DNA from: Candidatus Magasanikiibacteriota bacterium
Lineage (GTDB): Bacteria > Patescibacteriota > Patescibacteriia > Magasanikbacterales > GWA2-37-8
DNA length: 64,000 nt
Assembly (NCBI GenBank): GCA_023246715.1
Contig: JAHFHZ010000001.1
Location: 48,571 to 112,570 of the forward strand
Direction: 5' to 3'
Shown: positions 1 through 64,000 of the stretch, one piece after another
Layout of the letters: every line of letters starts with the position of its first letter
Position numbering within the stretch: position 1 is the first letter of the stretch
Program-made: the position numbers and the translations under genes
The notes under the pieces: model-generated
Told to the model about the DNA's origin: nothing
The model's database searches: none
The model's input: the letters and a program-made list of their open reading frames with translations, nothing else

Positions 1-1
1 G

Positions 2-589
2 TATGGCGAGCCGCAAGTGCATCCCCAGGTGGAAGAATATTACGGCAACGTTAATCCGGTTGGCCCCCGCGCTTGTTACGATGAAGGTAAGCGTTGCGCG
101 GAAACGTTATTTTTTGATTATCATCGGATGCACGGCATGGAAATTAAGGTGGTTCGATTATTTAACGTGTATGGCCCACGCATGGGGTTTCATGACGGGC
201 GGGTGGTGTCTAATTTTATTTTGCAGGCTTTGCAGGAAAAACCGTTGACGGTTGACGGGAACGGAACGCAAACACGTAGTTTTTGTTATATTGATGATTT
301 GATTGATGGTTTGGTAAAAATGATGAATTCTCCGAGTGAGTTAATGGGGCCCATTAACTTGGGTAATCCTGTGGAAACAACTATTAACGAGTTTGGCAAT
401 CGGATTATCGAACTTACCGGCTCACCCAGTGCCCTTAGTTACTCTGGAATTTTCCGGGTAAACGATCCCATGCAACGCTGCCCCAACATCACCAAAGCCA
501 AGGAGCTGCTGGGATGGAAACCCACGGTGCAACTGGAAGAAGGGCTTAAAAGAACCATTACAAATTTTCGTGAGCGACTGGCGGTATGA
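2..589 (+). CDS. UDP-glucuronate decarboxylase (UDP-xylose synthase)-like SDR. The 5' end is truncated by the window edge, so only the C-terminal part is present.
   Basis: The translation [36 protein letters not shown]...NVYGPRM...[10 protein letters not shown] matches the conserved C-terminal half of UXS/ArnA-type decarboxylases. The reading frame is open to position 2. Confidence 0.7.
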
Positions 590-1722
590 GTAAACAAAGA
601 ATTTTGATATTTTCCACCGCCTATCTTCCTTTTATTGGCGGAGCCGAAGTGGCCGTTAAAGAAATCACCGATCGATTAGGATCGGTGTTTGACTTTGAAA
701 TGGTCACTGCACGATTGGACTCAAAATTGCCTGTTACTCAACGACTCACTCATAATTTTGTGGTGCACCGTATTGGGGTTGGGAACCGGTTGGATAAATT
801 ACGACTCTATTTTGAGGGTGTCAAACAGGCGCGAACGTTGGGGAAGTTTAACGTGGTGTGGGCGGTTATGGCCAGTTACGCTGGCTTCGCGGCGTTACGC
901 TATAAAAAGCAAAATCCGGCAGCGCGGTTTTTGCTCACCCTGCAAGAGGGGGACAGCAAGTGGCATATTTATAAGCGTGTCTGGTGGTGCTGGTGGTACT
1001 TTAAACAAATTTTTAAGCGGGCGGATCATATTCAAGCGATTAGCACCTATTTGGCCGCGTGGGCCAAACAGCTCGGCGCTACGTGCCCGATTACCGTGGT
1101 GCCAAACGGGGTGGATGTGAAGAGCTTTATTTTATCCGTCGAAGATAAACGCGTGCGTTACCGCGAATCACTCCGCGATGAATTGTGTTTACCAAAGAAT
1201 GCCCCGGTAATTTTTTCAGCTTCACGGCTGGTACCGAAAAATGGCATTGGAGATTTAATTGGTAGCCTACTTTTTTTACCCGCGACTGTTCATTTGGTAT
1301 TAGCTGGTGATGGAGCCCTGCGTGGTAGCCTAGGGGTTTTAGCGCGGCAAAGCAACGTTGCTGCTCGGGTTCATTTTTTGGGCCATCAGGACCCCGATAA
1401 CTTGCCTGCTTTGTTGTGGGGCAGTGATGTGTTTTGCCGACCAAGTTTATCCGAAGGTTTGGGAAATTCATTTTTAGAAGCCTTGGCCGCCGGGGTGCCA
1501 GTGGTGGCCACACCAGTTGGGGGTATTCCGGATTTTTTGCAAGATGGGCAAACCGGACTATTTTGCGCGGTGAACAACCCCAAAGATATCGCCGAAAAAA
1601 TAAAAATTATTTTGAGCGGCGACGCTCTGCGGGGACTCTTATTTGAAAATGGTAAAAAATTAATCAGTCAGAAATATTCCTGGGAGACGGTGGCTGCCCA
1701 GATGAAACAGATATTAGTATGA
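586..1722 (+). CDS. Glycosyltransferase, GT4-like (GT-B fold)
   Basis: C-terminal [28 protein letters not shown] motif (EX7E-type). Start overlaps the upstream stop (ATGA). Confidence 0.75.
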
Positions 1723-2816
1723 AGCTGCTTATTGCCGCGGACATTTTTCCACCAGAATCGGGCGGGCCGGCTACATATAGCGTGACGTTAGCCAATGAAT
1801 TCGTGAAACAGGGGATTGAAGTGAAGATTGTTTCGTTGAATCCAGATTCGGATATTAGTAAAGTGAATTGTCCGGTCTATGCTGTGAGATTTAAAAATAA
1901 ACTACTTCGCTATAAGCATTATTTGTGGCTTTTATTTAAGCATGCTCGGAATGTTGAGGTGCTGTACGCCATGGGTCCGGTCAACGCCGGTTTACCGGCG
2001 CTATTTGCCGCCCGTTTTTGGCGAAAGAAATTTGTAGTGAAAGTAGTGGGGGATTATGCCTGGGAACAGGGACAAGTGTTGGGGATTGTGAGCGATAGTA
2101 TTGACGATTTTCAGGCCAAGCAGTATCCGGGGAAAATTGGTTTATTGCAGCGAATTGAACGATATGTTGTTAAGAGCACTGACTTGACTATAGTTCCTTC
2201 CAAGTATTTAAAAAGTATCGTTACGGGTTGGGGATCCTTAGAAAATAAGACCCACGTTATTTATAACGAGGTACCATTTGAACCCATGGAGGCGATTGCT
2301 CACTCGGGAGAACGTTGGGTGGTTTCAGTTGGGCGTTTGGTGCCCTGGAAGGGAATGGAAACCCTTATTGAAGCTATGGTAGGAGTTTGCAAGGTGATAC
2401 CAGAAGCCAAATTGAAGATTATCGGTGACGGTCCAGAAATGAGTAACTTAAAATTAAAGATTAATAGTTTGCAATTAGAAAACGTTATAGAGTTAACCGG
2501 TAACTTGTCACATTCTAAAACACAAAAATATATTGCTTCAGCGGATGTTTTTGTTCTCAATAGTGCATACGAGGGTTTCTCGCACGTTTTGGTTGAGGCG
2601 CATAATCAAGGCGTGCCTGTTATAGCTAGTCGGGCGGGGGGTAATGAAGAAATTGTAGCGGGGGATGCTCTTTTTGAATATAATAATAAGACTGAAATTA
2701 CAGAAAAAATTTGCCGTTATAGCGGTCTTCAAAAGGCAGGAAAGAAAAAACACAGTTTTGGAACAGGCCTTGTACCCGATACTAGGAAAGTATTAGAGCA
2801 AATATGCCGCAACTGA
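1719..2816 (+). CDS. Glycosyltransferase, GT4-like
   Basis: AYEGFSHVLVEAHNQGVPVIASRAGGNEEIV motif. Translationally coupled to the upstream gene. Confidence 0.7.
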   Translation: MKLLIAADIFPPESGGPATYSVTLANEFVKQGIEVKIVSLNPDSDISKVNCPVYAVRFKNKLLRYKHYLWLLFKHARNVEVLYAMGPVNAGLPALFAARFWRKKFVVKVVGDYAWEQGQVLGIVSDSIDDFQAKQYPGKIGLLQRIERYVVKSTDLTIVPSKYLKSIVTGWGSLENKTHVIYNEVPFEPMEAIAHSGERWVVSVGRLVPWKGMETLIEAMVGVCKVIPEAKLKIIGDGPEMSNLKLKINSLQLENVIELTGNLSHSKTQKYIASADVFVLNSAYEGFSHVLVEAHNQGVPVIASRAGGNEEIVAGDALFEYNNKTEITEKICRYSGLQKAGKKKHSFGTGLVPDTRKVLEQICRN

Positions 2817-3802
2817 TGATTAGCCTGGACAAAAAAATACTTGATCCGAATTCAACAGTTGCTCAACGGATGATTCAGCAGGGCTTACAGGATTCATTAT
2901 TTATTGTGGTACCTGCTGTTTCAACTCAGCAGGTTCGTTTATCAACAACCGTACAAGTTTTAGGAGTAGGGGGTAGTAAATTTTTTCAGTTTTTTGGTAT
3001 TATTAGTTCAGGACGTAAATTTCTTTTTGAACACCCCGAGATTACTGTCGTTACCTGCCAAGATCCATTTTTTACGGCCTTGGCAGCATTTTTTATTTGG
3101 AAACAGCCATTGGTTTTCGAAGTGCAAGTGCACGGGGATTTTTTTGGATCAAACTATTATCGTGCAGGCAGCTTGATGAATCGCGCGCGCTATTATTTGG
3201 GTAAATTTTTCATCCGATTGGCTAATCCTGTCCGTGTGGCGGGGGAACGGATTAAACAGAGTATTATTGCCACAGGAGTCGCTGAACACCGAATCGTGGC
3301 GCGCCCAGTTACCTTAGACCCCGAAGCCACGCCACACTTTAAACCACATTTTAATTTGCACGAGCGTTTTCCTGGTTATGAAAAAATTTTTGTTGCTTTA
3401 GGTCGGCTTGATCCGGTCAAGAATATTGCCTGGCTCATTCAACTCTTTCCTGAATTGCTTAAAACGCATCGTGGCACGCTTTTAGTGATTGTTGGTGATG
3501 GGGTGGAGCGTGCGGCTTTGGAATTGCTCGTCAAGCATTTTTGTCTGCGTGATAATATTGTTTTTACTGGGTGGGTTAACGACCCACTTAGTTACCTGGC
3601 GAGTAGTGATGGTCTTTTATTCCCGAGCCTTTCGGAGGGGTATGGCCTTGCCTTACTTGAGGCAAATGCGGTAGGATGTCCTATAGTTACGACAGATGTG
3701 GGTGTGGCTAATTTTGAACTTAACACCGGACCCGCCGTGCATATTGTCCCGATTAACGACCGGGCAGCATTCCTTAAGGCGGTATTTACTTTGTATAATT
3801 AA
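2804..3802 (+). CDS. Glycosyltransferase, GT4-like
   Basis: SEGYGLALLEANAVGCPIVTTDVG motif. Confidence 0.65.
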   Translation: MPQLMISLDKKILDPNSTVAQRMIQQGLQDSLFIVVPAVSTQQVRLSTTVQVLGVGGSKFFQFFGIISSGRKFLFEHPEITVVTCQDPFFTALAAFFIWKQPLVFEVQVHGDFFGSNYYRAGSLMNRARYYLGKFFIRLANPVRVAGERIKQSIIATGVAEHRIVARPVTLDPEATPHFKPHFNLHERFPGYEKIFVALGRLDPVKNIAWLIQLFPELLKTHRGTLLVIVGDGVERAALELLVKHFCLRDNIVFTGWVNDPLSYLASSDGLLFPSLSEGYGLALLEANAVGCPIVTTDVGVANFELNTGPAVHIVPINDRAAFLKAVFTLYN

Positions 3803-3810
3803 CTGATGGT

Positions 3811-4824
3811 ATGTCCGCCAAAAAAGCCTTGATTACCGGGATTTCTGGTCAGGATGGATCGTACTTAACCAAGCTGTTGCTCGATAAGGGCTACCGTGTT
3901 TTTGGTTTGGTGCGTCGTAGCGTGGACCGAAGCTTGAAGAATTTGGAAGACATGGGCGTGGTAGATAAAATTGAGTATGCCGATGGCGACTTGACCGATG
4001 AATGCTCGGTGATGAAAGCCGTTAAAAGCATCCGCCCCGACGAAGTATATAATCTGGGGGCGCAATCTTTTGTGGGAACTTCCTGGGATAATCCAATCCT
4101 AACTACCGAAGTGAATGCTTTAGGGCCGTTGAAGCTGTTGAACGCTCTGCGGTATTTTCATCCCACGGCCCGCTATTACCAGGCTTCAACCAGCGAAATG
4201 TTTGGCAACAGCCATGATAAAGGCCTGCAGACCGAACAAACACCGTTTCATCCGCGCAGCCCGTACGCAATTTCTAAATTGTATGGACATTGGATTACGA
4301 TTAATTTCCGTGAGAGTTTTGGCATGTTCGCGGTCAGCGGTATTTTGTTTAATCATGAGTCACCCTTGCGCGGTCCGGAATTCGTGACGCGTAAAATTAC
4401 AATGGGTGTCGCCAAGATCAAACACGGGCTGGCGAATGAAATTTTACTCGGCAACTTGGACTCAAAACGAGATTGGGGATTCGCCGGTGATTACGTGGAA
4501 GCAATGTGGCTGATGTTGCAGCAAAAAGAACCAAAAGATTTTTTAATTTCCACCGGCGAAACTCATTCCGTACGGGAATTTTTGGAATTAGCTTTTAAAC
4601 GCGTGGGGATTACAGATTGGGAAAAGCACGTAAAGATTGATCCCAAGTTTATGCGGCCGGCCGACGTTTTTGCTTTGCATGGTCACAGCGCCTCGGCTGG
4701 CAAGGAGTTGGGTTGGAAGCCGAAGGTAAGTTTTGAAAAATTAGTTGAAATGATGGTTGATGCCGACCTGAAGCGCGTGGAAAACTCCGCGCGTGCCGAC
4801 CGGGTGGTGGAAGCGATCATTTAG
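3811..4824 (+). CDS. gmd: GDP-mannose 4,6-dehydratase
   Basis: N-terminus KKALITGISGQDGSYLTKLLLDKGYRVFGLVRRS, YxxxK (YAISKLYGHW), and a length of 337 aa are all typical of Gmd. Confidence 0.9.
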   Translation: MSAKKALITGISGQDGSYLTKLLLDKGYRVFGLVRRSVDRSLKNLEDMGVVDKIEYADGDLTDECSVMKAVKSIRPDEVYNLGAQSFVGTSWDNPILTTEVNALGPLKLLNALRYFHPTARYYQASTSEMFGNSHDKGLQTEQTPFHPRSPYAISKLYGHWITINFRESFGMFAVSGILFNHESPLRGPEFVTRKITMGVAKIKHGLANEILLGNLDSKRDWGFAGDYVEAMWLMLQQKEPKDFLISTGETHSVREFLELAFKRVGITDWEKHVKIDPKFMRPADVFALHGHSASAGKELGWKPKVSFEKLVEMMVDADLKRVENSARADRVVEAII

Positions 4825-4829
4825 GGCGT

Positions 4830-6047
4830 ATGCCGGCGGCGGATAAGAAAATTTTATTGCTCTGCCCACGATTTCCGTATCCCGAATCCGGCGCTTGCGA
4901 ACAGGACCGGGCGGATGGCATTCGGCAGCTGGTTCGCCTAGGCTACACGGTAAACGTGGTCGGTAAGGTGTTTCCTTGGCAGGACACGCGCGTAATTAAC
5001 ACGACGTGGAGTGCTTTGGGTGTTGAAATTAACAATGTTCCGTACCGAGCCAAATCGAAACGTTTTTCACTTTCTCTTTTTTTAGAGAAATTTTTTTATA
5101 TACTGAGAAACTTTCGCTATGCCGACGGCGCGGCGTATGAGTATGCTGATCCGGCGTTCAAAAGGTTGGTTGCTCAGAAACTCCGTGATTTTAAACCGGA
5201 TATTGTTTGGGCGGATTATACGTATCTTTGGCCGCTTAATACATTAATTAAAGCAAGCGGTGCTAAACTGGTAGTGCGCTCGATAAATTTTGAACCCAAG
5301 CATTTTTTGGAGGAAGAAGGTCGTAGCTTATTAGCGTATATCAAGTTTTTACCCAAGTTGGCTGGTGAAATTAAAAGCGCCCGTGAAGCTGATGTGCTAT
5401 TGAGCATGAATCCCCAAGAGCAAAGCAAGTACATCAAATGTGGCGCGCCCCGCGTAGTAAATTTGCCGTTGCGCAGCCTAGGGCGGGATTGGCCAATGCA
5501 TATGCCGCGGGAACGCGAAGTGCTCAATGTTTTCTTTTTTGGATCAACCTACACGGTGTCGCATAACGCTCGGGCGTTGCGTTTTATTCTGCAAGAATTG
5601 GTTCCGGCAATGGAACGTCAGGCTCCCGGCAAGTTTTTTTTTCATATTTTTGGCGGTAAATTTCCCGATGAATTTAAACCATTATTAAAGCCAGGAGTCG
5701 TTGTTCATGGCTTTGTTGATGAACTTGAGACATTGCTGGCGGATCAGGATATCGCGCTCGCGCCGTCTTTTTTTGGAGCGGGAATGCAGCAGAAAGTTTT
5801 TGAGCCGCTCGTGCGCGGTTTCCCAACCATCACCAGCCCGCGTGGATTGGCGGGGTATCCTTTTGTGCCGGGTACGGAGGTGCTGTTGGCTCGAAATTTA
5901 TCCGAATATATTGCGGCGTTGTTGCAATTGCAAGATTTAAGATTACGACGTAACTTAGGGTATAACGCGCGCGCAAAAAGCACGGCTTTATTTTCGGGGG
6001 CGTTGAGCGATACTATCGTAAAACAGGAATTAGCGCGATTATGTTAA
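4830..6047 (+). CDS. GT-B fold glycosyltransferase (family uncertain)
   Basis: C-terminal GAGMQQKVFEPLVRGFPTIT resembles the GT-B donor-binding region. No TM segments. Confidence 0.45.
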   Translation: MPAADKKILLLCPRFPYPESGACEQDRADGIRQLVRLGYTVNVVGKVFPWQDTRVINTTWSALGVEINNVPYRAKSKRFSLSLFLEKFFYILRNFRYADGAAYEYADPAFKRLVAQKLRDFKPDIVWADYTYLWPLNTLIKASGAKLVVRSINFEPKHFLEEEGRSLLAYIKFLPKLAGEIKSAREADVLLSMNPQEQSKYIKCGAPRVVNLPLRSLGRDWPMHMPREREVLNVFFFGSTYTVSHNARALRFILQELVPAMERQAPGKFFFHIFGGKFPDEFKPLLKPGVVVHGFVDELETLLADQDIALAPSFFGAGMQQKVFEPLVRGFPTITSPRGLAGYPFVPGTEVLLARNLSEYIAALLQLQDLRLRRNLGYNARAKSTALFSGALSDTIVKQELARLC

Positions 6048-7732
6048 AGTTTTTTTCACCTTTTCGTTTGAGTGTTGTTGGCTTGGTGATTTTTTTATTG
6101 ATTCCTCGCCTGATTCTGTTAACCAACGGCCTGGACAGCCAGCGAATTTGGGACACTAATACCCCGGCTGCTTTTCAGTTTTTAGCGGCTCTTAAAGACA
6201 ATCGCCTGGGTGAATTTTGGCGTTCGGGGCAGAAATATCCGCTGCTCGGTTCGTATTCGTTTGTTCCAGTCCTTGGTGCTTATTATACCGTAGAGAAAGT
6301 TCGCGGTATTTTTGCGGCGCCGATTGATTTTATGAAGGCGTATGCGCTCGGAGAAACAAACGTGTTTTTTTGGATTCGGTTGCAAATGCTGGTTTTGAAC
6401 TTGGTGACAATCTTGCTTCTTTATCGTTTGACTAAACGGTTTACCGGAGCGTCGCGCCGGGCCGGACTATACGTCGTGCTTTTAGCAGCGGTTAATTTTT
6501 ACGTAGCCTTTTTTTCGGTGATGCCGCGCATACATAGTTTTGCTTTTTTTGCCGTGACTCTGACGCTCTACGCTTCGCTCCAATTACTTGAAAAGAAAAC
6601 TACTCGTAATTACTTACTGGCATTTGGCGCGGCGATTATCGCTGGGAGTGTTTCGCAGAGCGGTGTACCAGCCGTGCTTTTACCGATTGGAGCTCATTTT
6701 TATGATTCTGAGCAAAGCAAGTGGTTACTGCGAATTAATCGGCGTCTTGTTGCCAGCGGAATTGCCTATGCAGTGCTTACGGCTGTTTTGGGTTACCCGC
6801 GCACAGTGCTTTGGTTGGTGGATGCCACATTGCAGTTATTTTCAATGGTTATTTTGGGGGGTAATCATATTATTCCGTCGGTAACGTTCACTTGGGTACC
6901 GGTTTACTATTTACTCTCAACCGAATTTATCGCCGTGTGGCTGGGACTAGTGGCGATATTTTTTGCTATACGGCACTCTATTGTTCGGTCAGCCGAGCGT
7001 TTGCGCTTTGCCCCGGCAGATTGGTTGGCTTTGGGTCACGTGGTTGTTTTTTTTGGCGCATTTGGTTTTTCAAATATTTTTAGCGGCCGATTCATGCTGG
7101 CGGCAATGCCCTCGATGTTGTTTTTGGCAGCGCGCCTCATGATGCAGCTGGAACGTTGGCGCTGCGCGTGGTACCCGCTGGTTGTTTGTTTAGCCTTTCA
7201 GGGTTATGGAATTATTCAACTAAGCTCGGCGGCAGCAGGAGGGGACACGCGCGCGGACGCGGCGAGCTGGATATTAAACAACACTAAACCCACTGATCGA
7301 TTGGCCACCACGCTTGACCCGGTATTTTTGGGGATTGTGCCAACTCCCGAAGCTGTGGGCGGGTACGCAGCGCCAATTTTGGGAGCCAATGAAAGTTTGG
7401 TAAAACAACATAATCTGATCGGGGATAAATCGCGTTTTTTGAGTTGGTTTAACGCTTCTTCTACTCCGGCAATAAAAGCCGACTTGCTTAGCTTTGACTA
7501 CTTGATAGTGTCGGTAACTGATCGGAATGTATTTGTAACCGAGGCAGAACTGCACAACGCTCGTTTTAAATTGGTGCAGAGCTTTTATAACACGCCAGAG
7601 CGGAATGCGTTTGAGCAGTCATTTATTCCCTGGGATTTTATTACGCCCCGACCAAGCATCCCGCACCCGCTCGCTTTGCAACGCTTCAAGGCGTTTGGCC
7701 CAACTGTAGAGATTTATCAACGGATGCCGTAA
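6041..7732 (+). CDS. Polytopic membrane glycosyltransferase, GT-C fold (ArnT/PMT, GT39/GT83-like), with a C-terminal soluble domain
   Basis: About 10 hydrophobic helices in the N-terminal 400 aa. Organisation matches ArnT/PMT-like mannosyl or arabinosyl transferases. Confidence 0.5.
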   Translation: MLKFFSPFRLSVVGLVIFLLIPRLILLTNGLDSQRIWDTNTPAAFQFLAALKDNRLGEFWRSGQKYPLLGSYSFVPVLGAYYTVEKVRGIFAAPIDFMKAYALGETNVFFWIRLQMLVLNLVTILLLYRLTKRFTGASRRAGLYVVLLAAVNFYVAFFSVMPRIHSFAFFAVTLTLYASLQLLEKKTTRNYLLAFGAAIIAGSVSQSGVPAVLLPIGAHFYDSEQSKWLLRINRRLVASGIAYAVLTAVLGYPRTVLWLVDATLQLFSMVILGGNHIIPSVTFTWVPVYYLLSTEFIAVWLGLVAIFFAIRHSIVRSAERLRFAPADWLALGHVVVFFGAFGFSNIFSGRFMLAAMPSMLFLAARLMMQLERWRCAWYPLVVCLAFQGYGIIQLSSAAAGGDTRADAASWILNNTKPTDRLATTLDPVFLGIVPTPEAVGGYAAPILGANESLVKQHNLIGDKSRFLSWFNASSTPAIKADLLSFDYLIVSVTDRNVFVTEAELHNARFKLVQSFYNTPERNAFEQSFIPWDFITPRPSIPHPLALQRFKAFGPTVEIYQRMP

Positions 7733-7738
7733 CGCTGT

Positions 7739-8809
7739 ATGAAACTTTTGATACTTACCCAAAAAGTTGACCGATCAGATAGTAATCTTGGTTTTTTCCA
7801 CGCTTGGCTTATTAAGCTTGCCGCGCAGTGCGAAAAATTGACGGTTATTTGCCTGCAAAAGGGTGAGTATAATTTACCGGCGAACGTAACTGTACTGTCG
7901 CTTGGCAAAGAGAATGGTGTTTCCCGGTTTACTTACGTGATCCGATTTTATCACTATATTTTTTCGCTGCGAGCAGAGTACGACGGAGTTTTTGTGCACA
8001 TGAATCAGTTGTATGTGATTCTCGGCGGTTTTTTTTGGAAAATGTGGCATAAGAAAGTGTTGTTATGGTACGTGCACCGCTCCGTCACCTGGCAGCTGCG
8101 ACTGGCCGAGAAGTTGGTAACGGCTATTTTTACCGCTTCGATAGAAAGTTTTCGTTTGCCAAGCGGCAAAGTCCAGGTGGTGGGGCATGGAATTGATACA
8201 GCAGTTTTTATCCCACCAACGGCCTATCCGCTTTTGCCGCCATTACGCCTGGTGACGGTTGGCCGGGTAACTAAGGCAAAGGATCTGGCCACCTTGATAC
8301 GATCGGTTGCCCGCGTGGCCGAGCAGGTGCCTGCCGCGGGCTGTACCCTCACTATTATCGGCGAACCGGTCCGGGCAGATGATCGGGCCTATGCTCAAGG
8401 TCTGCATGAACTGGTTAAATCCCTCGGCGCGGAGAAAATTATTTTGTTTTATGGACGAGTGGTGCATCAAGAGCTACCACAATTGCTCGCTAGCCATCAT
8501 TTGTTTATCCAGGCCAGCCAGACGGGGAGCGTGGATAAAGCAATTCTTGAACCCCTGGCCACAGGATTAACCGTAATAAGCTCTGGAGATGCGTTCCAGG
8601 GAGGGGTTGCGCAGGACGCTGGCATTGAAACCTATACCCCCCGAGATTATCAAGAATTAGCCCAAAAGATTGAAAAACTCTATAGCTCTGGTATACTGAA
8701 CACACCCAATAAACAGGGTAGGGAATGGGTCAAAAAACATCATAATCTTGAGGTTTTGACCAAAAAAATCGTTGATTTTTTCATTTCCAAACCAGCCCGG
8801 CGTGATTAA
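7739..8809 (+). CDS. Glycosyltransferase, GT4-like
   Basis: GT-B C-terminal region ...LEPLATGLTVISSGDAFQGGV. Confidence 0.6.
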   Translation: MKLLILTQKVDRSDSNLGFFHAWLIKLAAQCEKLTVICLQKGEYNLPANVTVLSLGKENGVSRFTYVIRFYHYIFSLRAEYDGVFVHMNQLYVILGGFFWKMWHKKVLLWYVHRSVTWQLRLAEKLVTAIFTASIESFRLPSGKVQVVGHGIDTAVFIPPTAYPLLPPLRLVTVGRVTKAKDLATLIRSVARVAEQVPAAGCTLTIIGEPVRADDRAYAQGLHELVKSLGAEKIILFYGRVVHQELPQLLASHHLFIQASQTGSVDKAILEPLATGLTVISSGDAFQGGVAQDAGIETYTPRDYQELAQKIEKLYSSGILNTPNKQGREWVKKHHNLEVLTKKIVDFFISKPARRD

Positions 8810-8917
8810 ATCCGTCGACAGGTCTTTGATTTTTATTAGCGTTTACATAACATATTTATTCAGTGCTGGTCGGGCAGTGGCAAGACTCCTTCCGGCAGTT
8901 AGTCTAGTTTATATCGT

Positions 8918-9625
8918 ATGAAAAAAGTTACGATAGTTATTCCGGTGTATAACGAAGAAAAAACTATTGAAAAAATTCTCAAGAAGGTTTCTGAAGCAAA
9001 TACGCTTGGTTTGGAAAAAGAGATTATCACGGTTAATGACTGTTCCAAGGATAATAGTCGTCAATTGCTCGAAAATTTGAAACAGCAGTACGGATTAAAA
9101 GTTTTCCATCAGGAAGTGAACATGGGTAAAGGGGCGGCGCTGCAGCGCGGGTTCCAGGAAGCGACTGGTGATATTGTCATTGTTCAGGACGCGGATTTGG
9201 AATACTCGCCCGATGAATATATAAATTTGTTGCAGCCAATTTTGGACGGCGACGCTGACGTGGTATATGGTTCGCGTTTTATTAGCGATCGTCCGCACCG
9301 TGTGCTCTTTTTTTGGCATTACGTGGCGAATAAAGGTTTAACGCTCCTGTCTAACATGTTCACCAATTTGAATCTTACGGACATGGAAACTTGTTATAAA
9401 GTATTCAAGCGAGATTTAATGAAACATTTCACTATCCGCGAGAATCGTTTCGGTTTTGAACCGGAACTAACGGCAAAATTGGCCCGTATTCCAGAAATAC
9501 GCATTTATGAAGTCGGTATTTCGTATCGCGGCCGCAGCTATGCGGAGGGTAAAAAACTCAATTGGAAAGACGGTTTCCCAACCGTAAAGGCAATTATTAA
9601 GTATGGTCTTTTTAAAGGAAAATAA
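8918..9625 (+). CDS. GT2 polyprenyl-phosphate glycosyltransferase (DPM1/ArnC-like)
   Basis: [32 protein letters not shown] (DxD) and a length of 235 aa are typical of dolichyl/undecaprenyl-phosphate sugar synthases. Confidence 0.75.
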
Positions 9626-10931
9626 ATTATTGACCGTAATTATCGCAGGCTCATTTGTGTTGAGCCTGTTTTATGCTTTTTATTTTCGGATTACCCCGGT
9701 AGTTGACGCGAAAGCCTACGATCGTATCGCCTGGAATTTAGTTCAAGGTAATGGATTTCGGGAGAATGCTGAAACTCCTTTTAGGTATGATTGGGCCATG
9801 CTCCGGGCCGGGCCGGGATATGAATTTCTGTTGGCCGGTGTTTATTTTGTTTTTGGGCATCGTTTTGAGCCGGTATGGGTGCTACAAGCGTTGTTGCACG
9901 CGCTAACGGCTTTGTTGGTGTACGCCATTGCCCGTGAGTTATTTGCGCAAAACGGCCGACAGGCTGGTTTGCTGGCTGCTGCCGCTATCGCGATAAGCCC
10001 GGATTTAATTGAAATTTCGGCCATGCTTATGACCGAAACACTCTATGTTTTTTGTACCGCACTAGCAGTGTATTTATTTTTGCGTCAATTTCGGCCCGGG
10101 ACAGGATTGCTCGGAGCGCTCAGCGTGGGGACGGCCGTAGGGGTTGGCATTCTCACTCGCCCAACATTGGTGTTGTTTATTCCAATCATGGTCTTTTTTT
10201 ACCTGAGTCGTAAAAAATATGTGGCCGCGGTGATGTTGGCAGTTTGCTCGGGGTTGATTTTATTGCCCTGGGTGCTGCGCAACTATTTGTTGTTTAATCA
10301 AATTATCACTACAACGCTTATCGGGTCGTATAATATCTGGCTGGGTAACACGCTTTTTTCCGACGGCGGGCAATACAACAGCACTGTTAATCCGTTGATT
10401 AGTTATGTTACCGAGCATGGTCTGGAAGGGCTAAAAAAGCACGCGAGCGGTGAATTTATGACTTTTTTATTGAGCCATCCGTTGGTGTTTATTAAATTAT
10501 GCGCCATTCGAGTGGTGCGTTATTTTAGTCTTTTGCGCCCAATGGGATTTTGGTTTTATCAGGTTGGCGTTGGAAAGATTGCCATGGTAGGAAGTTCGCT
10601 AGTGTGGATCGCGGCATTGTTTATCAGCGGCTTTGCCGGGCTGGCCAAGCTCGTTCGCGAGAAAAATCAGACCGGATATTTTTTTGTCGCGCTGGCTCTG
10701 AGCGCTCCACTCCTGCTTTTTTTGACAGCCGTACAATCCCGTTATCGTTTTCAAATCTATCCGTTTTTGGCGGTGTCCGGGGCAGGGTTAATTGTTGCCT
10801 GGTGGCAACAGCGGCGGATTGCCTGGAAAGAAAGTTATTTCGTATTTCCGGTTTTGTTTTTATTGGTGATTAGCACAGTTGATTTATTGTCGAGCGTGCC
10901 GGTAATTTTAGCTCATCTAAAGTTATTTTAA
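9603..10931 (+). CDS. Polytopic GT-C membrane glycosyltransferase (ArnT/PMT-like)
   Basis: Multi-pass membrane protein immediately downstream of the DPM1-like GT2. N-terminal loop motif ...[16 protein letters not shown]. Confidence 0.6.
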
Positions 10932-10944
10932 TTCCTTATTCAGT

Positions 10945-12075
10945 ATGGAAACGCAGCAACAGAACGGATTTTGGTTTGGTAAACGGGTGTTGGTGACCGG
11001 GGGGGATGGATTTGTGGCTTCGCATTTAATTAATTATTTATCCACCCAGGGCGCTTTGCCGGTTATGACGGTTCGTCACCGCCGGCCCATGTTTACGCTT
11101 GAATTGATTAAAGATAAAAATTCCTCCGAAAAAGCAATGATGCCGGATATTGAGCAGTGCGACCTACTTGATTATGAGGCTCTGCGTCGAGTGTGCGATC
11201 GCCACCAGATTGACACCATTTTTCATTTGGCGGCATCGGCAATTGTCAGCGACGCGGCTAATTCGCCGGTGTCAACGATTGAGAACAACGTCATGGGGAC
11301 TTTGAATATATTGGAAATCGCCCGGATTAATAAAATTCCGCGCGTGTTGATTGCTTCGACTGATAAATCGTATGGTGATCACTTAGATGATTCTTTGGAA
11401 CCCTTACCGTATCGTGAAGGTTACGCGCTGCGCGGGATGGACGTGTATAGCGCTTCAAAGGTCTGTGCGGATATGTTGACACAAACGTATTCCTATCAGT
11501 TTAAAGTCCCAGCGATTGTGGTGAGATCCTCGAATATTTTTGGACCAGGTGACTTGAATTTTACTAGACTGATTCCACGTACGATTATGTGTTTGCTCGC
11601 CGGTAAAGCGCCGCTGATTAATCAAGGGAATGAAAAAGTTTTGCGTGAATACATCTATATCGATGACGTGGTTCGAGCGTATACTTTTTTGATGGAGAAG
11701 GTGAGTGAAATCTACGGCGCAGATAACTGCCACATGCCGCACCACGGATCAGCAACCTATGGGTGGACGGCGTTTAACGTTGGTAATTATACAGCTGCCG
11801 AAACTGCCGATCCGCAATCATGTGATTCAATTAAAAACGTGAGCGAAATTATTGAACTTTTGCGGAAAAAAATTACTGATATTCCGCCGGTAGTGAAAGC
11901 AAAGGCGGCTAATTTTATTGAAATCCCAGACCAATATCTGGATTGCTCAAAAATTATCAATCTCGGTTTTCGCCCCCACACCAGCTTTGCCGACGGATTA
12001 CAGCGTTCGATTGATTGGTACCGCGAAAATTATAGCTATTTAGAAAAACGCGCGACGCGTTACGTGCACGCTTGA
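10945..12075 (+). CDS. NAD-dependent epimerase/dehydratase, CDP-glucose 4,6-dehydratase-like
   Basis: FWFGKRVLVTGGDGFVASHL N-terminus (RfbG-like FWxGKRV), STDKSYGD, YSASK catalytic YxxxK. Confidence 0.55.
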   Translation: METQQQNGFWFGKRVLVTGGDGFVASHLINYLSTQGALPVMTVRHRRPMFTLELIKDKNSSEKAMMPDIEQCDLLDYEALRRVCDRHQIDTIFHLAASAIVSDAANSPVSTIENNVMGTLNILEIARINKIPRVLIASTDKSYGDHLDDSLEPLPYREGYALRGMDVYSASKVCADMLTQTYSYQFKVPAIVVRSSNIFGPGDLNFTRLIPRTIMCLLAGKAPLINQGNEKVLREYIYIDDVVRAYTFLMEKVSEIYGADNCHMPHHGSATYGWTAFNVGNYTAAETADPQSCDSIKNVSEIIELLRKKITDIPPVVKAKAANFIEIPDQYLDCSKIINLGFRPHTSFADGLQRSIDWYRENYSYLEKRATRYVHA

Positions 12076-12108
12076 TTGCCTGGTCGCGAAGCAGCTTAAC
12101 CCACCGAT

Positions 12109-13977
12109 ATGTGCGGAATTAACGGCTTAACATTTGCAAATCCAGAGCTGATCGCGAAAATGAATCAGCTCACCGCTCACCGCGGTCCTGACCAGACCGC
12201 GGTTTTTACGTCTGAGGGTATTTCGTTAGGCCATAACCGCCTGGCCATTATTGATTTATCCCCGGCAGCCAACCAGCCGATTTGGGATTCCGAGCACCGA
12301 ACGGCCATTATTTTGAATGGTGAGATTTATAATTATCGGGAGTTACGGGCGCAGCTAGCAAAAAAGTATACGTTTGTTTCACAGAGTGATACGGAAGTCA
12401 TTTTATATGCCTACAAGGAGTATGGTCCGGAGTGCCTGACGAAATTGAACGGGATGTTTGCTTTGGCTATTTGGGATAATCAGACAAAAGAATTATTTTT
12501 GGCTCGCGACCCCATGGGCATTAAACCGCTGTGCTATTTTCAAGACCAGCGAGGCTTGTTTTTTTCTTCCGAGATTAAGGCGCTTCTGGCGGCTGGTGCC
12601 CCGCGAAAGGTGAATACTCAGGCTTTTAGCGCTTATTTTAATTTATTGTATATTCCCGAACCACAAACAATGTTTGAGGGGATATATAAGTTACCTGCCG
12701 GGCATTGGTTGCGGTTTAAGGGCGGACAGCGCACGATCCAGCGTTATTACGCGTTAAACAATTTTTTTGATTTTACTGATTACGTGCAGACGGTTAATCA
12801 GGTGAGGGGCCTATTTAAAGATAGCGTGCGGCGACAGTTGGTGTCTGATCGGCCGGTGGGCGTATTTTTGAGTGGTGGATTGGACTCCACAGCGGTGCTT
12901 GGCGCGGCTACCGAGTTTCATGGCCGAGGGATTAAAACTTTTTCGGTTAGTTTTAGCGACAATGTCGAGCCTGATAAATTTGCAGCCGATGCCCGGTTAG
13001 CTAAGCAGACGGCGGCGTATTATGGTAGTGATCATCAGGAATTAGTAATTGGAGCGGGTGATTTTAGCGAGCAGATCAATAATTTAGTATGGCATTTAGA
13101 TGAGCCAAATTTTAACCCAACTGCAGGAGCGATGTTTTTACTGTCCCGCCTGGCAAAACAACACGTGGCGGTGGTGTTGGGTGGGGACGGGGGAGATGAA
13201 TTATTTGGTGGGTACCCGCGGTATTATTATAGTCGATTGATTTCGGCATTTCAGCGGCTGCCAAGCGCGACCCAGCAGATTGGTCGTGGTCTGCTCTCTC
13301 TGGTCGGCAAAAAGGATTTTGCGGAGAAATTAGCTTTGCCCCCCGATGCGCGACGAGTATTGGCTTTTTTACTTCAAAAGCAACAAACGGTGCATAGTGT
13401 GATCCAGCCAAGTTACGCCGATGCTCGGGGCTTGGAGGTTGATTTTCAACAACGCTATTTTGGAGTATCATCCGCTGGCGTGAAGACAGATTTTGAAAAG
13501 CACTTTATGCATATTGATCGGCAAAGCTGGTTGGTAGACGAATCCCTCCTGCGCACTGATCGGATGACCATGGCGTTTGGATTAGAAGCGCGCGTGCCAA
13601 TTTTAGATTATCGTTTGGTGGAATTGGCCTTGCGCATCCCCACGGCGTGGAAGTTTAGTTTGTGGCAACGACCCAACAAATTCCAAGGTAAACACATTTG
13701 GCGCGACGCGGTGCGTGAATACTTGCCAGAACATGTTTTGAACCAACCAAAGCGAGGATGGTTTACCCCCATGGCCAAGTGGGTTCGCGCGGATTTGCGT
13801 TTACTGGTAGAGGACATATTGCTTTCGGATCGGTTACCAACGGAATTTTTTAATCGGGTTGGGGTAGCCCGGATGTGGCAAGATCATCTGAGTAAAAAAT
13901 ACTATAATTTGAACATGCTTTGGGCGATCGTGATGTGGCAGTTATGGTACGAACGGTTCATTAAAAGTTCAAGTTAA
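12109..13977 (+). CDS. asnB: Asparagine synthetase-like glutamine amidotransferase (AsnB family)
   Basis: MCGI N-terminal nucleophile Cys2, PP-loop SGGLDSTAV, length of 622 aa. Confidence 0.85.
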   Translation: MCGINGLTFANPELIAKMNQLTAHRGPDQTAVFTSEGISLGHNRLAIIDLSPAANQPIWDSEHRTAIILNGEIYNYRELRAQLAKKYTFVSQSDTEVILYAYKEYGPECLTKLNGMFALAIWDNQTKELFLARDPMGIKPLCYFQDQRGLFFSSEIKALLAAGAPRKVNTQAFSAYFNLLYIPEPQTMFEGIYKLPAGHWLRFKGGQRTIQRYYALNNFFDFTDYVQTVNQVRGLFKDSVRRQLVSDRPVGVFLSGGLDSTAVLGAATEFHGRGIKTFSVSFSDNVEPDKFAADARLAKQTAAYYGSDHQELVIGAGDFSEQINNLVWHLDEPNFNPTAGAMFLLSRLAKQHVAVVLGGDGGDELFGGYPRYYYSRLISAFQRLPSATQQIGRGLLSLVGKKDFAEKLALPPDARRVLAFLLQKQQTVHSVIQPSYADARGLEVDFQQRYFGVSSAGVKTDFEKHFMHIDRQSWLVDESLLRTDRMTMAFGLEARVPILDYRLVELALRIPTAWKFSLWQRPNKFQGKHIWRDAVREYLPEHVLNQPKRGWFTPMAKWVRADLRLLVEDILLSDRLPTEFFNRVGVARMWQDHLSKKYYNLNMLWAIVMWQLWYERFIKSSS

Positions 13978-13993
13978 TTTTTTAAGTTTACTT

Positions 13994-14725
13994 TTGATTT
14001 TTCATGTGCAGTGTTTTACGATTTTAAGAGAGACCTGGAGAGGAAAGGATATCTATCGAGTGCTGATGAATCAGGCCTGCGCTGATTTTACGATGAAAGG
14101 ATTGACTGTTGATGTTGGCAGTAGCACGCGGCTGGCCAGTTATCATCGATTTTTACAGAAAGACCCCGGTACGACGCTGGAGTGTTTAGATTTGGGTTTT
14201 GAAAGCACCGGAATTGGCGGCAAACGTATAGACTTAGAGCAGGATAAGCTGCCGTACGCCGATGGGGTGGTGGATAGCGTACTGATGTTTAATCTGTTGG
14301 AACATATTTATAACTACGATCAAGCGCTCCGTGAAGCAGCGCGAGTTTTAAAGCCGGGAGGGCAGTTGATTGGCGCGGTGCCGTTTTTAGTTAACTATCA
14401 CCCTGATCCCCATGACTATTGGCGTTTTACGGGCGAGACATTACAAAATATTTTTACGCAAGCGGGCTTTAAGGATATTCAAGTTATTTCCTTTGGTTGT
14501 GGGCCATTCACGGCAGGTTGGTCGCATGTTGAGCAGGTAGTACCGCGGATTTTGAAAATTATCTTTTTACCACTTGTTTTGTTATTTGACGCGGCAGTAT
14601 CGGCGCTTGTACCAAAGATGAATAAAGATCGGTTTAGCCTGGGTTTTTTATTTCATTGCCGAGCGCCTGCCGCGGGAGAAGCGCAGGCAAAATCCATACA
14701 GGTAGCTGGCGCCCAGGCCGCCTAA
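13994..14725 (+). CDS. Class I SAM-dependent methyltransferase. The start is uncertain; alternative ATGs lie at 14066 and 14093.
   Basis: Motif I LTVDVGSST. Methyltransf_11-like spacing. The 3' end overlaps a convergent gene by about 78 bp. Confidence 0.55.
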   Translation: MIFHVQCFTILRETWRGKDIYRVLMNQACADFTMKGLTVDVGSSTRLASYHRFLQKDPGTTLECLDLGFESTGIGGKRIDLEQDKLPYADGVVDSVLMFNLLEHIYNYDQALREAARVLKPGGQLIGAVPFLVNYHPDPHDYWRFTGETLQNIFTQAGFKDIQVISFGCGPFTAGWSHVEQVVPRILKIIFLPLVLLFDAAVSALVPKMNKDRFSLGFLFHCRAPAAGEAQAKSIQVAGAQAA

Positions 14726-15988
14726 GAAGAAAATAATTCCAAGAAGTGGTACGCGCATCCGTGAGTAGCTGACACAGAGCGTTATAACGGCGTTAGCGAG
14801 TATGATTGATCCAAGCGCCAGGGCCACATAGTATTTTTTTTCTTTGTAGAGCGCGACCAAGCCGCCGACAACCAACAAAAGCATTGTTGCCCACACCATG
14901 TTGTCTAGGTAGGTTGCGAAACGCCCTAGGAAGCTTTGTTTTGTTCCTTTACGAATCATGTCGAGGATAGTGTCGTAGCGGCTGTCAAACCAAATTTTGG
15001 GCGCACAGAGTAATTGACTTACAACGATATTTTTTTGACCAATATGAGCAGTTACTTCGGCTGCCTTTTTTTTAATATTGGGATATTCGTTGGCGTTAAA
15101 ACCAACCATTGCGCTGCCCACGCGACCTTTAGCATCAAATATCTGCGGGCCCTCTTCGAGGGATTTTTTTTCGGCTGGAGTACCAAAAATACTGATGACG
15201 TTATATTGATAGCTTGAGCTTAATGTTGGCGTGCCGAGCAAAGCGTAATTGCGGATCAACCAAGAGCTTATTAATAACATGAAACATGTTGCAAAAAGCA
15301 GGCACCCTTTCAGTTTTTTTGCTAACGGAACCTGTTGGTTGGAAATAAGCAGCAGTCCCAGCCCCGGAGTCCATAGCAAGCCGACCGGGCGAGCGAGGGT
15401 GGCAATTCCCAGGGCTACCCCCGCCACCGCTGAGCGCAACCAAAACCATTTGGCTGATTCCGTATTTGGTCGGCGTAAAAGCAGGTATAGGGATAGAAAC
15501 ATGAAAAAACCATAGAAGCTTTCACTCATGGTTTGAAGTGACAACATCCATTGGAGCGGTTCGATTAAGAACAAACCCGTGAAACAATAACCGATTTTTG
15601 GTCGCCCGTATTGATCAAATAGTTTAAACAGCATCCAGCCCGAGAGGAGGAGTAAAATTTGTTGAACAGCGATAATCAGCAGGCCGCTTTTATCAAAGAA
15701 TTCTAGCGCGGCCAGAAATAAAGGGTAGCTTGGGGGCCGTAGTACCTGGGGGAGGTAAGGGGCATTTGGCGAGAGTGAAAACCCATGCCCAGCAAGAACA
15801 TTCTGGCCAATCAGACGGTATTGTAAGGCATCTTGAATCGGTGAAATATCCAAGTGCTTAGTGGCTACAAAATATATGCTGGCGGCGTGCAGAATGGCCA
15901 AAAAACCAAAAAAAATTAGCCGAGGGTGGCGGCGTAAAAAACTGAATTTTTTTGAGGTGCCGCGTTCGATTGCGGCAGACGTTTCCAT
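14648..15988 (-). CDS. Polytopic GT-C membrane glycosyltransferase (ArnT/PMT-like)
   Basis: More than 10 predicted helices. Adjacent to a DPM1-like GT2. Confidence 0.6.
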   Translation of the reverse strand: METSAAIERGTSKKFSFLRRHPRLIFFGFLAILHAASIYFVATKHLDISPIQDALQYRLIGQNVLAGHGFSLSPNAPYLPQVLRPPSYPLFLAALEFFDKSGLLIIAVQQILLLLSGWMLFKLFDQYGRPKIGYCFTGLFLIEPLQWMLSLQTMSESFYGFFMFLSLYLLLRRPNTESAKWFWLRSAVAGVALGIATLARPVGLLWTPGLGLLLISNQQVPLAKKLKGCLLFATCFMLLISSWLIRNYALLGTPTLSSSYQYNVISIFGTPAEKKSLEEGPQIFDAKGRVGSAMVGFNANEYPNIKKKAAEVTAHIGQKNIVVSQLLCAPKIWFDSRYDTILDMIRKGTKQSFLGRFATYLDNMVWATMLLLVVGGLVALYKEKKYYVALALGSIILANAVITLCVSYSRMRVPLLGIIFFLGGLGASYLYGFCLRFSRGRRSAMK

Positions 15989-16005
15989 ATCTTAATTAAG
16001 GTATT

Positions 16006-16713
16006 TTAGAGTTCGCTTTTTTTGGTGAATAAAATACGCAGCGCAAAAGGCGCGTAGCGGAAGCGTTTCCAGGTATTCATCTTGGATACCCCTTCGGTTC
16101 GTTTACGCCAAATTGAAGGAATTTCGATTGCTTTGTACCCAAGCCTCAGCGGCTTAAGCGTGGTTTCCATAGCTATCTCATGCAATTCTCCCCACCAGTG
16201 TACTTCTTTGAGCAATCGGGCGTTGAATATTTTAAACCCGTAGGTCAGGTCGTGTAGTTTGGTGAAATACAAAATGCGAAACACAATTTGGAAACCCCGA
16301 TTCAAGACATAGGTAAGCGGATCGTATTTATACACAGCACCTCCTTTGATCCAACGGCTGGCCACGGCCAGATCGTAGCCCTGTTCGGCAGCTTTAATCA
16401 TTTTTGGTACAGTTGCCAGATCCATTTCACCATCGGCATCGAGCATGAGCACATGACTGCCAGTGACTAGTGTAAACGCTTGGCGATAAGCGCGGCCAAG
16501 TCCAGGGTTTTCTTTTTGCGTGTAGTGACGCAGGAAGGGGTAGATTTTTTCCAGTTCCTGACAAATTTCAAAAGTACGCTGGCTGGAGCGCGGCGACACA
16601 ATGATGATTATTTGGTGCAAAGCGCTGCTGTTCCCCGCTACCAGAGCGTGGACTGTTTTACGCAGCACCTCTTCTTCAGACCACACCGGAATTATTACCG
16701 AGAGTTTGATCAT
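16006..16713 (-). CDS. GT2 polyprenyl-phosphate glycosyltransferase (DPM1-like)
   Basis: MIKLSVIIPVWSEEE, LMLDADGE (DxD). The start was moved to the internal ATG to avoid a long overlap with fcl. Confidence 0.7.
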   Translation of the reverse strand: MIKLSVIIPVWSEEEVLRKTVHALVAGNSSALHQIIIIVSPRSSQRTFEICQELEKIYPFLRHYTQKENPGLGRAYRQAFTLVTGSHVLMLDADGEMDLATVPKMIKAAEQGYDLAVASRWIKGGAVYKYDPLTYVLNRGFQIVFRILYFTKLHDLTYGFKIFNARLLKEVHWWGELHEIAMETTLKPLRLGYKAIEIPSIWRKRTEGVSKMNTWKRFRYAPFALRILFTKKSEL

Positions 16714-17680
16714 ATAACACTTTTTTCTTACGATCAGCTTCAATTTTATGGGCGAGGTACCAGGTAACGGTTTTTTGCAGGCCGTCACGCAGTGTTTGTC
16801 GTGGTTCCCAGCCGAGTTTTGTTTTCATTTTCGTGACGTCAAGAATTTTTTTGAGCTGGCCATCTGGTTTGCTGGTGTTCCAGGTTATCTCTCCTTGGTA
16901 AACAACTACCTCGCGAATCATTTCGGCTAACTCCCGAACGCTACAACCATTAGTGGTGGTTAAGTTCATTGGTGCGCCATCATCGTATTTTTCGGTGGCG
17001 AGCACGATCCCGTTGGCCGCATCTTCAACATACAAAAAATTGCGAGTTGGCGCTCCGGTTCCCCACACTTCCACAAATGGCATTTTGTCCATTTTAGCTT
17101 CCACAAAACGCCTGATTAGCGCACCTACGACGTGCGAACTGCCAAAATCAAAATTATCGCCCGGGCCATACATGTTGGTGGGAATTAAAAAAATAGAGTG
17201 AAATCCGTATTGTTTTTTGTAAGCCCACGATTGAACAGATAAAATACGCTTCACGATGCCGTAATCAAGAGCGGTTTCATGGGGTGGTCCTGTCCAGAGA
17301 TCTTCTTCGACTAAAATATCTTTATTCAGATATCCGGGGTAGGCGCAATCTGATCCGATGATGACAAATTTTGCTACTTTGTTAACACGCGCCGCTTCAA
17401 TTAAATTCGTACTCATCATTAGATTTTCGTAGTAGATATTTCCTGGAAATTTTTCGTGGATAGCCATTCCGCCATAAAAGGCGGCACAATGGATAATAAT
17501 GTCAAATTTTTGTTCAGCCAGGTATTTTTCGGTGGCTGCTTGACGGGTAAAATCAACTTCGCTACGGTGCGGTGTTACTATGGCGCCGGAGCGTGGCAGC
17601 AGCCGCTCTCGAATTTGGCTCCCCAGGAATCCGTTGCCACCAGTAATTAATATTTTTTTGTTTTGGAAAAAATTGGTCAT
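16676..17680 (-). CDS. fcl: GDP-L-fucose synthase (GDP-4-keto-6-deoxymannose 3,5-epimerase/4-reductase), or the ColC homologue
   Basis: KKILITGGNGFLGS; SHVVGALIRRFVEAK...VEVWGTGAPTRNFLYVEDAA matches the Fcl/GMER signature region. Confidence 0.8.
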   Translation of the reverse strand: MTNFFQNKKILITGGNGFLGSQIRERLLPRSGAIVTPHRSEVDFTRQAATEKYLAEQKFDIIIHCAAFYGGMAIHEKFPGNIYYENLMMSTNLIEAARVNKVAKFVIIGSDCAYPGYLNKDILVEEDLWTGPPHETALDYGIVKRILSVQSWAYKKQYGFHSIFLIPTNMYGPGDNFDFGSSHVVGALIRRFVEAKMDKMPFVEVWGTGAPTRNFLYVEDAANGIVLATEKYDDGAPMNLTTTNGCSVRELAEMIREVVVYQGEITWNTSKPDGQLKKILDVTKMKTKLGWEPRQTLRDGLQKTVTWYLAHKIEADRKKKVLYDQTLGNNSGVV

Positions 17681-17779
17681 AGCCTGGCTGCTTCTGAAAT
17701 CATCCTCGAATAGAACTCATTTGGTGTTTTTACAAAATCCTTTTTGTAATTAGCCAATATAATGTGACCCTATATTACC

Positions 17780-17861
17780 TGTCATTCCCGCGAAAGCGGG
17801 AATCCAGACACTCACGTTTTTGTCTTACCATGATTGGATTCCCGCTTTCGTGGGAATGACA
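17780..17861. repeat. Nested palindromic element. Arms are tgtcattcccgcgaaagcgggaatcc (17780-17805) and ggattcccgctttcgtgggaatgaca (17836-17861). Each arm is itself a GAAA-loop hairpin.
   Basis: Read directly from the sequence. The arms are reverse complements with 1 mismatch. The ATTCCC-N8-GGGAAT core is present. It lies in the 324-bp divergent intergenic region between fcl (-) and a GT4 gene (+). Confidence 0.8.
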
Positions 17862-18004
17862 ATTGGGAAAACTCTAAATAAGTTAGAGTCTCTATACTCT
17901 ACCAGATTAGCCCGTGTCAGGCAACTGGCCTCGAGGCCCCGGAATAGCGCAAAAAAATGACAAACAAGACAAAAATTGCTAAGCTAAGAAGGTTAATTTA
18001 GACT

Positions 18005-19126
18005 ATGCCTTTTGACCCACCTACACTGATTTACCTGGCCACAATCCGTCTGCCGACAGAAAAGGCCCACGGTCTCCAAATCATGAAGACGTGCGAGGCT
18101 TTAGCGGGTCGCGGGGTGGAGCTGCGGTTGCTGGTACCAAAGAGAAAAAATATTTTATCCGGTAGCGCTTTTGATTTTTACCAGATAAAGCAAAATTTTA
18201 AACTTGATTTTGTACCTTGCGTTGACGCGATTAATTGGCTGATTGGCCGATTTGGTTTTTGGTTGACTAATTGGAGTTTTTATCGCCAGGCAAAAAAATT
18301 TTTTACTCCTAACGCGTTGTTTTATACGCGTGATTTGCTGTTAGCGATGGCTTTGACCAGGGATCATAAGCCTTTTATCTATGAGATTCACAGTTTGCCT
18401 GAAAAAGCGAGTAAACACCATATCCGAGTCTGGCAAAGCGCGAGCGGAATTGTGGTGATCAGTGACGGATTGAAAAACCAGTTGATCGCCTGGGGTGTAA
18501 GTGAGAGTAAAATAACCGTGGCACGCGATGCGGTCGAGGTTGAGAAGTTCCAAATCGCGGAATCTAAACACGACTGCCGTCAGAAATTGAATTTACCGCT
18601 TGATGGGCAGATCGTCGTGTATACTGGGCATTTATACGCGTGGAAGGGAGCCGGAATTTTGGCGCAAGCGGCCACGATTTTGCCCCAGGCAACCCAAGTG
18701 TATTTGGTTGGTGGTACGAATGAGGATGTAGCTCGGTTTAAAACTTTATATACGGCGCCTAATTTGCACATTGTTGGCTGGCAACCCCACGCCCAGATGC
18801 CTTTTTGGAATAAAGCAGCCGATGTTTTGGTTATTCCCACCAGCGGCAAAGAAAAGATTGGCGCCGTCTATACTTCACCCATGAAATTATTTGAATATTT
18901 GGTCTCGGGGAATCCGATTGTCGCTTCGGCTATTCCGGCGTTGCAAGAAATATTAAGTGAAGATCGAGCGATTTTTTTTGTCCCCGATAACGCTCCGGAC
19001 CTGGCTCGCGCTGTGCAACAGGCCCTTACAACACCGCCCCAGGCAAAAGCCGGGGATCTTAGTGAGTACTCGTGGGGACAACGAGCGATCATTATTGCTA
19101 ATTTTATTAACACACTCAACCTTTAA
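18005..19126 (+). CDS. Glycosyltransferase, GT4-like
   Basis: GT-B; ...SPMKLFEYLVSGNPIVASAIPALQEIL. Confidence 0.65.
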   Translation: MPFDPPTLIYLATIRLPTEKAHGLQIMKTCEALAGRGVELRLLVPKRKNILSGSAFDFYQIKQNFKLDFVPCVDAINWLIGRFGFWLTNWSFYRQAKKFFTPNALFYTRDLLLAMALTRDHKPFIYEIHSLPEKASKHHIRVWQSASGIVVISDGLKNQLIAWGVSESKITVARDAVEVEKFQIAESKHDCRQKLNLPLDGQIVVYTGHLYAWKGAGILAQAATILPQATQVYLVGGTNEDVARFKTLYTAPNLHIVGWQPHAQMPFWNKAADVLVIPTSGKEKIGAVYTSPMKLFEYLVSGNPIVASAIPALQEILSEDRAIFFVPDNAPDLARAVQQALTTPPQAKAGDLSEYSWGQRAIIIANFINTLNL

Positions 19127-19140
19127 CGATAGCATTTTCT

Positions 19141-21030
19141 ATGTGTGGTATCGCAGGCTTTGTAGGAGCGGGGGATAGGAGTGTGCTAGAAAAAATGACC
19201 ACCACTATTAAGCATCGAGGGCCTGATGACGTGGGCTTCTTATTGCGCGAGAATGTCGGTTTTGGGCACCGGCGCTTGAGCATTATTGATTTAAGCCCGA
19301 CCGGCCACCAGCCCATGGGCAGCGCTGATGGTCGAATACAAATGGTGTTCAACGGTGAAATCTATAATTTTTTGGAGTTAAAAAAAGATTTAATTGCCAA
19401 AGGGTATGCCTTTCGGGGCGGGAGCGATAGCGAAGTGATTATCGCTTTGTACCAGGAATACGGCACAGAATCATTCTGTAGGCTTAATGGCATGTTCGCG
19501 ATTGCTCTCTATGATTTTAAGGATCGTGAGTTAGTGTTGGTGCGAGATCGGTTGGGTAAAAAACCTTTGTATTATAGCCAGATTGGCGGTGTGTTTTTGT
19601 TTGGCTCGGAATTGAAGGTTTTGTTAGAGCACCCGGCATTTGTTAAAAAATTGAATTTAGCTGCCGTTAACACTTATTTTGCGTGCGATTATATTCCCAC
19701 ACCAGCTACTATTTTTGAAGGCGTTTTTAAATTAGAGCCCGGCACCTATTTAAGTCTGAAGAGTGGCCATATCCAGAAGTATAAATTTTGGGATATCAGC
19801 TTTGATGCTGACCCTGAAGCAGTCCGTTTATCTAAGGAAGGCAAGGTAAATGAAATTTTTTCGGCGCTGGATGCACGCCTGGAATCAGCGGTACATAAGC
19901 GTTTGATGGCGGATGTTCCCTTAGGCGTTTTTTTAAGTGGGGGTATTGATAGTTCGACCGTGGCTTATTACGCACAAAAAAATAGCGTCCAGAAAATAAA
20001 AACTTTTTGTATTGGTTTTAAGGACCAAAGTTATGATGAAAGCTCTTATGCGCGCCAAGTAGCCAAGTTTTTGGGAACCGAGCATCACGAAGCGATTCTT
20101 GAGCCTAAGGAATGTCTGGAGCTTATACCCCGGCTAGCTGATTTGAGCGACGAGCCAGTGGCAGATTATTCTTTTATTCCGACGTATTTATTATCGCGTT
20201 TCACTCGACAGCACGTTACTGTTGCGCTTGGCGGGGACGGAGGGGACGAGCTATTTTTTGGGTATGGAACCATTGTGGCCGAACGAATCGCCCAGGCTGT
20301 ACGTTTTTTCCCTGTGGCAACAGATATTGGTTTGATGCTATTGGGAATGCTGCCGGTTTCGCACGCTCGATTTAATACGCGTTTTAAACTGGAGCGATTT
20401 TTGGCTGGGCTTAATTCGCCAAAATTATATCGCCATCAGGCGTGGCTTGGCACGTTTGATGCCTCAGAGCGAAACAAATTATTTACCCGACAAGCGCAGC
20501 AACAATTGGCCAGCACAAATGGCTATACTCACCTGGATAATTATGGAATTACGACTAAAAATTTTCACCGGTTTAATGAATTGATTTACTTGTATTTACG
20601 GACGTATCTGATGGATCAGGTGTTGGTAAAAGTTGACCGCGCCAGCATGGCCAACTCTTTAGAAGTTCGAGCGCCATTTTTAGATTATGAATTCGTTGAC
20701 TTCGTTAATTCACTTTCGTATACTTATAAAATTAAAGGTTTACAGACTAAATGGCTGCTCCGCAAGTTAATGCATGGTAAATTACCCCCCGAAATAATTC
20801 GGCGTCCCAAAGCTGGTTTTGGCATTCCGTTGTCGGATTGGTTAAGTGCTGAATTAAAGCCGCTGATGCTGGAATTATTAGCCCCGGAGAATCTCCGCCC
20901 AACCGGTCTGTTTAATCCCGATTATACCCAGGGGATTATTGCCCAGCACCTGGAGCGGCGCAAAGATTGCCGTAAGGAATTGTGGAATTTAATAACCTTT
21001 CAATTGTGGGCCAAAAAATGGCTGATTTAG
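19141..21030 (+). CDS. asnB: Asparagine synthetase-like glutamine amidotransferase (second AsnB paralogue)
   Basis: MCGIAGFVG, SGGIDSSTV PP-loop, 629 aa. Confidence 0.85.
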   Translation: MCGIAGFVGAGDRSVLEKMTTTIKHRGPDDVGFLLRENVGFGHRRLSIIDLSPTGHQPMGSADGRIQMVFNGEIYNFLELKKDLIAKGYAFRGGSDSEVIIALYQEYGTESFCRLNGMFAIALYDFKDRELVLVRDRLGKKPLYYSQIGGVFLFGSELKVLLEHPAFVKKLNLAAVNTYFACDYIPTPATIFEGVFKLEPGTYLSLKSGHIQKYKFWDISFDADPEAVRLSKEGKVNEIFSALDARLESAVHKRLMADVPLGVFLSGGIDSSTVAYYAQKNSVQKIKTFCIGFKDQSYDESSYARQVAKFLGTEHHEAILEPKECLELIPRLADLSDEPVADYSFIPTYLLSRFTRQHVTVALGGDGGDELFFGYGTIVAERIAQAVRFFPVATDIGLMLLGMLPVSHARFNTRFKLERFLAGLNSPKLYRHQAWLGTFDASERNKLFTRQAQQQLASTNGYTHLDNYGITTKNFHRFNELIYLYLRTYLMDQVLVKVDRASMANSLEVRAPFLDYEFVDFVNSLSYTYKIKGLQTKWLLRKLMHGKLPPEIIRRPKAGFGIPLSDWLSAELKPLMLELLAPENLRPTGLFNPDYTQGIIAQHLERRKDCRKELWNLITFQLWAKKWLI

Positions 21031-21038
21031 TAGTTTGT

Positions 21039-21743
21039 ATGCCGGAAATCTCGATTATTATCCCAATTTATAACGAACAAGCAATTTTGCATAAAGAAGT
21101 TTTAAGCATCGTCAGCGAGCTTAAAAATTTTTTGCCGCAGATAAACTACGAAATTATTTTGGTTGAAAATGGCAGCGTAGACGCGACCCGTTCAATCGCC
21201 GAGGGGCTAACACGATCTTACCCAACAATTCGTTTGGTACATTTACCGGCAGCCAGCTATGGCCGCGCGCTTAAGCATGGAATTAATGAAAGCCGGGGAG
21301 TGTATACGGTGCTGTTTAATATTGATTTTTGGGATGTGCCCTTTATCGTAAAGGCGCTCGAGATAATGCGCTACGGAAAAATGGATATGGTGGTTGGTTC
21401 CAAGACAATGAAGGGGGCGGAAGATACTAGGCCGTTTTTGCGCCGTCTGATTACGCAATTGTTCAATAAATTACTACGGTTAATCTTTGGCTTTACCGGT
21501 ACGGACACGCATGGAATTAAACTTCTGCGTCAGGATAAAATTTTGCCGGTGGTGGCCGCCTGTCAGACGGAGCGCGAAATTTTTGATACCGAGTTCGTGT
21601 TGCGTTCGCAACGAATGGGTTTGCTTACGGCAGAAATCCCCGTCGTTTGCCAGGAAAAGAGAGCCACGGTGTATCACATTAGCAAACGGATACCTCGAAC
21701 AATTAAAGATTTAATCGTGTTATTTTTTTCATTGCGCCGTTGA
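21039..21743 (+). CDS. GT2 glycosyltransferase (DPM1-like)
   Basis: MPEISIIIPIYNEQ, LFNIDFWD. The start was taken at the first ATG after the asnB stop. Confidence 0.65.
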   Translation: MPEISIIIPIYNEQAILHKEVLSIVSELKNFLPQINYEIILVENGSVDATRSIAEGLTRSYPTIRLVHLPAASYGRALKHGINESRGVYTVLFNIDFWDVPFIVKALEIMRYGKMDMVVGSKTMKGAEDTRPFLRRLITQLFNKLLRLIFGFTGTDTHGIKLLRQDKILPVVAACQTEREIFDTEFVLRSQRMGLLTAEIPVVCQEKRATVYHISKRIPRTIKDLIVLFFSLRR

Positions 21744-21746
21744 TGT

Positions 21747-23189
21747 ATGCCTTTGCTGATTGCTTGGAGTAAACAATGGTGGCCGGCAGTGCTCGCTGGG
21801 ATTTTTTTTCTTGGCGCGGTTGCGTATGGTTTTCCCGACAGTCCTGCGCCATGGTTTGATCAAGGGATTAATTTGGGCATAGCCAAAACCTACGCCTTGG
21901 ATGGCGTGTATAGCTTGGGGCTTGGGGCTGGAAAGGTGGTTGAAAACAGGCCGCTGATGATCAGCACCAATTACCCCCTGCTCGCTTGGATTACTCTGGG
22001 GTTTAAGCTTTTTGGTGTTGGTTTAGCGCAAGCTCAACTAGTAATGCTTGCTTTTTTAGTAGTTTTTTTGTTTGTCAGTTTTTTATTGGCTCGTCGGCTA
22101 TTTGGCGGGCAATCGGCTTTTTTGGCCATAGGATTGACGGTTACTTTTCTACCTTTTTACGGGAACGGGTTAAGCGGGGGTTTAGGCGAAGTGCCAGGGT
22201 TGGCTTACCTATTTTTAGCTTTGTTATTTTTTGATCGCCGAGAATCCCCCGTGACTGCTCTGGCCGGGATTTTTTTTGGTCTGGCGATTACGACGAAAAT
22301 TTTTTATTTATTGCTGCTGCTGCCAGTGCTGCTGGTGGAAATTATTTTTGCTTGGCGTGAACGTGTGGTCCCCTGGAAGCGGTGGTTTTGGTTGTCGGTG
22401 GGGATAGTGCTGCCCTTGATTATTTGGGTTCGAACTTTGTTGCCCGGGGGCTTTAGTTCAACTGGCTTGCAAGAGGCTCTGGCGTATTACCGCAACCCGT
22501 ATCGCCTGGTAGAATCAACCTTCCTTAAAAATATTTTTTCCTTTGCTACCGAGAGCACTTTGGCGCACTTTGCCTTTTTAGGCGCGATTGTATACGGAGG
22601 TTTTTTTACGCAAAAAAGATGGCGAACCGTTCAGCGGGCTGAGTTGATTTTATTATTATTTGTTCCGTTGAATTTAATTTATTTCCTTAAAGGACCAGGC
22701 TGGTTCAGGTATTTATTCCCGGCGCATTTGGTTTTATTGGTTATGTCCCCGGGCATGCTCTCTGCGCTCATTGAGCGCTGGCGGCCTAAGCAAATTGCCG
22801 GTTGGTTGGTGATAGGAGTGCTGGGAATACTTATTGCCGCGCAGACAATTCATTTTTTTAGGCATCGTTCCGATAAACTTTATTATAATCCCGCCCCGCG
22901 CGCGCAGGCGGCCGAATTATCCGCGGAGATCCCGGCTACAGCTGATTTGTACCTCGTTGATCATCCCGAATTATGGTTTTTATTGCCGGGTACGGGCGCA
23001 CGACAGTTTATTCATATGAATCCCTACACGGCTTTTGGAGATGATTTCTTTACTTTAGGCAATTATCCGCGTTATGTTGTGGTTGATCGGCCCGAGCAGG
23101 CTTTTAAAGAGGCGGACTATGCCATTTTTTCTAGGCGCTATGCACCATATAAGAATTTTGGCTTATATACAGTTTTTTTATTGCGTTAG
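21747..23189 (+). CDS. Polytopic membrane protein, GT-C-like glycosyltransferase
   Basis: About 12 hydrophobic helices. Follows the GT2 gene. Confidence 0.5.
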   Translation: MPLLIAWSKQWWPAVLAGIFFLGAVAYGFPDSPAPWFDQGINLGIAKTYALDGVYSLGLGAGKVVENRPLMISTNYPLLAWITLGFKLFGVGLAQAQLVMLAFLVVFLFVSFLLARRLFGGQSAFLAIGLTVTFLPFYGNGLSGGLGEVPGLAYLFLALLFFDRRESPVTALAGIFFGLAITTKIFYLLLLLPVLLVEIIFAWRERVVPWKRWFWLSVGIVLPLIIWVRTLLPGGFSSTGLQEALAYYRNPYRLVESTFLKNIFSFATESTLAHFAFLGAIVYGGFFTQKRWRTVQRAELILLLFVPLNLIYFLKGPGWFRYLFPAHLVLLVMSPGMLSALIERWRPKQIAGWLVIGVLGILIAAQTIHFFRHRSDKLYYNPAPRAQAAELSAEIPATADLYLVDHPELWFLLPGTGARQFIHMNPYTAFGDDFFTLGNYPRYVVVDRPEQAFKEADYAIFSRRYAPYKNFGLYTVFLLR

Positions 23190-23195
23190 TTTTTT

Positions 23196-24968
23196 ATGAA
23201 TACCTATACTTGGAAAATTTTTTTGTTTCGGAGCATTTCGTTTTTTCGCACCCACGCCTTTGGATTGCTATTAGCGGGAGCGGTTACGTTGGCGGTGAGC
23301 CTGCCTCCGGTTATTTGGCATTTTTCGACTGATTTCCGAGGCGTGGAGATGCTTAAAACTAACACCGAAGCGCACTATGTCGCTCAAGTACAGGAGGTAT
23401 ATGATGGCCACCCACGTTTGGGCAACACTTTTTTTCAAGGTCTAAAAAATTCTGATTACTTGTTTCCGCCACTATCTCCAAATTTGGTTGCTTTATTTGG
23501 CAAGCTTATTGGGGTAGGGGCAGTCGGCGCGGTTATTGTAGGGCGTTTTTTGTTTGTATTTTTGTTGGCTTTGGCAATTTACGGTTTCGCGTATCGTCTG
23601 TTTGGCAGCACTCGTTGGGCGGCGGTGGCAGCCCCGTTCATTATTTTGGGCTATGCGTTGTTTGATCCACACACGCTCTTGCGTTTATTTTCTTTTGGCC
23701 AAGGGGCTGGCGAGGCTACCTTCATTGATTATGGTCGGCCCATTAACCCCCAAATTAGTTCATTATTCTTTTTTGGGTATCTATATTTTTTCTGGCAGTT
23801 TTTGATTGTTCCATCTCGCCGTACCTTGTTGGGAGTGGTTTCGGCCGTATTGCTGGGCGCTAGTTTTTACGTGTACTTATTTACCTGGACTTATTTATTT
23901 ACCCTCAATGGTTTTTTATTTTTATTATTTTTACTGCGTAAAGATTTTGAGAGTGTTAAACGAGTTGTGGCGGTTACTATTGCGGCCGCGGTACTTGGCA
24001 TACCGTACGCATTTAATTTGTTGGCGGCTAGCCAGAATACCTGGTATGCCGAAACGGCAGTACGTTTTGGGTTTGTGGCTTCCCACGCGCCCAATATTAG
24101 CCGGTTGGTGCTTGGTTTAATAGTCGTTTATTTATTTGCGAAGTCTTTGCTCACCACGAAACAGCGTGTTTTTTTTGGGTCATTTTTTGTAACAGCGTTG
24201 GTGGTGGCCAATGAACAAATTATAACCGGTAAATATATTTTTAATCATCACTATCACTGGTATTACACCACACCGCTCGTGGCCCTAGGCGTACTCGCGT
24301 TTTTTGCTCAATGGTTTAAGGCCCATCCCGACAAAAAGCGGGTTGAAGTTTTGGCGGTAGCGCTGTTGGTTGCATTATTTTTTGTACAGGGAATCAAGGT
24401 GCAGGTTTTGTCGTATCAAGCATCCAAGGAATCAATGGTTGATGAGCAGCGTTACGCCCCAGTGATTGATTGGTTTAACCATGAAAGCCCCCTAGACAGC
24501 GTGATTTTTGCCCCCGCCCCGTTGCTACGTTTGCTTCCCGCGGTTACGCATAATAATGTGTACTATTACGGCACTGGTATCTACACTCTTGTTTCAAATG
24601 AACGGCTCATGGATACTTATTTGGCGCAGATCTATTTACAGCGTGTGCCACAAGTGGATATCCGTCTGTATCTAGACGAGCATCAGGCAGAAATTGCGGG
24701 GTGGGTGTTTGGGTACACTTTCAGTTTTCAGCCCGGAGTATGCAGCACCTGCGTGCCAGAGGATTTTTTGGATAAGGCCGCCGAACGTTACCGACAGCTT
24801 ACTGACGCCAATTTTGCATCGTTTTTACTTAAATACCCTTTGGATTATATCGTGACCGATGAAAAAACCGACCCGGGTTGGAGAGTGGATCGGTTTGGTT
24901 TCGTTCCGGTTGCTAAATTCGGCACGCTGACTATTCATTCGGCCGCGGCTCTTCTTGCCGGGCCATAA
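23196..24968 (+). CDS. Large polytopic membrane protein (590 aa). Possibly GT-C, or an O-antigen polymerase/ligase-like protein.
   Basis: Many TM helices and a C-terminal soluble domain. No diagnostic motif recognised. Confidence 0.35.
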   Translation: MNTYTWKIFLFRSISFFRTHAFGLLLAGAVTLAVSLPPVIWHFSTDFRGVEMLKTNTEAHYVAQVQEVYDGHPRLGNTFFQGLKNSDYLFPPLSPNLVALFGKLIGVGAVGAVIVGRFLFVFLLALAIYGFAYRLFGSTRWAAVAAPFIILGYALFDPHTLLRLFSFGQGAGEATFIDYGRPINPQISSLFFFGYLYFFWQFLIVPSRRTLLGVVSAVLLGASFYVYLFTWTYLFTLNGFLFLLFLLRKDFESVKRVVAVTIAAAVLGIPYAFNLLAASQNTWYAETAVRFGFVASHAPNISRLVLGLIVVYLFAKSLLTTKQRVFFGSFFVTALVVANEQIITGKYIFNHHYHWYYTTPLVALGVLAFFAQWFKAHPDKKRVEVLAVALLVALFFVQGIKVQVLSYQASKESMVDEQRYAPVIDWFNHESPLDSVIFAPAPLLRLLPAVTHNNVYYYGTGIYTLVSNERLMDTYLAQIYLQRVPQVDIRLYLDEHQAEIAGWVFGYTFSFQPGVCSTCVPEDFLDKAAERYRQLTDANFASFLLKYPLDYIVTDEKTDPGWRVDRFGFVPVAKFGTLTIHSAAALLAGP

Positions 24969-26514
24969 TAAACATATTGTCTCGTAAATTCAGCGGAATA
25001 GAGAGTCGGTTCAGCCGGCTTTTTTGTAGGTAATTAGATATTTTTCGCCAGATTGCCTGGTGGCGAATAGTATACATAATTTGGAAGATGTAAGCCGGTT
25101 GGAATTTTTTGCCAATATTTCCGATTTCAATCACGGTGAAGTCGTGTTTATTTAAGATCATCGACAGATTTTTGGGATTGAAAAGCCGGATGTGTTCGGG
25201 TGGAATAATTAAAGGCCAAAAACGCCCTAAAATTTTGGCGACGGCGCTCCCGGCATTTGGCATATTCATTACCACAATTCCACCCGGTTTAAGTAATTTG
25301 GTTATTTTGAGTAAGGTTAAATTGGGGTCGGGCAGGTGTTCAAATACGTCCCAGAGAGTTATAACATCGAACGAATGCGGAGCGAAGACGGCATTGTCTA
25401 GGGTACCGGTTTGCACCGCTAGCCCACGGCCCCGAGCGGCCGCAGCCGCGTAGTCGGAAATTTCTACTCCGGCCACCTGCCACCCCCGCTGTTTTGCTAT
25501 GGTTAAAAAAGATCCGGTGGCAGCGCCGATGTCTAGAATACTGCCCTTGTTAGGATGTTTTGCTTCAATTTTATCTAAATATATTTGCAACGTGACATTT
25601 TCCGCTTGTTTGGTTTGCTCATAATCAACATAACCAAAGCCTTGCGTGGCGCCAGTAAAATAATCCGCGGAGTAGAGGGCGTTAAATTGATCAGGAAGTG
25701 GCGCGATAAAAATCAGCTGGCAAGCAACGCAGCGCCTTACTTTGCAGTTATTTTTGGTAAACCAGAAACGTGTATTCAGCGAGGCGCAAGCGGGACAAGG
25801 CAACGCGCCGCCTGGTTGCCAACGAATCAAATTCCAGGGCAGCAGCACTCCTTCCTGGATAATACGTAGGGAAATTTTTGATTCACCGCTGAGGCGACTT
25901 TTAAATAGGATGGGTAGTTCTACGATTCGTTTGCCGAGCTTCCAGATTTTGTATTTTAGATGCATTAAAAAGGCGTAACCAGAAGGATCGATTTCCGAAA
26001 AATTAATTTCGCGTAGCATCTTTGTGTTTAAGCACATGAATCCGCTGGTGCAATCGGTGATTGGCAGACCGGTAACCAAACGGCAATACCAGTTACCGCC
26101 ACGGCTTAAAATTTTTCGCCATAGTTCCCAACCTTCAATGCCGCCTTCGCCTGTGTAGCGGGAGCCGATTACCAGGTCGTGATTAGCGCCCAGACGAATT
26201 AATTCTGGCAGGTACGACGGGTCATGCGATCCGTCTGCATCCACGGTACAGATGTGGGTAAATCGGCCCTCGGTTAAAATTTTGCTGAAAGCATCAGAAT
26301 ATGCCCGGCCCAAGCCTTCTTTTTTAGGTCGAGAATAAAGTATTAAACGAGGAAATTGCGCGGTAAGTTCAGTTACCGCCGCTGCTGTACCATCGGGTGA
26401 GTTATCGTCGATAACCATTACCGAAACGTGGGGAACGGTAGCAAAAATTTTAGGGATCACTGCCCGGATGTTTTCTTTTTCATTATACGTGGGCAGCAGA
26501 ATTATCGTTTCCAT
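24931..26514 (-). CDS. Bifunctional GT2 glycosyltransferase (DPM1-like) / zinc-ribbon / class I SAM methyltransferase fusion
   Basis: N-terminus METIILLPTYNEKENI...DDNSPDGT. Middle CPACASL...CVACQ zinc ribbon. C-terminus ILDIGAATGSFL methyltransferase motif I. Confidence 0.7.
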   Translation of the reverse strand: METIILLPTYNEKENIRAVIPKIFATVPHVSVMVIDDNSPDGTAAAVTELTAQFPRLILYSRPKKEGLGRAYSDAFSKILTEGRFTHICTVDADGSHDPSYLPELIRLGANHDLVIGSRYTGEGGIEGWELWRKILSRGGNWYCRLVTGLPITDCTSGFMCLNTKMLREINFSEIDPSGYAFLMHLKYKIWKLGKRIVELPILFKSRLSGESKISLRIIQEGVLLPWNLIRWQPGGALPCPACASLNTRFWFTKNNCKVRRCVACQLIFIAPLPDQFNALYSADYFTGATQGFGYVDYEQTKQAENVTLQIYLDKIEAKHPNKGSILDIGAATGSFLTIAKQRGWQVAGVEISDYAAAAARGRGLAVQTGTLDNAVFAPHSFDVITLWDVFEHLPDPNLTLLKITKLLKPGGIVVMNMPNAGSAVAKILGRFWPLIIPPEHIRLFNPKNLSMILNKHDFTVIEIGNIGKKFQPAYIFQIMYTIRHQAIWRKISNYLQKSRLNRLSIPLNLRDNMFIMARQEEPRPNE

Positions 26515-26539
26515 GAGGATGCTTTATAAAAAATTTTGT

Positions 26540-28015
26540 TTAGCGAATATTTTTTGCGATGATCAGCAGTGTCGCAAATGGTCCGGTATTGAATAATCGA
26601 AAAGCCAACCAGATGCCCGTCAGGTAGGCAATACCCTGGCCTATCAGTAACATACAAAAGTGAAGAGTCGAGAGAGATAAAAGGGTTTTCCCCCAGAACA
26701 GATATGGCAGGCAGATTATCAAGCTCAGCAAGAGTGGGGTAATAATTTTTGCCAGCATATCACGGTACTTTATGAGCGTCAATTGAGTTAAAGAGCGTAA
26801 GTTTAGGCAAAAAACAGGCAACATCCCGACTAATAACGCGCCAGCCGCGCCATTGATGCCCCAGCGGACTGTGGCCGGGATAATCAGGCTGGCAGTGGTG
26901 CAAATTTTAACAATCGTGAACCCGGTTTGAGCGCGAGGTTTGCCTAACGCGTTGGAAAGAGCCAGTACCAAGTCGTTGATATTGCCAAGAAAAAAATAGA
27001 AAAGAAATATGGATAGCGCGCTAGCCATTGGCAGCCAGGGCGTACCCAGTACGATCGTGACTAGCTTGTTTCCAACAAAGAGGGTTAAGAGGCAAATTGG
27101 AATTAGAAAAAAACCGATAATATCTAAATTTTTTAAAAAACCGTCGGTAATTTTTTGTTTATCGGTTTGAATTTTGGCAAAGGCGGAAAAACTAATTTGG
27201 TTGAGCATCGGGCCTAAAAAACCAGGGGCTACCGCGGCCATGCTTTTGGCTTTACTGTAAAGCCCCAGGCTGCTTAGGGTGGTGAGGCGGGCCACACTCG
27301 TGCTCTCTAGCAAGCCGTAGAGCTGATCTAGCCAGCTTTGGCCGACGATCCATTTGCTGTAATGGAATAACTCCCGGAGAATATTGAGGTTAAAAGATAG
27401 CCGTGGACGATAGGGGTGTAAAAAGTAGGTGATAATTGTTTGAGTGAGATAATAGGCGAGTTGGGCAAAAAATAAAACCCAGTATGATGGCCAGAGTAAC
27501 GCTCCCGCGATACTGACGATAATATAGGCAATTTCACGAACCAAATTACGGATAAAGATTTTTTTGAAATCTAACTCTTTGAATAAATAATTTTCTCCGA
27601 TGTTGCCTAAATTTAGGATAAGCATGAAAATCCCGCCCAAGCTGATGGCTAAGATAGCCTGCTCCCCATGCAGGAAACCGGCTAGCCAAGGCCCAACGGC
27701 AAGCACCACCACGAAAATAGCCAGGCCTTTGAGCACGTGGATTGTCCAGAGCGGGTTGAGAAATTTTTTAATGTCCCCCTCTTTTTGAATGAGCGCGCTG
27801 GCAAAACCGGTATCGGCGGTGGCATCTAAAAAGCGGGGCAGCAGAATAACCAGTCCCATTATGCCAAAATCCTCCGGCTTCAAGAGTCTAGCCAAAATAA
27901 AAAACGAAACCAAACCAAGGCATTTTTGGATCACATATCCGAGTGAAAGCCATTTACCGCTCTGAATTGATTTTTTTAGCACGCCTTCGGGGGGCGCAAT
28001 AGCGCTTGATTGCAT
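26540..28015 (-). CDS. wzx: Wzx-like oligosaccharide flippase (MOP superfamily polysaccharide biosynthesis protein)
   Basis: About 12-14 TM helices with PST-family topology. The start was taken at an internal ATG, leaving a 75-bp divergent intergenic region. Confidence 0.6.
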   Translation of the reverse strand: MQSSAIAPPEGVLKKSIQSGKWLSLGYVIQKCLGLVSFFILARLLKPEDFGIMGLVILLPRFLDATADTGFASALIQKEGDIKKFLNPLWTIHVLKGLAIFVVVLAVGPWLAGFLHGEQAILAISLGGIFMLILNLGNIGENYLFKELDFKKIFIRNLVREIAYIIVSIAGALLWPSYWVLFFAQLAYYLTQTIITYFLHPYRPRLSFNLNILRELFHYSKWIVGQSWLDQLYGLLESTSVARLTTLSSLGLYSKAKSMAAVAPGFLGPMLNQISFSAFAKIQTDKQKITDGFLKNLDIIGFFLIPICLLTLFVGNKLVTIVLGTPWLPMASALSIFLFYFFLGNINDLVLALSNALGKPRAQTGFTIVKICTTASLIIPATVRWGINGAAGALLVGMLPVFCLNLRSLTQLTLIKYRDMLAKIITPLLLSLIICLPYLFWGKTLLSLSTLHFCMLLIGQGIAYLTGIWLAFRLFNTGPFATLLIIAKNIR

Positions 28016-28090
28016 TTTTTCTTTTCCTATATTAGTATGTTTAAGTATAGTCGGTACCCCCCGTAACGTCAATTTTAGTTTTACTACGGT

Positions 28091-29335
28091 ATGGATAATT
28101 CTTCAGCTAATACTACACTGGAAAAATACCCGCAACAAATCGGTGTAGGCACTTGCATTATTAGTGAAAGGGCTCGCCGGTATGTTAATGATGTGCTAGA
28201 CAGCGCGCGGTTGACCTATGGGCCATTTTCGCAGGCTTTTGAAAAGAAATTTGCCGAAGCACATAATTGTAAATTCGCCGTGTTGATGAATAGCGGTACG
28301 AGCGCGTTACGCGTGAGTATCGCGGCTTTAAAAGAAAAGCATGGTTGGCAAGATGGCGACGAAATTTTGATTCCCGCGATTACCTTTATTTGTGATGTCA
28401 ACGTTATTACTTCGAATGGTTTGACGCCGGTGTTTGTTGATGTTGATCCGCTCCGATTCAGCATGGACCCAGCATTGGTGGCAAGCAAGCTAACCAGCCG
28501 CAGTCGCGCGATTATGCCAACGCATCTGTGTGGGCTTCCGGCCAACATGGAGGCGCTGATGAAGTTGGCCTGTGAGCGAGATTTACGGGTGATTGAAGAT
28601 GCTTGCGAAGCGGCTTTTGCCCGTTATAATGATAAACCAGTAGGTAGTTTTGGCGATATTGGCTGTTACTCTACCTACCAGGCCCATATTGTGGCTACTG
28701 GGGTGGGGGGCCTGGCGCTGACTAATGACCCCGAAACGGCGGTTTTGCTACGCAGCCTTGCTAATCATGGCCGGGACGGTATTTATATCCAGATTGACGA
28801 CGATAAAGGCAAAACCAAGCAAGAGCTGGAGCAGATTGTGAGCAAGCGGTTTACTTTTATCCGGCCAGGATTTAGCTTTCGAGTCACCGAGCTTGAAGCT
28901 GCTATTGGGCTGGCCCAATTGGAAGACGGTATGGAACCGGATTTATTGCGCCGCCAGCAAAACGCCGCGGCGCTTACCAAACGGCTAGAACGCCATGCCA
29001 GTATTTTACAATTGCCAACTGTGCCCGCTGACTCATCACATGTCTTTATGATGTACCCGTTGGTGGTTAGGCCGGGCTCAGGCGTGAGCCGCGATGAGTT
29101 GGTTAATTTTTTAGAAGAGTATAATATTGAAACTCGCAAGCTTTTGCCTATTTTAGACCAGCCCTTCATCATTAAGCGCTATGGTGATTTGGCGGCACGC
29201 TACCCCGTGGCGGATTCTTTGAACAAAGGAGCTTTTTATATCGGTTCCCACTCAGGAATAGGGGAGGAAGAAATCGAATACATCGGTAAGGTGTTTGACA
29301 TTTTTTTTGCCAGCCGAAAATTGGCAACAACATGA
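28091..29335 (+). CDS. DegT/DnrJ/EryC1/StrS-family PLP enzyme with His in place of the Schiff-base Lys; ColD/E1-like sugar 3-dehydratase candidate
   Basis: Conserved EDAC...VGSFGDIGCYSTYQAHIVATGVGG aligns to the SF(H/Y)PTK..GEGG block, with H199 at the Lys position. Confidence 0.75.
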   Translation: MDNSSANTTLEKYPQQIGVGTCIISERARRYVNDVLDSARLTYGPFSQAFEKKFAEAHNCKFAVLMNSGTSALRVSIAALKEKHGWQDGDEILIPAITFICDVNVITSNGLTPVFVDVDPLRFSMDPALVASKLTSRSRAIMPTHLCGLPANMEALMKLACERDLRVIEDACEAAFARYNDKPVGSFGDIGCYSTYQAHIVATGVGGLALTNDPETAVLLRSLANHGRDGIYIQIDDDKGKTKQELEQIVSKRFTFIRPGFSFRVTELEAAIGLAQLEDGMEPDLLRRQQNAAALTKRLERHASILQLPTVPADSSHVFMMYPLVVRPGSGVSRDELVNFLEEYNIETRKLLPILDQPFIIKRYGDLAARYPVADSLNKGAFYIGSHSGIGEEEIEYIGKVFDIFFASRKLATT

Positions 29336-29344
29336 GCGGTATTT

Positions 29345-30280
29345 ATGGAAGAAAAATCGCGATTGCAACATAAAAAAATTTTGATTACTGGGGGAACCGG
29401 TTTTATTGGTAGTCATTTGGCTCGCCTGCTTAGCCCTACTAACGAGGTATGGGTAGCGGGACGCAGTGGCGAACAACCAAATTCGGCAGTACAATTTTTT
29501 AAGGGTGATATTCGTGAACAGGTTTTTTTTGAATTTGTCCGCAATGAAAATTTTGACGTTATTTTTCATTTGGCTGGTAACGCCAACCAGGCAAAGAGTT
29601 TAGAGGATCCCCGTTATGATTTAGAACACAATCTGCTGGCGACGTTTAATTTACTTGAAGTTTTGCGGCAGCTGCAAAAACCACCGCGTTTAATCAACGC
29701 TTCGTCGGTGACGGTGTATGGAGATAACGACGACGCTGTTCTCAATGAAGACACCTCGGTGCTTTTGCCGATTGTTAACTACGGGGCTTCAAAATTGGCG
29801 GCTGAACGATATTTGTACGCGTACGCACGACAATACGGGTTGCCAGCGATTACTCTGCGGCTTTTTTCTACCTATGGACCCGGGTTGCGTCGTCAAATGG
29901 TTTATGACTTTATCCGCAAGCTTTCGGTTAACCAGGATAGGTTGGAAATTATTGGAACTGGCAATGAGGCGCGAGACCTTACGTTTATTGTTGATCAGGT
30001 AAGTAACATTGTCCGGGTCGCCGAACAGGCGGATTTTAAAGGTGAAGCCTATAATTTGGCTTCGGGTTCTTTATATTCTACCCGTCAGGTAGCCGAATCT
30101 GTGGCTCGAGCGCTCGGCCTAACGCCGGAATTTATCTATACTGAAAAAGCACGAGTTTTTGACGCTCCGAGTTGGCTGGCAGATGTAAATAAAATTAAAA
30201 AATTTGGAGCCTCGACCCCGACTAAACTTGACCATGGCGTTGAACAGACCGTGCGTTGGTTTAAAAATGTAGGTTCCTGA
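29345..30280 (+). CDS. NAD-dependent sugar epimerase/dehydratase (SDR)
   Basis: KKILITGGTGFIGSHLARLL, YGASKLAAE (YxxxK). Confidence 0.7.
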   Translation: MEEKSRLQHKKILITGGTGFIGSHLARLLSPTNEVWVAGRSGEQPNSAVQFFKGDIREQVFFEFVRNENFDVIFHLAGNANQAKSLEDPRYDLEHNLLATFNLLEVLRQLQKPPRLINASSVTVYGDNDDAVLNEDTSVLLPIVNYGASKLAAERYLYAYARQYGLPAITLRLFSTYGPGLRRQMVYDFIRKLSVNQDRLEIIGTGNEARDLTFIVDQVSNIVRVAEQADFKGEAYNLASGSLYSTRQVAESVARALGLTPEFIYTEKARVFDAPSWLADVNKIKKFGASTPTKLDHGVEQTVRWFKNVGS

Positions 30281-30296
30281 GAGCATAACAGTTGCT

Positions 30297-31217
30297 ATGT
30301 CACAGCCTAAAACAATTCTTTTTGGCGGCAGTGGTTTCCTGGGCCCAACTATTTTGGAGAAGTACCCTGATATTGTTTCGATTGGCCGACACGCTCCGCC
30401 AGATTATGTCGGAAACCAGCATATCAATTTGCCAGACTTCGATGATTTAAGCGTCCTAGACAATTTTGATTTTGATAAGGTTATTTTTTTGGTCGGCAGC
30501 TCTAACCACCATCTGATAAATAATCATGCCACCATGGGCCTTGATTATAATGTGTACCCGCTTAAGAAGGCGTTGCATTATTTTGCCAAACGCCAGTTAA
30601 AAAAATTTATTTGTTTTACCACTATTTTGTTATACGATGCCGAAAGAATGACCTTTCCGGTGGGCGAGGAGCAGCCGATCAACCCGTATATCAATGAGTA
30701 TGTTTTTAGCAAATATCTTTCGGAGGAATTGGTACGTTTTTATGCCGAGAAAGTGCCAACTATTACGATCCGTTTTAGTAATATTTACGGCCCGACCAAG
30801 CTGATTCGCCCTGACGTGGTGCCGACCCTGATTCAAAAGGTGCTTTCTCCTAACCCGGTGACTGTTTGGAATACTAAGCCGATTAGGGATTTTTTGTATC
30901 TTGAAGACGCGGCCGAAGCGATTGTGCGGCTACTCGACACAGATTACACCGGGCCCGTCAATTTGGGAACAGGAGTAACGGTTAGTATCGGCCGGATTGC
31001 CGAAATTTTAGAAGAATTATCGGGTAAAAAAATTACCAATCTGGATCAAGCGGTCAACGGGCCAATGTTTTTTTGCTGTGATATCAGCAAGGTGACTAAA
31101 CTGACCGACTGGAAACCGGCGCACACGATCGAAGAGGGATTAAAAAAAACGTATGAACGAATGAAGGGCTGGGCGGATGAGTGTCGGTGGTGGGAACAAC
31201 CCAGTTCTAAATTTTAA
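30297..31217 (+). CDS. NAD(P)-dependent epimerase/reductase-like SDR (atypical)
   Basis: TILFGGSGFLGP Rossmann motif, YVFSK (YxxxK). Confidence 0.5.
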   Translation: MSQPKTILFGGSGFLGPTILEKYPDIVSIGRHAPPDYVGNQHINLPDFDDLSVLDNFDFDKVIFLVGSSNHHLINNHATMGLDYNVYPLKKALHYFAKRQLKKFICFTTILLYDAERMTFPVGEEQPINPYINEYVFSKYLSEELVRFYAEKVPTITIRFSNIYGPTKLIRPDVVPTLIQKVLSPNPVTVWNTKPIRDFLYLEDAAEAIVRLLDTDYTGPVNLGTGVTVSIGRIAEILEELSGKKITNLDQAVNGPMFFCCDISKVTKLTDWKPAHTIEEGLKKTYERMKGWADECRWWEQPSSKF

Positions 31218-31219
31218 AT

Positions 31220-32326
31220 TTGAAAATGTCTATGAAGCGAATTTTGTTTCTGACCGAGACAATGAATCCGACTTCTGGTTGGGGCAGGATTGCTGACGAA
31301 ATCAGCCGGCGGCTGCCTGACCATGGTTTTGAGCCGGTGGTGCTAACGGAAGACAGCTCGGGATACTTAGGCAAACCATTGTTGCGTAATTCACTGGCCT
31401 CGCTTAAATCAACGCTACTTAATAGTTGGGGCGTTCGCCCCTACGCCAAGGATGCTGTCTTGGTACACGCGCTTGATGCGTATCCGTATGGAATTATTGG
31501 CGCTTTGGCGACGCTGGGCACGCGGGTGCCGCTCGTTATGACTACGGTTGGCACCTACGCCATTATGCCGCTCGAGAATAAAAAAATCCGACCGTTTATG
31601 CTGTGGGCTTTTCGGCGAGCAAAAATGCTTTTTCCGATTGTTAATTTTACCATTGCAGAAATAGCCAAACGTGCTTCGGGGCTGCCTCCCCAAAAACGAG
31701 TGTTGCTCGGGGTAGACCCGAGCCGCTTCCAGCTCGCTCCAATCACGCCAGGCGCAGCAGCGCCAATTTTGTTGAGCGTGGGCGCTTTAAAAAAGCACAA
31801 AGGGTATCATTACGTGATACCGGCTTTGGCAATCGTGAAAAAAACCTGCCCTTTGATACGATATTGTATCGTCGGTGATACTTCGGATACGGCGTATATT
31901 GATTTTTTGAAAGGGGAAATTAAAAAATACGGCGTTGAACAGAACGTGCAAATTTTAGGTAAAATTCCGGAAGGCGAAGTATTGGATCTGTACGGGCGCT
32001 GTTTGGCGTTTGTGTTAATTCCAGAAAATCATCCGACTAATTTTGCGGGTTTCCACCTTACGTATCTGGAAGCAAATGCCATGGGCAAACCGGTCATTGG
32101 AGCGAAAGGATACGGATCGGAAGAAGCCGTCCAGGAAGGAAGAACTGGTTTTTTAATCACGCCGGAAAAGCCCGAAGAAATCGCGGCAGTTATCGGCCGC
32201 CTGATTGTTGAACCGGTTTTGCGAGCTGAGCTGCGTGAGTATTCGCGAGCTTGGGCCGAAGAACTGACGTGGGATAAAACGGTCGCCCAATATGCCGCGT
32301 ATTACCGCGCGATACTTGGAGAATAA
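31220..32326 (+). CDS. Glycosyltransferase, GT4-like
   Basis: ...FHLTYLEANAMGKPVIGAKGYGSEEAV. Confidence 0.65.
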   Translation: MKMSMKRILFLTETMNPTSGWGRIADEISRRLPDHGFEPVVLTEDSSGYLGKPLLRNSLASLKSTLLNSWGVRPYAKDAVLVHALDAYPYGIIGALATLGTRVPLVMTTVGTYAIMPLENKKIRPFMLWAFRRAKMLFPIVNFTIAEIAKRASGLPPQKRVLLGVDPSRFQLAPITPGAAAPILLSVGALKKHKGYHYVIPALAIVKKTCPLIRYCIVGDTSDTAYIDFLKGEIKKYGVEQNVQILGKIPEGEVLDLYGRCLAFVLIPENHPTNFAGFHLTYLEANAMGKPVIGAKGYGSEEAVQEGRTGFLITPEKPEEIAAVIGRLIVEPVLRAELREYSRAWAEELTWDKTVAQYAAYYRAILGE

Positions 32327-33173
32327 TTTTTTAGAAGCAATATTTTATTTAAAACAGCCTGTCGAGGCGAAAGTATACTACCAGCCTATGCCCGAAGCGC
32401 CCGTACAACCCAAGCAGAATGACTGGAATTTTCAATGGGAGAATTTTTACGATGATTCTTTGTTTTTGTTTAAGGAATGGATTTTTCCGCATACTTTGGA
32501 AACCTTCCGGGGAAAGAGCGTGGTTGATTGCGGGTGCGGCGGAGGGCAACATATTAATTTTGTCGCCCCCTTTGCCCGTCGAATTATTGGCATTGACTTG
32601 AACACCACCGCAATCGCCCGTGAACACACCGAACAGCACAGCATTGTTTCGTTTGTGGAAGGGGATTTGGCCAGCGTGAGCCTGCCCGAACAGCATGACG
32701 TGGTTTATTGCATTGGCGTTTTACAACATACCACCAACCCGGACGCCACGTTCGCGAATATAAAAAAAATGGTCGCGTCGGGGGGGCGTTTAATGATCTG
32801 GTGTTATTCCAAAGAGGGTAACTGGCCTAATTGGCTTATTTTGGAACCCTTGAAACGTTGCTTTATCCTTAAATTACCTAAACGAGCATTACTGTATTTG
32901 GCTACGGCGCTGACCGCGCTTTTGTACCCTGTTATTTATACGCTGTATTTATTGCCGCTCAGGTTTTTGCCTTATTACGAATATTTTGGTAACTGGCGTA
33001 AATTATCGTTTGGACGGAATCGATTAAATGTCTTTGACAAACTGAACGCGCCCATCACTAATTTTATTACGCGAGTTCAAGTAGAACGTTGGTTTAATCA
33101 GGCTGAATTTTCGGATATCTTTATTGATCAGTATAAAGGAGTGAGTTGGCGTGCTTCGGGTGTTAAATTGTAA
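32292..33173 (+). CDS. Class I SAM-dependent methyltransferase (alternative start at 32388)
   Basis: VVDCGCGGGQH motif I. Ends in ...LMIWCY. Confidence 0.6.
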   Translation: MPRITARYLENNFLEAIFYLKQPVEAKVYYQPMPEAPVQPKQNDWNFQWENFYDDSLFLFKEWIFPHTLETFRGKSVVDCGCGGGQHINFVAPFARRIIGIDLNTTAIAREHTEQHSIVSFVEGDLASVSLPEQHDVVYCIGVLQHTTNPDATFANIKKMVASGGRLMIWCYSKEGNWPNWLILEPLKRCFILKLPKRALLYLATALTALLYPVIYTLYLLPLRFLPYYEYFGNWRKLSFGRNRLNVFDKLNAPITNFITRVQVERWFNQAEFSDIFIDQYKGVSWRASGVKL

Positions 33174-33177
33174 AAAT

Positions 33178-34629
33178 ATGCTTGCGGCATTTCGGAATTT
33201 CTATCAAGCCCAGCGCGTGCCAATTATTTTGTTCGTGACGGCATTTGTTTTTCACGCGGCCATGTCGGCTTATTTATACTATCGTTTTGGCGATTCGGTT
33301 TTATGGTTTCAAAATGAAGACGCGCAAGGGTACGTGGAATTGGCGCGTAACGTGCTTACCGGGCGAGGTTTTACCCATGACGGCGCTGCGCTCGCGATTC
33401 GTACCCCGGCGTGGCCGTTGATGCTATCTTTAGGTTTGCTTTTGCCCGGCTCCGCAACAGCAGCAATTTTATTTTTGCAGGTTGTATTGCTGGGGGCTTC
33501 GGGTATTATAATTTATAAAATAGGTGAGTTATTTTTTTCAAAATTTGCCGGGTTAATCGCCTCGACACTCTATATTGTTGAACCTTACTTAGCGATGAAT
33601 ACGGCTTTGGCAACCACTGAAGTTTTTTTTAATTTTGGTTTATTGATAACGGTGTATTGTTTTGGACGTTGGTATCTTCGGCGCGACTCCCAGGCTTGGC
33701 TGGCTGCTTCGGGGCTTTGGCTGGGACTTTGTATTCTTATTCGGCCAGTGGCCTTGTATCTGCCGTTTTTATTTTTGATTTTTATCATCATTCGCCTCCT
33801 GTATTTTAAAAAGAGCACTCTGTCATTACTGGTTAGTTTGTTTATCCTAAGCGCCACTACCACATTGGTGGTGGCGCCATGGTCGATTCGCCAGTATATC
33901 CGTTTTGGTACTCCGCGCATTACCAATATTGACGCGATGTTATTATACTTTCGGGTGGCGCCGCTGGTTATCGGCGCTGAACAAGGCATTAGCTATAACG
34001 CGGCGATTCAGCAGTTGCACGGCGAATTGGAGCGTTCGGTTGAGCTTTATAATCCTGATGATTTAAATGCTAATTTTGTTCATTATGAATTCATGAGCGC
34101 AAGAGTGGCGGAATTGGTTCGTCAACGCCCAGATGTGGTAGCAAAAAGTTATTTGGCTTCAATGGTACCGGCCCTGTTTGGTACGGGTTACGAATATATG
34201 TTGGAAGAAGTGCTTGGTTTAGAGCGCGCCACGCAACGCCCCAGCTACTCCGCGCTGTTAGCTCGGGGAGATTTCGCTGCTTATTTTAGGGCTCTTCGCC
34301 AAATCGATATTTTTCAAGCTGTTTTATTAACTGGCGCGCTGTTGTGGATGGCTGCTTACGTATTTATTGTTTATTACGTAACCCGCAGGTTTGTTTGGAG
34401 AGAACGTTTTTTGAGTTTAGTGCTGCTCGGAGGCCTGCTTGGTTATTTTGTTTTTTTTGCGTTGGGCCCTGCCAGCCACGCCCGTTATCGCTTACCTACA
34501 TTTCCGTGGTGGTTTCTACTTATTGGCGCCAGCCTTGATTTTATTAAGCAAAAGCGTATACTAGGCTCACGCAAAGAGGCTGCTTCTTTTGGCCTTAATA
34601 AGCCTTTTATCCCCGGCCAGACCCCTTAA
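33178..34629 (+). CDS. Polytopic GT-C membrane glycosyltransferase (ArnT/PMT-like)
   Basis: Loop-1 motif ...DAQGYVELARNVLTGRGF and about 12 TM helices. Immediately followed by a DPM1-like GT2. Confidence 0.6.
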   Translation: MLAAFRNFYQAQRVPIILFVTAFVFHAAMSAYLYYRFGDSVLWFQNEDAQGYVELARNVLTGRGFTHDGAALAIRTPAWPLMLSLGLLLPGSATAAILFLQVVLLGASGIIIYKIGELFFSKFAGLIASTLYIVEPYLAMNTALATTEVFFNFGLLITVYCFGRWYLRRDSQAWLAASGLWLGLCILIRPVALYLPFLFLIFIIIRLLYFKKSTLSLLVSLFILSATTTLVVAPWSIRQYIRFGTPRITNIDAMLLYFRVAPLVIGAEQGISYNAAIQQLHGELERSVELYNPDDLNANFVHYEFMSARVAELVRQRPDVVAKSYLASMVPALFGTGYEYMLEEVLGLERATQRPSYSALLARGDFAAYFRALRQIDIFQAVLLTGALLWMAAYVFIVYYVTRRFVWRERFLSLVLLGGLLGYFVFFALGPASHARYRLPTFPWWFLLIGASLDFIKQKRILGSRKEAASFGLNKPFIPGQTP

Positions 34630-34634
34630 TTTAT

Positions 34635-35486
34635 ATGCAAAAAATTTCAGTTATTCTGCCTGCTTACAATGAAGAATTGGGGATTGCTAAAGTTCTTTCT
34701 CGGCTTAAGGAAGTTTTGGCTAACGCCCCAGATTCGGAAATACTGGTTGTTAATGATGGGTCAACAGACGCCACGGCCAGCATTGCCATGGCCCATGGAG
34801 CGCGGGTAATTTCTAATCCAACCAACATGGGTTATGGATTTTCGTTGAAGCGTGGTTTTGTGGCCGCGGTTAACGAATGCGTGGTGATTACCGATGCGGA
34901 TGGCACGTATCCAATTGAGCGTTTGCCGGATTTAGTCGCTGAATTTGATAAGGGCTTGGATTTGGTGGTGGGCGCGCGCCAGGGTGCCAATTATTGGTCT
35001 AGTTGGACCAAGGGTTTTGCTCGTTTGTGCTTTAAATGGATGAGTCAATTTGTCGTGGGCAAGCGGATTCCCGATATTAATTCGGGTTTTAGAGTCATCC
35101 GCCGCAGCAAAATTGTGCCGGTTTTGAACGATCTTTCTAACGCTTTTTCATTTACCACCTCAATGACCTTGATTTTTTTCTTGAAGCATTATTTCATCCG
35201 TTATTTGCCAATTAGTTACGAACAAAGACAAGGTCGGTCTAAAGTGCACTACTTCCGCGATACATTAATCACCTTGCAGATTCTGGCCGATATTATCGCT
35301 CGCTATAACCCAATAAAATTATTTTTATTGCTGGCGTTGTTTCCTTTCGCGCTGATGTTGGTTTGTTTGGTTTTCGCGTTGGTTTGGGGGGTGTGGCTCT
35401 GGTTGCCACTGGCCTTTTTGGCCGGCTTTGGCGCGTTGTTGATTGTCGCGCTTGGTTTTATTGCCACAATTTTTAGACGCAATTAG
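34635..35486 (+). CDS. GT2 polyprenyl-phosphate glycosyltransferase (DPM1/GtrB-like) with C-terminal TM helices
   Basis: MQKISVILPAYNEELGI, VNDGSTDAT, ITDADGTYP. Two C-terminal TM helices as in GtrB. Confidence 0.75.
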   Translation: MQKISVILPAYNEELGIAKVLSRLKEVLANAPDSEILVVNDGSTDATASIAMAHGARVISNPTNMGYGFSLKRGFVAAVNECVVITDADGTYPIERLPDLVAEFDKGLDLVVGARQGANYWSSWTKGFARLCFKWMSQFVVGKRIPDINSGFRVIRRSKIVPVLNDLSNAFSFTTSMTLIFFLKHYFIRYLPISYEQRQGRSKVHYFRDTLITLQILADIIARYNPIKLFLLLALFPFALMLVCLVFALVWGVWLWLPLAFLAGFGALLIVALGFIATIFRRN

Positions 35487-35488
35487 GT

Positions 35489-35866
35489 ATGGCTGGTTCG
35501 AAGGCGCGAGCGCAGCTTGGGGTGGGAGTTGATATCGAAGAAGTTACCCGATTTACAAAACGCTCTTCCCGGGCGTTTAAATTATTTTTAAAACGTTTGT
35601 TTACTGATCAAGAATTGACCTACTGTTTCGAGCGAACTCGGACAGCGGAGCATTTAGCGGCCCGTTTCGCCGCCAAAGAAGCAATTATTAAAGCGCTGGC
35701 AATACTTGGTTTTGCCCCTCCTGATTATCAGCAGATTGAAATTAGGATGAATGGAAAGTTGCCGACGGTTTGCCTGTATGATAGTTCTTTAAAGCCGTAT
35801 CGTGTTTTAATCAGTTTGTCACATACTCGTACCTTGGCTATGGCTTTTGCAGTAATTACTGCCTAA
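35489..35866 (+). CDS. acpS: Holo-ACP synthase (4'-phosphopantetheinyl transferase)
   Basis: GVGVDIEEVTRF...FAAKEAIIKAL, 125 aa. Confidence 0.75.
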   Translation: MAGSKARAQLGVGVDIEEVTRFTKRSSRAFKLFLKRLFTDQELTYCFERTRTAEHLAARFAAKEAIIKALAILGFAPPDYQQIEIRMNGKLPTVCLYDSSLKPYRVLISLSHTRTLAMAFAVITA

Positions 35867-35870
35867 TCAT

Positions 35871-37682
35871 ATGGAAGAAATTATTCGACATGTTGAAATT
35901 AACAACCCTCAAAGCATTACTGATTATCGGCGATTGGCCCGAGAGCTGGTGGCTAACTTTGAATCATCTTGGCAGGGTGCTGTGGAATTGCGTTTAGCAG
36001 TGCTCGCGAGTTTTACCTTAAAAGGTTTGGCCGATATTTTGTTTGTGGAATGCGCTCGGCAAGGTATTAAAACTGAGGTATACCTGGGGGAATACAATCA
36101 GTACGCGCAAGAAATTTTGAATCCAACGAGCGGTTTGCATAGCTTTAAACCCTCGGCCGTGGTGCTATTTATAGATACTCAAGCGCTTTTGGGTGAAGCG
36201 TATTTCCGCCCCTACGGGAGTTTGCAGGCCGCCGACCGGCGTCTGCTTATTGATGAAAAACTTGCCGAAACGCAGCAGTACGTTCAAATACTTCGTGAAC
36301 GAACGGGCGCGGTGGTGATCGTGCATAACGCCGAGGTTCCGGGCTACTCGCCGCTGGGTATTTTGGAAGCCAAACAAGAGTTTGGAATTGTTGAAGCCGT
36401 TGAATCTTTTAACCGCCGTCTGAATGAGTTTTACAAATCAGTCAGTGATGTTTTCGTATTTGATTATAATGCCTGGTGCTCGCGGTGGGGAAAAAGCAAG
36501 CTCGTTGATTATCCTTTGTATTATTTAGGAGATTTTCGTCTCGGATTAGAGCATTTGGCAGAATTGGCCCGGGCTTATTTACATTTTATCAAACCGCTCG
36601 CGGCAAAAATTAAAAAGTGTATCGTGCTAGATCTGGACAATACGCTCTGGGGAGGGGTAGTTGGAGAAGATGGGGTGGAAGCTCTCCGGCTTGGCCCAAC
36701 CCCGGAAGGGCGGCCATTTTGGGAATTTCAAAAATATCTTTTAGCCCTTTTGGAGCGAGGAGTGATTCTGGCCATTAACAGTAAAAATAATCTCGAGGAT
36801 GCCCTGCGCGTTTTGCGCGAGCATCCGCATATGATCTTGCGCGAACAACATTTTGCCGCTCTGGCAATCAATTGGAACGACAAAGCCACTAATTTAAAAC
36901 AACTCGCCGAAGAACTCAATATCGGCTTAGATAGTCTGGTATTCATCGATGATGACGCGGCCAATCGAGCGCTTGTTCGGGAATCTTTGCCCCAGGTAGA
37001 AGTCGTGGAGCTCCCGAAAGATCCTAGCCGATACGCGTCGACCCTCAAGGATTTGAATTCTTTTCAGACCCTTAGTTTTACTACTGAAGACGCCGTTAAA
37101 GGAAAAATTTACGCTGCCGAGCGAGAACGCCGTGAATTTCAGAATGTTGCCAGCGACTTAAGCGGATTTTTACGCGGCCTCGGCATGGCTGTAACGGCGC
37201 GAGCGGCCGACGCCTTTTCTTTACCGCGTCTGGCGCAATTGACGCAAAAGACCAATCAGTTTAATCTAACCACGCGCCGCTATCGCGAAGAGCAGTTGGC
37301 TGAATTGGCCAATCGGCCAGATCGTTTGGTGCTTGGTGTTGAAGTAAAAGATCGTTTTGGTGATAACGGGTTGGTGGGAGTGGCGATAGTCGAGAAAACT
37401 CCTCAAGTTTGGAATATTGATACGTTTTTGTTGAGTTGTCGCGTAATTGGGCGGGGAGTGGAGCAAGCGTTGGTGGGTCTGCTAATCAACCGTGCCCGTG
37501 AAGCCGGTGTTGAGTTTTTAACGGGTGAGTTCATTGCCACTAGCAAAAATGCTCCGGCCAAAGATTTTTATGCCTTGAACGGTTTTAAATTGCAGTGGCA
37601 GCGAGATGGCGTGGAGAGCTGGCAATATGCGATCGAGCAGCCTTTTATAATTCCGGATTATCTTACTCTGGTAGAAAATTAA
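35871..37682 (+). CDS. HAD-IIIC/FkbH-like domain protein with a C-terminal GNAT-like fold (ACP-loading enzyme candidate)
   Basis: LDLDNTLWGGVVGEDGVE HAD motif I, FIDD motif. The C-terminus has a GNAT-like segment (VIGRGVEQALV). Confidence 0.65.
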   Translation: MEEIIRHVEINNPQSITDYRRLARELVANFESSWQGAVELRLAVLASFTLKGLADILFVECARQGIKTEVYLGEYNQYAQEILNPTSGLHSFKPSAVVLFIDTQALLGEAYFRPYGSLQAADRRLLIDEKLAETQQYVQILRERTGAVVIVHNAEVPGYSPLGILEAKQEFGIVEAVESFNRRLNEFYKSVSDVFVFDYNAWCSRWGKSKLVDYPLYYLGDFRLGLEHLAELARAYLHFIKPLAAKIKKCIVLDLDNTLWGGVVGEDGVEALRLGPTPEGRPFWEFQKYLLALLERGVILAINSKNNLEDALRVLREHPHMILREQHFAALAINWNDKATNLKQLAEELNIGLDSLVFIDDDAANRALVRESLPQVEVVELPKDPSRYASTLKDLNSFQTLSFTTEDAVKGKIYAAERERREFQNVASDLSGFLRGLGMAVTARAADAFSLPRLAQLTQKTNQFNLTTRRYREEQLAELANRPDRLVLGVEVKDRFGDNGLVGVAIVEKTPQVWNIDTFLLSCRVIGRGVEQALVGLLINRAREAGVEFLTGEFIATSKNAPAKDFYALNGFKLQWQRDGVESWQYAIEQPFIIPDYLTLVEN

Positions 37683-37689
37683 TTGCAGT

Positions 37690-37923
37690 ATGGAAAAATT
37701 ATATTCGCTAGTAGCTAAGGTGTTAGACATTGAAGCGCTTACAATTACCCCTGAAACTTCACCGGATACTGTGGAAAATTGGGATTCATTTAACGGTTTA
37801 ATGCTGGTTTCCGAGTTAGAGAATGTTTTTGGCGTTAAATTTACCATGGATGAAATTGTGGCAGTTAAAAAGGTGGGTGATATTACCGAGGCGTTGAAGC
37901 GCCACGGCGTTGAGTTGGAATAA
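37690..37923 (+). CDS. Acyl/peptidyl carrier protein
   Basis: 77 aa. The ENWDSFNGLMLVSELE segment carries the DS phosphopantetheine-attachment serine. Confidence 0.7.
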   Translation: MEKLYSLVAKVLDIEALTITPETSPDTVENWDSFNGLMLVSELENVFGVKFTMDEIVAVKKVGDITEALKRHGVELE

Positions 37924-37925
37924 GT

Positions 37926-38327
37926 ATGCGTTTTCAGGATATCGTTATCGGGAGTGTGTGTCAATTTGAACGCCAAATCAATGTGGATGACGGGCTTTCT
38001 TTTGCCAAGCTCACCGGTGATACCAACCCCTTACATACCAGCGCTGAATTTGCTGAACAGTCGCCTTTTGGGCGAACAATCGTGCACGGCTTGTTGATTG
38101 GTGGTTTGTTTTCTACTTTAGTTGGTGTGCACTGCCCGGGTGATAATTGTTTATATGTCAGCCAGACTTTACAGTTTAAAGCGCCCGTTTTTTATGGAGA
38201 CGTGGTAGTAATTCGCGGCATCGTGACCGATAAGCATGACAGTATTAGCATGGTCCGAATGAAGACAGAAGCCTTGGTGAATGGGGAAGTCAAAGTAACT
38301 GGCGAGGCGGTGGTAAAAGTGCTTTAA
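37926..38327 (+). CDS. MaoC-like (R)-specific hotdog-fold dehydratase
   Basis: FAKLTGDTNPLHTSAEFA...IVHGLL. Confidence 0.7.
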   Translation: MRFQDIVIGSVCQFERQINVDDGLSFAKLTGDTNPLHTSAEFAEQSPFGRTIVHGLLIGGLFSTLVGVHCPGDNCLYVSQTLQFKAPVFYGDVVVIRGIVTDKHDSISMVRMKTEALVNGEVKVTGEAVVKVL

Positions 38328-38339
38328 TTTTTTGAATAT

Positions 38340-39074
38340 ATGTCTGAACAAAAAACAGTGGTGGTAATCGGAGGTAGCGGCGGGATTGGTCGGGCGATCG
38401 TAGACGTTTTGATGAAAGACGAGTTTATCGTTCACGCGACTTTTTTTAGCCAAGACGAGCTTCTACATAAAGCGAGCGGGGCAGATAGATTGTTCTGGCA
38501 TAAATTAGACGCGACGGAGGCGGTGGCAGTTGCGGACTTGTGGAAGGTTATTTTGAAAACTTCGCCGACTATTAATGGGGTTGTTTTTGTCGCAACGCTG
38601 CCTACCGCATATCATCCCTTAATGAAACTGGATTGGAAAGATTTTACCGCGCATTTTAATGTTCAGGTCGGAACCTTTTTTCATACTCTGGCGGCTTTGC
38701 GCGAAAATTTGTCGGCAATCGGACCATGTCAGTTTATTCCGATTTTGACTGAGTACTGCCAAGGTCGACCCCCGGCTGGTTTAAGCGATTATGTTGCCGC
38801 TAAGATGGCTCTACAGGGTTTTGCTCGCACTATGGTGGCAGAGTTGGCCAAGTACGGTTGCCGGGTAAATATGATTTCGCCGGGGATTACGCTTACTGAA
38901 TTAACCAGTTCGCTGCCACCTAAATTTTTAGAAATTGCCGCTGAACAGAATCCGCTCAAGCGACTAGCGCAGAGCACAGACGTGGCGGCCGTGGTGAAAT
39001 TTTTATTATCTGAACAAGCGGCATACTTGAATGGCGTCAATATTCCGGTGAATGGTGGGTCGACAGTACAATAA
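38340..39074 (+). CDS. SDR family oxidoreductase (3-oxoacyl-ACP reductase-like)
   Basis: VVVIGGSGGIGRAI, YVAAKMALQG (YxxxK). Confidence 0.7.
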   Translation: MSEQKTVVVIGGSGGIGRAIVDVLMKDEFIVHATFFSQDELLHKASGADRLFWHKLDATEAVAVADLWKVILKTSPTINGVVFVATLPTAYHPLMKLDWKDFTAHFNVQVGTFFHTLAALRENLSAIGPCQFIPILTEYCQGRPPAGLSDYVAAKMALQGFARTMVAELAKYGCRVNMISPGITLTELTSSLPPKFLEIAAEQNPLKRLAQSTDVAAVVKFLLSEQAAYLNGVNIPVNGGSTVQ

Positions 39075-39100
39075 CTCATTTTGTCACGGGCTTATTTGTT

Positions 39101-40579
39101 ATGCTTTTTAATTCACTTCAATTTTTGATTTTTTTCCCGGTTGTGACCGTGCTGTATTTTGCATTACAGCATCGATTTCGCTGGATTTTATTATTATTGT
39201 CGAGCTGCTATTTTTACATGGCGTTTGTTCCCAAGTATATCTTGATCCTGTTTGCGGTTATTTTGATTGATTACTTCATGGGGTTGGCGATCGCGCGGGA
39301 ATCTAATCTGCAGAGAAAAAAGGCCTTTCTATTGATCAGCATTGTGGCCAACATAGGCATTTTGTTTGTTTTTAAATATTTTAATTTTTTTAACGCCAAC
39401 TTTACTGCCCTGGCCGAAATGATTGGCTGGAATTATCCCATCAAACATTTAGCGCTTATTTTGCCCATTGGCTTGTCTTTCCATACTTTTCAGAGCCTGA
39501 GCTATATCATTGAAGTGTACCGCGGCAATTACCCGGCCGAGCGCCGTTTAGGCATTTATGGCCTGTACGTCTTATTTTTTCCGCAACTAGTGGCCGGCCC
39601 GATTGAGCGTCCACAGCATATTTTGCCCCAGCTGCATATTGAACAACGGTTTGATTTTACGCGTGTTGCTTCTGGGTTGCGCCTCATGCTGTGGGGTTTG
39701 TTCAAGAAAATTGTCATCGCCGATAATTTAGCGGTGGTTGTATCCCAGGTGTATGATTATCCGTCACAGTTTGCGGGAGCCCATTTTATCGTAGCTACCG
39801 TCGCTTTTTCCATTCAGCTTTTTTGTGATTTTTCGGGGTACTCGGATATTGCCATCGGCAGCGCGCGTGTTCTGGGTATTCGTTTAATGCAGAATTTTAA
39901 CCGACCATATAGCGCGCCATCAATTACGGAATTTTGGAAGCGCTGGCATATTTCACTTACCAGCTGGTTTCGTGATTATGTCTATTTGCCGCTCGCGCGT
40001 TTCAAAGTAACTCCAATTTGGCTATATGCCGCGACGATTATTGTTTTTACCCTGAGTGGTTTATGGCATGGCGCTAACTGGACTTTTGTTGTTTGGGGGC
40101 TCTACCACGGAATCTATATGACTGTTTCTTTGGCTACGCGGAGGATTAGGGCGCGGATAGTTAAACTACTTCATCTTAATGCTTGGCCCCGATTACACCG
40201 AGCAATTCGAGTAGCCACAACTTTTTCGTTGGTCAGTATCTCGTTCATTTTTTTTCGAGCAACATCATTGTCCGATGCGTGGTATATGGTATCTCATTTG
40301 AGCGAAGGGTTAATGGCAACCTTTGGCTCATTGTTCAACCCGCTTAATCTTTCGGGTTTTATTGAATCCCTTGGCATTAGTCCTTTTACTTTTTTACAAG
40401 TACTGATTGCCGTGGCGCTGCTTACGACCGTTTATACTTTGAAAGCCAAGACAACAGCGTTTTTACGTTTTGATGCTGCTCCACCCTGGGTGCGTTGGAG
40501 TGTTTATAACGCGTTGATTATGTGGATTATATTTTTTGGTTACTTTGGCGAGCAACCGTTTATTTATTTTCAGTTCTAG
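39101..40579 (+). CDS. MBOAT-family membrane-bound O-acyltransferase (DltB/AlgI/PatA-like)
   Basis: 492 aa, polytopic, with the invariant-His region FWKRWHISLTSWFRDYVYLPL. Confidence 0.8.
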   Translation: MLFNSLQFLIFFPVVTVLYFALQHRFRWILLLLSSCYFYMAFVPKYILILFAVILIDYFMGLAIARESNLQRKKAFLLISIVANIGILFVFKYFNFFNANFTALAEMIGWNYPIKHLALILPIGLSFHTFQSLSYIIEVYRGNYPAERRLGIYGLYVLFFPQLVAGPIERPQHILPQLHIEQRFDFTRVASGLRLMLWGLFKKIVIADNLAVVVSQVYDYPSQFAGAHFIVATVAFSIQLFCDFSGYSDIAIGSARVLGIRLMQNFNRPYSAPSITEFWKRWHISLTSWFRDYVYLPLARFKVTPIWLYAATIIVFTLSGLWHGANWTFVVWGLYHGIYMTVSLATRRIRARIVKLLHLNAWPRLHRAIRVATTFSLVSISFIFFRATSLSDAWYMVSHLSEGLMATFGSLFNPLNLSGFIESLGISPFTFLQVLIAVALLTTVYTLKAKTTAFLRFDAAPPWVRWSVYNALIMWIIFFGYFGEQPFIYFQF

Positions 40580-40581
40580 CT

Positions 40582-41784
40582 ATGCCCAGCTGGAAAACAA
40601 TCCGTAGCGCGGTTGGCCAACTATGGCTGGTTTTTTTGGCCGGACTTTTATGTTTAGGGGTGGTAGAGGGGGCGCTCCGGCTTAAGAGTCGATGGGGGGA
40701 ACAGCGTGGTTACCGGGTAACCCAGCCAAATGGTTTGGTCACGCTTGAGCCAGCTTTGGATACCCTTATTCGCGGCAGTACCGGCGAGTTGATTCATTTT
40801 AAAACTAATCACGAAGGGTTCGCGAGCGAAAATCACGCGGTGGTGGCTGCCACGGGCACTAAACGAATTGCTTTTTTAGGTAATTCTTTTACTCAGGGAA
40901 CAGATGTTGATTACGAGAAAAAAATGACGACGCTTATTCAGCGTTTATATCCCAAAACCAGTGACGGCCAAAAAGTTGAAATAATGAATTTTGCCATTGG
41001 CGGCTATAGCATCGTTGAACAAATGGTGCTTTACAATGAATATGTACGCAAATATCGCCCAGCGGCCGTGATTCTAGTATCTTATGTGGGCTATGATTTT
41101 TCAACTAACCTTCGTTTTTTACCTGAACAAAAAATCATCCTGGAAGGCGATATTCAGGCCCTCACGGCTGCAACGGTGAAACAAGCCACGGATGCTTTTA
41201 CCAAACAACAGCAAACACTCAAGAATCGACTGGTCGCGACATTCGAGGTGGTGCGGTTTTTGATCCGACTGACTCAGGAAAACCAAACGCTTAACACGGC
41301 CGCGGTTAACCTCGGGTTGCTTAAGCAACCATTTAGCGAGCAGGCTGCGAACTATTTGACTGACATTTGGGCTTATTTTAATCCTAATTCCGCGCCACAC
41401 CGCGAAGTAATGGAATTTACGGCCGCGACGATTAAGCGTTTGCAAAGCCAGATAACCAGAGACGGGGCTTCTTTTGGTCTGGTGCTTATTCCAAGTTATT
41501 GGCAGGTTAACGAAAAATATATTGCACAGCTTAAGGCAAAGCACATCCCTTTGCAGCTCGACTTGCCGAACACTACCCTTAAAAAACAACTCAATAACGC
41601 ATTGCCAATTTTAGATTTATCCACGCCGATTTATCGAGCATTGAACACGGAGCGTACCCCCATTTTTATTAAAGATATAGGCCATTTCACCGAGCAGGGC
41701 AATAGCTTGGCAGCGGAACAAATCGTTGAATTTTTGAAAGCCAATGAGTTTCAATTGCGGCTGAAACGCCCGGGCAAAAATTGA
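40582..41784 (+). CDS. DltD/AlgJ/AlgX-like SGNH-fold protein (extracytoplasmic acyl-transfer partner of MBOAT)
   Basis: N-terminal TM anchor; IAFLGNSFTQGTDV (GDS-like block). Confidence 0.45.
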   Translation: MPSWKTIRSAVGQLWLVFLAGLLCLGVVEGALRLKSRWGEQRGYRVTQPNGLVTLEPALDTLIRGSTGELIHFKTNHEGFASENHAVVAATGTKRIAFLGNSFTQGTDVDYEKKMTTLIQRLYPKTSDGQKVEIMNFAIGGYSIVEQMVLYNEYVRKYRPAAVILVSYVGYDFSTNLRFLPEQKIILEGDIQALTAATVKQATDAFTKQQQTLKNRLVATFEVVRFLIRLTQENQTLNTAAVNLGLLKQPFSEQAANYLTDIWAYFNPNSAPHREVMEFTAATIKRLQSQITRDGASFGLVLIPSYWQVNEKYIAQLKAKHIPLQLDLPNTTLKKQLNNALPILDLSTPIYRALNTERTPIFIKDIGHFTEQGNSLAAEQIVEFLKANEFQLRLKRPGKN

Positions 41785-41833
41785 CTTTCTGCCTTGTGAC
41801 AGGTATATATCAGTACACAGCTAAACTATTTTT

Positions 41834-43360
41834 ATGAAAGCCTGCATTTTTCTGCAAGGACAATATAGCAAACTCGGCCATGCTCTAGCGCGGGTTTTAA
41901 AAGAACAGCATGGCGTGACGGAATTTTGCGCCTATGTCTATTCATTGGGGGCTGCGGAATTCGTTCGCCAGGGCCAGTCGGACATTGCTTATAATCCGAT
42001 TTTAGTTGACCATGAGCTCCACGAACGTTTTCGGGCTGAGCAGATTGATTTACAATTCCTTGAACGTTTCGAGCATGAGTATGGCACGCCGCATTTATGG
42101 AAGTATTTATATGCGGATCGAAAATTGCTTATGTCAATTGGGCCTAAGGAAGAAACAACCGCCGTAATTGATCCGTTGTATGAACACGATGATTTACTGC
42201 GTATTTTTCAGAGTCGCGCGCGAGCGATTGAAGAAATGTTGCTTAAAGAACGACCAGATTTTGTTTTTTTCTTTGCTATTGGTGCAATTGGCAACATGCT
42301 GGTATATCATGTGGCTAAAAAATTAGGTATTCGTATTTTTACGATTGATTTTCCGCGGATCGGGAATTGGATTTCACTTTCTTCGGATTACAATACGCTC
42401 ACGGGGATTGAAGAGGGATTCAAATCTATCCGCGCTGGCCGTGATAACGAGCCAGTCCGGCAGAACGTGCGAAAATTCCTGACGGAGTTTCGCGCCACCG
42501 GTAATTTGAATTTAGAATATATTAAAATTGCCCAGCAGCTTAACCCGATGAAAGCGCCGTCATTTTTACATCCTAAACGGTTGCTCCGCACCTTTAAATA
42601 CTTGATCACCCTCACCAGAAATTGGTTAAAGAATCGCCAGCTGTTTGTGTATGGTGAAACCCATCTGAACCCTTTGCGTTTTGTTTGGTATAACAGCATT
42701 CGTAAATTCCGCCGTGCCCGAGGATTGGATGACTTGTATACGCAGCCGGTAGCTGGCGAAGAATATGCTTTTTTCCCGTTGCATTATGAGCCGGAGCTAT
42801 CAATTTTAGTGCTTTCGCCATTTTATTTTGATCAGCTTAACCTGATTCGGATAATTGCCCGGTCGTTGCCGGTACACATGAAGCTGTATGTGAAGGAACA
42901 CCCCTCGATGATTTTCCGTCGTTCGCGTAAGTATTACAAAGACTTGCTCAAAATTCCAAATGTTCGCCTGGTGCCGCACACTATTAAAAGTTTTGAGTTA
43001 ATTAAAAATTCTAAGTTGGTAACGGTAATTTCGAGTAGTGCTGGATGGGAGGCGTGTTTGCTTAAGAAGCCGCTCATTAGTTTTGGCGAAGTCTTCTATA
43101 ACGCTTTGCCCTTTGTGCGGCGTTCACGTACGCCGGATGATTTGCCAGAGTTAATTAAGGATCGTTTGGAGCATTTTGATTACGATGAGAAGACGTTGGA
43201 AGATTTTTTGGTCGCCACGTTTGAGGAGTCTTTTCCGTTTGATTACGCTGGATTATGGTATCAGAATGACATTGCAGCTTTGATGAAAGACGCGGGGGTA
43301 CAGGCCATTGCTCAGCGCGTCATGAAGCGCGTGAAAAGTTTAAACAGCCAGGCGGCTTAA
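41834..43360 (+). CDS. KpsC/KpsS/TagF-like GT-B protein with an HP motif; candidate CMP-ulosonic acid transferase
   Basis: ...PVHMKLYVKEHPSM... (K..HP pattern); ...VISSSAGWEACLLKKPLISFGE. Confidence 0.35.
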   Translation: MKACIFLQGQYSKLGHALARVLKEQHGVTEFCAYVYSLGAAEFVRQGQSDIAYNPILVDHELHERFRAEQIDLQFLERFEHEYGTPHLWKYLYADRKLLMSIGPKEETTAVIDPLYEHDDLLRIFQSRARAIEEMLLKERPDFVFFFAIGAIGNMLVYHVAKKLGIRIFTIDFPRIGNWISLSSDYNTLTGIEEGFKSIRAGRDNEPVRQNVRKFLTEFRATGNLNLEYIKIAQQLNPMKAPSFLHPKRLLRTFKYLITLTRNWLKNRQLFVYGETHLNPLRFVWYNSIRKFRRARGLDDLYTQPVAGEEYAFFPLHYEPELSILVLSPFYFDQLNLIRIIARSLPVHMKLYVKEHPSMIFRRSRKYYKDLLKIPNVRLVPHTIKSFELIKNSKLVTVISSSAGWEACLLKKPLISFGEVFYNALPFVRRSRTPDDLPELIKDRLEHFDYDEKTLEDFLVATFEESFPFDYAGLWYQNDIAALMKDAGVQAIAQRVMKRVKSLNSQAA

Positions 43361-44286
43361 CGGCCCGCCAACGAGAATATAATCACTGTGCCACCGGTGC
43401 AAAGCGCGCCGAGCCAGTCCCGGCGGTAAAAATTTTTTCGTTCACCAAACACCAACAATCCGAGCACCACGCCACTCAATACGGTGAGCACGTCGTGCAC
43501 GGAGAGTACGATAACCCCAGGGCCAAGTGAAAGCGCCCAGTAGGTGAGGCCAAGTGTAGTAACGGTAGTGCAGCCGAGGATCGGCAAGATCAGATAAGTA
43601 GTTTTTCTCAGTGGGGAAGCGCCGATAACTTGCGGCGCTTTTTTATTTTGTTTGCTAAACCAGGCGCTGATTAGTCGTATAAGAACAGTCGCGGCAAAAG
43701 CCGCTGGGTACCAGGAGGCAAGAAAAATATCCGTGGGGATTGCTTTGAGAGAAAAAAATTTTAAAAGGAAGTTTACCACTCCCCAAATCACCACGGCGCT
43801 ACCAGCGTAGTATGCCCAGGCACCGTCCGCTTGCGCCTGCCCGGCAGGAGTTGTTTGGGGGCCGGAAGTGGCAAAACAGGTTAATGCCGCAAACGCCATT
43901 ATTATGCCGGCAATGCGGAGCATCCCATTGGCGGTAGTGGGATTAAGCAGGGACCATTCGCCCAGAAAAATTGCGATGAGGACTATGCCTAGGACGGCTA
44001 TTAGGGGGCGTGTTAACACGGAGCGCGTTAAATTGATCCGAATCGCTTTTAAAAAAAACCAAGCTCCTAGCGCATTTATCCCCGCCACGGAGGCTATTAG
44101 CAGTGAATTTTCCGAAAAAACCATTTCTTTCCGCACAGCCAGGTGATAGCCAACGGCGAGTATCGCGGCGGTGCCGAAGGCGCCGAGCGTGATTGAAACC
44201 GCAGGAAGACGGTTGGCAAGGTATTTTTGTATATACTGATGGGCGGCTTCTACCGTTATCAGTAGCCCAAGAGCTATCCAGAGCAT
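43357..44286 (-). CDS. DMT/EamA-like 10-TM transporter
   Basis: Two tandem 5-helix hydrophobic repeats. Only minus-strand gene in this block. Confidence 0.4.
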   Translation of the reverse strand: MLWIALGLLITVEAAHQYIQKYLANRLPAVSITLGAFGTAAILAVGYHLAVRKEMVFSENSLLIASVAGINALGAWFFLKAIRINLTRSVLTRPLIAVLGIVLIAIFLGEWSLLNPTTANGMLRIAGIIMAFAALTCFATSGPQTTPAGQAQADGAWAYYAGSAVVIWGVVNFLLKFFSLKAIPTDIFLASWYPAAFAATVLIRLISAWFSKQNKKAPQVIGASPLRKTTYLILPILGCTTVTTLGLTYWALSLGPGVIVLSVHDVLTVLSGVVLGLLVFGERKNFYRRDWLGALCTGGTVIIFSLAGR

Positions 44287-44307
44287 AGGTTATTGTAAAA
44301 ATAACGC

Positions 44308-44342
44308 CTTTTTGCTATAGTATTTACTTACCTAGCAAAAAT
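44308..44342. promoter_or_regulatory. Inverted repeat tttttgcta-N14-tagcaaaaa in the divergent intergenic region upstream of pseB. Candidate operator/promoter.
   Basis: Read from the sequence. TTGCTA resembles a -35 box. Confidence 0.25.
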
Positions 44343-44382
44343 AGCTACATATTGAAGATATTAGCTTAGTTTAGCAGAATTT

Positions 44383-45369
44383 ATGGCTTTTGAATATCTG
44401 AAGGGAAAATCTATCCTGGTTACTGGTGGTACCGGCTCATTTGGGCAAGCTTTCGTGCGTACTTTGCTGACCCAGACCGAAGCGGCCCGTATCGTCATTT
44501 TTAGTCGCGATGAATTGAAGCAATCCCAGATGGAATCGGCTTTGAGCCAGTATGAGCCAAGACTGCGCTTTTTTATCGGTGACGTGCGCGATTTAGAGCG
44601 GCTCGAGCGTGCTTTTCGTGGTGTTGATTATGTGGTCCACGCCGCGGCTCTCAAGCAGGTGCCTATTTTGGAATACAATCCGTTTGAAGCGGTGAAGACT
44701 AATATTCTTGGCACCCAGAACGTGATCAACGCCGCGATTAATCAAAATGTTAAAAAAGTTGTTTTAGTTTCTACCGACAAAGCGGCGAACCCTGCTAATT
44801 TGTATGGGGCAACTAAATTATGCGCCGAGCGCCTGATGATGAGCGCGAATAGCTTTGCCCCCACTGGCCCCCGATTTGGCATTGTGCGTTATGGAAACGT
44901 GATTGGTAGCCGTGGCAGCATCGTGCAGGTCATTCGTCATCAAAGCCAAAAAGGTGTTGTCACGCTAACGCACGAGGAAATGACCCGTTTTTGGATCACG
45001 CTGGAGCAGGGAATTGAATTGGTTCTGCGAGCCCTGGAAGAAATGCATGGTGGTGAGATTTTTGTTCCCAAAGTCCCGAGCATGAAAGTAAAGGATTTTA
45101 TCCGTGTTTTGGCACCGGACGCGGAAATTAAACTGGTGGGCATTCGGCCGGGCGAAAAATTGCACGAAGTGCTGGTTACCCCCGAAGAAGCCCGTCACAC
45201 CAAAGAAATGGAGACACATTACGTTATTTTACCCGAACACGCCCACTGGCCGCATCATGAACATTATCAAGGAAAGCAAAATGTCGGAGATGATTTCTTT
45301 TTTTCCAGCCACACTAATCCGCAATGGCTTGAAAAAGAATCGCTTGAAGCTATGTTAAAAAATTTGTAA
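44383..45369 (+). CDS. pseB: UDP-N-acetylglucosamine 4,6-dehydratase (inverting), PseB/FlaA1 family
   Basis: KSILVTGGTGSFGQAFV, IFSRDELKQSQM, FFIGDVRDLERL, VVHAAALKQVPILEYNP, YGATKLCAERL and MTRFWITLEQG are close to the H. pylori/C. jejuni PseB signature. Confidence 0.85.
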   Translation: MAFEYLKGKSILVTGGTGSFGQAFVRTLLTQTEAARIVIFSRDELKQSQMESALSQYEPRLRFFIGDVRDLERLERAFRGVDYVVHAAALKQVPILEYNPFEAVKTNILGTQNVINAAINQNVKKVVLVSTDKAANPANLYGATKLCAERLMMSANSFAPTGPRFGIVRYGNVIGSRGSIVQVIRHQSQKGVVTLTHEEMTRFWITLEQGIELVLRALEEMHGGEIFVPKVPSMKVKDFIRVLAPDAEIKLVGIRPGEKLHEVLVTPEEARHTKEMETHYVILPEHAHWPHHEHYQGKQNVGDDFFFSSHTNPQWLEKESLEAMLKNL

Positions 45370-46313
45370 TGGATACTTCCGCCCACAAACGAATCTTGAT
45401 TACGGGCGCAAGCGGCCTGCTTGGGGCCAATCTCTTGTACTTATTTCCCAAGCAATGGTCGTTGACCGGCCTTGTCCATAATCACCTTCTCCGGAGCAGC
45501 GCGCCGGAGATTGTTTTTTTACCGGTCGATATTACGCAGCCGGATTTTTTGCGTTGGCTACGGCAACAGGGCGCGTTCGACGTGATTATGCACTGCGCCG
45601 CGCTTACGAGTGTTGAAGCGTGCGAGCAAGACCAGGCTCAAGCCGACCGTTTGCATGTTGAAGCGACCCGTCAGTTGGCTCAATTCTCGGCTGAGCAGAA
45701 TGCTCATTTTATTTATATCTCCACAGATCATATTTTTGGGGGTGGTGAGGGGAATTACGCCGAAGATGCCTTGCCGGAACCCCGTAATTATTACGCCCAG
45801 AGCAAGCTCAAAGGCGAACAGGCGGTGCTGGCCGGAGGCGGGCATTCAACGATTATTCGAACTAATTTTTTTGGTTTTAATTTTCAACCTAAACATGATA
45901 TTGCGGGCTGGATGATGGAGGCGCTGAACAAGCGCCAACCCCGTACTCTTTTTACAGACGTTTTTTTTTCGCCTATATTGGTCAATTTTTTGGCGGAAGC
46001 AATTTCCGCGGTTATTGAAAAAGGTATTTATGGAATCATTAATATCGCCGGTAGTGATGGTTGTTCTAAATACGACTTTGGAATCAAATTGACCAAAGCG
46101 TTTAATTTGGACAATTCTGTCTTTGCGCCTGGCCTGGTTGATGAAGCCGAACAGCTTGTTGCTCGGCCAAAGAATATGACGCTTAATACCAGTCGAGCAA
46201 GCCAGGTTTTGGAGTACACGCTTCCGACAGTTGACGTTTCGATTGCGCGATATAAAGCTCTAGCCGATCAGGGCTACCAAGCGAGCTTGCGAGAGGCCTT
46301 TAGCGCAGGCTGA
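45369..46313 (+). CDS. RmlD-like NAD(P)H sugar 4-ketoreductase (dTDP-4-dehydrorhamnose reductase family)
   Basis: RILITGASGLLGANL, YAQSK (YxxxK), about 314 aa. Confidence 0.6.
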   Translation: MDTSAHKRILITGASGLLGANLLYLFPKQWSLTGLVHNHLLRSSAPEIVFLPVDITQPDFLRWLRQQGAFDVIMHCAALTSVEACEQDQAQADRLHVEATRQLAQFSAEQNAHFIYISTDHIFGGGEGNYAEDALPEPRNYYAQSKLKGEQAVLAGGGHSTIIRTNFFGFNFQPKHDIAGWMMEALNKRQPRTLFTDVFFSPILVNFLAEAISAVIEKGIYGIINIAGSDGCSKYDFGIKLTKAFNLDNSVFAPGLVDEAEQLVARPKNMTLNTSRASQVLEYTLPTVDVSIARYKALADQGYQASLREAFSAG

Positions 46314-46376
46314 TTTTATTGACAAAATCCTAAAAAATAGGCTAAAATAAGATCGGTTTCTAAGGCTGTTTTCTTT

Positions 46377-47075
46377 ATGGTTAAGCAAAATATCGTCGTC
46401 GCGACCATCCGCCCCTGGAACATTGAACGGTTCGCCCGTTGGGTTCCGCCGGAAGGCTATGAAGCCCAGTTGATTTCGGATAAGGGTTCTTTGACACTAT
46501 CGGCACTCACTCAATTGGCGCCACGGTATGTTTTTTTTCCACACTGGTCATGGATTATTCCAACAGAAATTTTGAATAATTTTGAATGCGTGCTGTTTCA
46601 CATGACCAATCTGCCGTTTGGCCGTGGAGGTAGCCCAATGCAGAATCTGATTGAACAAGGGATTTATCAAACCAAAATTTCAGCCATCCGGGTTGCTGAT
46701 GGGTTGGATGAAGGGCCGGTGTACTTGAAGCGCTCTTTGGATTTATCAACCGGTTCGGCTCAGCAACTGTTTGAAAAAATGGCTGATGAAATTTTTGTCA
46801 TGATGACCGAAATTACCACTACTCAACCGCAACCGGTTGAGCAAAGCGGCGAGCCCACTTTTTTTAAACGGCGTACCCCGGAACAAAGCCAAATTACCCC
46901 CGGTCTATCGGGTCGAAAATTGTACGATTTTATCCGTATGCTGGATGCCGAAGGTTACCCGCGAGCTTTCGCACATGTTGGCGACGTTCGTGTTGAATTT
47001 AGTGGCGCCGAGTTGTTGGATAATGAACAGGTGGCAGCCCGAGCGATTTTTAAATCCATTGATCCTATTGTTTAA
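46377..47075 (+). CDS. Formyl-transferase-domain protein (sugar N-formyltransferase candidate)
   Basis: HMTNLPFGRGGSPMQN matches the HxSLLPxxRG N10-formyl-THF binding motif. Confidence 0.6.
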   Translation: MVKQNIVVATIRPWNIERFARWVPPEGYEAQLISDKGSLTLSALTQLAPRYVFFPHWSWIIPTEILNNFECVLFHMTNLPFGRGGSPMQNLIEQGIYQTKISAIRVADGLDEGPVYLKRSLDLSTGSAQQLFEKMADEIFVMMTEITTTQPQPVEQSGEPTFFKRRTPEQSQITPGLSGRKLYDFIRMLDAEGYPRAFAHVGDVRVEFSGAELLDNEQVAARAIFKSIDPIV

Positions 47076-47079
47076 TGTT

Positions 47080-47790
47080 ATGACTATTCATCAGCCAAAA
47101 AATATTCTGGTTGTGGCCGCTCACCCCGACGATGAAATTTTGGGTTGCGGGGCGATGATCGCCAAACATATCGCGCAAGGTGACCAAGTAACGGTGCTGA
47201 TTTTAGGCGAGGGAATTTTGGCGCGCAAGGAAATGATCGGGGCAAACTTAGCCGAGGGGCAATGCCAGCTCAATAAGCTTTGGGATGATGCCCGCGAAGT
47301 GCATCGTTTTTTGGGGGTTAAGGAACTCGTACTGCATAATTTTCCAGATCTTAAATTCAGCACGGTACCACACTTAGACATGGTGCACGTGATTGAAGCG
47401 GTGCGGGACCGTTGCCGCCCGTCAATTATTTACACGCACCACCATGGCGACGCTAATATGGATCATCAGACCGTTTCCAACACCATGCAGGCTGTTTGCC
47501 GCGCTTTGCCAGACTCTACTATCGAGGCGGTTTATGCCTTTGAAATTGCTTCCTCGACCGAATGGAATTTTCGTCACGATCGGCAATTCCGCCCGAATGT
47601 TTATTTCGACATTTCGGGGGGCTTTTTAGAAAAAAAATTACAAGCGTTGGAATTGTACCGTTCGGAAATCCGCGATTTCCCACACCCGCGCTCCCGCGGG
47701 TACTTGGAGGCGCTTGCCACAGTACGCGGCGGCCAGGCTGGCTTTATGGAGGCAGAAGCTTTTGAACTTGTTTACCAGAAGCAGAAGTAA
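47080..47790 (+). CDS. PIG-L/LmbE-family N-deacetylase
   Basis: ILVVAAHPDDEILGCGAMI...HHHGDANMDHQ zinc-binding motifs. Confidence 0.7.
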   Translation: MTIHQPKNILVVAAHPDDEILGCGAMIAKHIAQGDQVTVLILGEGILARKEMIGANLAEGQCQLNKLWDDAREVHRFLGVKELVLHNFPDLKFSTVPHLDMVHVIEAVRDRCRPSIIYTHHHGDANMDHQTVSNTMQAVCRALPDSTIEAVYAFEIASSTEWNFRHDRQFRPNVYFDISGGFLEKKLQALELYRSEIRDFPHPRSRGYLEALATVRGGQAGFMEAEAFELVYQKQK

Positions 47791-47796
47791 TTTTTC

Positions 47797-49497
47797 TTGC
47801 ATATGTATATTTTAGGCCTGCATCATGATACCGACACGGGAGCCGTCTTGCTCAAAGACGGTCAGGCTGTTTTTGCTATTAACGAGGAGCGTTTAAGCCG
47901 CGTCAAGTTAGATGAATCTTTTCCCGAACGTAGCATTCAGGCCACCTTGGCGTACGCGGGCATTACGCTTAGCGATATTGACGTGGTGAGCTTTGGCTGG
48001 CATAGCGGATTTCCGTATGAAGAACATTTAACCGGGTATGTTTCGCGTTGCGTGGATATTGCCGAAGGAAGCGCAGAAGCAAAAAAAATTATGCTGGAGC
48101 GGGTGGCGGTGGAAATCAGCCAGGACGTGCCGAAAAAAAGATTCTTTGATGAACAGATGAAGCGTTTGGGATTGACGGCTAAAATGGAATATTTTGACCA
48201 TCATCGCAGCCACGCGTCGTGCGCGTTTTATCCCTCGCCGTTTGACGAAGCGCTCGTGGTAACGCTTGATGCCCGTGGCAATTTTAGGAGCGGAGCCGTT
48301 TTTCACGGTAAAGGTTCGGAAATGAAAGAGATCTCGTGTAATTATTCGTTTGATAGCCTGGGGTTTTTGTACGGACAAATTACGGATTATTTGGGATTCA
48401 AGCCGCACCGGCACGAGGGTAAAATTACTGGTTTGGCCGCTTATGGCGACCCAGAAAAATGTTTGCCGATCATGCGAGAAATGATTAAAGTCAAAGATGG
48501 CAAAATATACGGTGTGATTGGTAAGTACTATAAGCCTTTTTATACGCAACATCTGGTAGCTTTGAAACAGGCCCTGGCCCCGCATTCACGCGAAGATATC
48601 GCGGCGGCCGTGCAACGCCACCTTGAAGATGTTACTTGCGAATATATTGAGTATTACGTTAAAACTACCGGGCTCACCAAAATTGCGGCAGCGGGCGGTG
48701 TGTTTGCCAACGTGAAATTAAACCAGCGAATCCGGGCGATTCCCGGAGTGGAGGATTTGTATGTCTTTCCACAAATGGGAGATGGCGGTTTGGCCATGGG
48801 CGCGGCGCTGTTGAGTTGGCATGCTCGGAGCGCCGAGCGCAAAGCCTTGGCCAACGTTTATTTGGGACCGGAATGGACCAACGGACAGATTGAGGAAGCC
48901 GTGGCCAAGCATACTGGCAAGTTGCAAATTACTCAGTTTGCTTCCAATCAGGAGTGCGCGGGCCGCGTGGTAGAATTGCTCAAAAAAGATTCCATCATCG
49001 GCTTGTTCCAGGGCCGGATGGAGTATGGGCCCAGGGCCTTGGGCAATCGGACTATTTTGTATCACGCCAACGACCGATCGGTGAATGATTGGCTTAATAA
49101 GCGTTTGAACCGGACGGAGTTTATGCCGTTCGCGCCGGTGACTATTAAGGAATTAGCCCCCCGTTGTTTTATGGGCTGGAAACCGGAACACGTTACCACG
49201 ACATTTATGACTGAGTGCTATGATTGCACCGATGAAATGAAGCAGAACGCCCCAGCGGTGGTGCACGTGGACGGCACGGCCCGTCCGCAGATTATTGCTC
49301 GGGAAGATAATCCTTTTTATTACGACGTTATTAAGGGTTGGAACGCGGCTACTGGCGGGCTGTGTTTGATTAACACCAGCTTTAACGAGCACGAGCACCC
49401 AATCGTTTGTTCGATTGATGACGCGTTAAACAGCTTGCTTGGCAACAACGTGGACTGCGTGGTGGCTAATGGCCGGTATCTTATTCAGCCCATTTAA
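47797..49497 (+). CDS. NodU/CmcH-family carbamoyltransferase
   Basis: N-terminus ILGLHHDTDTGAVLL, FDHHRSHASCAF, about 566 aa with a Carbam_trans_N/C layout. Confidence 0.8.
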   Translation: MHMYILGLHHDTDTGAVLLKDGQAVFAINEERLSRVKLDESFPERSIQATLAYAGITLSDIDVVSFGWHSGFPYEEHLTGYVSRCVDIAEGSAEAKKIMLERVAVEISQDVPKKRFFDEQMKRLGLTAKMEYFDHHRSHASCAFYPSPFDEALVVTLDARGNFRSGAVFHGKGSEMKEISCNYSFDSLGFLYGQITDYLGFKPHRHEGKITGLAAYGDPEKCLPIMREMIKVKDGKIYGVIGKYYKPFYTQHLVALKQALAPHSREDIAAAVQRHLEDVTCEYIEYYVKTTGLTKIAAAGGVFANVKLNQRIRAIPGVEDLYVFPQMGDGGLAMGAALLSWHARSAERKALANVYLGPEWTNGQIEEAVAKHTGKLQITQFASNQECAGRVVELLKKDSIIGLFQGRMEYGPRALGNRTILYHANDRSVNDWLNKRLNRTEFMPFAPVTIKELAPRCFMGWKPEHVTTTFMTECYDCTDEMKQNAPAVVHVDGTARPQIIAREDNPFYYDVIKGWNAATGGLCLINTSFNEHEHPIVCSIDDALNSLLGNNVDCVVANGRYLIQPI

Positions 49498-49506
49498 GAT
49501 TACCAT

Positions 49507-50040
49507 ATGCGGCTTAGTGATTTGCGCCCGATGATTCAAACTTCCCGGTTAGGTCTACGCAAATTGACCCTTGAAGACGCCAATGAGCGGTATGTTGGCT
49601 GGTTGAATGACCCTGAGGTAAACGTCTACTTGGAAACGCGAACCGCCACGGTACAGGGTATCCGCGATTATATTGATAAAAAATCAAGTAGCGATACAGC
49701 TTTGCTGCTTGGTATTTATTGGCAACAGAATGATGACTTTATTGGTACGGTGAAACTGGAACCGATTGATTTTGCCACTGGAGTGGCGACAATGGGTATT
49801 TTGATTGGCGATAAAGTTTATTGGGGCAAGGGGGTAGCTACCGAAGTGGTGAATGCTATTACTGAGTATGCTTTTAATAGCTTGGGCCTTTCTGAAGTGA
49901 ATTTAGGGGTACTCGGCGCGAACTTGCCAGCTATCCGGGTCTATGAAAAGTGTGGTTTTGCTACGTATCAAGTTGACAAAAATGCCCGACAACACGGCGA
50001 CGCCACGTACGATCAGGTGTGGATGCGGCGTAACAAATAA
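49507..50040 (+). CDS. GNAT-family N-acetyltransferase (PseH/RimL-like)
   Basis: 177 aa; ...GVATEVVNAITEYAFNSLGLSEVNLGVLGANLPAIRVYEKCGF. Confidence 0.6.
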   Translation: MRLSDLRPMIQTSRLGLRKLTLEDANERYVGWLNDPEVNVYLETRTATVQGIRDYIDKKSSSDTALLLGIYWQQNDDFIGTVKLEPIDFATGVATMGILIGDKVYWGKGVATEVVNAITEYAFNSLGLSEVNLGVLGANLPAIRVYEKCGFATYQVDKNARQHGDATYDQVWMRRNK

Positions 50041-50053
50041 TTTATAAATTAGT

Positions 50054-51037
50054 TTGCTTATGAACTTGGTGGCAAATATATTGCTGGTTGGTTTCGGCTC
50101 TATCGGGCGGCGGCATTATGCCAACCTGCTTGCTTTGGGGCATACTGCAATCAGCGTGGTTGATCCGGATGATTCGCGATTTATCGATCAACCCGGCGTA
50201 CGCCGTTTTAACCAAGAATTAAGCGAACAAAATTTAGCTCAATTTAACATCGTGTTTATTTGTAATCCGACGAGCGCCCATATCCCGGTAGCGCTCCTGG
50301 CCGCCCGGGCGGGCTGTCATTTATTTATTGAGAAGCCATTGTCGCACACGCTGGAGGGTGCCCGGGAGCTTGCCCTGCTCGCCATAAAGCAAAAATTGAT
50401 TACTATGGTTGGCTGCAATCTGCGTTTTGACCCGGCGATTTCTAAAATGAAAGAGCTGTGCGCGGCTGGCGCGGCGGGTAAAATTTTAGCAGTGTATTTG
50501 GAATATGGCCGGTATTTGCCGTATCAACGTCCAACGGTTGATTATAGGACTGTCTATGCTGGTAAAAAAGCGATGGGCGGCGGAGTTTTATTGGATGATA
50601 TCCACGATTTTGATTTATTAACGTGGTTTTCCGACCAGGCGTCGCTTGAAAAGATACAAATCTTTAAAGCCCATGTAAGTAATTTGGAAATTGACGTGGA
50701 AGATATTGCGAACGTGGTGGTGCAGTTTGAAAATGGCATTATCGGGAGCATCCGTTGTGACTATCTGCAACAATATAAACACCGCAATTTAAAGATTATC
50801 GGCGAGAAAGCGAATTTGGTTTGGGAATTCCGCGAGAATAAAATTTGGGGGGAGTACTATGATCAAGGTACGGAGCGTCGTGATTTACTCGCTGCGTTCG
50901 AGCAGGCTGATCCAAATAAAATGTATCAGGACGAACTTAATTATTTTTTAAGCTGTGTTCAAGATAAAAAAGAAACCTTTCATGGCGTGAGCGATGCAGC
51001 GGCCGAAATTGAATCTTTACTTACCGCGAAGCTATGA
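50054..51037 (+). CDS. Gfo/Idh/MocA-family NAD(P) oxidoreductase
   Basis: LLVGFGSIGRRH Rossmann motif; EKPL motif. Confidence 0.75.
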   Translation: MLMNLVANILLVGFGSIGRRHYANLLALGHTAISVVDPDDSRFIDQPGVRRFNQELSEQNLAQFNIVFICNPTSAHIPVALLAARAGCHLFIEKPLSHTLEGARELALLAIKQKLITMVGCNLRFDPAISKMKELCAAGAAGKILAVYLEYGRYLPYQRPTVDYRTVYAGKKAMGGGVLLDDIHDFDLLTWFSDQASLEKIQIFKAHVSNLEIDVEDIANVVVQFENGIIGSIRCDYLQQYKHRNLKIIGEKANLVWEFRENKIWGEYYDQGTERRDLLAAFEQADPNKMYQDELNYFLSCVQDKKETFHGVSDAAAEIESLLTAKL

Positions 51038-51795
51038 CGCTCAATATTTTTATTCAGGCGCGGATGGGTTCCACGCGCTTGCCTGGCAAAATGCTGGCTT
51101 TAATTGCGGATAAAACTGTTCTGCAGGTTTTAGTAGAGCGGTTGCGGCGTGTAAATGGCCGCCCACAGATTATCCTGGCAACGAGCAGCTCGCCCGAGAA
51201 CGATGTTTTAGAGTCAGAAGCGAGGCGTTTGGGAATTGCTGCTTTTCGCGGCGCGGAAGAAAATATTTTAGACCGTTTATACAAGGCCAGCCAAGAATTT
51301 CCTGCGGATTTATTGGCTAGGGTAACTGGTGATTGTCCGTTGATTGATTCCGCGCTTATTGATGAAGGGCGACAAGTTTTGGAGCGAGGCGGCTACGATA
51401 TGGTGAGTAACGTGCGCGTACGCTCTTATCCCGACGGGCTTGATTTTGAATTGTTTAAACCGGCGGCTTTGGAGCGAGCGTGGCAGGCCGAACAGGCTGA
51501 CGAACGCGGAGGAGACGTTTTTATTAATCCCACTCAGTATATTCACCACCAGCCGAATTTTAAGGAGCATGATTTAGTGCATGAACCGAACCTTGGCGAA
51601 TTACGCTTGACGCTCGACCATCCTGAAGACCTGGAAGTCATCCGGCAGGTTTACGCCGGGCTGGCGCACAACGAGGAATTTGGTTTACAGGAGATCGTTG
51701 CTTTCCTGCAGGCAAACCCCCACATTGTAGAACTTAATAAAAAATACGTTCAATTGGATTACGGCTTGAGTCCAGCTGTAGGGGTGACCACTTAA
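51034..51795 (+). CDS. Acylneuraminate/pseudaminate cytidylyltransferase-like (CMP-sugar synthetase)
   Basis: IFIQARMGSTRLPGKML, DCPLID. Confidence 0.7.
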   Translation: MTLNIFIQARMGSTRLPGKMLALIADKTVLQVLVERLRRVNGRPQIILATSSSPENDVLESEARRLGIAAFRGAEENILDRLYKASQEFPADLLARVTGDCPLIDSALIDEGRQVLERGGYDMVSNVRVRSYPDGLDFELFKPAALERAWQAEQADERGGDVFINPTQYIHHQPNFKEHDLVHEPNLGELRLTLDHPEDLEVIRQVYAGLAHNEEFGLQEIVAFLQANPHIVELNKKYVQLDYGLSPAVGVTT

Positions 51796-51811
51796 TTGCC
51801 ACCCAGCTTTC

Positions 51812-51839
51812 TTGCCTTATTCCCCGGCCGCAGTATAAT
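51812..51839 (+). promoter_or_regulatory. Sigma-70-like promoter candidate: TTGCCT-N16-TATAAT upstream of the first amidotransferase module
   Basis: Read from the sequence, in the 69-bp gap after the cytidylyltransferase. Confidence 0.35.
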
Positions 51840-51864
51840 AGTTTAGTTATCCTAAAATACCCCT

Positions 51865-53028
51865 ATGAATACCAGAATTGTCAGTGATTCCAAGGATCTA
51901 ATTCGCTGTTCGCGCTGCGTGATGCCCGAAACCCAGGAGCCGATTATGTTCGACGCCGAGGGGGTTTGTAATACCTGCCGGAATTTAGAAATAAAACAGC
52001 AAAAAATTGACTGGGACGCCCGACTGAAACAGTTTGAGGAAATCATTAATCAATACCGGGGCAAGTACCAGTACGATTGCATTGTCCCATTTAGCGGCGG
52101 CAAGGATTCCACCTATACCGTGTGGGCGCTGGTTAAAAAGTTCGGTTTGAAGCCGTTGGTGGTGCGGTACAACCACCATATGATTCGGCCGCAAACTTTG
52201 CGCAATCAGGAAATGACGATTAAACAGCTTAAGTTGGATTTTTTGGAATATCGCACTGATTGGGATTTGGTAAAAAAATTAATGCGCGTCAGCCTGGACC
52301 GCAAGGGTGATATTTACTGGTACCAACACACTGGCATTTTTTGTTTCCCGATGCACATGGCGATTAAGTTCAACGTACCATTGATTATTTGGGGCGAGCC
52401 CACGGCCGAGTACGCCGCGTATTACCGCTATGATGAAGAAGAAATCGGCGACGAGGAGCGCTTCAATTATTTTATCAATCTCGGAATTACCGCCCAAGAC
52501 ATGATCGGTTTTTTGAATGATCCGACCGTAAAATTAGCTGATCTTTGGGCCCATCAGTTCCCGGCCCGCAAAGATTTACAGGCGATTGAATGTCGCTCAA
52601 TTTGTTTGGGAACCTACACTCCGTGGGATGTAAAGGCGCAGGCCAAGATTATTCAAGACGAACTTGGTTGGAAAGGTGATATGGTAGAAGGGGTGCCACC
52701 GGAGTATAACTACGAAAAAATTGAAGACATGCTACAGGGCGTACAAGATTATCTTAAATATATCAAACGTGGCTATGGTCGCATGAGCCACCTGGCTTCG
52801 ATTGATATTAGGAATGGTCGATTGACCCGCGAAAAGGCAATGCAAATGGTGGAGCAATGGGAAGGCCGCCGCCCCGGGAGCCTTGATGCGTTATTAAAAT
52901 GGCTCAATTTGTCCGAAGTGGAATTTTATGAAATTGCCAATCGGCATCGAGTGAGCCCCTGGAAACACGATTCTTCCCAGACCAAACGCGGCGAATCGCT
53001 CCCAGATCAAAAGGATTGGGTGATTTAA
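51865..53028 (+). CDS. N-acetyl sugar amidotransferase (PP-loop ATPase; WbuX/PseA family)
   Basis: N-terminal Cys4 ribbon (CSRCVMPE...CNTC), PP-loop VPFSGGKDSTY. Confidence 0.8.
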   Translation: MNTRIVSDSKDLIRCSRCVMPETQEPIMFDAEGVCNTCRNLEIKQQKIDWDARLKQFEEIINQYRGKYQYDCIVPFSGGKDSTYTVWALVKKFGLKPLVVRYNHHMIRPQTLRNQEMTIKQLKLDFLEYRTDWDLVKKLMRVSLDRKGDIYWYQHTGIFCFPMHMAIKFNVPLIIWGEPTAEYAAYYRYDEEEIGDEERFNYFINLGITAQDMIGFLNDPTVKLADLWAHQFPARKDLQAIECRSICLGTYTPWDVKAQAKIIQDELGWKGDMVEGVPPEYNYEKIEDMLQGVQDYLKYIKRGYGRMSHLASIDIRNGRLTREKAMQMVEQWEGRRPGSLDALLKWLNLSEVEFYEIANRHRVSPWKHDSSQTKRGESLPDQKDWVI

Positions 53029-53035
53029 AACTCGT

Positions 53036-53659
53036 ATGATCGTAGTGGTTGACTACGGCATGGGAAATTTGGGTTCGATTGCGAAAGCCCTGGAGTATGT
53101 CGGGGGTGAAGTACTCGTAACCAACGACCCTGCCCGTGTGGCACAAGCCGATAAATTAGTGCTCCCCGGAATGGGCGCTTTTCAGGATGGCATGAAACAT
53201 CTGGAGGAGCGTGGTTTGGTGCCCCTGTTGACCGATTTGGTGTTGAACCAAAAAAAACCATTTTTGGGGATTTGTTTAGGCATGCAGCTTTTGGCTAAAC
53301 GCGGTTTTGAATGGGGCGAATACCCCGGTTTGGGTTGGATTGACGCCGAGGTGGTTCGATTTGAAGTTGATAAAATCAAGGGATTAAGCGTGCCCCACGT
53401 GGGATGGAATGATTTAACTTTGACGCGGAGCACGCCGTTATTTGCTGGCTTGGAGAATGGGGCGGATGTTTATTTCGTGCATAGCTATCATTTGGCGTGC
53501 CGTGAACCGAAGTTGGTGACTGCTACATTTGAATACGGCGATACTTTTACCGCCGCTTTAATGCAGGAGAATATTTTTGCCACGCAATTTCACCCAGAAA
53601 AAAGTCAACGTGATGGACTGACGATGCTCAAGAATTTTTTATCTTGGCAACCCCAGTGA
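53036..53659 (+). CDS. hisH: HisH-like class I glutamine amidotransferase (WbuY-like)
   Basis: MIVVVDYGMGNLGS, GICLGMQLL (catalytic Cys), HS...FHPEKS. Confidence 0.85.
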   Translation: MIVVVDYGMGNLGSIAKALEYVGGEVLVTNDPARVAQADKLVLPGMGAFQDGMKHLEERGLVPLLTDLVLNQKKPFLGICLGMQLLAKRGFEWGEYPGLGWIDAEVVRFEVDKIKGLSVPHVGWNDLTLTRSTPLFAGLENGADVYFVHSYHLACREPKLVTATFEYGDTFTAALMQENIFATQFHPEKSQRDGLTMLKNFLSWQPQ

Positions 53660-53660
53660 T

Positions 53661-54416
53661 ATGTTGAAACAGCGCATTATCCCGATGCTACTACTCTATA
53701 AAGGGAGAATGGTTAAGACCGTTCAATTTGCCGAGTATCGTGATGTTGGCAACCCCGTCACCACCGCGCGTGTTTTCCAGGCGCAACGAGCCGACGAATT
53801 GCTCTTCCTGGATATTTCTGCTAGCATCGAAGATCGGGGGATACTTTTTGATATCGTTAAAGAGGTCTCCGGTGAATGTTTCATGCCTTTGGGCGTTGGC
53901 GGCGGCCTGCGTACTTTGGAGGATATTCGCGCGATTTTGGAAAAAGGCGCGGATAAGGTAATTATTAATACCGCGGCAGTGGAACATCCCGGCTTTATAG
54001 AAGACGCGGCGCGACGATTCGGCAGTTCCACGATTGTAGTTTCGATTGATACGAAAAAAAGGAACGACGGGACTTACGAAGTGTATACGCGCCGGGCGAC
54101 CAACGCTACCGGGCTTGATCCGGTTGCCTGGGCCGTTGAAGCCGCGCGGCGCGGCGCGGGGGAAATTATTATTACCCGGGCTGATTTGGACGGGACGATG
54201 CAGGGATTGGATATTGGACTCATTACGAAAGTTGTCCAATCCGTGAACGTGCCCGTGGTGGCTTCGGGTGGGGTGGGATCGCTCGATGATTTTCGCAACG
54301 CTTTTCAGGCTGGAGTATCAGGAGTAGGCGCGGGGAGCATTTTTCACTTTACCGATCAGAGCATTGTTAAAACCAGAAAATATTTATGTAATGCCGGGAT
54401 TAATGTACGGCCTTAA
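53661..54416 (+). CDS. hisF: HisF-like cyclase/ammonia-channel subunit (WbuZ-like)
   Basis: RIIPMLL..G..VKTVQF, DELLFLDISAS, VGGGLRTLEDI. Confidence 0.85.
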   Translation: MLKQRIIPMLLLYKGRMVKTVQFAEYRDVGNPVTTARVFQAQRADELLFLDISASIEDRGILFDIVKEVSGECFMPLGVGGGLRTLEDIRAILEKGADKVIINTAAVEHPGFIEDAARRFGSSTIVVSIDTKKRNDGTYEVYTRRATNATGLDPVAWAVEAARRGAGEIIITRADLDGTMQGLDIGLITKVVQSVNVPVVASGGVGSLDDFRNAFQAGVSGVGAGSIFHFTDQSIVKTRKYLCNAGINVRP

Positions 54417-54428
54417 TAATAGGGATGT

Positions 54429-55481
54429 ATGATTAAAGACATTCGCCTGGGTAATCGCGTGCTGGGGTTGGAACAACCGGTTTTTATTTCGGCCGAAGTA
54501 GGCACTACCTGCAACGGTGATTTTGAAACTGCTAAAAAATTAATCAAAGCCGCCAAAGATGCTGGCATGGACGCAGTAAAATTCCAAATTCTTGACCCGC
54601 TTGATAAATACAGCGACCATTCGCTCACTTATACCTATAAGCGGTTCAACGGCGAAGAAGTAACTGAAAATTTTATTGAGATGCTTAAAAAGTACGTGCA
54701 ACCCAAAGAAAATTGGCGGGCGCTAAAGGAATACGCCGATGAGTTGGGAATTATTATGTTTGCCACCCCCGACCATATGGCGGCGGTGGATCTGATGGAA
54801 GAATTGGGGATGCCCGCCTATAAAGTGGCCACTTGGGACGTAACCTGGTATCCATTTTTACGCAAAATTGCTTGTACCAAAAAACCAGTTGTTTTGGACT
54901 TTGGCGCTTCGGATAAAGAAGAAATTGCCCGGATTTTGAAAATTTTTGAAGAAGAAGGCAATGACCAATTGATTTTACTGCATTGCTACCATACCAATGA
55001 TTTTGCCCAAATGAACATCCGCACCGTGGAATATTTGCGTGAAGCGTTTGGCCACCTGAGCGGCTATTCGGCAGATGACGCGAATCATGATTTAGATTTT
55101 ATGTCACTCCCATATCGCCCGGTGTATATTGAAAAGCGTTTGACACTGAACCGTGAGGACCCTAACCATCATCATGGTAAGGCCGCGCAGCCAGAAGAAA
55201 TGGTGGCTTACGTACAGCGTATTCATGAATTGAGTAAAGCGCGTGGAGTGTTTGATGTGCGCCCGACTGAAGGAGATTTGCGCGATAAATTTAAGTATTT
55301 CCGCCGAATTGTGGTTTATCGCGACCTTAAAGCAGGTGAAACGTTGACGGAAGAAAACACGATGTGCAAGCGTCCATTGCAAGGCGGGGTCGACCCACAG
55401 TATTTGCCTTTATTTTTGGGGCGTACGGTTAAACGGGCGATGAAGGAAAACGAACCAGTCCAATGGGTTGACTTGGAATAA
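54429..55481 (+). CDS. NeuB/PseI/LegI-family nonulosonic acid synthase
   Basis: PVFISAEVGTTCNGDFETAKKLIKAAKDAGMDAVKFQ; C-terminal SAF-like domain. Confidence 0.8.
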   Translation: MIKDIRLGNRVLGLEQPVFISAEVGTTCNGDFETAKKLIKAAKDAGMDAVKFQILDPLDKYSDHSLTYTYKRFNGEEVTENFIEMLKKYVQPKENWRALKEYADELGIIMFATPDHMAAVDLMEELGMPAYKVATWDVTWYPFLRKIACTKKPVVLDFGASDKEEIARILKIFEEEGNDQLILLHCYHTNDFAQMNIRTVEYLREAFGHLSGYSADDANHDLDFMSLPYRPVYIEKRLTLNREDPNHHHGKAAQPEEMVAYVQRIHELSKARGVFDVRPTEGDLRDKFKYFRRIVVYRDLKAGETLTEENTMCKRPLQGGVDPQYLPLFLGRTVKRAMKENEPVQWVDLE

Positions 55482-55490
55482 TTTTCATTT

Positions 55491-56732
55491 ATGAATTACT
55501 GCCAACGCTGCTGTTATCCGGCCAATGCAAAACCTACGATTGCTTTTGACGATCAAGGAGTTTGCAGCGGGTGCCGATTGCACGACGCGCGCAAGCAAAT
55601 TGATTGGAAAGAGCGCGAAACGTGGTTCCGGGAAATTATGGAAAAATATAAAGCCGAAGGCAAAAAGCGCGGCAATATTTATGACTGCGTGATCGCGGTC
55701 TCGGGTGGCAAAGACAGTTTCTATCAAGCGTGGTTGGCTAAACAATACGGCATGAATCCGCTTTTGGTGACGTTTAACCATACGTTTAATACCAAAGTAG
55801 GGATTTATAATTTGCAAACGATGGTCAAAAGCCTGAATCTGGACTTGTTGCGCTTTACCCCGAACGAAGAATCAGTGCGCAAAATTTCGCGCCATATGGT
55901 GAAGACGGTGGGTGACTGCGATTGGCATTCGCATGCTGGCATTATGACTTTCCCCATTCGCGTGGCCGTGCAATACAACACCCCGTTGATTATCTGGGGT
56001 GAACACGGGTTTGCGGACCAGACGGGTATGTTCAACCAAAATGACATGGTGGAATTCACCAAGAAAACTCGCCGCGAACACAGCATGCGCGGTTTTGAGC
56101 CTGAGGATTTGGTGGGGCATGAAGGGCTGGCTGAAAAAGATTTAGGACCGTACCATTATCCATCGGACGAAGAAATTGAGCGCGTTGGTTTGCGCGGTAT
56201 TTACATCAGTAATTACTTTTTCTGGAATGGCAAAGCCCAGGCGGAATTTTTGATTAAGAATTTTAATTTCCGTACGGCCGCGCAGAAGGACCGAACGTAT
56301 AATATTTACGACAAAATTGATGGGTTCCATCAATGCGGCACGCATGATTATTTGAAATACCTGAAGTTTGGATATGGTCGGGCGACTGATGACGCTAGTA
56401 TGGATATCCGCCATGGTCGGATGACCCGCGAAGAGGGGATTGAAATGGTACAAAAATACGATCATGTTCGGCCAACCGATTTGGATGTATACCTGAAGTG
56501 GGTGGGACTAAGCGAGGCAGAATTAATGGGCGTGGTGGATACCATGCGCGACCAGAAAATTTGGCAGAAAGACGCTGCTCACAAATGGCAGATAACTGAT
56601 TCAATTGGTAATCATATCAATGATCCTGGAGCGCAAACGGCGAAATTACCGCTTGATGGAGATCGCGGTGGTTATACCGCGAATCTACCCCCGTATTATT
56701 GGGAGCGTGATGATCAATATATTATTTTGTAG
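55491..56732 (+). CDS. N-acetyl sugar amidotransferase (second paralogue; PP-loop ATPase)
   Basis: CQRCCYPA...CSGC zinc ribbon, VSGGKDSFY PP-loop. Confidence 0.8.
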   Translation: MNYCQRCCYPANAKPTIAFDDQGVCSGCRLHDARKQIDWKERETWFREIMEKYKAEGKKRGNIYDCVIAVSGGKDSFYQAWLAKQYGMNPLLVTFNHTFNTKVGIYNLQTMVKSLNLDLLRFTPNEESVRKISRHMVKTVGDCDWHSHAGIMTFPIRVAVQYNTPLIIWGEHGFADQTGMFNQNDMVEFTKKTRREHSMRGFEPEDLVGHEGLAEKDLGPYHYPSDEEIERVGLRGIYISNYFFWNGKAQAEFLIKNFNFRTAAQKDRTYNIYDKIDGFHQCGTHDYLKYLKFGYGRATDDASMDIRHGRMTREEGIEMVQKYDHVRPTDLDVYLKWVGLSEAELMGVVDTMRDQKIWQKDAAHKWQITDSIGNHINDPGAQTAKLPLDGDRGGYTANLPPYYWERDDQYIIL

Positions 56733-56753
56733 TGGGTTAGTAAGCTGTCGGTT

Positions 56754-57389
56754 ATGATCGGCATTGTAAATTATCAGGCCAATAATTTGCGCTCAGTTGC
56801 CAACGCTCTTAAGGCGATTGGCGCTGAATTTTTTATTGCCGATGAACCAGCTCGCTTGGCCAAGGCAACGGCTATTGTGCTGCCTGGCGTGGGCGCTTTT
56901 AGCGACAGTATGACCAATTTGAGGCGTCTGGGCTTTATCGAGCCCCTGCAACAGGCGGTGCGCGTTGAAAAAAAACCGGTGTTAGGCCTCTGTCTGGGGA
57001 TGCAGTTGATGGCAGAAAAAAGTTTTGAATTTGGCGAGCATGAAGGTTTGGGTTGGTTACAAGGAACAGTAGAAAAAATTGAGCCAAACGATCAGTCGTT
57101 CAGGGTGCCGCACATGGGTTGGAATAATTTGGAACATATTTCGCCCGCCAGCATGCTGTTGCAGAGTATCGTGCAGCCAGCGGTAGTTTATTTTGTGCAT
57201 AGTTATTATTTTAAACCGGTCGCTGGAGCGGAAGCGGTAGTAACTTCAACTGTTTCACACGGACTCACCCTTACAGCTACGGTGGAAAAAGATTATATTT
57301 TTGGTTGTCAGTTCCATCCCGAAAAAAGCCAGCAAGCCGGTTTGCTGATTTTGCAAAATTTTGTTGAATATACCAAACAACATGCTTAA
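56754..57389 (+). CDS. hisH: HisH-like glutamine amidotransferase (second copy)
   Basis: MIGIVNYQANNLRS, GLCLGMQLM, FHPEKS. Confidence 0.85.
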   Translation: MIGIVNYQANNLRSVANALKAIGAEFFIADEPARLAKATAIVLPGVGAFSDSMTNLRRLGFIEPLQQAVRVEKKPVLGLCLGMQLMAEKSFEFGEHEGLGWLQGTVEKIEPNDQSFRVPHMGWNNLEHISPASMLLQSIVQPAVVYFVHSYYFKPVAGAEAVVTSTVSHGLTLTATVEKDYIFGCQFHPEKSQQAGLLILQNFVEYTKQHA

Positions 57390-58188
57390 GAAGCGTTTGA
57401 TTAGCTGCCTGCTGTGGCGGGAAGGCACGCTGGTTCAATCCCGACAATTCCAGCATACTAATTCGGTTGGAGATGCCCTGACAGCGGTTGATTTTTTTAA
57501 TACCTGGGCGATTGACGAGATCGTGCTGCTGGACGTTAGTCGCACTCCGAAACATCGAGCGTTGTTTCACGAACATTTACGCGAATTGTCGGAACGTTGC
57601 TTTGTTCCCTTGGCGGTGGGTGGCTGGGTAACTACCCTTGCGGAAATTCGACAGTTACTTTCCGAAGGGGCGGACAAAGTGGTGGTTAATACGGCCGCAG
57701 TCCGAGATCCAAATTTTATTACGATGGCTTCTGAATCTTTTGGCGCTCAATGTATTGTTGTTTCAATTGATGCCAAGAAAAATACAACTGGCGAGTATGA
57801 GGTATTTGTTAATCGAGGGAAGGATGCTGCCGGAATGCGGCCTGATCAATTAGCAAAAGTTTCCGAAGAACGGGGAGCTGGGGAAGTTTTTATTACTTCG
57901 ATTGATCATGATGGCAGGCAAGCCGGCTATGATATGGAGCTAGTTCGTTTGGTGCGACAGGCGACCAGCGTGCCGGTGGTTGCTTCGGGCGGGGTGGGTG
58001 AATGGTCGCACCTAGCCGAGGCAATTATCGAAGGCGGGGCTGATGCGGTTTCGGCGGCAAATATTTTTCATTATTCGGATCAAAGTACCAAAAAAGCCAA
58101 AGATTATTTGAAGTTAGTAGGGATTGACGTTCGCGAACCGGAATTTTATAAGATTTTATTACCACGCAAGCCGGTTTATAGGGTATAA
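57382..58188 (+). CDS. hisF: HisF-like cyclase subunit (second copy)
   Basis: MLKKRLISCLLWREG; VGGWVTTLAEI. The start overlaps the hisH stop (ATGCTTAA). Confidence 0.8.
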   Translation: MLKKRLISCLLWREGTLVQSRQFQHTNSVGDALTAVDFFNTWAIDEIVLLDVSRTPKHRALFHEHLRELSERCFVPLAVGGWVTTLAEIRQLLSEGADKVVVNTAAVRDPNFITMASESFGAQCIVVSIDAKKNTTGEYEVFVNRGKDAAGMRPDQLAKVSEERGAGEVFITSIDHDGRQAGYDMELVRLVRQATSVPVVASGGVGEWSHLAEAIIEGGADAVSAANIFHYSDQSTKKAKDYLKLVGIDVREPEFYKILLPRKPVYRV

Positions 58189-58197
58189 TCAGTTCTT

Positions 58198-60504
58198 ATG
58201 TTATTCGAACAGCTTAATCAGGGTTCGTGCCGGGCATATTTGATTGGCGACGAAAAGTCACGCCAAGCTATTTTGATTGATCCTCGACTGGAATTTGTGC
58301 CGAACTATCTTGTTTATTTGGAAAAAAATGGGCTAAAACTTACTCATGTCATTGATACACACACCCACGCCGACCATATTTCGGGGGCGACGCTCCTGGC
58401 TAAAGAAAATGGCGCCAGCTATTTAATGCATCGCGCTTCACCGGTGAGTACGCTCGCGGAGCGAATTGAAGATGGTTTTACCCTTGAGCTGGGCCAGATT
58501 AAAGTGTCGGCGCTCTATACCCCGGGGCACAGTAAAGATTCCGTGTCCATTTTGGTGCCGGGAAAAATTTTAACGGGTGATGCTTTATTTTTAGATGACG
58601 GCGGCGCGGGCCGCGATGACTTATACGGTGGTGATTCAGGCGAACATTGGGAAAGCTTGCAGCGTTTGGGCGCGCTCGATGAACGATTGTTGGTTTTGCC
58701 AGGCCACGAGTATCGCGGGTACGCGCCTTCGACCCTGGCCCAACAAAAACGAACTAATCCAATGTTGCGTTACGAAAATAAACAATCATATGTTGATTTT
58801 ACTCATAACACTTTGTATGGCGCGGCTGACTGGATGAAACCGATTGTGGCGGCCAACATCGCGGGTGTAACCGAAGCCTTGGCAGAGCCGCTGGGAGCAG
58901 ACACGGCTTGTGAAGTCATGGCTTGCGAACCAATGAGCCCGTGCGAGCCTGTTAAGGGAGCTGTCAGTTTTGCGGGCGCGGTATTGAGTGTGCCCCAGCT
59001 GCTCGAGAAATTAAACAGCACCGAGCCGCCAATAGTATTAGACGTGCGGGAAGAACACGAATTGTTAGGGGAGCTGGGTAGACTGGATAATATTATTCAC
59101 ATTCCCGTTGGTGAATTGACGGCGCGTTTGAGTGAACTTGTTGAATACAAACACCGCGAATTGATCGTGGTTTGCCGCACCAGCAACCGATCACTTAAAG
59201 CAGGGGGTATACTCTCTCGCGCTGGATTTATCAAGGTGGGGGTTTTAGCCGGTGGCATGCATGCGTATCGAGGGGTGGAAAATTCATCCTCGTGGATGGT
59301 TGATCAACCAATTTATTTGGATCACGCCGCAACGACATACCTTGATCCGCGGGTGAAAGCCGTAATGGAACCTTTTTGGGAAACTGATTTTGGTAATCCT
59401 TCAAGCACTTACAGTCTTGGTCGCCGCTCCAACGATTCTGTTGAAACCGCGCGGGCCAGAATTGCTGAATTGCTTAAGGTCGAAGCACAGGAAATTATTT
59501 TTACCGCTGGGGGAACAGAAAGCATTAATTTGGCTATTTTTGGAGTAGTCGAAAGACTTATTGCGCAGGATTCTAAACCTCATATTATTACCTCTGCCAT
59601 TGAACATAGCGCGGTACTTAAAAGTGTTGAAGCGCTGCAACGCCGGGGGTGCGCGGTGACGATTTTGTCGGTTGACCGGGAAGGATTTATTGATTTGCGG
59701 CAACTCGAGCAGGCAATTACCCCGGCGACGACTTTGGTATCAATTATGTATGCTAATAACGAGATTGGCACTGTTCAACCAATCGCGCAGATTGGAAAAT
59801 TATTACGTAAAATAAACGAAACACGTGAACCGAAAAAATTACCCCGTATTTTATTTCATAGTGATGCTTGTCAGGGAGCCGGCGCTTTGAGTATTGATGT
59901 GCAAAAACTTGGCGTTGATTTATTGACAATTAATGGAAGCAAGCTCTACGGGCCTAAGCAGACCGGCTTATTGTATTGCCGAACGGGAGTAGCTCTGACG
60001 CCGATTATATATGGTGGTGGCCAGGAGCATAGTTTAAGAAGTGGAACGGAAAACGTCCCGGGCATTGTTGGTTTGGCAAAAGCTCTGGAGCTTGCCCAAC
60101 AAGAAAGCGAGGCGGAAAACTATCGTTTGCGTGAACTGCGCCAGTTCGGGTTTGATTGGCTAAAGAAGGAAGTCCCCGAGATGTTGGTGAACGGCGCAGA
60201 GGAAGACTCTGCGTCTGAGCTCCGGCGGTTACCAAATAATATTAATGTTTCTTTTCTAGGGGTTAATGGTGAAAATTTGCTGGTGTATTTAGACCGGCAT
60301 GGTATCTGCGTTTCAACTGGCAGCGCTTGTTCGGCAAAGCATACTGGAGCGTCGCATGTGTTAACCGCTATTGCCTGCCCGCCTGATTATATTAATGGCA
60401 GTTTGCGTATCACGCTTGGTAAAAGGACCAACAAAAACCAATTACAAAAAGCACTTATGGTTGTCGCAGACGGCGTTCGGCGGCAACGAGAAAAGCGAGT
60501 TTAA
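58198..60504 (+). CDS. Tri-domain fusion: MBL-fold persulfide dioxygenase/glyoxalase II-like + rhodanese + class V cysteine desulfurase (NifS/IscS-like)
   Basis: DTHTHADH, TPGHS, TGDALF (MBL); CRTSNRS (rhodanese Cys loop); IYLDHAATTYLDP...SGTENV and a 768-aa length (desulfurase). Confidence 0.75.
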   Translation: MLFEQLNQGSCRAYLIGDEKSRQAILIDPRLEFVPNYLVYLEKNGLKLTHVIDTHTHADHISGATLLAKENGASYLMHRASPVSTLAERIEDGFTLELGQIKVSALYTPGHSKDSVSILVPGKILTGDALFLDDGGAGRDDLYGGDSGEHWESLQRLGALDERLLVLPGHEYRGYAPSTLAQQKRTNPMLRYENKQSYVDFTHNTLYGAADWMKPIVAANIAGVTEALAEPLGADTACEVMACEPMSPCEPVKGAVSFAGAVLSVPQLLEKLNSTEPPIVLDVREEHELLGELGRLDNIIHIPVGELTARLSELVEYKHRELIVVCRTSNRSLKAGGILSRAGFIKVGVLAGGMHAYRGVENSSSWMVDQPIYLDHAATTYLDPRVKAVMEPFWETDFGNPSSTYSLGRRSNDSVETARARIAELLKVEAQEIIFTAGGTESINLAIFGVVERLIAQDSKPHIITSAIEHSAVLKSVEALQRRGCAVTILSVDREGFIDLRQLEQAITPATTLVSIMYANNEIGTVQPIAQIGKLLRKINETREPKKLPRILFHSDACQGAGALSIDVQKLGVDLLTINGSKLYGPKQTGLLYCRTGVALTPIIYGGGQEHSLRSGTENVPGIVGLAKALELAQQESEAENYRLRELRQFGFDWLKKEVPEMLVNGAEEDSASELRRLPNNINVSFLGVNGENLLVYLDRHGICVSTGSACSAKHTGASHVLTAIACPPDYINGSLRITLGKRTNKNQLQKALMVVADGVRRQREKRV

Positions 60505-60515
60505 TTTTTTCTAAA

Positions 60516-60552
60516 TAAAAAAGAGCTGGTTATTTTCAGCTTCTTTTTTTAT
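60516..60552. terminator. Bidirectional rho-independent terminator candidate (A-tract, imperfect GAGCTG/CAGCTtC stem, T-tract) between convergent genes
   Basis: Sequence aaaaaagagctggttattttcagcttcttttttt. Confidence 0.4.
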
Positions 60553-60746
60553 TTTCCACGCGTATTAGCAGCCGAAGCCAGCGCGAGCAGCATGGACGCC
60601 ACGGCCAGAACCGGGTGCCATGGTCCCACGCCGTTGAGCCATTCAAGGATGTCGCCGCCGCTGATCAGCATCCAGCCGAACCAACCAGCTAGGACGAGTC
60701 CGCCAGCTAGTCGGAGGACCTGTAGTAGTGCTGTGCTTTTTTTCAT
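60549..60746 (-). CDS. Small hypothetical membrane protein (65 aa, 2 TM)
   Basis: Hydrophobic ORF flanked by a terminator and an upstream intergenic region. No homology recognised. Confidence 0.3.
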   Translation of the reverse strand: MKKSTALLQVLRLAGGLVLAGWFGWMLISGGDILEWLNGVGPWHPVLAVASMLLALASAANTRGK

Positions 60747-60794
60747 TGTCGAAGGTCTCCTTTTTTGAGGATTTCATATCATATTTTATCGCTC

Positions 60795-60823
60795 TTGTCA
60801 ATATTTTTGGCTTAGGTTAAACT
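60795..60823 (+). promoter_or_regulatory. Sigma-70-like promoter candidate: TTGTCA-N17-TAAACT upstream of the second neuB-like gene
   Basis: Read from the sequence, in a 136-bp AT-rich gap. Confidence 0.3.
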
Positions 60824-60882
60824 AATTCTTGGCGTTATATTGATGGTAGGGTTATATTAATTTCATTAAGTGGATAATTAGC

Positions 60883-61968
60883 ATGAAGTCTTTCTGTATT
60901 CCTACTCCTCAGGGCGGTTTGCGCCACATTGGGCCAGGCCAGCCCTGTTTTATTATCGCCGAAATGTCCGGAAATCATCACCATGATTATGATAAAGCCG
61001 TAGAAATTATTAAAGCGGCCAAGGCGGCTGGCGCCGACGCGATTAAAATTCAGACCTACACCCCGGATACTATGACGATTGATTGCGATAAGCCGTGGTT
61101 TATGGTGAAAGGCAAAGATCAGCCCGAATTGTGGCAGGGGCAGAAGCTCTATGATTTATACCAGACTGCTTATACGCCGTGGGAATGGGACGCTAAACTG
61201 CAGAAAGTCGCGGAAGCCGAAGGATTGATTTTTTTCTCCACCCCGTTCGATCCGTCCGCGGTTGATTTTTTGGAACCGCTTAATCCACCTTGTTATAAAA
61301 TTTCTTCGTACGAAGCAACCGACTTTACCCTGCTCCGACGCGTGGCGCAGACCGGCAAGCCGGTTATACTGTCGGTTGGATTCGCGGAGCGTGACGAGGT
61401 TGATTTTGCAATTGAAACCCTCCGTAAATATGGCGCGAAGGATATTGGCATTCTGCACTGCGTCACCGCCTATTCGGACAAGCCCGAAATTGATGAAACG
61501 AATATGCTGACAATGCTTGATATCCGCGACCGCTACGACGTGGTGTGCGGTTTTTCGGATAATAACGCCGGAATTGAAATTCCGACTGTAGCCGCCATGG
61601 CGGGAGCTTCGATTGTTGAAAAGCATTTTATGATTGAGCGCCAGGAAGGCGGGCCGGACGCGCGGTTTTCGATTGAACCCAGTGAGTTTGAAAAAATGGT
61701 CCAAAGCATTCGACGCGCGGAGCGAATTATGGGAAAGGTTAATTACGGCTGCCAGAGTGATAAGGAACGGGAAAATACTTTTTTTCGCCGATCGTTGTTT
61801 GTGGTGGAGGATATTAAAAAAGGAGAAAAGTTTACCTCGCGTAACGTACGCTCAATCCGGCCTTCCAAGGGGATGGAGACTAAGTACTATGATGAGGTGA
61901 TTGGCCAAAGCGCGGCAGAGGATATTGAACGCGGCACGCCATTTGTTTGGGAGTTGATTCAAAAATAG
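60883..61968 (+). CDS. NeuB/PseI/LegI-family nonulosonic acid synthase (second copy)
   Basis: CFIIAEMSGNHHHDYDKAVEIIKAAKAAGADAIKIQ; C-terminal SAF domain (...GEKFTSRNVRSIRP). Confidence 0.8.
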   Translation: MKSFCIPTPQGGLRHIGPGQPCFIIAEMSGNHHHDYDKAVEIIKAAKAAGADAIKIQTYTPDTMTIDCDKPWFMVKGKDQPELWQGQKLYDLYQTAYTPWEWDAKLQKVAEAEGLIFFSTPFDPSAVDFLEPLNPPCYKISSYEATDFTLLRRVAQTGKPVILSVGFAERDEVDFAIETLRKYGAKDIGILHCVTAYSDKPEIDETNMLTMLDIRDRYDVVCGFSDNNAGIEIPTVAAMAGASIVEKHFMIERQEGGPDARFSIEPSEFEKMVQSIRRAERIMGKVNYGCQSDKERENTFFRRSLFVVEDIKKGEKFTSRNVRSIRPSKGMETKYYDEVIGQSAAEDIERGTPFVWELIQK

Positions 61969-61969
61969 T

Positions 61970-62725
61970 ATGCTTCGGTACGGCCTTAAGCTATGGACTC
62001 AGAATCATGAATTGTTCGGCGAGGCGGCTGGCTTGGTGGCGGGTAAACGCTTTGACGCAATTGAATTGTACAATAATCCAAAAGTGCCTCTGGATTTTGT
62101 GGAGCTGGCTACATTACAGGGAATTGTGGCGAGCATTCATAACCCCCACAGCCATGGTTGGCATGAATTTTTCCTTCAGAATGATGAGCAAGCCGAGCAG
62201 TGGAAGCAAACACAGCAACTGGCTGATTTTTTTGGAGCGCAGCAGATTATAGTTCACCCCTCCCGGGGCCACGCGCTGCCTGATTTATTTGTTAATTTGG
62301 AAAAAATTCATGATCAGCGGATTATTGTTGAAAATATGGCTGGCTGCGATATTGATAACCAACCAATGCGCGCGGGCCAAACTCTTGAGGATTTGGAGGT
62401 AATTCGAAAACACTACGCAATTTGTTTTGATTTAGAAAAAGCCGTGAAAGCCGCAGTATTCCAGGGGCTTGATTATCGAAATTATATAACTAAGGCGATT
62501 GCCAGCTTGCAGCCGGATTATTTTCAATTATCTGGTGGAGATAAAGACAGTCCGATAGATGAACATCAGAATTTGTGGAAAGCAAATTTTGATATTGCCT
62601 GGATTAAGCAGCAATTAGTGCGCGAAGCTCTTAACCGTGATATTCTGCTGGTGCTCGAGACGCCAAAGGCGGGTAGCACGCTCGAGAATGACTGCAAGAA
62701 TCTGGAGTTTTTTAAGTCGGTATAA
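61970..62725 (+). CDS. Xylose-isomerase-like TIM-barrel protein (sugar phosphate isomerase/epimerase family); weak call
   Basis: DAIELY, IIVHPS and LLVLETP blocks resemble the AP_endonuc_2/TIM family. Confidence 0.35.
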   Translation: MLRYGLKLWTQNHELFGEAAGLVAGKRFDAIELYNNPKVPLDFVELATLQGIVASIHNPHSHGWHEFFLQNDEQAEQWKQTQQLADFFGAQQIIVHPSRGHALPDLFVNLEKIHDQRIIVENMAGCDIDNQPMRAGQTLEDLEVIRKHYAICFDLEKAVKAAVFQGLDYRNYITKAIASLQPDYFQLSGGDKDSPIDEHQNLWKANFDIAWIKQQLVREALNRDILLVLETPKAGSTLENDCKNLEFFKSV

Positions 62726-62737
62726 ATTTTTTATAGG

Positions 62738-63172
62738 TTGCTTTTTATGCAAGGAATCAGCGTTCAAAAAATTTTGGCGGTCGGCGGATCTGACGCGCGT
62801 GGGGAAACACGCGAATTATTTAAAGGTAAGCCTGGTTTGCAAGTAACTTTGTATCATCGGCACGTCGGAGCAATATTTGCTGAACATTTTCATAAGGGGC
62901 TTGACCCATCCAAGGATCCGGAATATTTTTTTCTGATTAGCGGCCAGGTGGAAGTAGAAGCTGTTAATGGTATTACTCAGGAACGCACTGTTTTTAGCGT
63001 AAACGCCAATGAATTGGTAACGATCGAAAAAAATATTTTTCATCGATTTAGAGCCTTGACCGAGGCGGTATTTCTGGAATATCGTACCACGGTGTTTGAT
63101 TCGAGCAATGCCGATTGTTTTTCGGAAGCTGAATACCAGCCATATATTGATAGTTTAAAAATAATTAGCTAG
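62738..63172 (+). CDS. Cupin-fold WxcM/FdtA-like sugar 3,4-ketoisomerase candidate
   Basis: About 140 aa. HRHVGAIFAEHFHKG resembles the RGxHAH(K) metal/His motif of FdtA/QdtA. Confidence 0.45.
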   Translation: MLFMQGISVQKILAVGGSDARGETRELFKGKPGLQVTLYHRHVGAIFAEHFHKGLDPSKDPEYFFLISGQVEVEAVNGITQERTVFSVNANELVTIEKNIFHRFRALTEAVFLEYRTTVFDSSNADCFSEAEYQPYIDSLKIIS

Positions 63173-63186
63173 GGAGTTTGTTTACT

Positions 63187-64000
63187 ATGCCAAAGAATTC
63201 TCGTTTTTCAGCTCTGCTCAATAAGCGCCACAGCCTTATTCCCGGCGCGGCGCATACCTACTCTAAAGGTGATGATCAATTCCCACGGACTGCTCCGCCA
63301 GCGATTGTGCGCGGTAAGGGTGCGTACGTTTGGGGAACAGACGGAAAGAAATATTTGGATTGGTGCATGGGATTGCGCTCGGTGCTTTTGGGTCATGCGT
63401 ATGAACCGGTTAACCGCGCGGTGGCCAAGCAAATGAGCCTGGGGACTAATTTTGGCCGCCCCGCGATGATTGAATTTGAGTTTGCCAATGAATTGGTAAA
63501 AATGTTGCCGAACACCGACATGGTGAAGTTTGCCAAGAATGGTTCCACGGTTACCACGGCCGCTACCAAGCTCGCGCGAGCGTTTACTGGGCGCAAATAT
63601 ATTGTGGTTTGCTCGAGCCAGCCTTTTTTTAGCTATGATGATTGGTTCGTGGGCACCACGCAATCGCCAGCGGGGATCCCCGAAGAAGTCCGCAAATTGA
63701 CCCTGACGTTCGCGTATAACGATATTGCCAGCCTGGAGCGTGTTTTTGCCGAACATCAAAACGAAATCGCCTGCGTGATTTTGGAAGTTATGGCCGGCGA
63801 CGAACCCAAGGATAATTTTTTGCAGAAGGTAGAGGCGCTCACGCATCGCGAAGGCGCGCTGTTGATTATTGACGAGATGATTACCGGGTTTCGCTATGGA
63901 TTCCCGGCTTTGCATGACCGTTATGGGCTTAAGCCGGATCTAACTACCTATGGAAAGGGGATCGCCAACGGGTATTCGTTGGCAATTTTGGCCGGGCGCA
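63187..64000 (+). CDS. Class III PLP aminotransferase (glutamate-1-semialdehyde aminomutase-like). The 3' end is truncated by the window edge.
   Basis: The frame is open from ATG 63187 to the window end. GAAHTYSKGDDQFP, DEMITGFR and TYGKG (PLP Lys) are present. The listed minus ORF 63208..63915 is its antisense shadow. Confidence 0.75.
   Translation, partial: MPKNSRFSALLNKRHSLIPGAAHTYSKGDDQFPRTAPPAIVRGKGAYVWGTDGKKYLDWCMGLRSVLLGHAYEPVNRAVAKQMSLGTNFGRPAMIEFEFANELVKMLPNTDMVKFAKNGSTVTTAATKLARAFTGRKYIVVCSSQPFFSYDDWFVGTTQSPAGIPEEVRKLTLTFAYNDIASLERVFAEHQNEIACVILEVMAGDEPKDNFLQKVEALTHREGALLIIDEMITGFRYGFPALHDRYGLKPDLTTYGKGIANGYSLAILAGR

Follow-up and report, generated by a model that had tools for sequence, protein, structure and literature searches.

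Why should a gene cluster given over to sugar-coat synthesis carry an enzyme that appears built to handle sulfur? The question is raised by the window analyzed here (the whole 64,000-nucleotide stretch), which lies in a glycan island of >64 kb with many tailoring enzymes and in which a single open reading frame (ORF) joins a persulfide dioxygenase (PDO), a rhodanese, and a cysteine desulfurase (Table 1). The first-pass annotation had raised the possibility that this fusion feeds persulfide to a WbuX paralogue for a thio-modified sugar, with an unrelated sulfur-handling gene as the fallback. In our analysis, the balance tips modestly toward a genuine and intact tri-functional sulfur-trafficking enzyme, which would have arisen by fusion of two genes, would act in cysteine/sulfane-sulfur homeostasis, and would ride in the glycan island as a passenger.

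Table 1. Coordinates of the fusion ORF, its domains, and its neighbors (positions in the window; aa, residues of the fusion).
Feature	Position	Strand	Evidence
Tri-domain ORF (PDO, rhodanese, cysteine desulfurase); ATG start, 768 aa	58198-60504	+	ORF list, Pfam, NCBIfam, three same-architecture homologues
PDO domain, MBL fold (aa 1-211)	58198-58830	+	PDB phmmer; residues invariant in 11 PDO-rhodanese sequences
Rhodanese domain (aa 267-357)	58996-59268	+	Pfam PF00581; C326 and R331 invariant
Class-I cysteine desulfurase domain (aa 372-750)	59311-60447	+	Pfam PF00266, NCBIfam, PDB matches
Short rhodanese-desulfurase linker, the fusion junction (…AYRGVENSSSWMVDQP followed by IYLDHAATT…)	59269-59310	+	Comparison with gene ends at L088
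WbuX2, N-acetyl sugar amidotransferase with PP-loop SGGKDS and Zn tetracysteine; opens the unit closed by the fusion	55491-56732	+	TIGR03573 357.6 bits (cut-off 203); clade alignment; PDB 8WEX, E 1e-60
HisH2, glutaminase subunit; Cys-His-Glu triad intact	56754-57389	+	TIGR01855 216.7 bits; alignment
HisF2/WbuZ-like cyclase-fold subunit; ends 9 nt before the fusion ATG	57361-58188	+	PF00977 184 bits; WbuZ 271.5 bits; junction sequence
Bidirectional intrinsic-terminator-like hairpin (A-tract, 7-bp GC-containing stem, U-tract), 9 nt past the fusion stop	60513-60554		Terminator scan, RNA fold
Convergent 65-aa hydrophobic ORF, predicted small membrane protein; GGAG ribosome-binding site	60549-60746	-	Sequence; gene call in two independent assemblies
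PseI-type pseudaminic acid synthase (NeuB paralogue)	60883-61968	+	TIGR03586 429.9 bits (cut-off 340)

The three domains read at first pass, a PDO-like MBL domain, a rhodanese, and a NifS/IscS-type desulfurase, were borne out by Pfam domain analysis (Lactamase_B, aa 8-170, E 2.6e-14; Rhodanese, aa 267-357, E 6.6e-11; Aminotran_5, aa 372-750, E 2.4e-68) and by PDB matches. Both motifs quoted at that time, HTHADH (aa 55-60, nt 58360-58377) and CRTSNRS (aa 326-332, nt 59173-59193), lie within the ORF. The former opens a complete MBL metal site, comprising HxHxDH and the downstream His, Asp, and His, and the metal/active-site residues H55, H57, D59, H60, H111, D128, R139, and H170 are all among the invariant positions of the PDO domain. 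The latter is a catalytic loop of the CRxxxR type seen in active rhodaneses, a Cys plus five residues with basic side chains (C326-R-T-S-N-R331-S). The desulfurase domain carries the residues of a class-I enzyme, namely the PLP-lysine motif NGSKLYGPK (aa 579-587, nt 59932-59958; PLP-Lys K582), the Cys loop STGSACSAK (aa 706-714, nt 60313-60339; persulfide Cys C711), and the cofactor-site residues H470 and D556; H470, D556, K582, and C711 are invariant in 4/4 fusions. All catalytic residues of the fusion are intact. The four fusions share only ~53% identity, yet none of the three active sites varies among them, and purifying selection therefore appears to have acted on all three activities.

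NCBIfam alone was ambiguous for the MBL half (GloB 93 bits and Blh 90 bits, both below cut-off). By phmmer score against the PDB, this half sits nearer to characterized PDOs than to glyoxalase II/GloB, with E values of 1e-39 for BpPRF (5VE3), 1e-37 for the M. xanthus-type PDO (4YSB), and 5e-26 for human ETHE1 (4CHL), against 1e-12 for glyoxalase II (1QH3). The desulfurase half matched PDB cysteine desulfurases at E values of 1e-81 to 1e-75, and its NCBIfam scores reached none of the equivalog cut-offs (NifS, 415.3 vs. 530.75; DndA, 343.8 vs. 480; IscS, 333.6 vs. 548).

The neighbors named at first pass were also found in place, with WbuX2, HisH2, and HisF2 directly upstream and the NeuB paralogue PseI downstream. 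The fusion is the last gene of the WbuX2-HisH2-HisF2 unit; given the 9-bp gap, the lack of a terminator before the fusion, and the strong terminator after it, the gene is almost certainly co-transcribed with this amidotransferase module, and its expression would be coupled to that of the glycan genes. The terminator scan matched on both strands (60523-60542), and the predicted RNA fold was stable (-13 kcal/mol, z = -4.5), with none of 200 shuffles equally so. Together with the small convergent ORF, which has no Pfam match, the hairpin lies in a 379-bp gap between the fusion and PseI. A promoter scan noted promoter-like sites ahead of PseI at 60795-60858, and PseI is predicted to open a new transcription unit. 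We rejected an RNA element in this gap, the sole match being a sub-threshold L20-leader (E 0.98). In GC, GC3, and codon-usage likelihood, the fusion falls inside the island range (z = -1.47), so composition speaks neither for nor against a foreign origin. No tRNA was found in the window, ten conserved proteins gave no named cluster mates at 90% identity, and the source was not recovered in a scan of species-representative genomes. Pfam annotation of ~55 ORFs revealed no Fe-S or radical-SAM client in the island.

The tri-domain architecture is extremely rare. We recovered it in four sequences among ~15 billion proteins, and in one cluster among 1.84 billion representatives, in agreement with the earlier remark that a desulfurase added to a PDO-rhodanese is unusual. 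The three further proteins (loci L001, L002, and L083) share 52-53% identity with the fusion in the window. The comparative base is small: three other fusions, one operon with unfused genes (L088), and one looser array (L112). Two-domain proteins joining Rhodanese and Aminotran_5 do exist (P0065). We make no claim of mobility from L002, where the jump in GC is at a transposase and the composition of the fusion matches that of the downstream IF-2 gene.

The unfused operon, on a metagenomic contig, provides insight into how the fusion may have arisen. Here, a flavoprotein, a PDO-rhodanese, and a desulfurase are encoded by separate genes with overlapping ends, the PDO-rhodanese (50% identity) and the desulfurase (59%) being the closest standalone relatives found for the respective halves of the fusion. 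The PDO-rhodanese terminates in …AYRKYENENHLS and its stop, and the desulfurase begins with MKTIYLDHAATT, the two genes overlapping by 20 nt in different frames; a 1-nt indel inside this overlap would join them. The fusion probably arose when a BpPRF-type PDO-rhodanese gene and a NifS-like desulfurase gene, neighbors in a sulfur-handling operon and overlapping in translation, became one. More distant standalone PDO-rhodaneses (P0273, P0303, P0341, and P0119) have no adjoining desulfurase, which indicates that the tight pairing of PDO-rhodanese and NifS is confined to the closest relatives.

At L001, the fusion is preceded by an Rrf2 regulator, which matches CymR best and IscR next, and by a homologous flavoprotein (39% identity), again with overlapping ends. 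The flavoprotein of L001 and L088 is YdhS-like; it had no sequence match in the PDB, and its predicted fold resembles class-B N-hydroxylating monooxygenases, on which grounds we rejected it as a sulfide:quinone oxidoreductase (SQR). In this flavoprotein family, fusions to PDO-type MBL domains and to cysteine dioxygenase recur, and a sulfite-exporter gene of the TauE/SafE family and an Rrf2 gene occur as neighbors. Neither the flavoprotein nor the Rrf2 partner is present in the 64-kb window. The checks set out at first pass for the thio-sugar idea speak mostly, if not wholly, against it: the three other fusions, among them the one behind the regulator and flavoprotein at L001, are outside WbuX/NeuB loci, but the fusion in the window is coupled to WbuX2-HisH2-HisF2.

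A mechanism can be proposed from the residues seen in the sequence, with the chemistry taken from characterized families. The PLP domain (K582) would convert L-cysteine into L-alanine, leaving the sulfur on Cys711 of the mobile loop as a persulfide, from which it would be handed to Cys326 of the rhodanese and then to a cellular acceptor or a low-molecular-weight thiol. At the mono-iron site of the PDO (H55/H57, H111, D128), RSSH and O2 would yield sulfite, which the rhodanese could turn into thiosulfate with a further persulfide. The net effect would be that cysteine sulfur is mobilized under control, with any surplus of sulfane sulfur disposed of by oxidation within the same protein. Unless most of the persulfide is delivered to an acceptor, a single polypeptide that both makes and destroys it seems futile.

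Several other explanations were weighed against this reading. Mis-assembly, read-through of two genes due to a sequencing error, or a pseudogene would suit an architecture so rare and possibly a single base away from the unfused arrangement at L088. However, the same protein with the same neighbors occurs on independently assembled contigs (ENA, 8.8 kb; Logan, 3.1 kb), and the protein is also recorded on a 142-kb NCBI contig; the three diverged homologues keep the same continuous frame, the catalytic residues are all invariant, and the linker is longer than, and unlike, the L088 overlap. Given the independent assemblies and the three same-architecture proteins, we regard the fusion as no assembly or frameshift artefact, and decay or error as scarcely credible. 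A working desulfurase for Fe-S clusters or for thio-cofactors/tRNA thiolation, with the rhodanese as delivery arm and the PDO as safety valve for persulfide not taken up, is a more serious contender, though one we consider rather unlikely. In species-representative genomes, the desulfurase half has its nearest relatives in single NifS-type genes from lineages with small genomes (Patescibacteria, DPANN) and from Clostridia; L112 places an unfused PDO-rhodanese in an array with DsrE-like, NifS, NifU, and SOD genes, an arrangement that counts for the favored reading as well, the L001 regulator scores as IscR too, and one standalone PDO-rhodanese is divergent to the tRNA thiolase gene MnmA. Against this, NifU/IscU, SufBCD, or thiolase genes adjoin none of the four fusions, and the desulfurase domain falls below the NifS and IscS equivalog cut-offs. 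Oxidation rather than delivery is also what the conserved partners suggest: an oxygenase-like flavoprotein, joined in its wider family by thiol dioxygenases and a protein of the sulfite-exporter family.

The remaining alternatives tie the fusion to the glycan itself. As extended from the first-pass idea, the fusion would have been recruited as sulfur donor to WbuX2, replacing or competing with ammonia: sulfur from the desulfurase/rhodanese would attack the WbuX2-adenylated N-acetyl group, or the PLP domain would cleave a cysteine adduct, yielding a thioacetamido (thioamide) nonulosonic acid, i.e., an N-thioacetyl sugar of the pseudaminic or legionaminic type, with the PDO clearing unused persulfide. 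We know of no report of a thioamide on a bacterial cell-surface sugar. The shared transcription unit is in keeping with such a route, adenylation by a PP-loop enzyme followed by sulfur attack is established chemistry, and YcfA-YcfC makes a thioamide via an adenylating enzyme and a PLP C-S lyase (PMC12494993). However, the association does not recur: WbuX, HisH/HisF, and NeuB genes accompany none of the three other fusions and are absent from the 160 loci of relatives (0/80 for the desulfurase half and 0/80 for the PDO-rhodanese half), and the closest WbuX2 relatives (70-72% identity) lie in syntenic NeuB-WbuX-HisH-HisF loci without a desulfurase. WbuX2 also has its own ammonia supply, as both WbuX modules of the island keep their glutaminase partners and both HisH proteins an intact triad, and it keeps every family-invariant residue. 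The cysteines conserved across the aligned WbuX sequences are C66 and the Zn tetracysteine, a site described for LpNASAT (PMC10607449), and neither the Cys pair nor the three-Cys [4Fe-4S] site of PP-loop thiolases is present in WbuX2, which has the ammonia donor HisH2/HisF2 instead. On the other side, WbuX2 has a lone cysteine, C143, inside the clade-invariant motif G-D-x-x-W-H; it is not conserved, I/V/L occupying this position in 19 relatives, and a Cys in place of a hydrophobic residue is a conservative change. The PDO domain would, moreover, have no role in thio-sugar synthesis proper. Taken together, we hold both the thio-sugar and the recruitment of the fusion as its sulfur donor to be very improbable. 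Supply of sulfite or L-alanine for glycan decoration, as an SQD1-like sulfonated sugar or an N-alanyl nonulosonic acid, strikes us as similarly far-fetched: the predicted net reaction gives alanine and sulfite inside an island rich in tailoring enzymes, but both are ordinary metabolites, no linkage is conserved elsewhere, and no sulfotransferase, SQD1-like, or other sulfite-using enzyme was noted among the ~55 annotated ORFs. The largest and best SDR candidate for sulfoquinovose-type sulfite use (10945-12075) matches dTDP-glucose 4,6-dehydratases and not SQD1. The place of the fusion at the end of the WbuX2-HisH2-HisF2 unit is, as judged from these loci, lineage-specific, which suggests that its position in the sugar-coat gene cluster is incidental. 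The fusion is most likely a passenger in the glycan island and not a sugar-modification step, a reading that fits the unrelated sulfur-handling gene of the first-pass fallback.

Much is known of PDO-rhodanese fusions and of cysteine desulfurases, but a single polypeptide that makes persulfide from cysteine and is able to oxidize persulfide to sulfite is not described in the literature searched. Should the sulfur-trafficking role that we favor hold along with its inferred chemistry, the fusion would provide a route from cysteine to alanine and sulfite/thiosulfate without cysteine dioxygenase, and would serve as a natural, stoichiometric system for studying how a desulfurase hands over to a rhodanese and the rhodanese to a dioxygenase. 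The comparison also exposes the YdhS-like flavoprotein as an uncharacterized partner, hinting at a sulfur-oxygenation pathway as yet unexplored. For the study of glycans, the lesson is mainly one of caution, as a sulfur enzyme inside a nonulosonic-acid island is, on present evidence, no sign of thio-sugar chemistry.

Among known systems, the N-terminal part of the fusion most resembles BpPRF of Burkholderia phytofirmans (PDB 5VE3/5VE4/5VE5), in which the rhodanese domain supplies GSSH to its PDO; PDO and rhodanese are commonly fused in this way and work together to oxidize persulfides (PMC9163753, whose reference list includes Cartini et al.). Residues 5-359 of the fusion are co-linear with BpPRF residues 26-367 across both domains in a distant alignment (E 1e-39), sharing HxHxDH, the His/Asp/His that come after it, the GxGRxD-segment Arg, and the catalytic Cys of the rhodanese; C326 aligns to the cysteine of BpPRF that the 5VE4 variant replaces with Ser. 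BpPRF, however, stops after the rhodanese (373 aa), whereas the fusion adds a 400-aa desulfurase, and the operon context differs. CstB, of the cst operon of Staphylococcus aureus, has the same layout of a PDO with a C-terminal rhodanese, acts on persulfides, and hands persulfide intramolecularly from cysteine to cysteine (PMC12934615), but its partners are SQR and CstA, with no desulfurase, and the related multi-domain MBL-rhodanese chains 3TP9 (E 4e-21) and 3R2U (E 8e-16) score much worse than ETHE1-type PDOs. The sqr-pdo-rhodanese clusters of heterotrophic bacteria, in which sulfane sulfur is made and then oxidized to sulfite/thiosulfate (PMC9163753), recall the flavoprotein, PDO, and rhodanese operon of L001 and L088. 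The flavoprotein there is no SQR, though, and the source of sulfane sulfur would be cysteine via the desulfurase and not H2S; the window has nothing of that operon except the fusion and contains no Pyr_redox_2 gene that could encode an SQR.

The C-terminal part matches the class-I desulfurases NifS, IscS, and NFS1 over its full length, including the PLP Lys, the cofactor His/Asp, and the mobile-loop Cys in SxGSAC, yet differs from them in scoring below every equivalog cut-off, in its N-terminally fused PDO-rhodanese, and in its surroundings: no scaffold gene (IscU/NifU/SufBCD) lies near the fusion in the window, L001, L002, or L083, such a gene occurring only in the unfused L112 array. The likeness to YcfA-YcfC of 6-thioguanine synthesis is a superficial one of gene pairing, an adenylating enzyme with a PLP enzyme as in WbuX2 and the desulfurase domain; in that system, a cysteine adduct is the substrate of YcfC, a C-S lyase, and no glutaminase partner takes part, and the pairing is not conserved for WbuX. 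A further parallel is the relay from a desulfurase to a rhodanese (IscS to ThiI or RhdA, and the two-domain P0065). While such relays feed biosynthetic acceptors and include no dioxygenase, the step at their center is the one proposed for the fusion, in which persulfide would pass from the loop Cys of the desulfurase to the Cys of the rhodanese.

The three-domain reading of the fusion proposed by the first-pass annotation, a persulfide dioxygenase (PDO), a rhodanese and a cysteine desulfurase in one chain, proved correct: Pfam delimited Lactamase_B, Rhodanese and Aminotran_5 domains with no mutual overlap, homologous to PDO-rhodaneses and class-I desulfurases, and the ORF and its HTHADH and CRTSNRS motifs lie where they had been placed. 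The same protein with the same neighbours occurs on independently assembled ENA and Logan contigs and is also recorded on a 142-kb NCBI contig; the ORF is therefore not an assembly artefact.

Coordinates of the fusion, its domains and motifs, and related features
Feature	Location	Strand	Details
Fusion ORF	58198..60504	+	ATG start, 768 aa
Lactamase_B domain of fusion	aa 8-170		Pfam E 2.6e-14
Rhodanese domain of fusion	aa 267-357		Pfam E 6.6e-11
Aminotran_5 domain of fusion	aa 372-750		Pfam E 2.4e-68
HTHADH motif	fusion aa 55-60
CRTSNRS motif	fusion aa 326-332
PLP-lysine motif NGSKLYGPK (K582)	desulfurase domain of fusion
Cys loop STGSACSAK (C711)	desulfurase domain of fusion
65-aa hydrophobic ORF	60549-60746	-	good GGAG ribosome-binding site; called as gene in two other assemblies
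WbuX1	window 51865-53028		36% identity to WbuX2
YdhS-like flavoprotein	L088:1216-2589; L001:8653-10020		relatives P0390-P0509

In a PDB sequence search, the first 360 residues gave a single continuous alignment to BpPRF, the characterised Burkholderia phytofirmans PDO-rhodanese fusion (5VE3; E 1e-39), followed by the single-domain PDOs 4YSB (1e-37) and human ETHE1 (4CHL; 5e-26), whereas glyoxalase II (1QH3) was a far weaker match (1e-12). The BpPRF cysteine aligned with C326 is replaced by serine in the 5VE4 variant. The last 400 residues matched class-I cysteine desulfurases (IscS, NFS1, NifS-like; E 1e-81 to 1e-75) and scored under every NCBIfam equivalog cut-off (NifS 415 vs. 531, DndA 344 vs. 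480, IscS 334 vs. 548); this domain is a class-I member, yet not a canonical NifS, IscS or DndA.

When 5.8 billion clusters were searched through a word index, all three domains occurred together in only four proteins, the query and three at 52–53% identity. HMMER, run exhaustively against 1.84 billion representatives at 50% identity, returned no further three-domain protein, its next-best matches being standalone desulfurases and ~365-aa standalone PDO-rhodaneses (P0241, 51% over aa 1–364); the fusion was likewise not among the best 80 matches from 185,579 species-representative genomes, which covered only aa ~370–765. When the four fusions were aligned, every catalytic residue of the PDO (H55, H57, D59, H60, H111, D128, R139, H170), rhodanese (C326, R331) and desulfurase (H470, D556, K582, C711) was invariant despite ~53% pairwise identity, which argues for selection on all three putative activities. 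After standalone relatives, the closest group to the desulfurase half consists of NifS-SelD (selenophosphate synthetase) fusions (P0068–P0115; ~734 aa, ~40% identity), which shows that this clade is prone to fusing with enzymes that consume its product.

An unfused gene set is seen at locus L088, where three separate genes with overlapping ends encode a 457-aa FAD/NAD(P)-binding protein, the PDO-rhodanese P0241 (369 aa; 50% identical to the N-terminal half of the fusion) and a 402-aa Aminotran_5 protein, whose 59% identity to the C-terminal half is the top value for any standalone relative in our searches. The PDO-rhodanese stop and desulfurase start share a 20-nt overlap read in two different frames, and one single-base indel would join the two genes. 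The fusion linker, …AYRGVENSSSWMVDQP-IYLDHAATT…, corresponds to the L088 gene ends …AYRKYENENHLS (then stop) and MKT-IYLDHAATT…. At L001, another fusion (P0002) is preceded, with overlapping ends, by an Rrf2 regulator (best score CymR, 85 bits, then IscR, 70 bits) and a flavoprotein homologous to that of L088 (39% identity), while a third and looser linkage (L112) gathers DsrE-like, NifS, NifU, Fe/Mn-SOD and PDO-rhodanese genes in one array. Given these arrangements, the fusion is a Rosetta-stone record of a functional PDO-rhodanese/cysteine desulfurase pairing. Separately, on groundwater metagenome contigs (L093:5628-8077 and L094), the standalone PDO-rhodanese P0341 (45% to the N-terminal half) lies divergently beside MnmA, a tRNA 2-thiouridylase and PP-loop thiolase.

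The flavoprotein partner, absent from the window by tblastn, belongs to an uncharacterised "YdhS-like" family with ~1,800 matches, among which no characterised member was found. Natural fusions within the family link some relatives to PF00753 MBL domains of the PDO type (cyanobacteria, ~715–775 aa), as in a Nostoc example whose MBL domain is 38% identical to the fusion PDO domain with all its motifs present, and others to PF05995 cysteine dioxygenase (~635–655 aa). The closest relative, P0391, is clustered on 19 contigs with a divergent Rrf2 gene, DUF2490, TauE/SafE (sulfite-exporter family) and anion transporters. No PDB sequence match was obtained, and the high-confidence predicted structure (pLDDT 95) most resembles FzmM (E 6e-26, TM 0.77), then KtzI, PvdA and SidA; we set aside an SQR or disulfide reductase, given this likeness to class-B N-hydroxylating flavin monooxygenases instead. 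The family fusions, P0391 cluster and monooxygenase-like fold point to oxidative sulfur chemistry around cysteine, and the family may represent an unexplored sulfur- or nitrogen-oxygenating enzyme on cysteine-derived substrates.

By ORF annotation, the entire 64-kb window is a glycan island, with GT4 and GT2 transferases, four PMT_2, two AsnB-like amidotransferases, a flippase, a DegT aminotransferase, an FkbH/SDR/MBOAT/AlgX acylation set, PseB-like and RmlD-like SDRs, a carbamoyltransferase, a CMP-transferase, two WbuX-HisH-HisF modules and two NeuB paralogues. Neither a radical-SAM enzyme nor a sulfotransferase nor an SQD1-like enzyme turned up in it. The fusion starts 9 nt past HisF2, and 9 nt past its stop lies a bidirectional terminator hairpin (-13 kcal/mol, z = -4.5), shared with the convergent, membrane-like 65-aa ORF (no family match), beyond which lie promoter-like sites ahead of PseI. 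On these grounds, the WbuX2-HisH2-HisF2 transcript most likely ends with the fusion gene, whose GC, GC3 and codon usage are inside the island range.

The second NeuB paralogue (60883–61968) is a clear PseI and the first (54429–55481) falls below cut-offs (NeuB/NnaB 196 vs. 400 bits, PseI 178 vs. 340 bits); two distinct nonulosonic acids may be produced by the island, with a separate amidotransferase module for each. A formyltransferase-like ORF (46377–47075) and a PIG-L deacetylase ORF (TTG start listed at 46837), together spanning 46377–47790, overlap by 239 nt, and the deacetylase probably starts downstream of the listed TTG; L084 and L086, which are syntenic, instead carry the formyltransferase domain as a fusion with a GNAT. 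The FkbH-like, SDR (FabG-like), MBOAT and AlgX/SGNH-like genes at 35871–41784 suggest a system that O-modifies the polysaccharide with acyl or glyceryl groups. Since the ENA contig carries an Aminotran_3 gene (438 aa) from about 63187 (+) past the window end at 64000, then CN_hydrolase, the 235-aa minus-strand ORF at 63208–63915 is probably spurious.

It had been raised as a speculation that the fusion passes persulfide sulfur to a WbuX paralogue, yielding a thio-modified sugar. Co-occurrence with WbuX-like genes was not seen at the other three fusions, neighboured by the Rrf2 and flavoprotein genes (L001), IF-2 and ArgRS (L002) or HtpX and a methyltransferase (L083). Using the window WbuX, HisH, HisF, NeuB, PseB and CMP-transferase proteins as tblastn queries, we obtained no match to any of them around 80 desulfurase relatives, and no WbuX, HisH/HisF or NeuB near 80 PDO-rhodanese relatives, where the sole match was weak, partial and PseB-like (31% over 144 residues, L113). 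The nearest relatives of WbuX2 (72% and 70%) come from syntenic PseB, NeuB, WbuX, HisH, HisF loci, in which HisF is followed by a GNAT-formyltransferase and no desulfurase. The coupling to glycan genes is thus not conserved, and the thio-sugar idea is without comparative support from the other fusion loci, the 160 relatives' loci or the closest WbuX2 loci. One of these last (L084:1-2293) adjoins a 968-aa flagellin gene, which suggests that the WbuX2-module part of the island derived from a flagellin-glycosylation locus.

The amidotransferases themselves look ordinary at the residue level. The Cys-His-Glu triad is intact in each of the two HisH paralogues, and a 20-sequence WbuX2-clade alignment shows conserved C4, C7, C25 and C28, equivalent to the zinc-binding tetracysteine motif of LpNASAT (8WEX; PMC10607449), plus C66. 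Thiolase-type cysteines were not borne out in this alignment, WbuX2 lacking the Cys pair or three-Cys cluster site of PP-loop thiolases. The one WbuX2 cysteine that stands out, C143 (window 55917–55919), is I/V/L in the other 19 sequences and lies between the clade-invariant D142 and W145, within a G-D-x-x-W-H motif absent from the solved LpNASAT structure; C282 is common to relatives without the fusion. In WbuX1, C160, C243 and C247 stand where the WbuX2-clade alignment has T, L/V/I and an otherwise invariant Y, and this paralogue probably belongs to another subfamily that acts on another sugar.

The best reading of the gene is a very rare variant, in fused form, of a PDO-rhodanese/desulfurase pair that has come to sit last in an amidotransferase operon. 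Its chain holds three intact active sites homologous to enzymes of known chemistry: the PLP domain would convert L-cysteine to alanine and load sulfur on Cys711, the persulfide would move to Cys326, the rhodanese would pass sulfur to an acceptor or carrier thiol, and the PDO would oxidise RSSH to sulfite, as in BpPRF, whose rhodanese supplies GSSH to its PDO (PMC9163753, PMC12934615). Desulfurase-to-rhodanese sulfane-sulfur transfer is, going by the title of Cartini et al. 2011 (cited in PMC9163753), reportedly described for RhdA. Given the oxygenase-type partners and CymR-like regulator, we lean towards a role in cysteine or sulfane-sulfur homeostasis. The thio-sugar idea is chemically conceivable by analogy, since YcfA-YcfC yields a thioamide by adenylation plus a PLP enzyme (PMC12494993).
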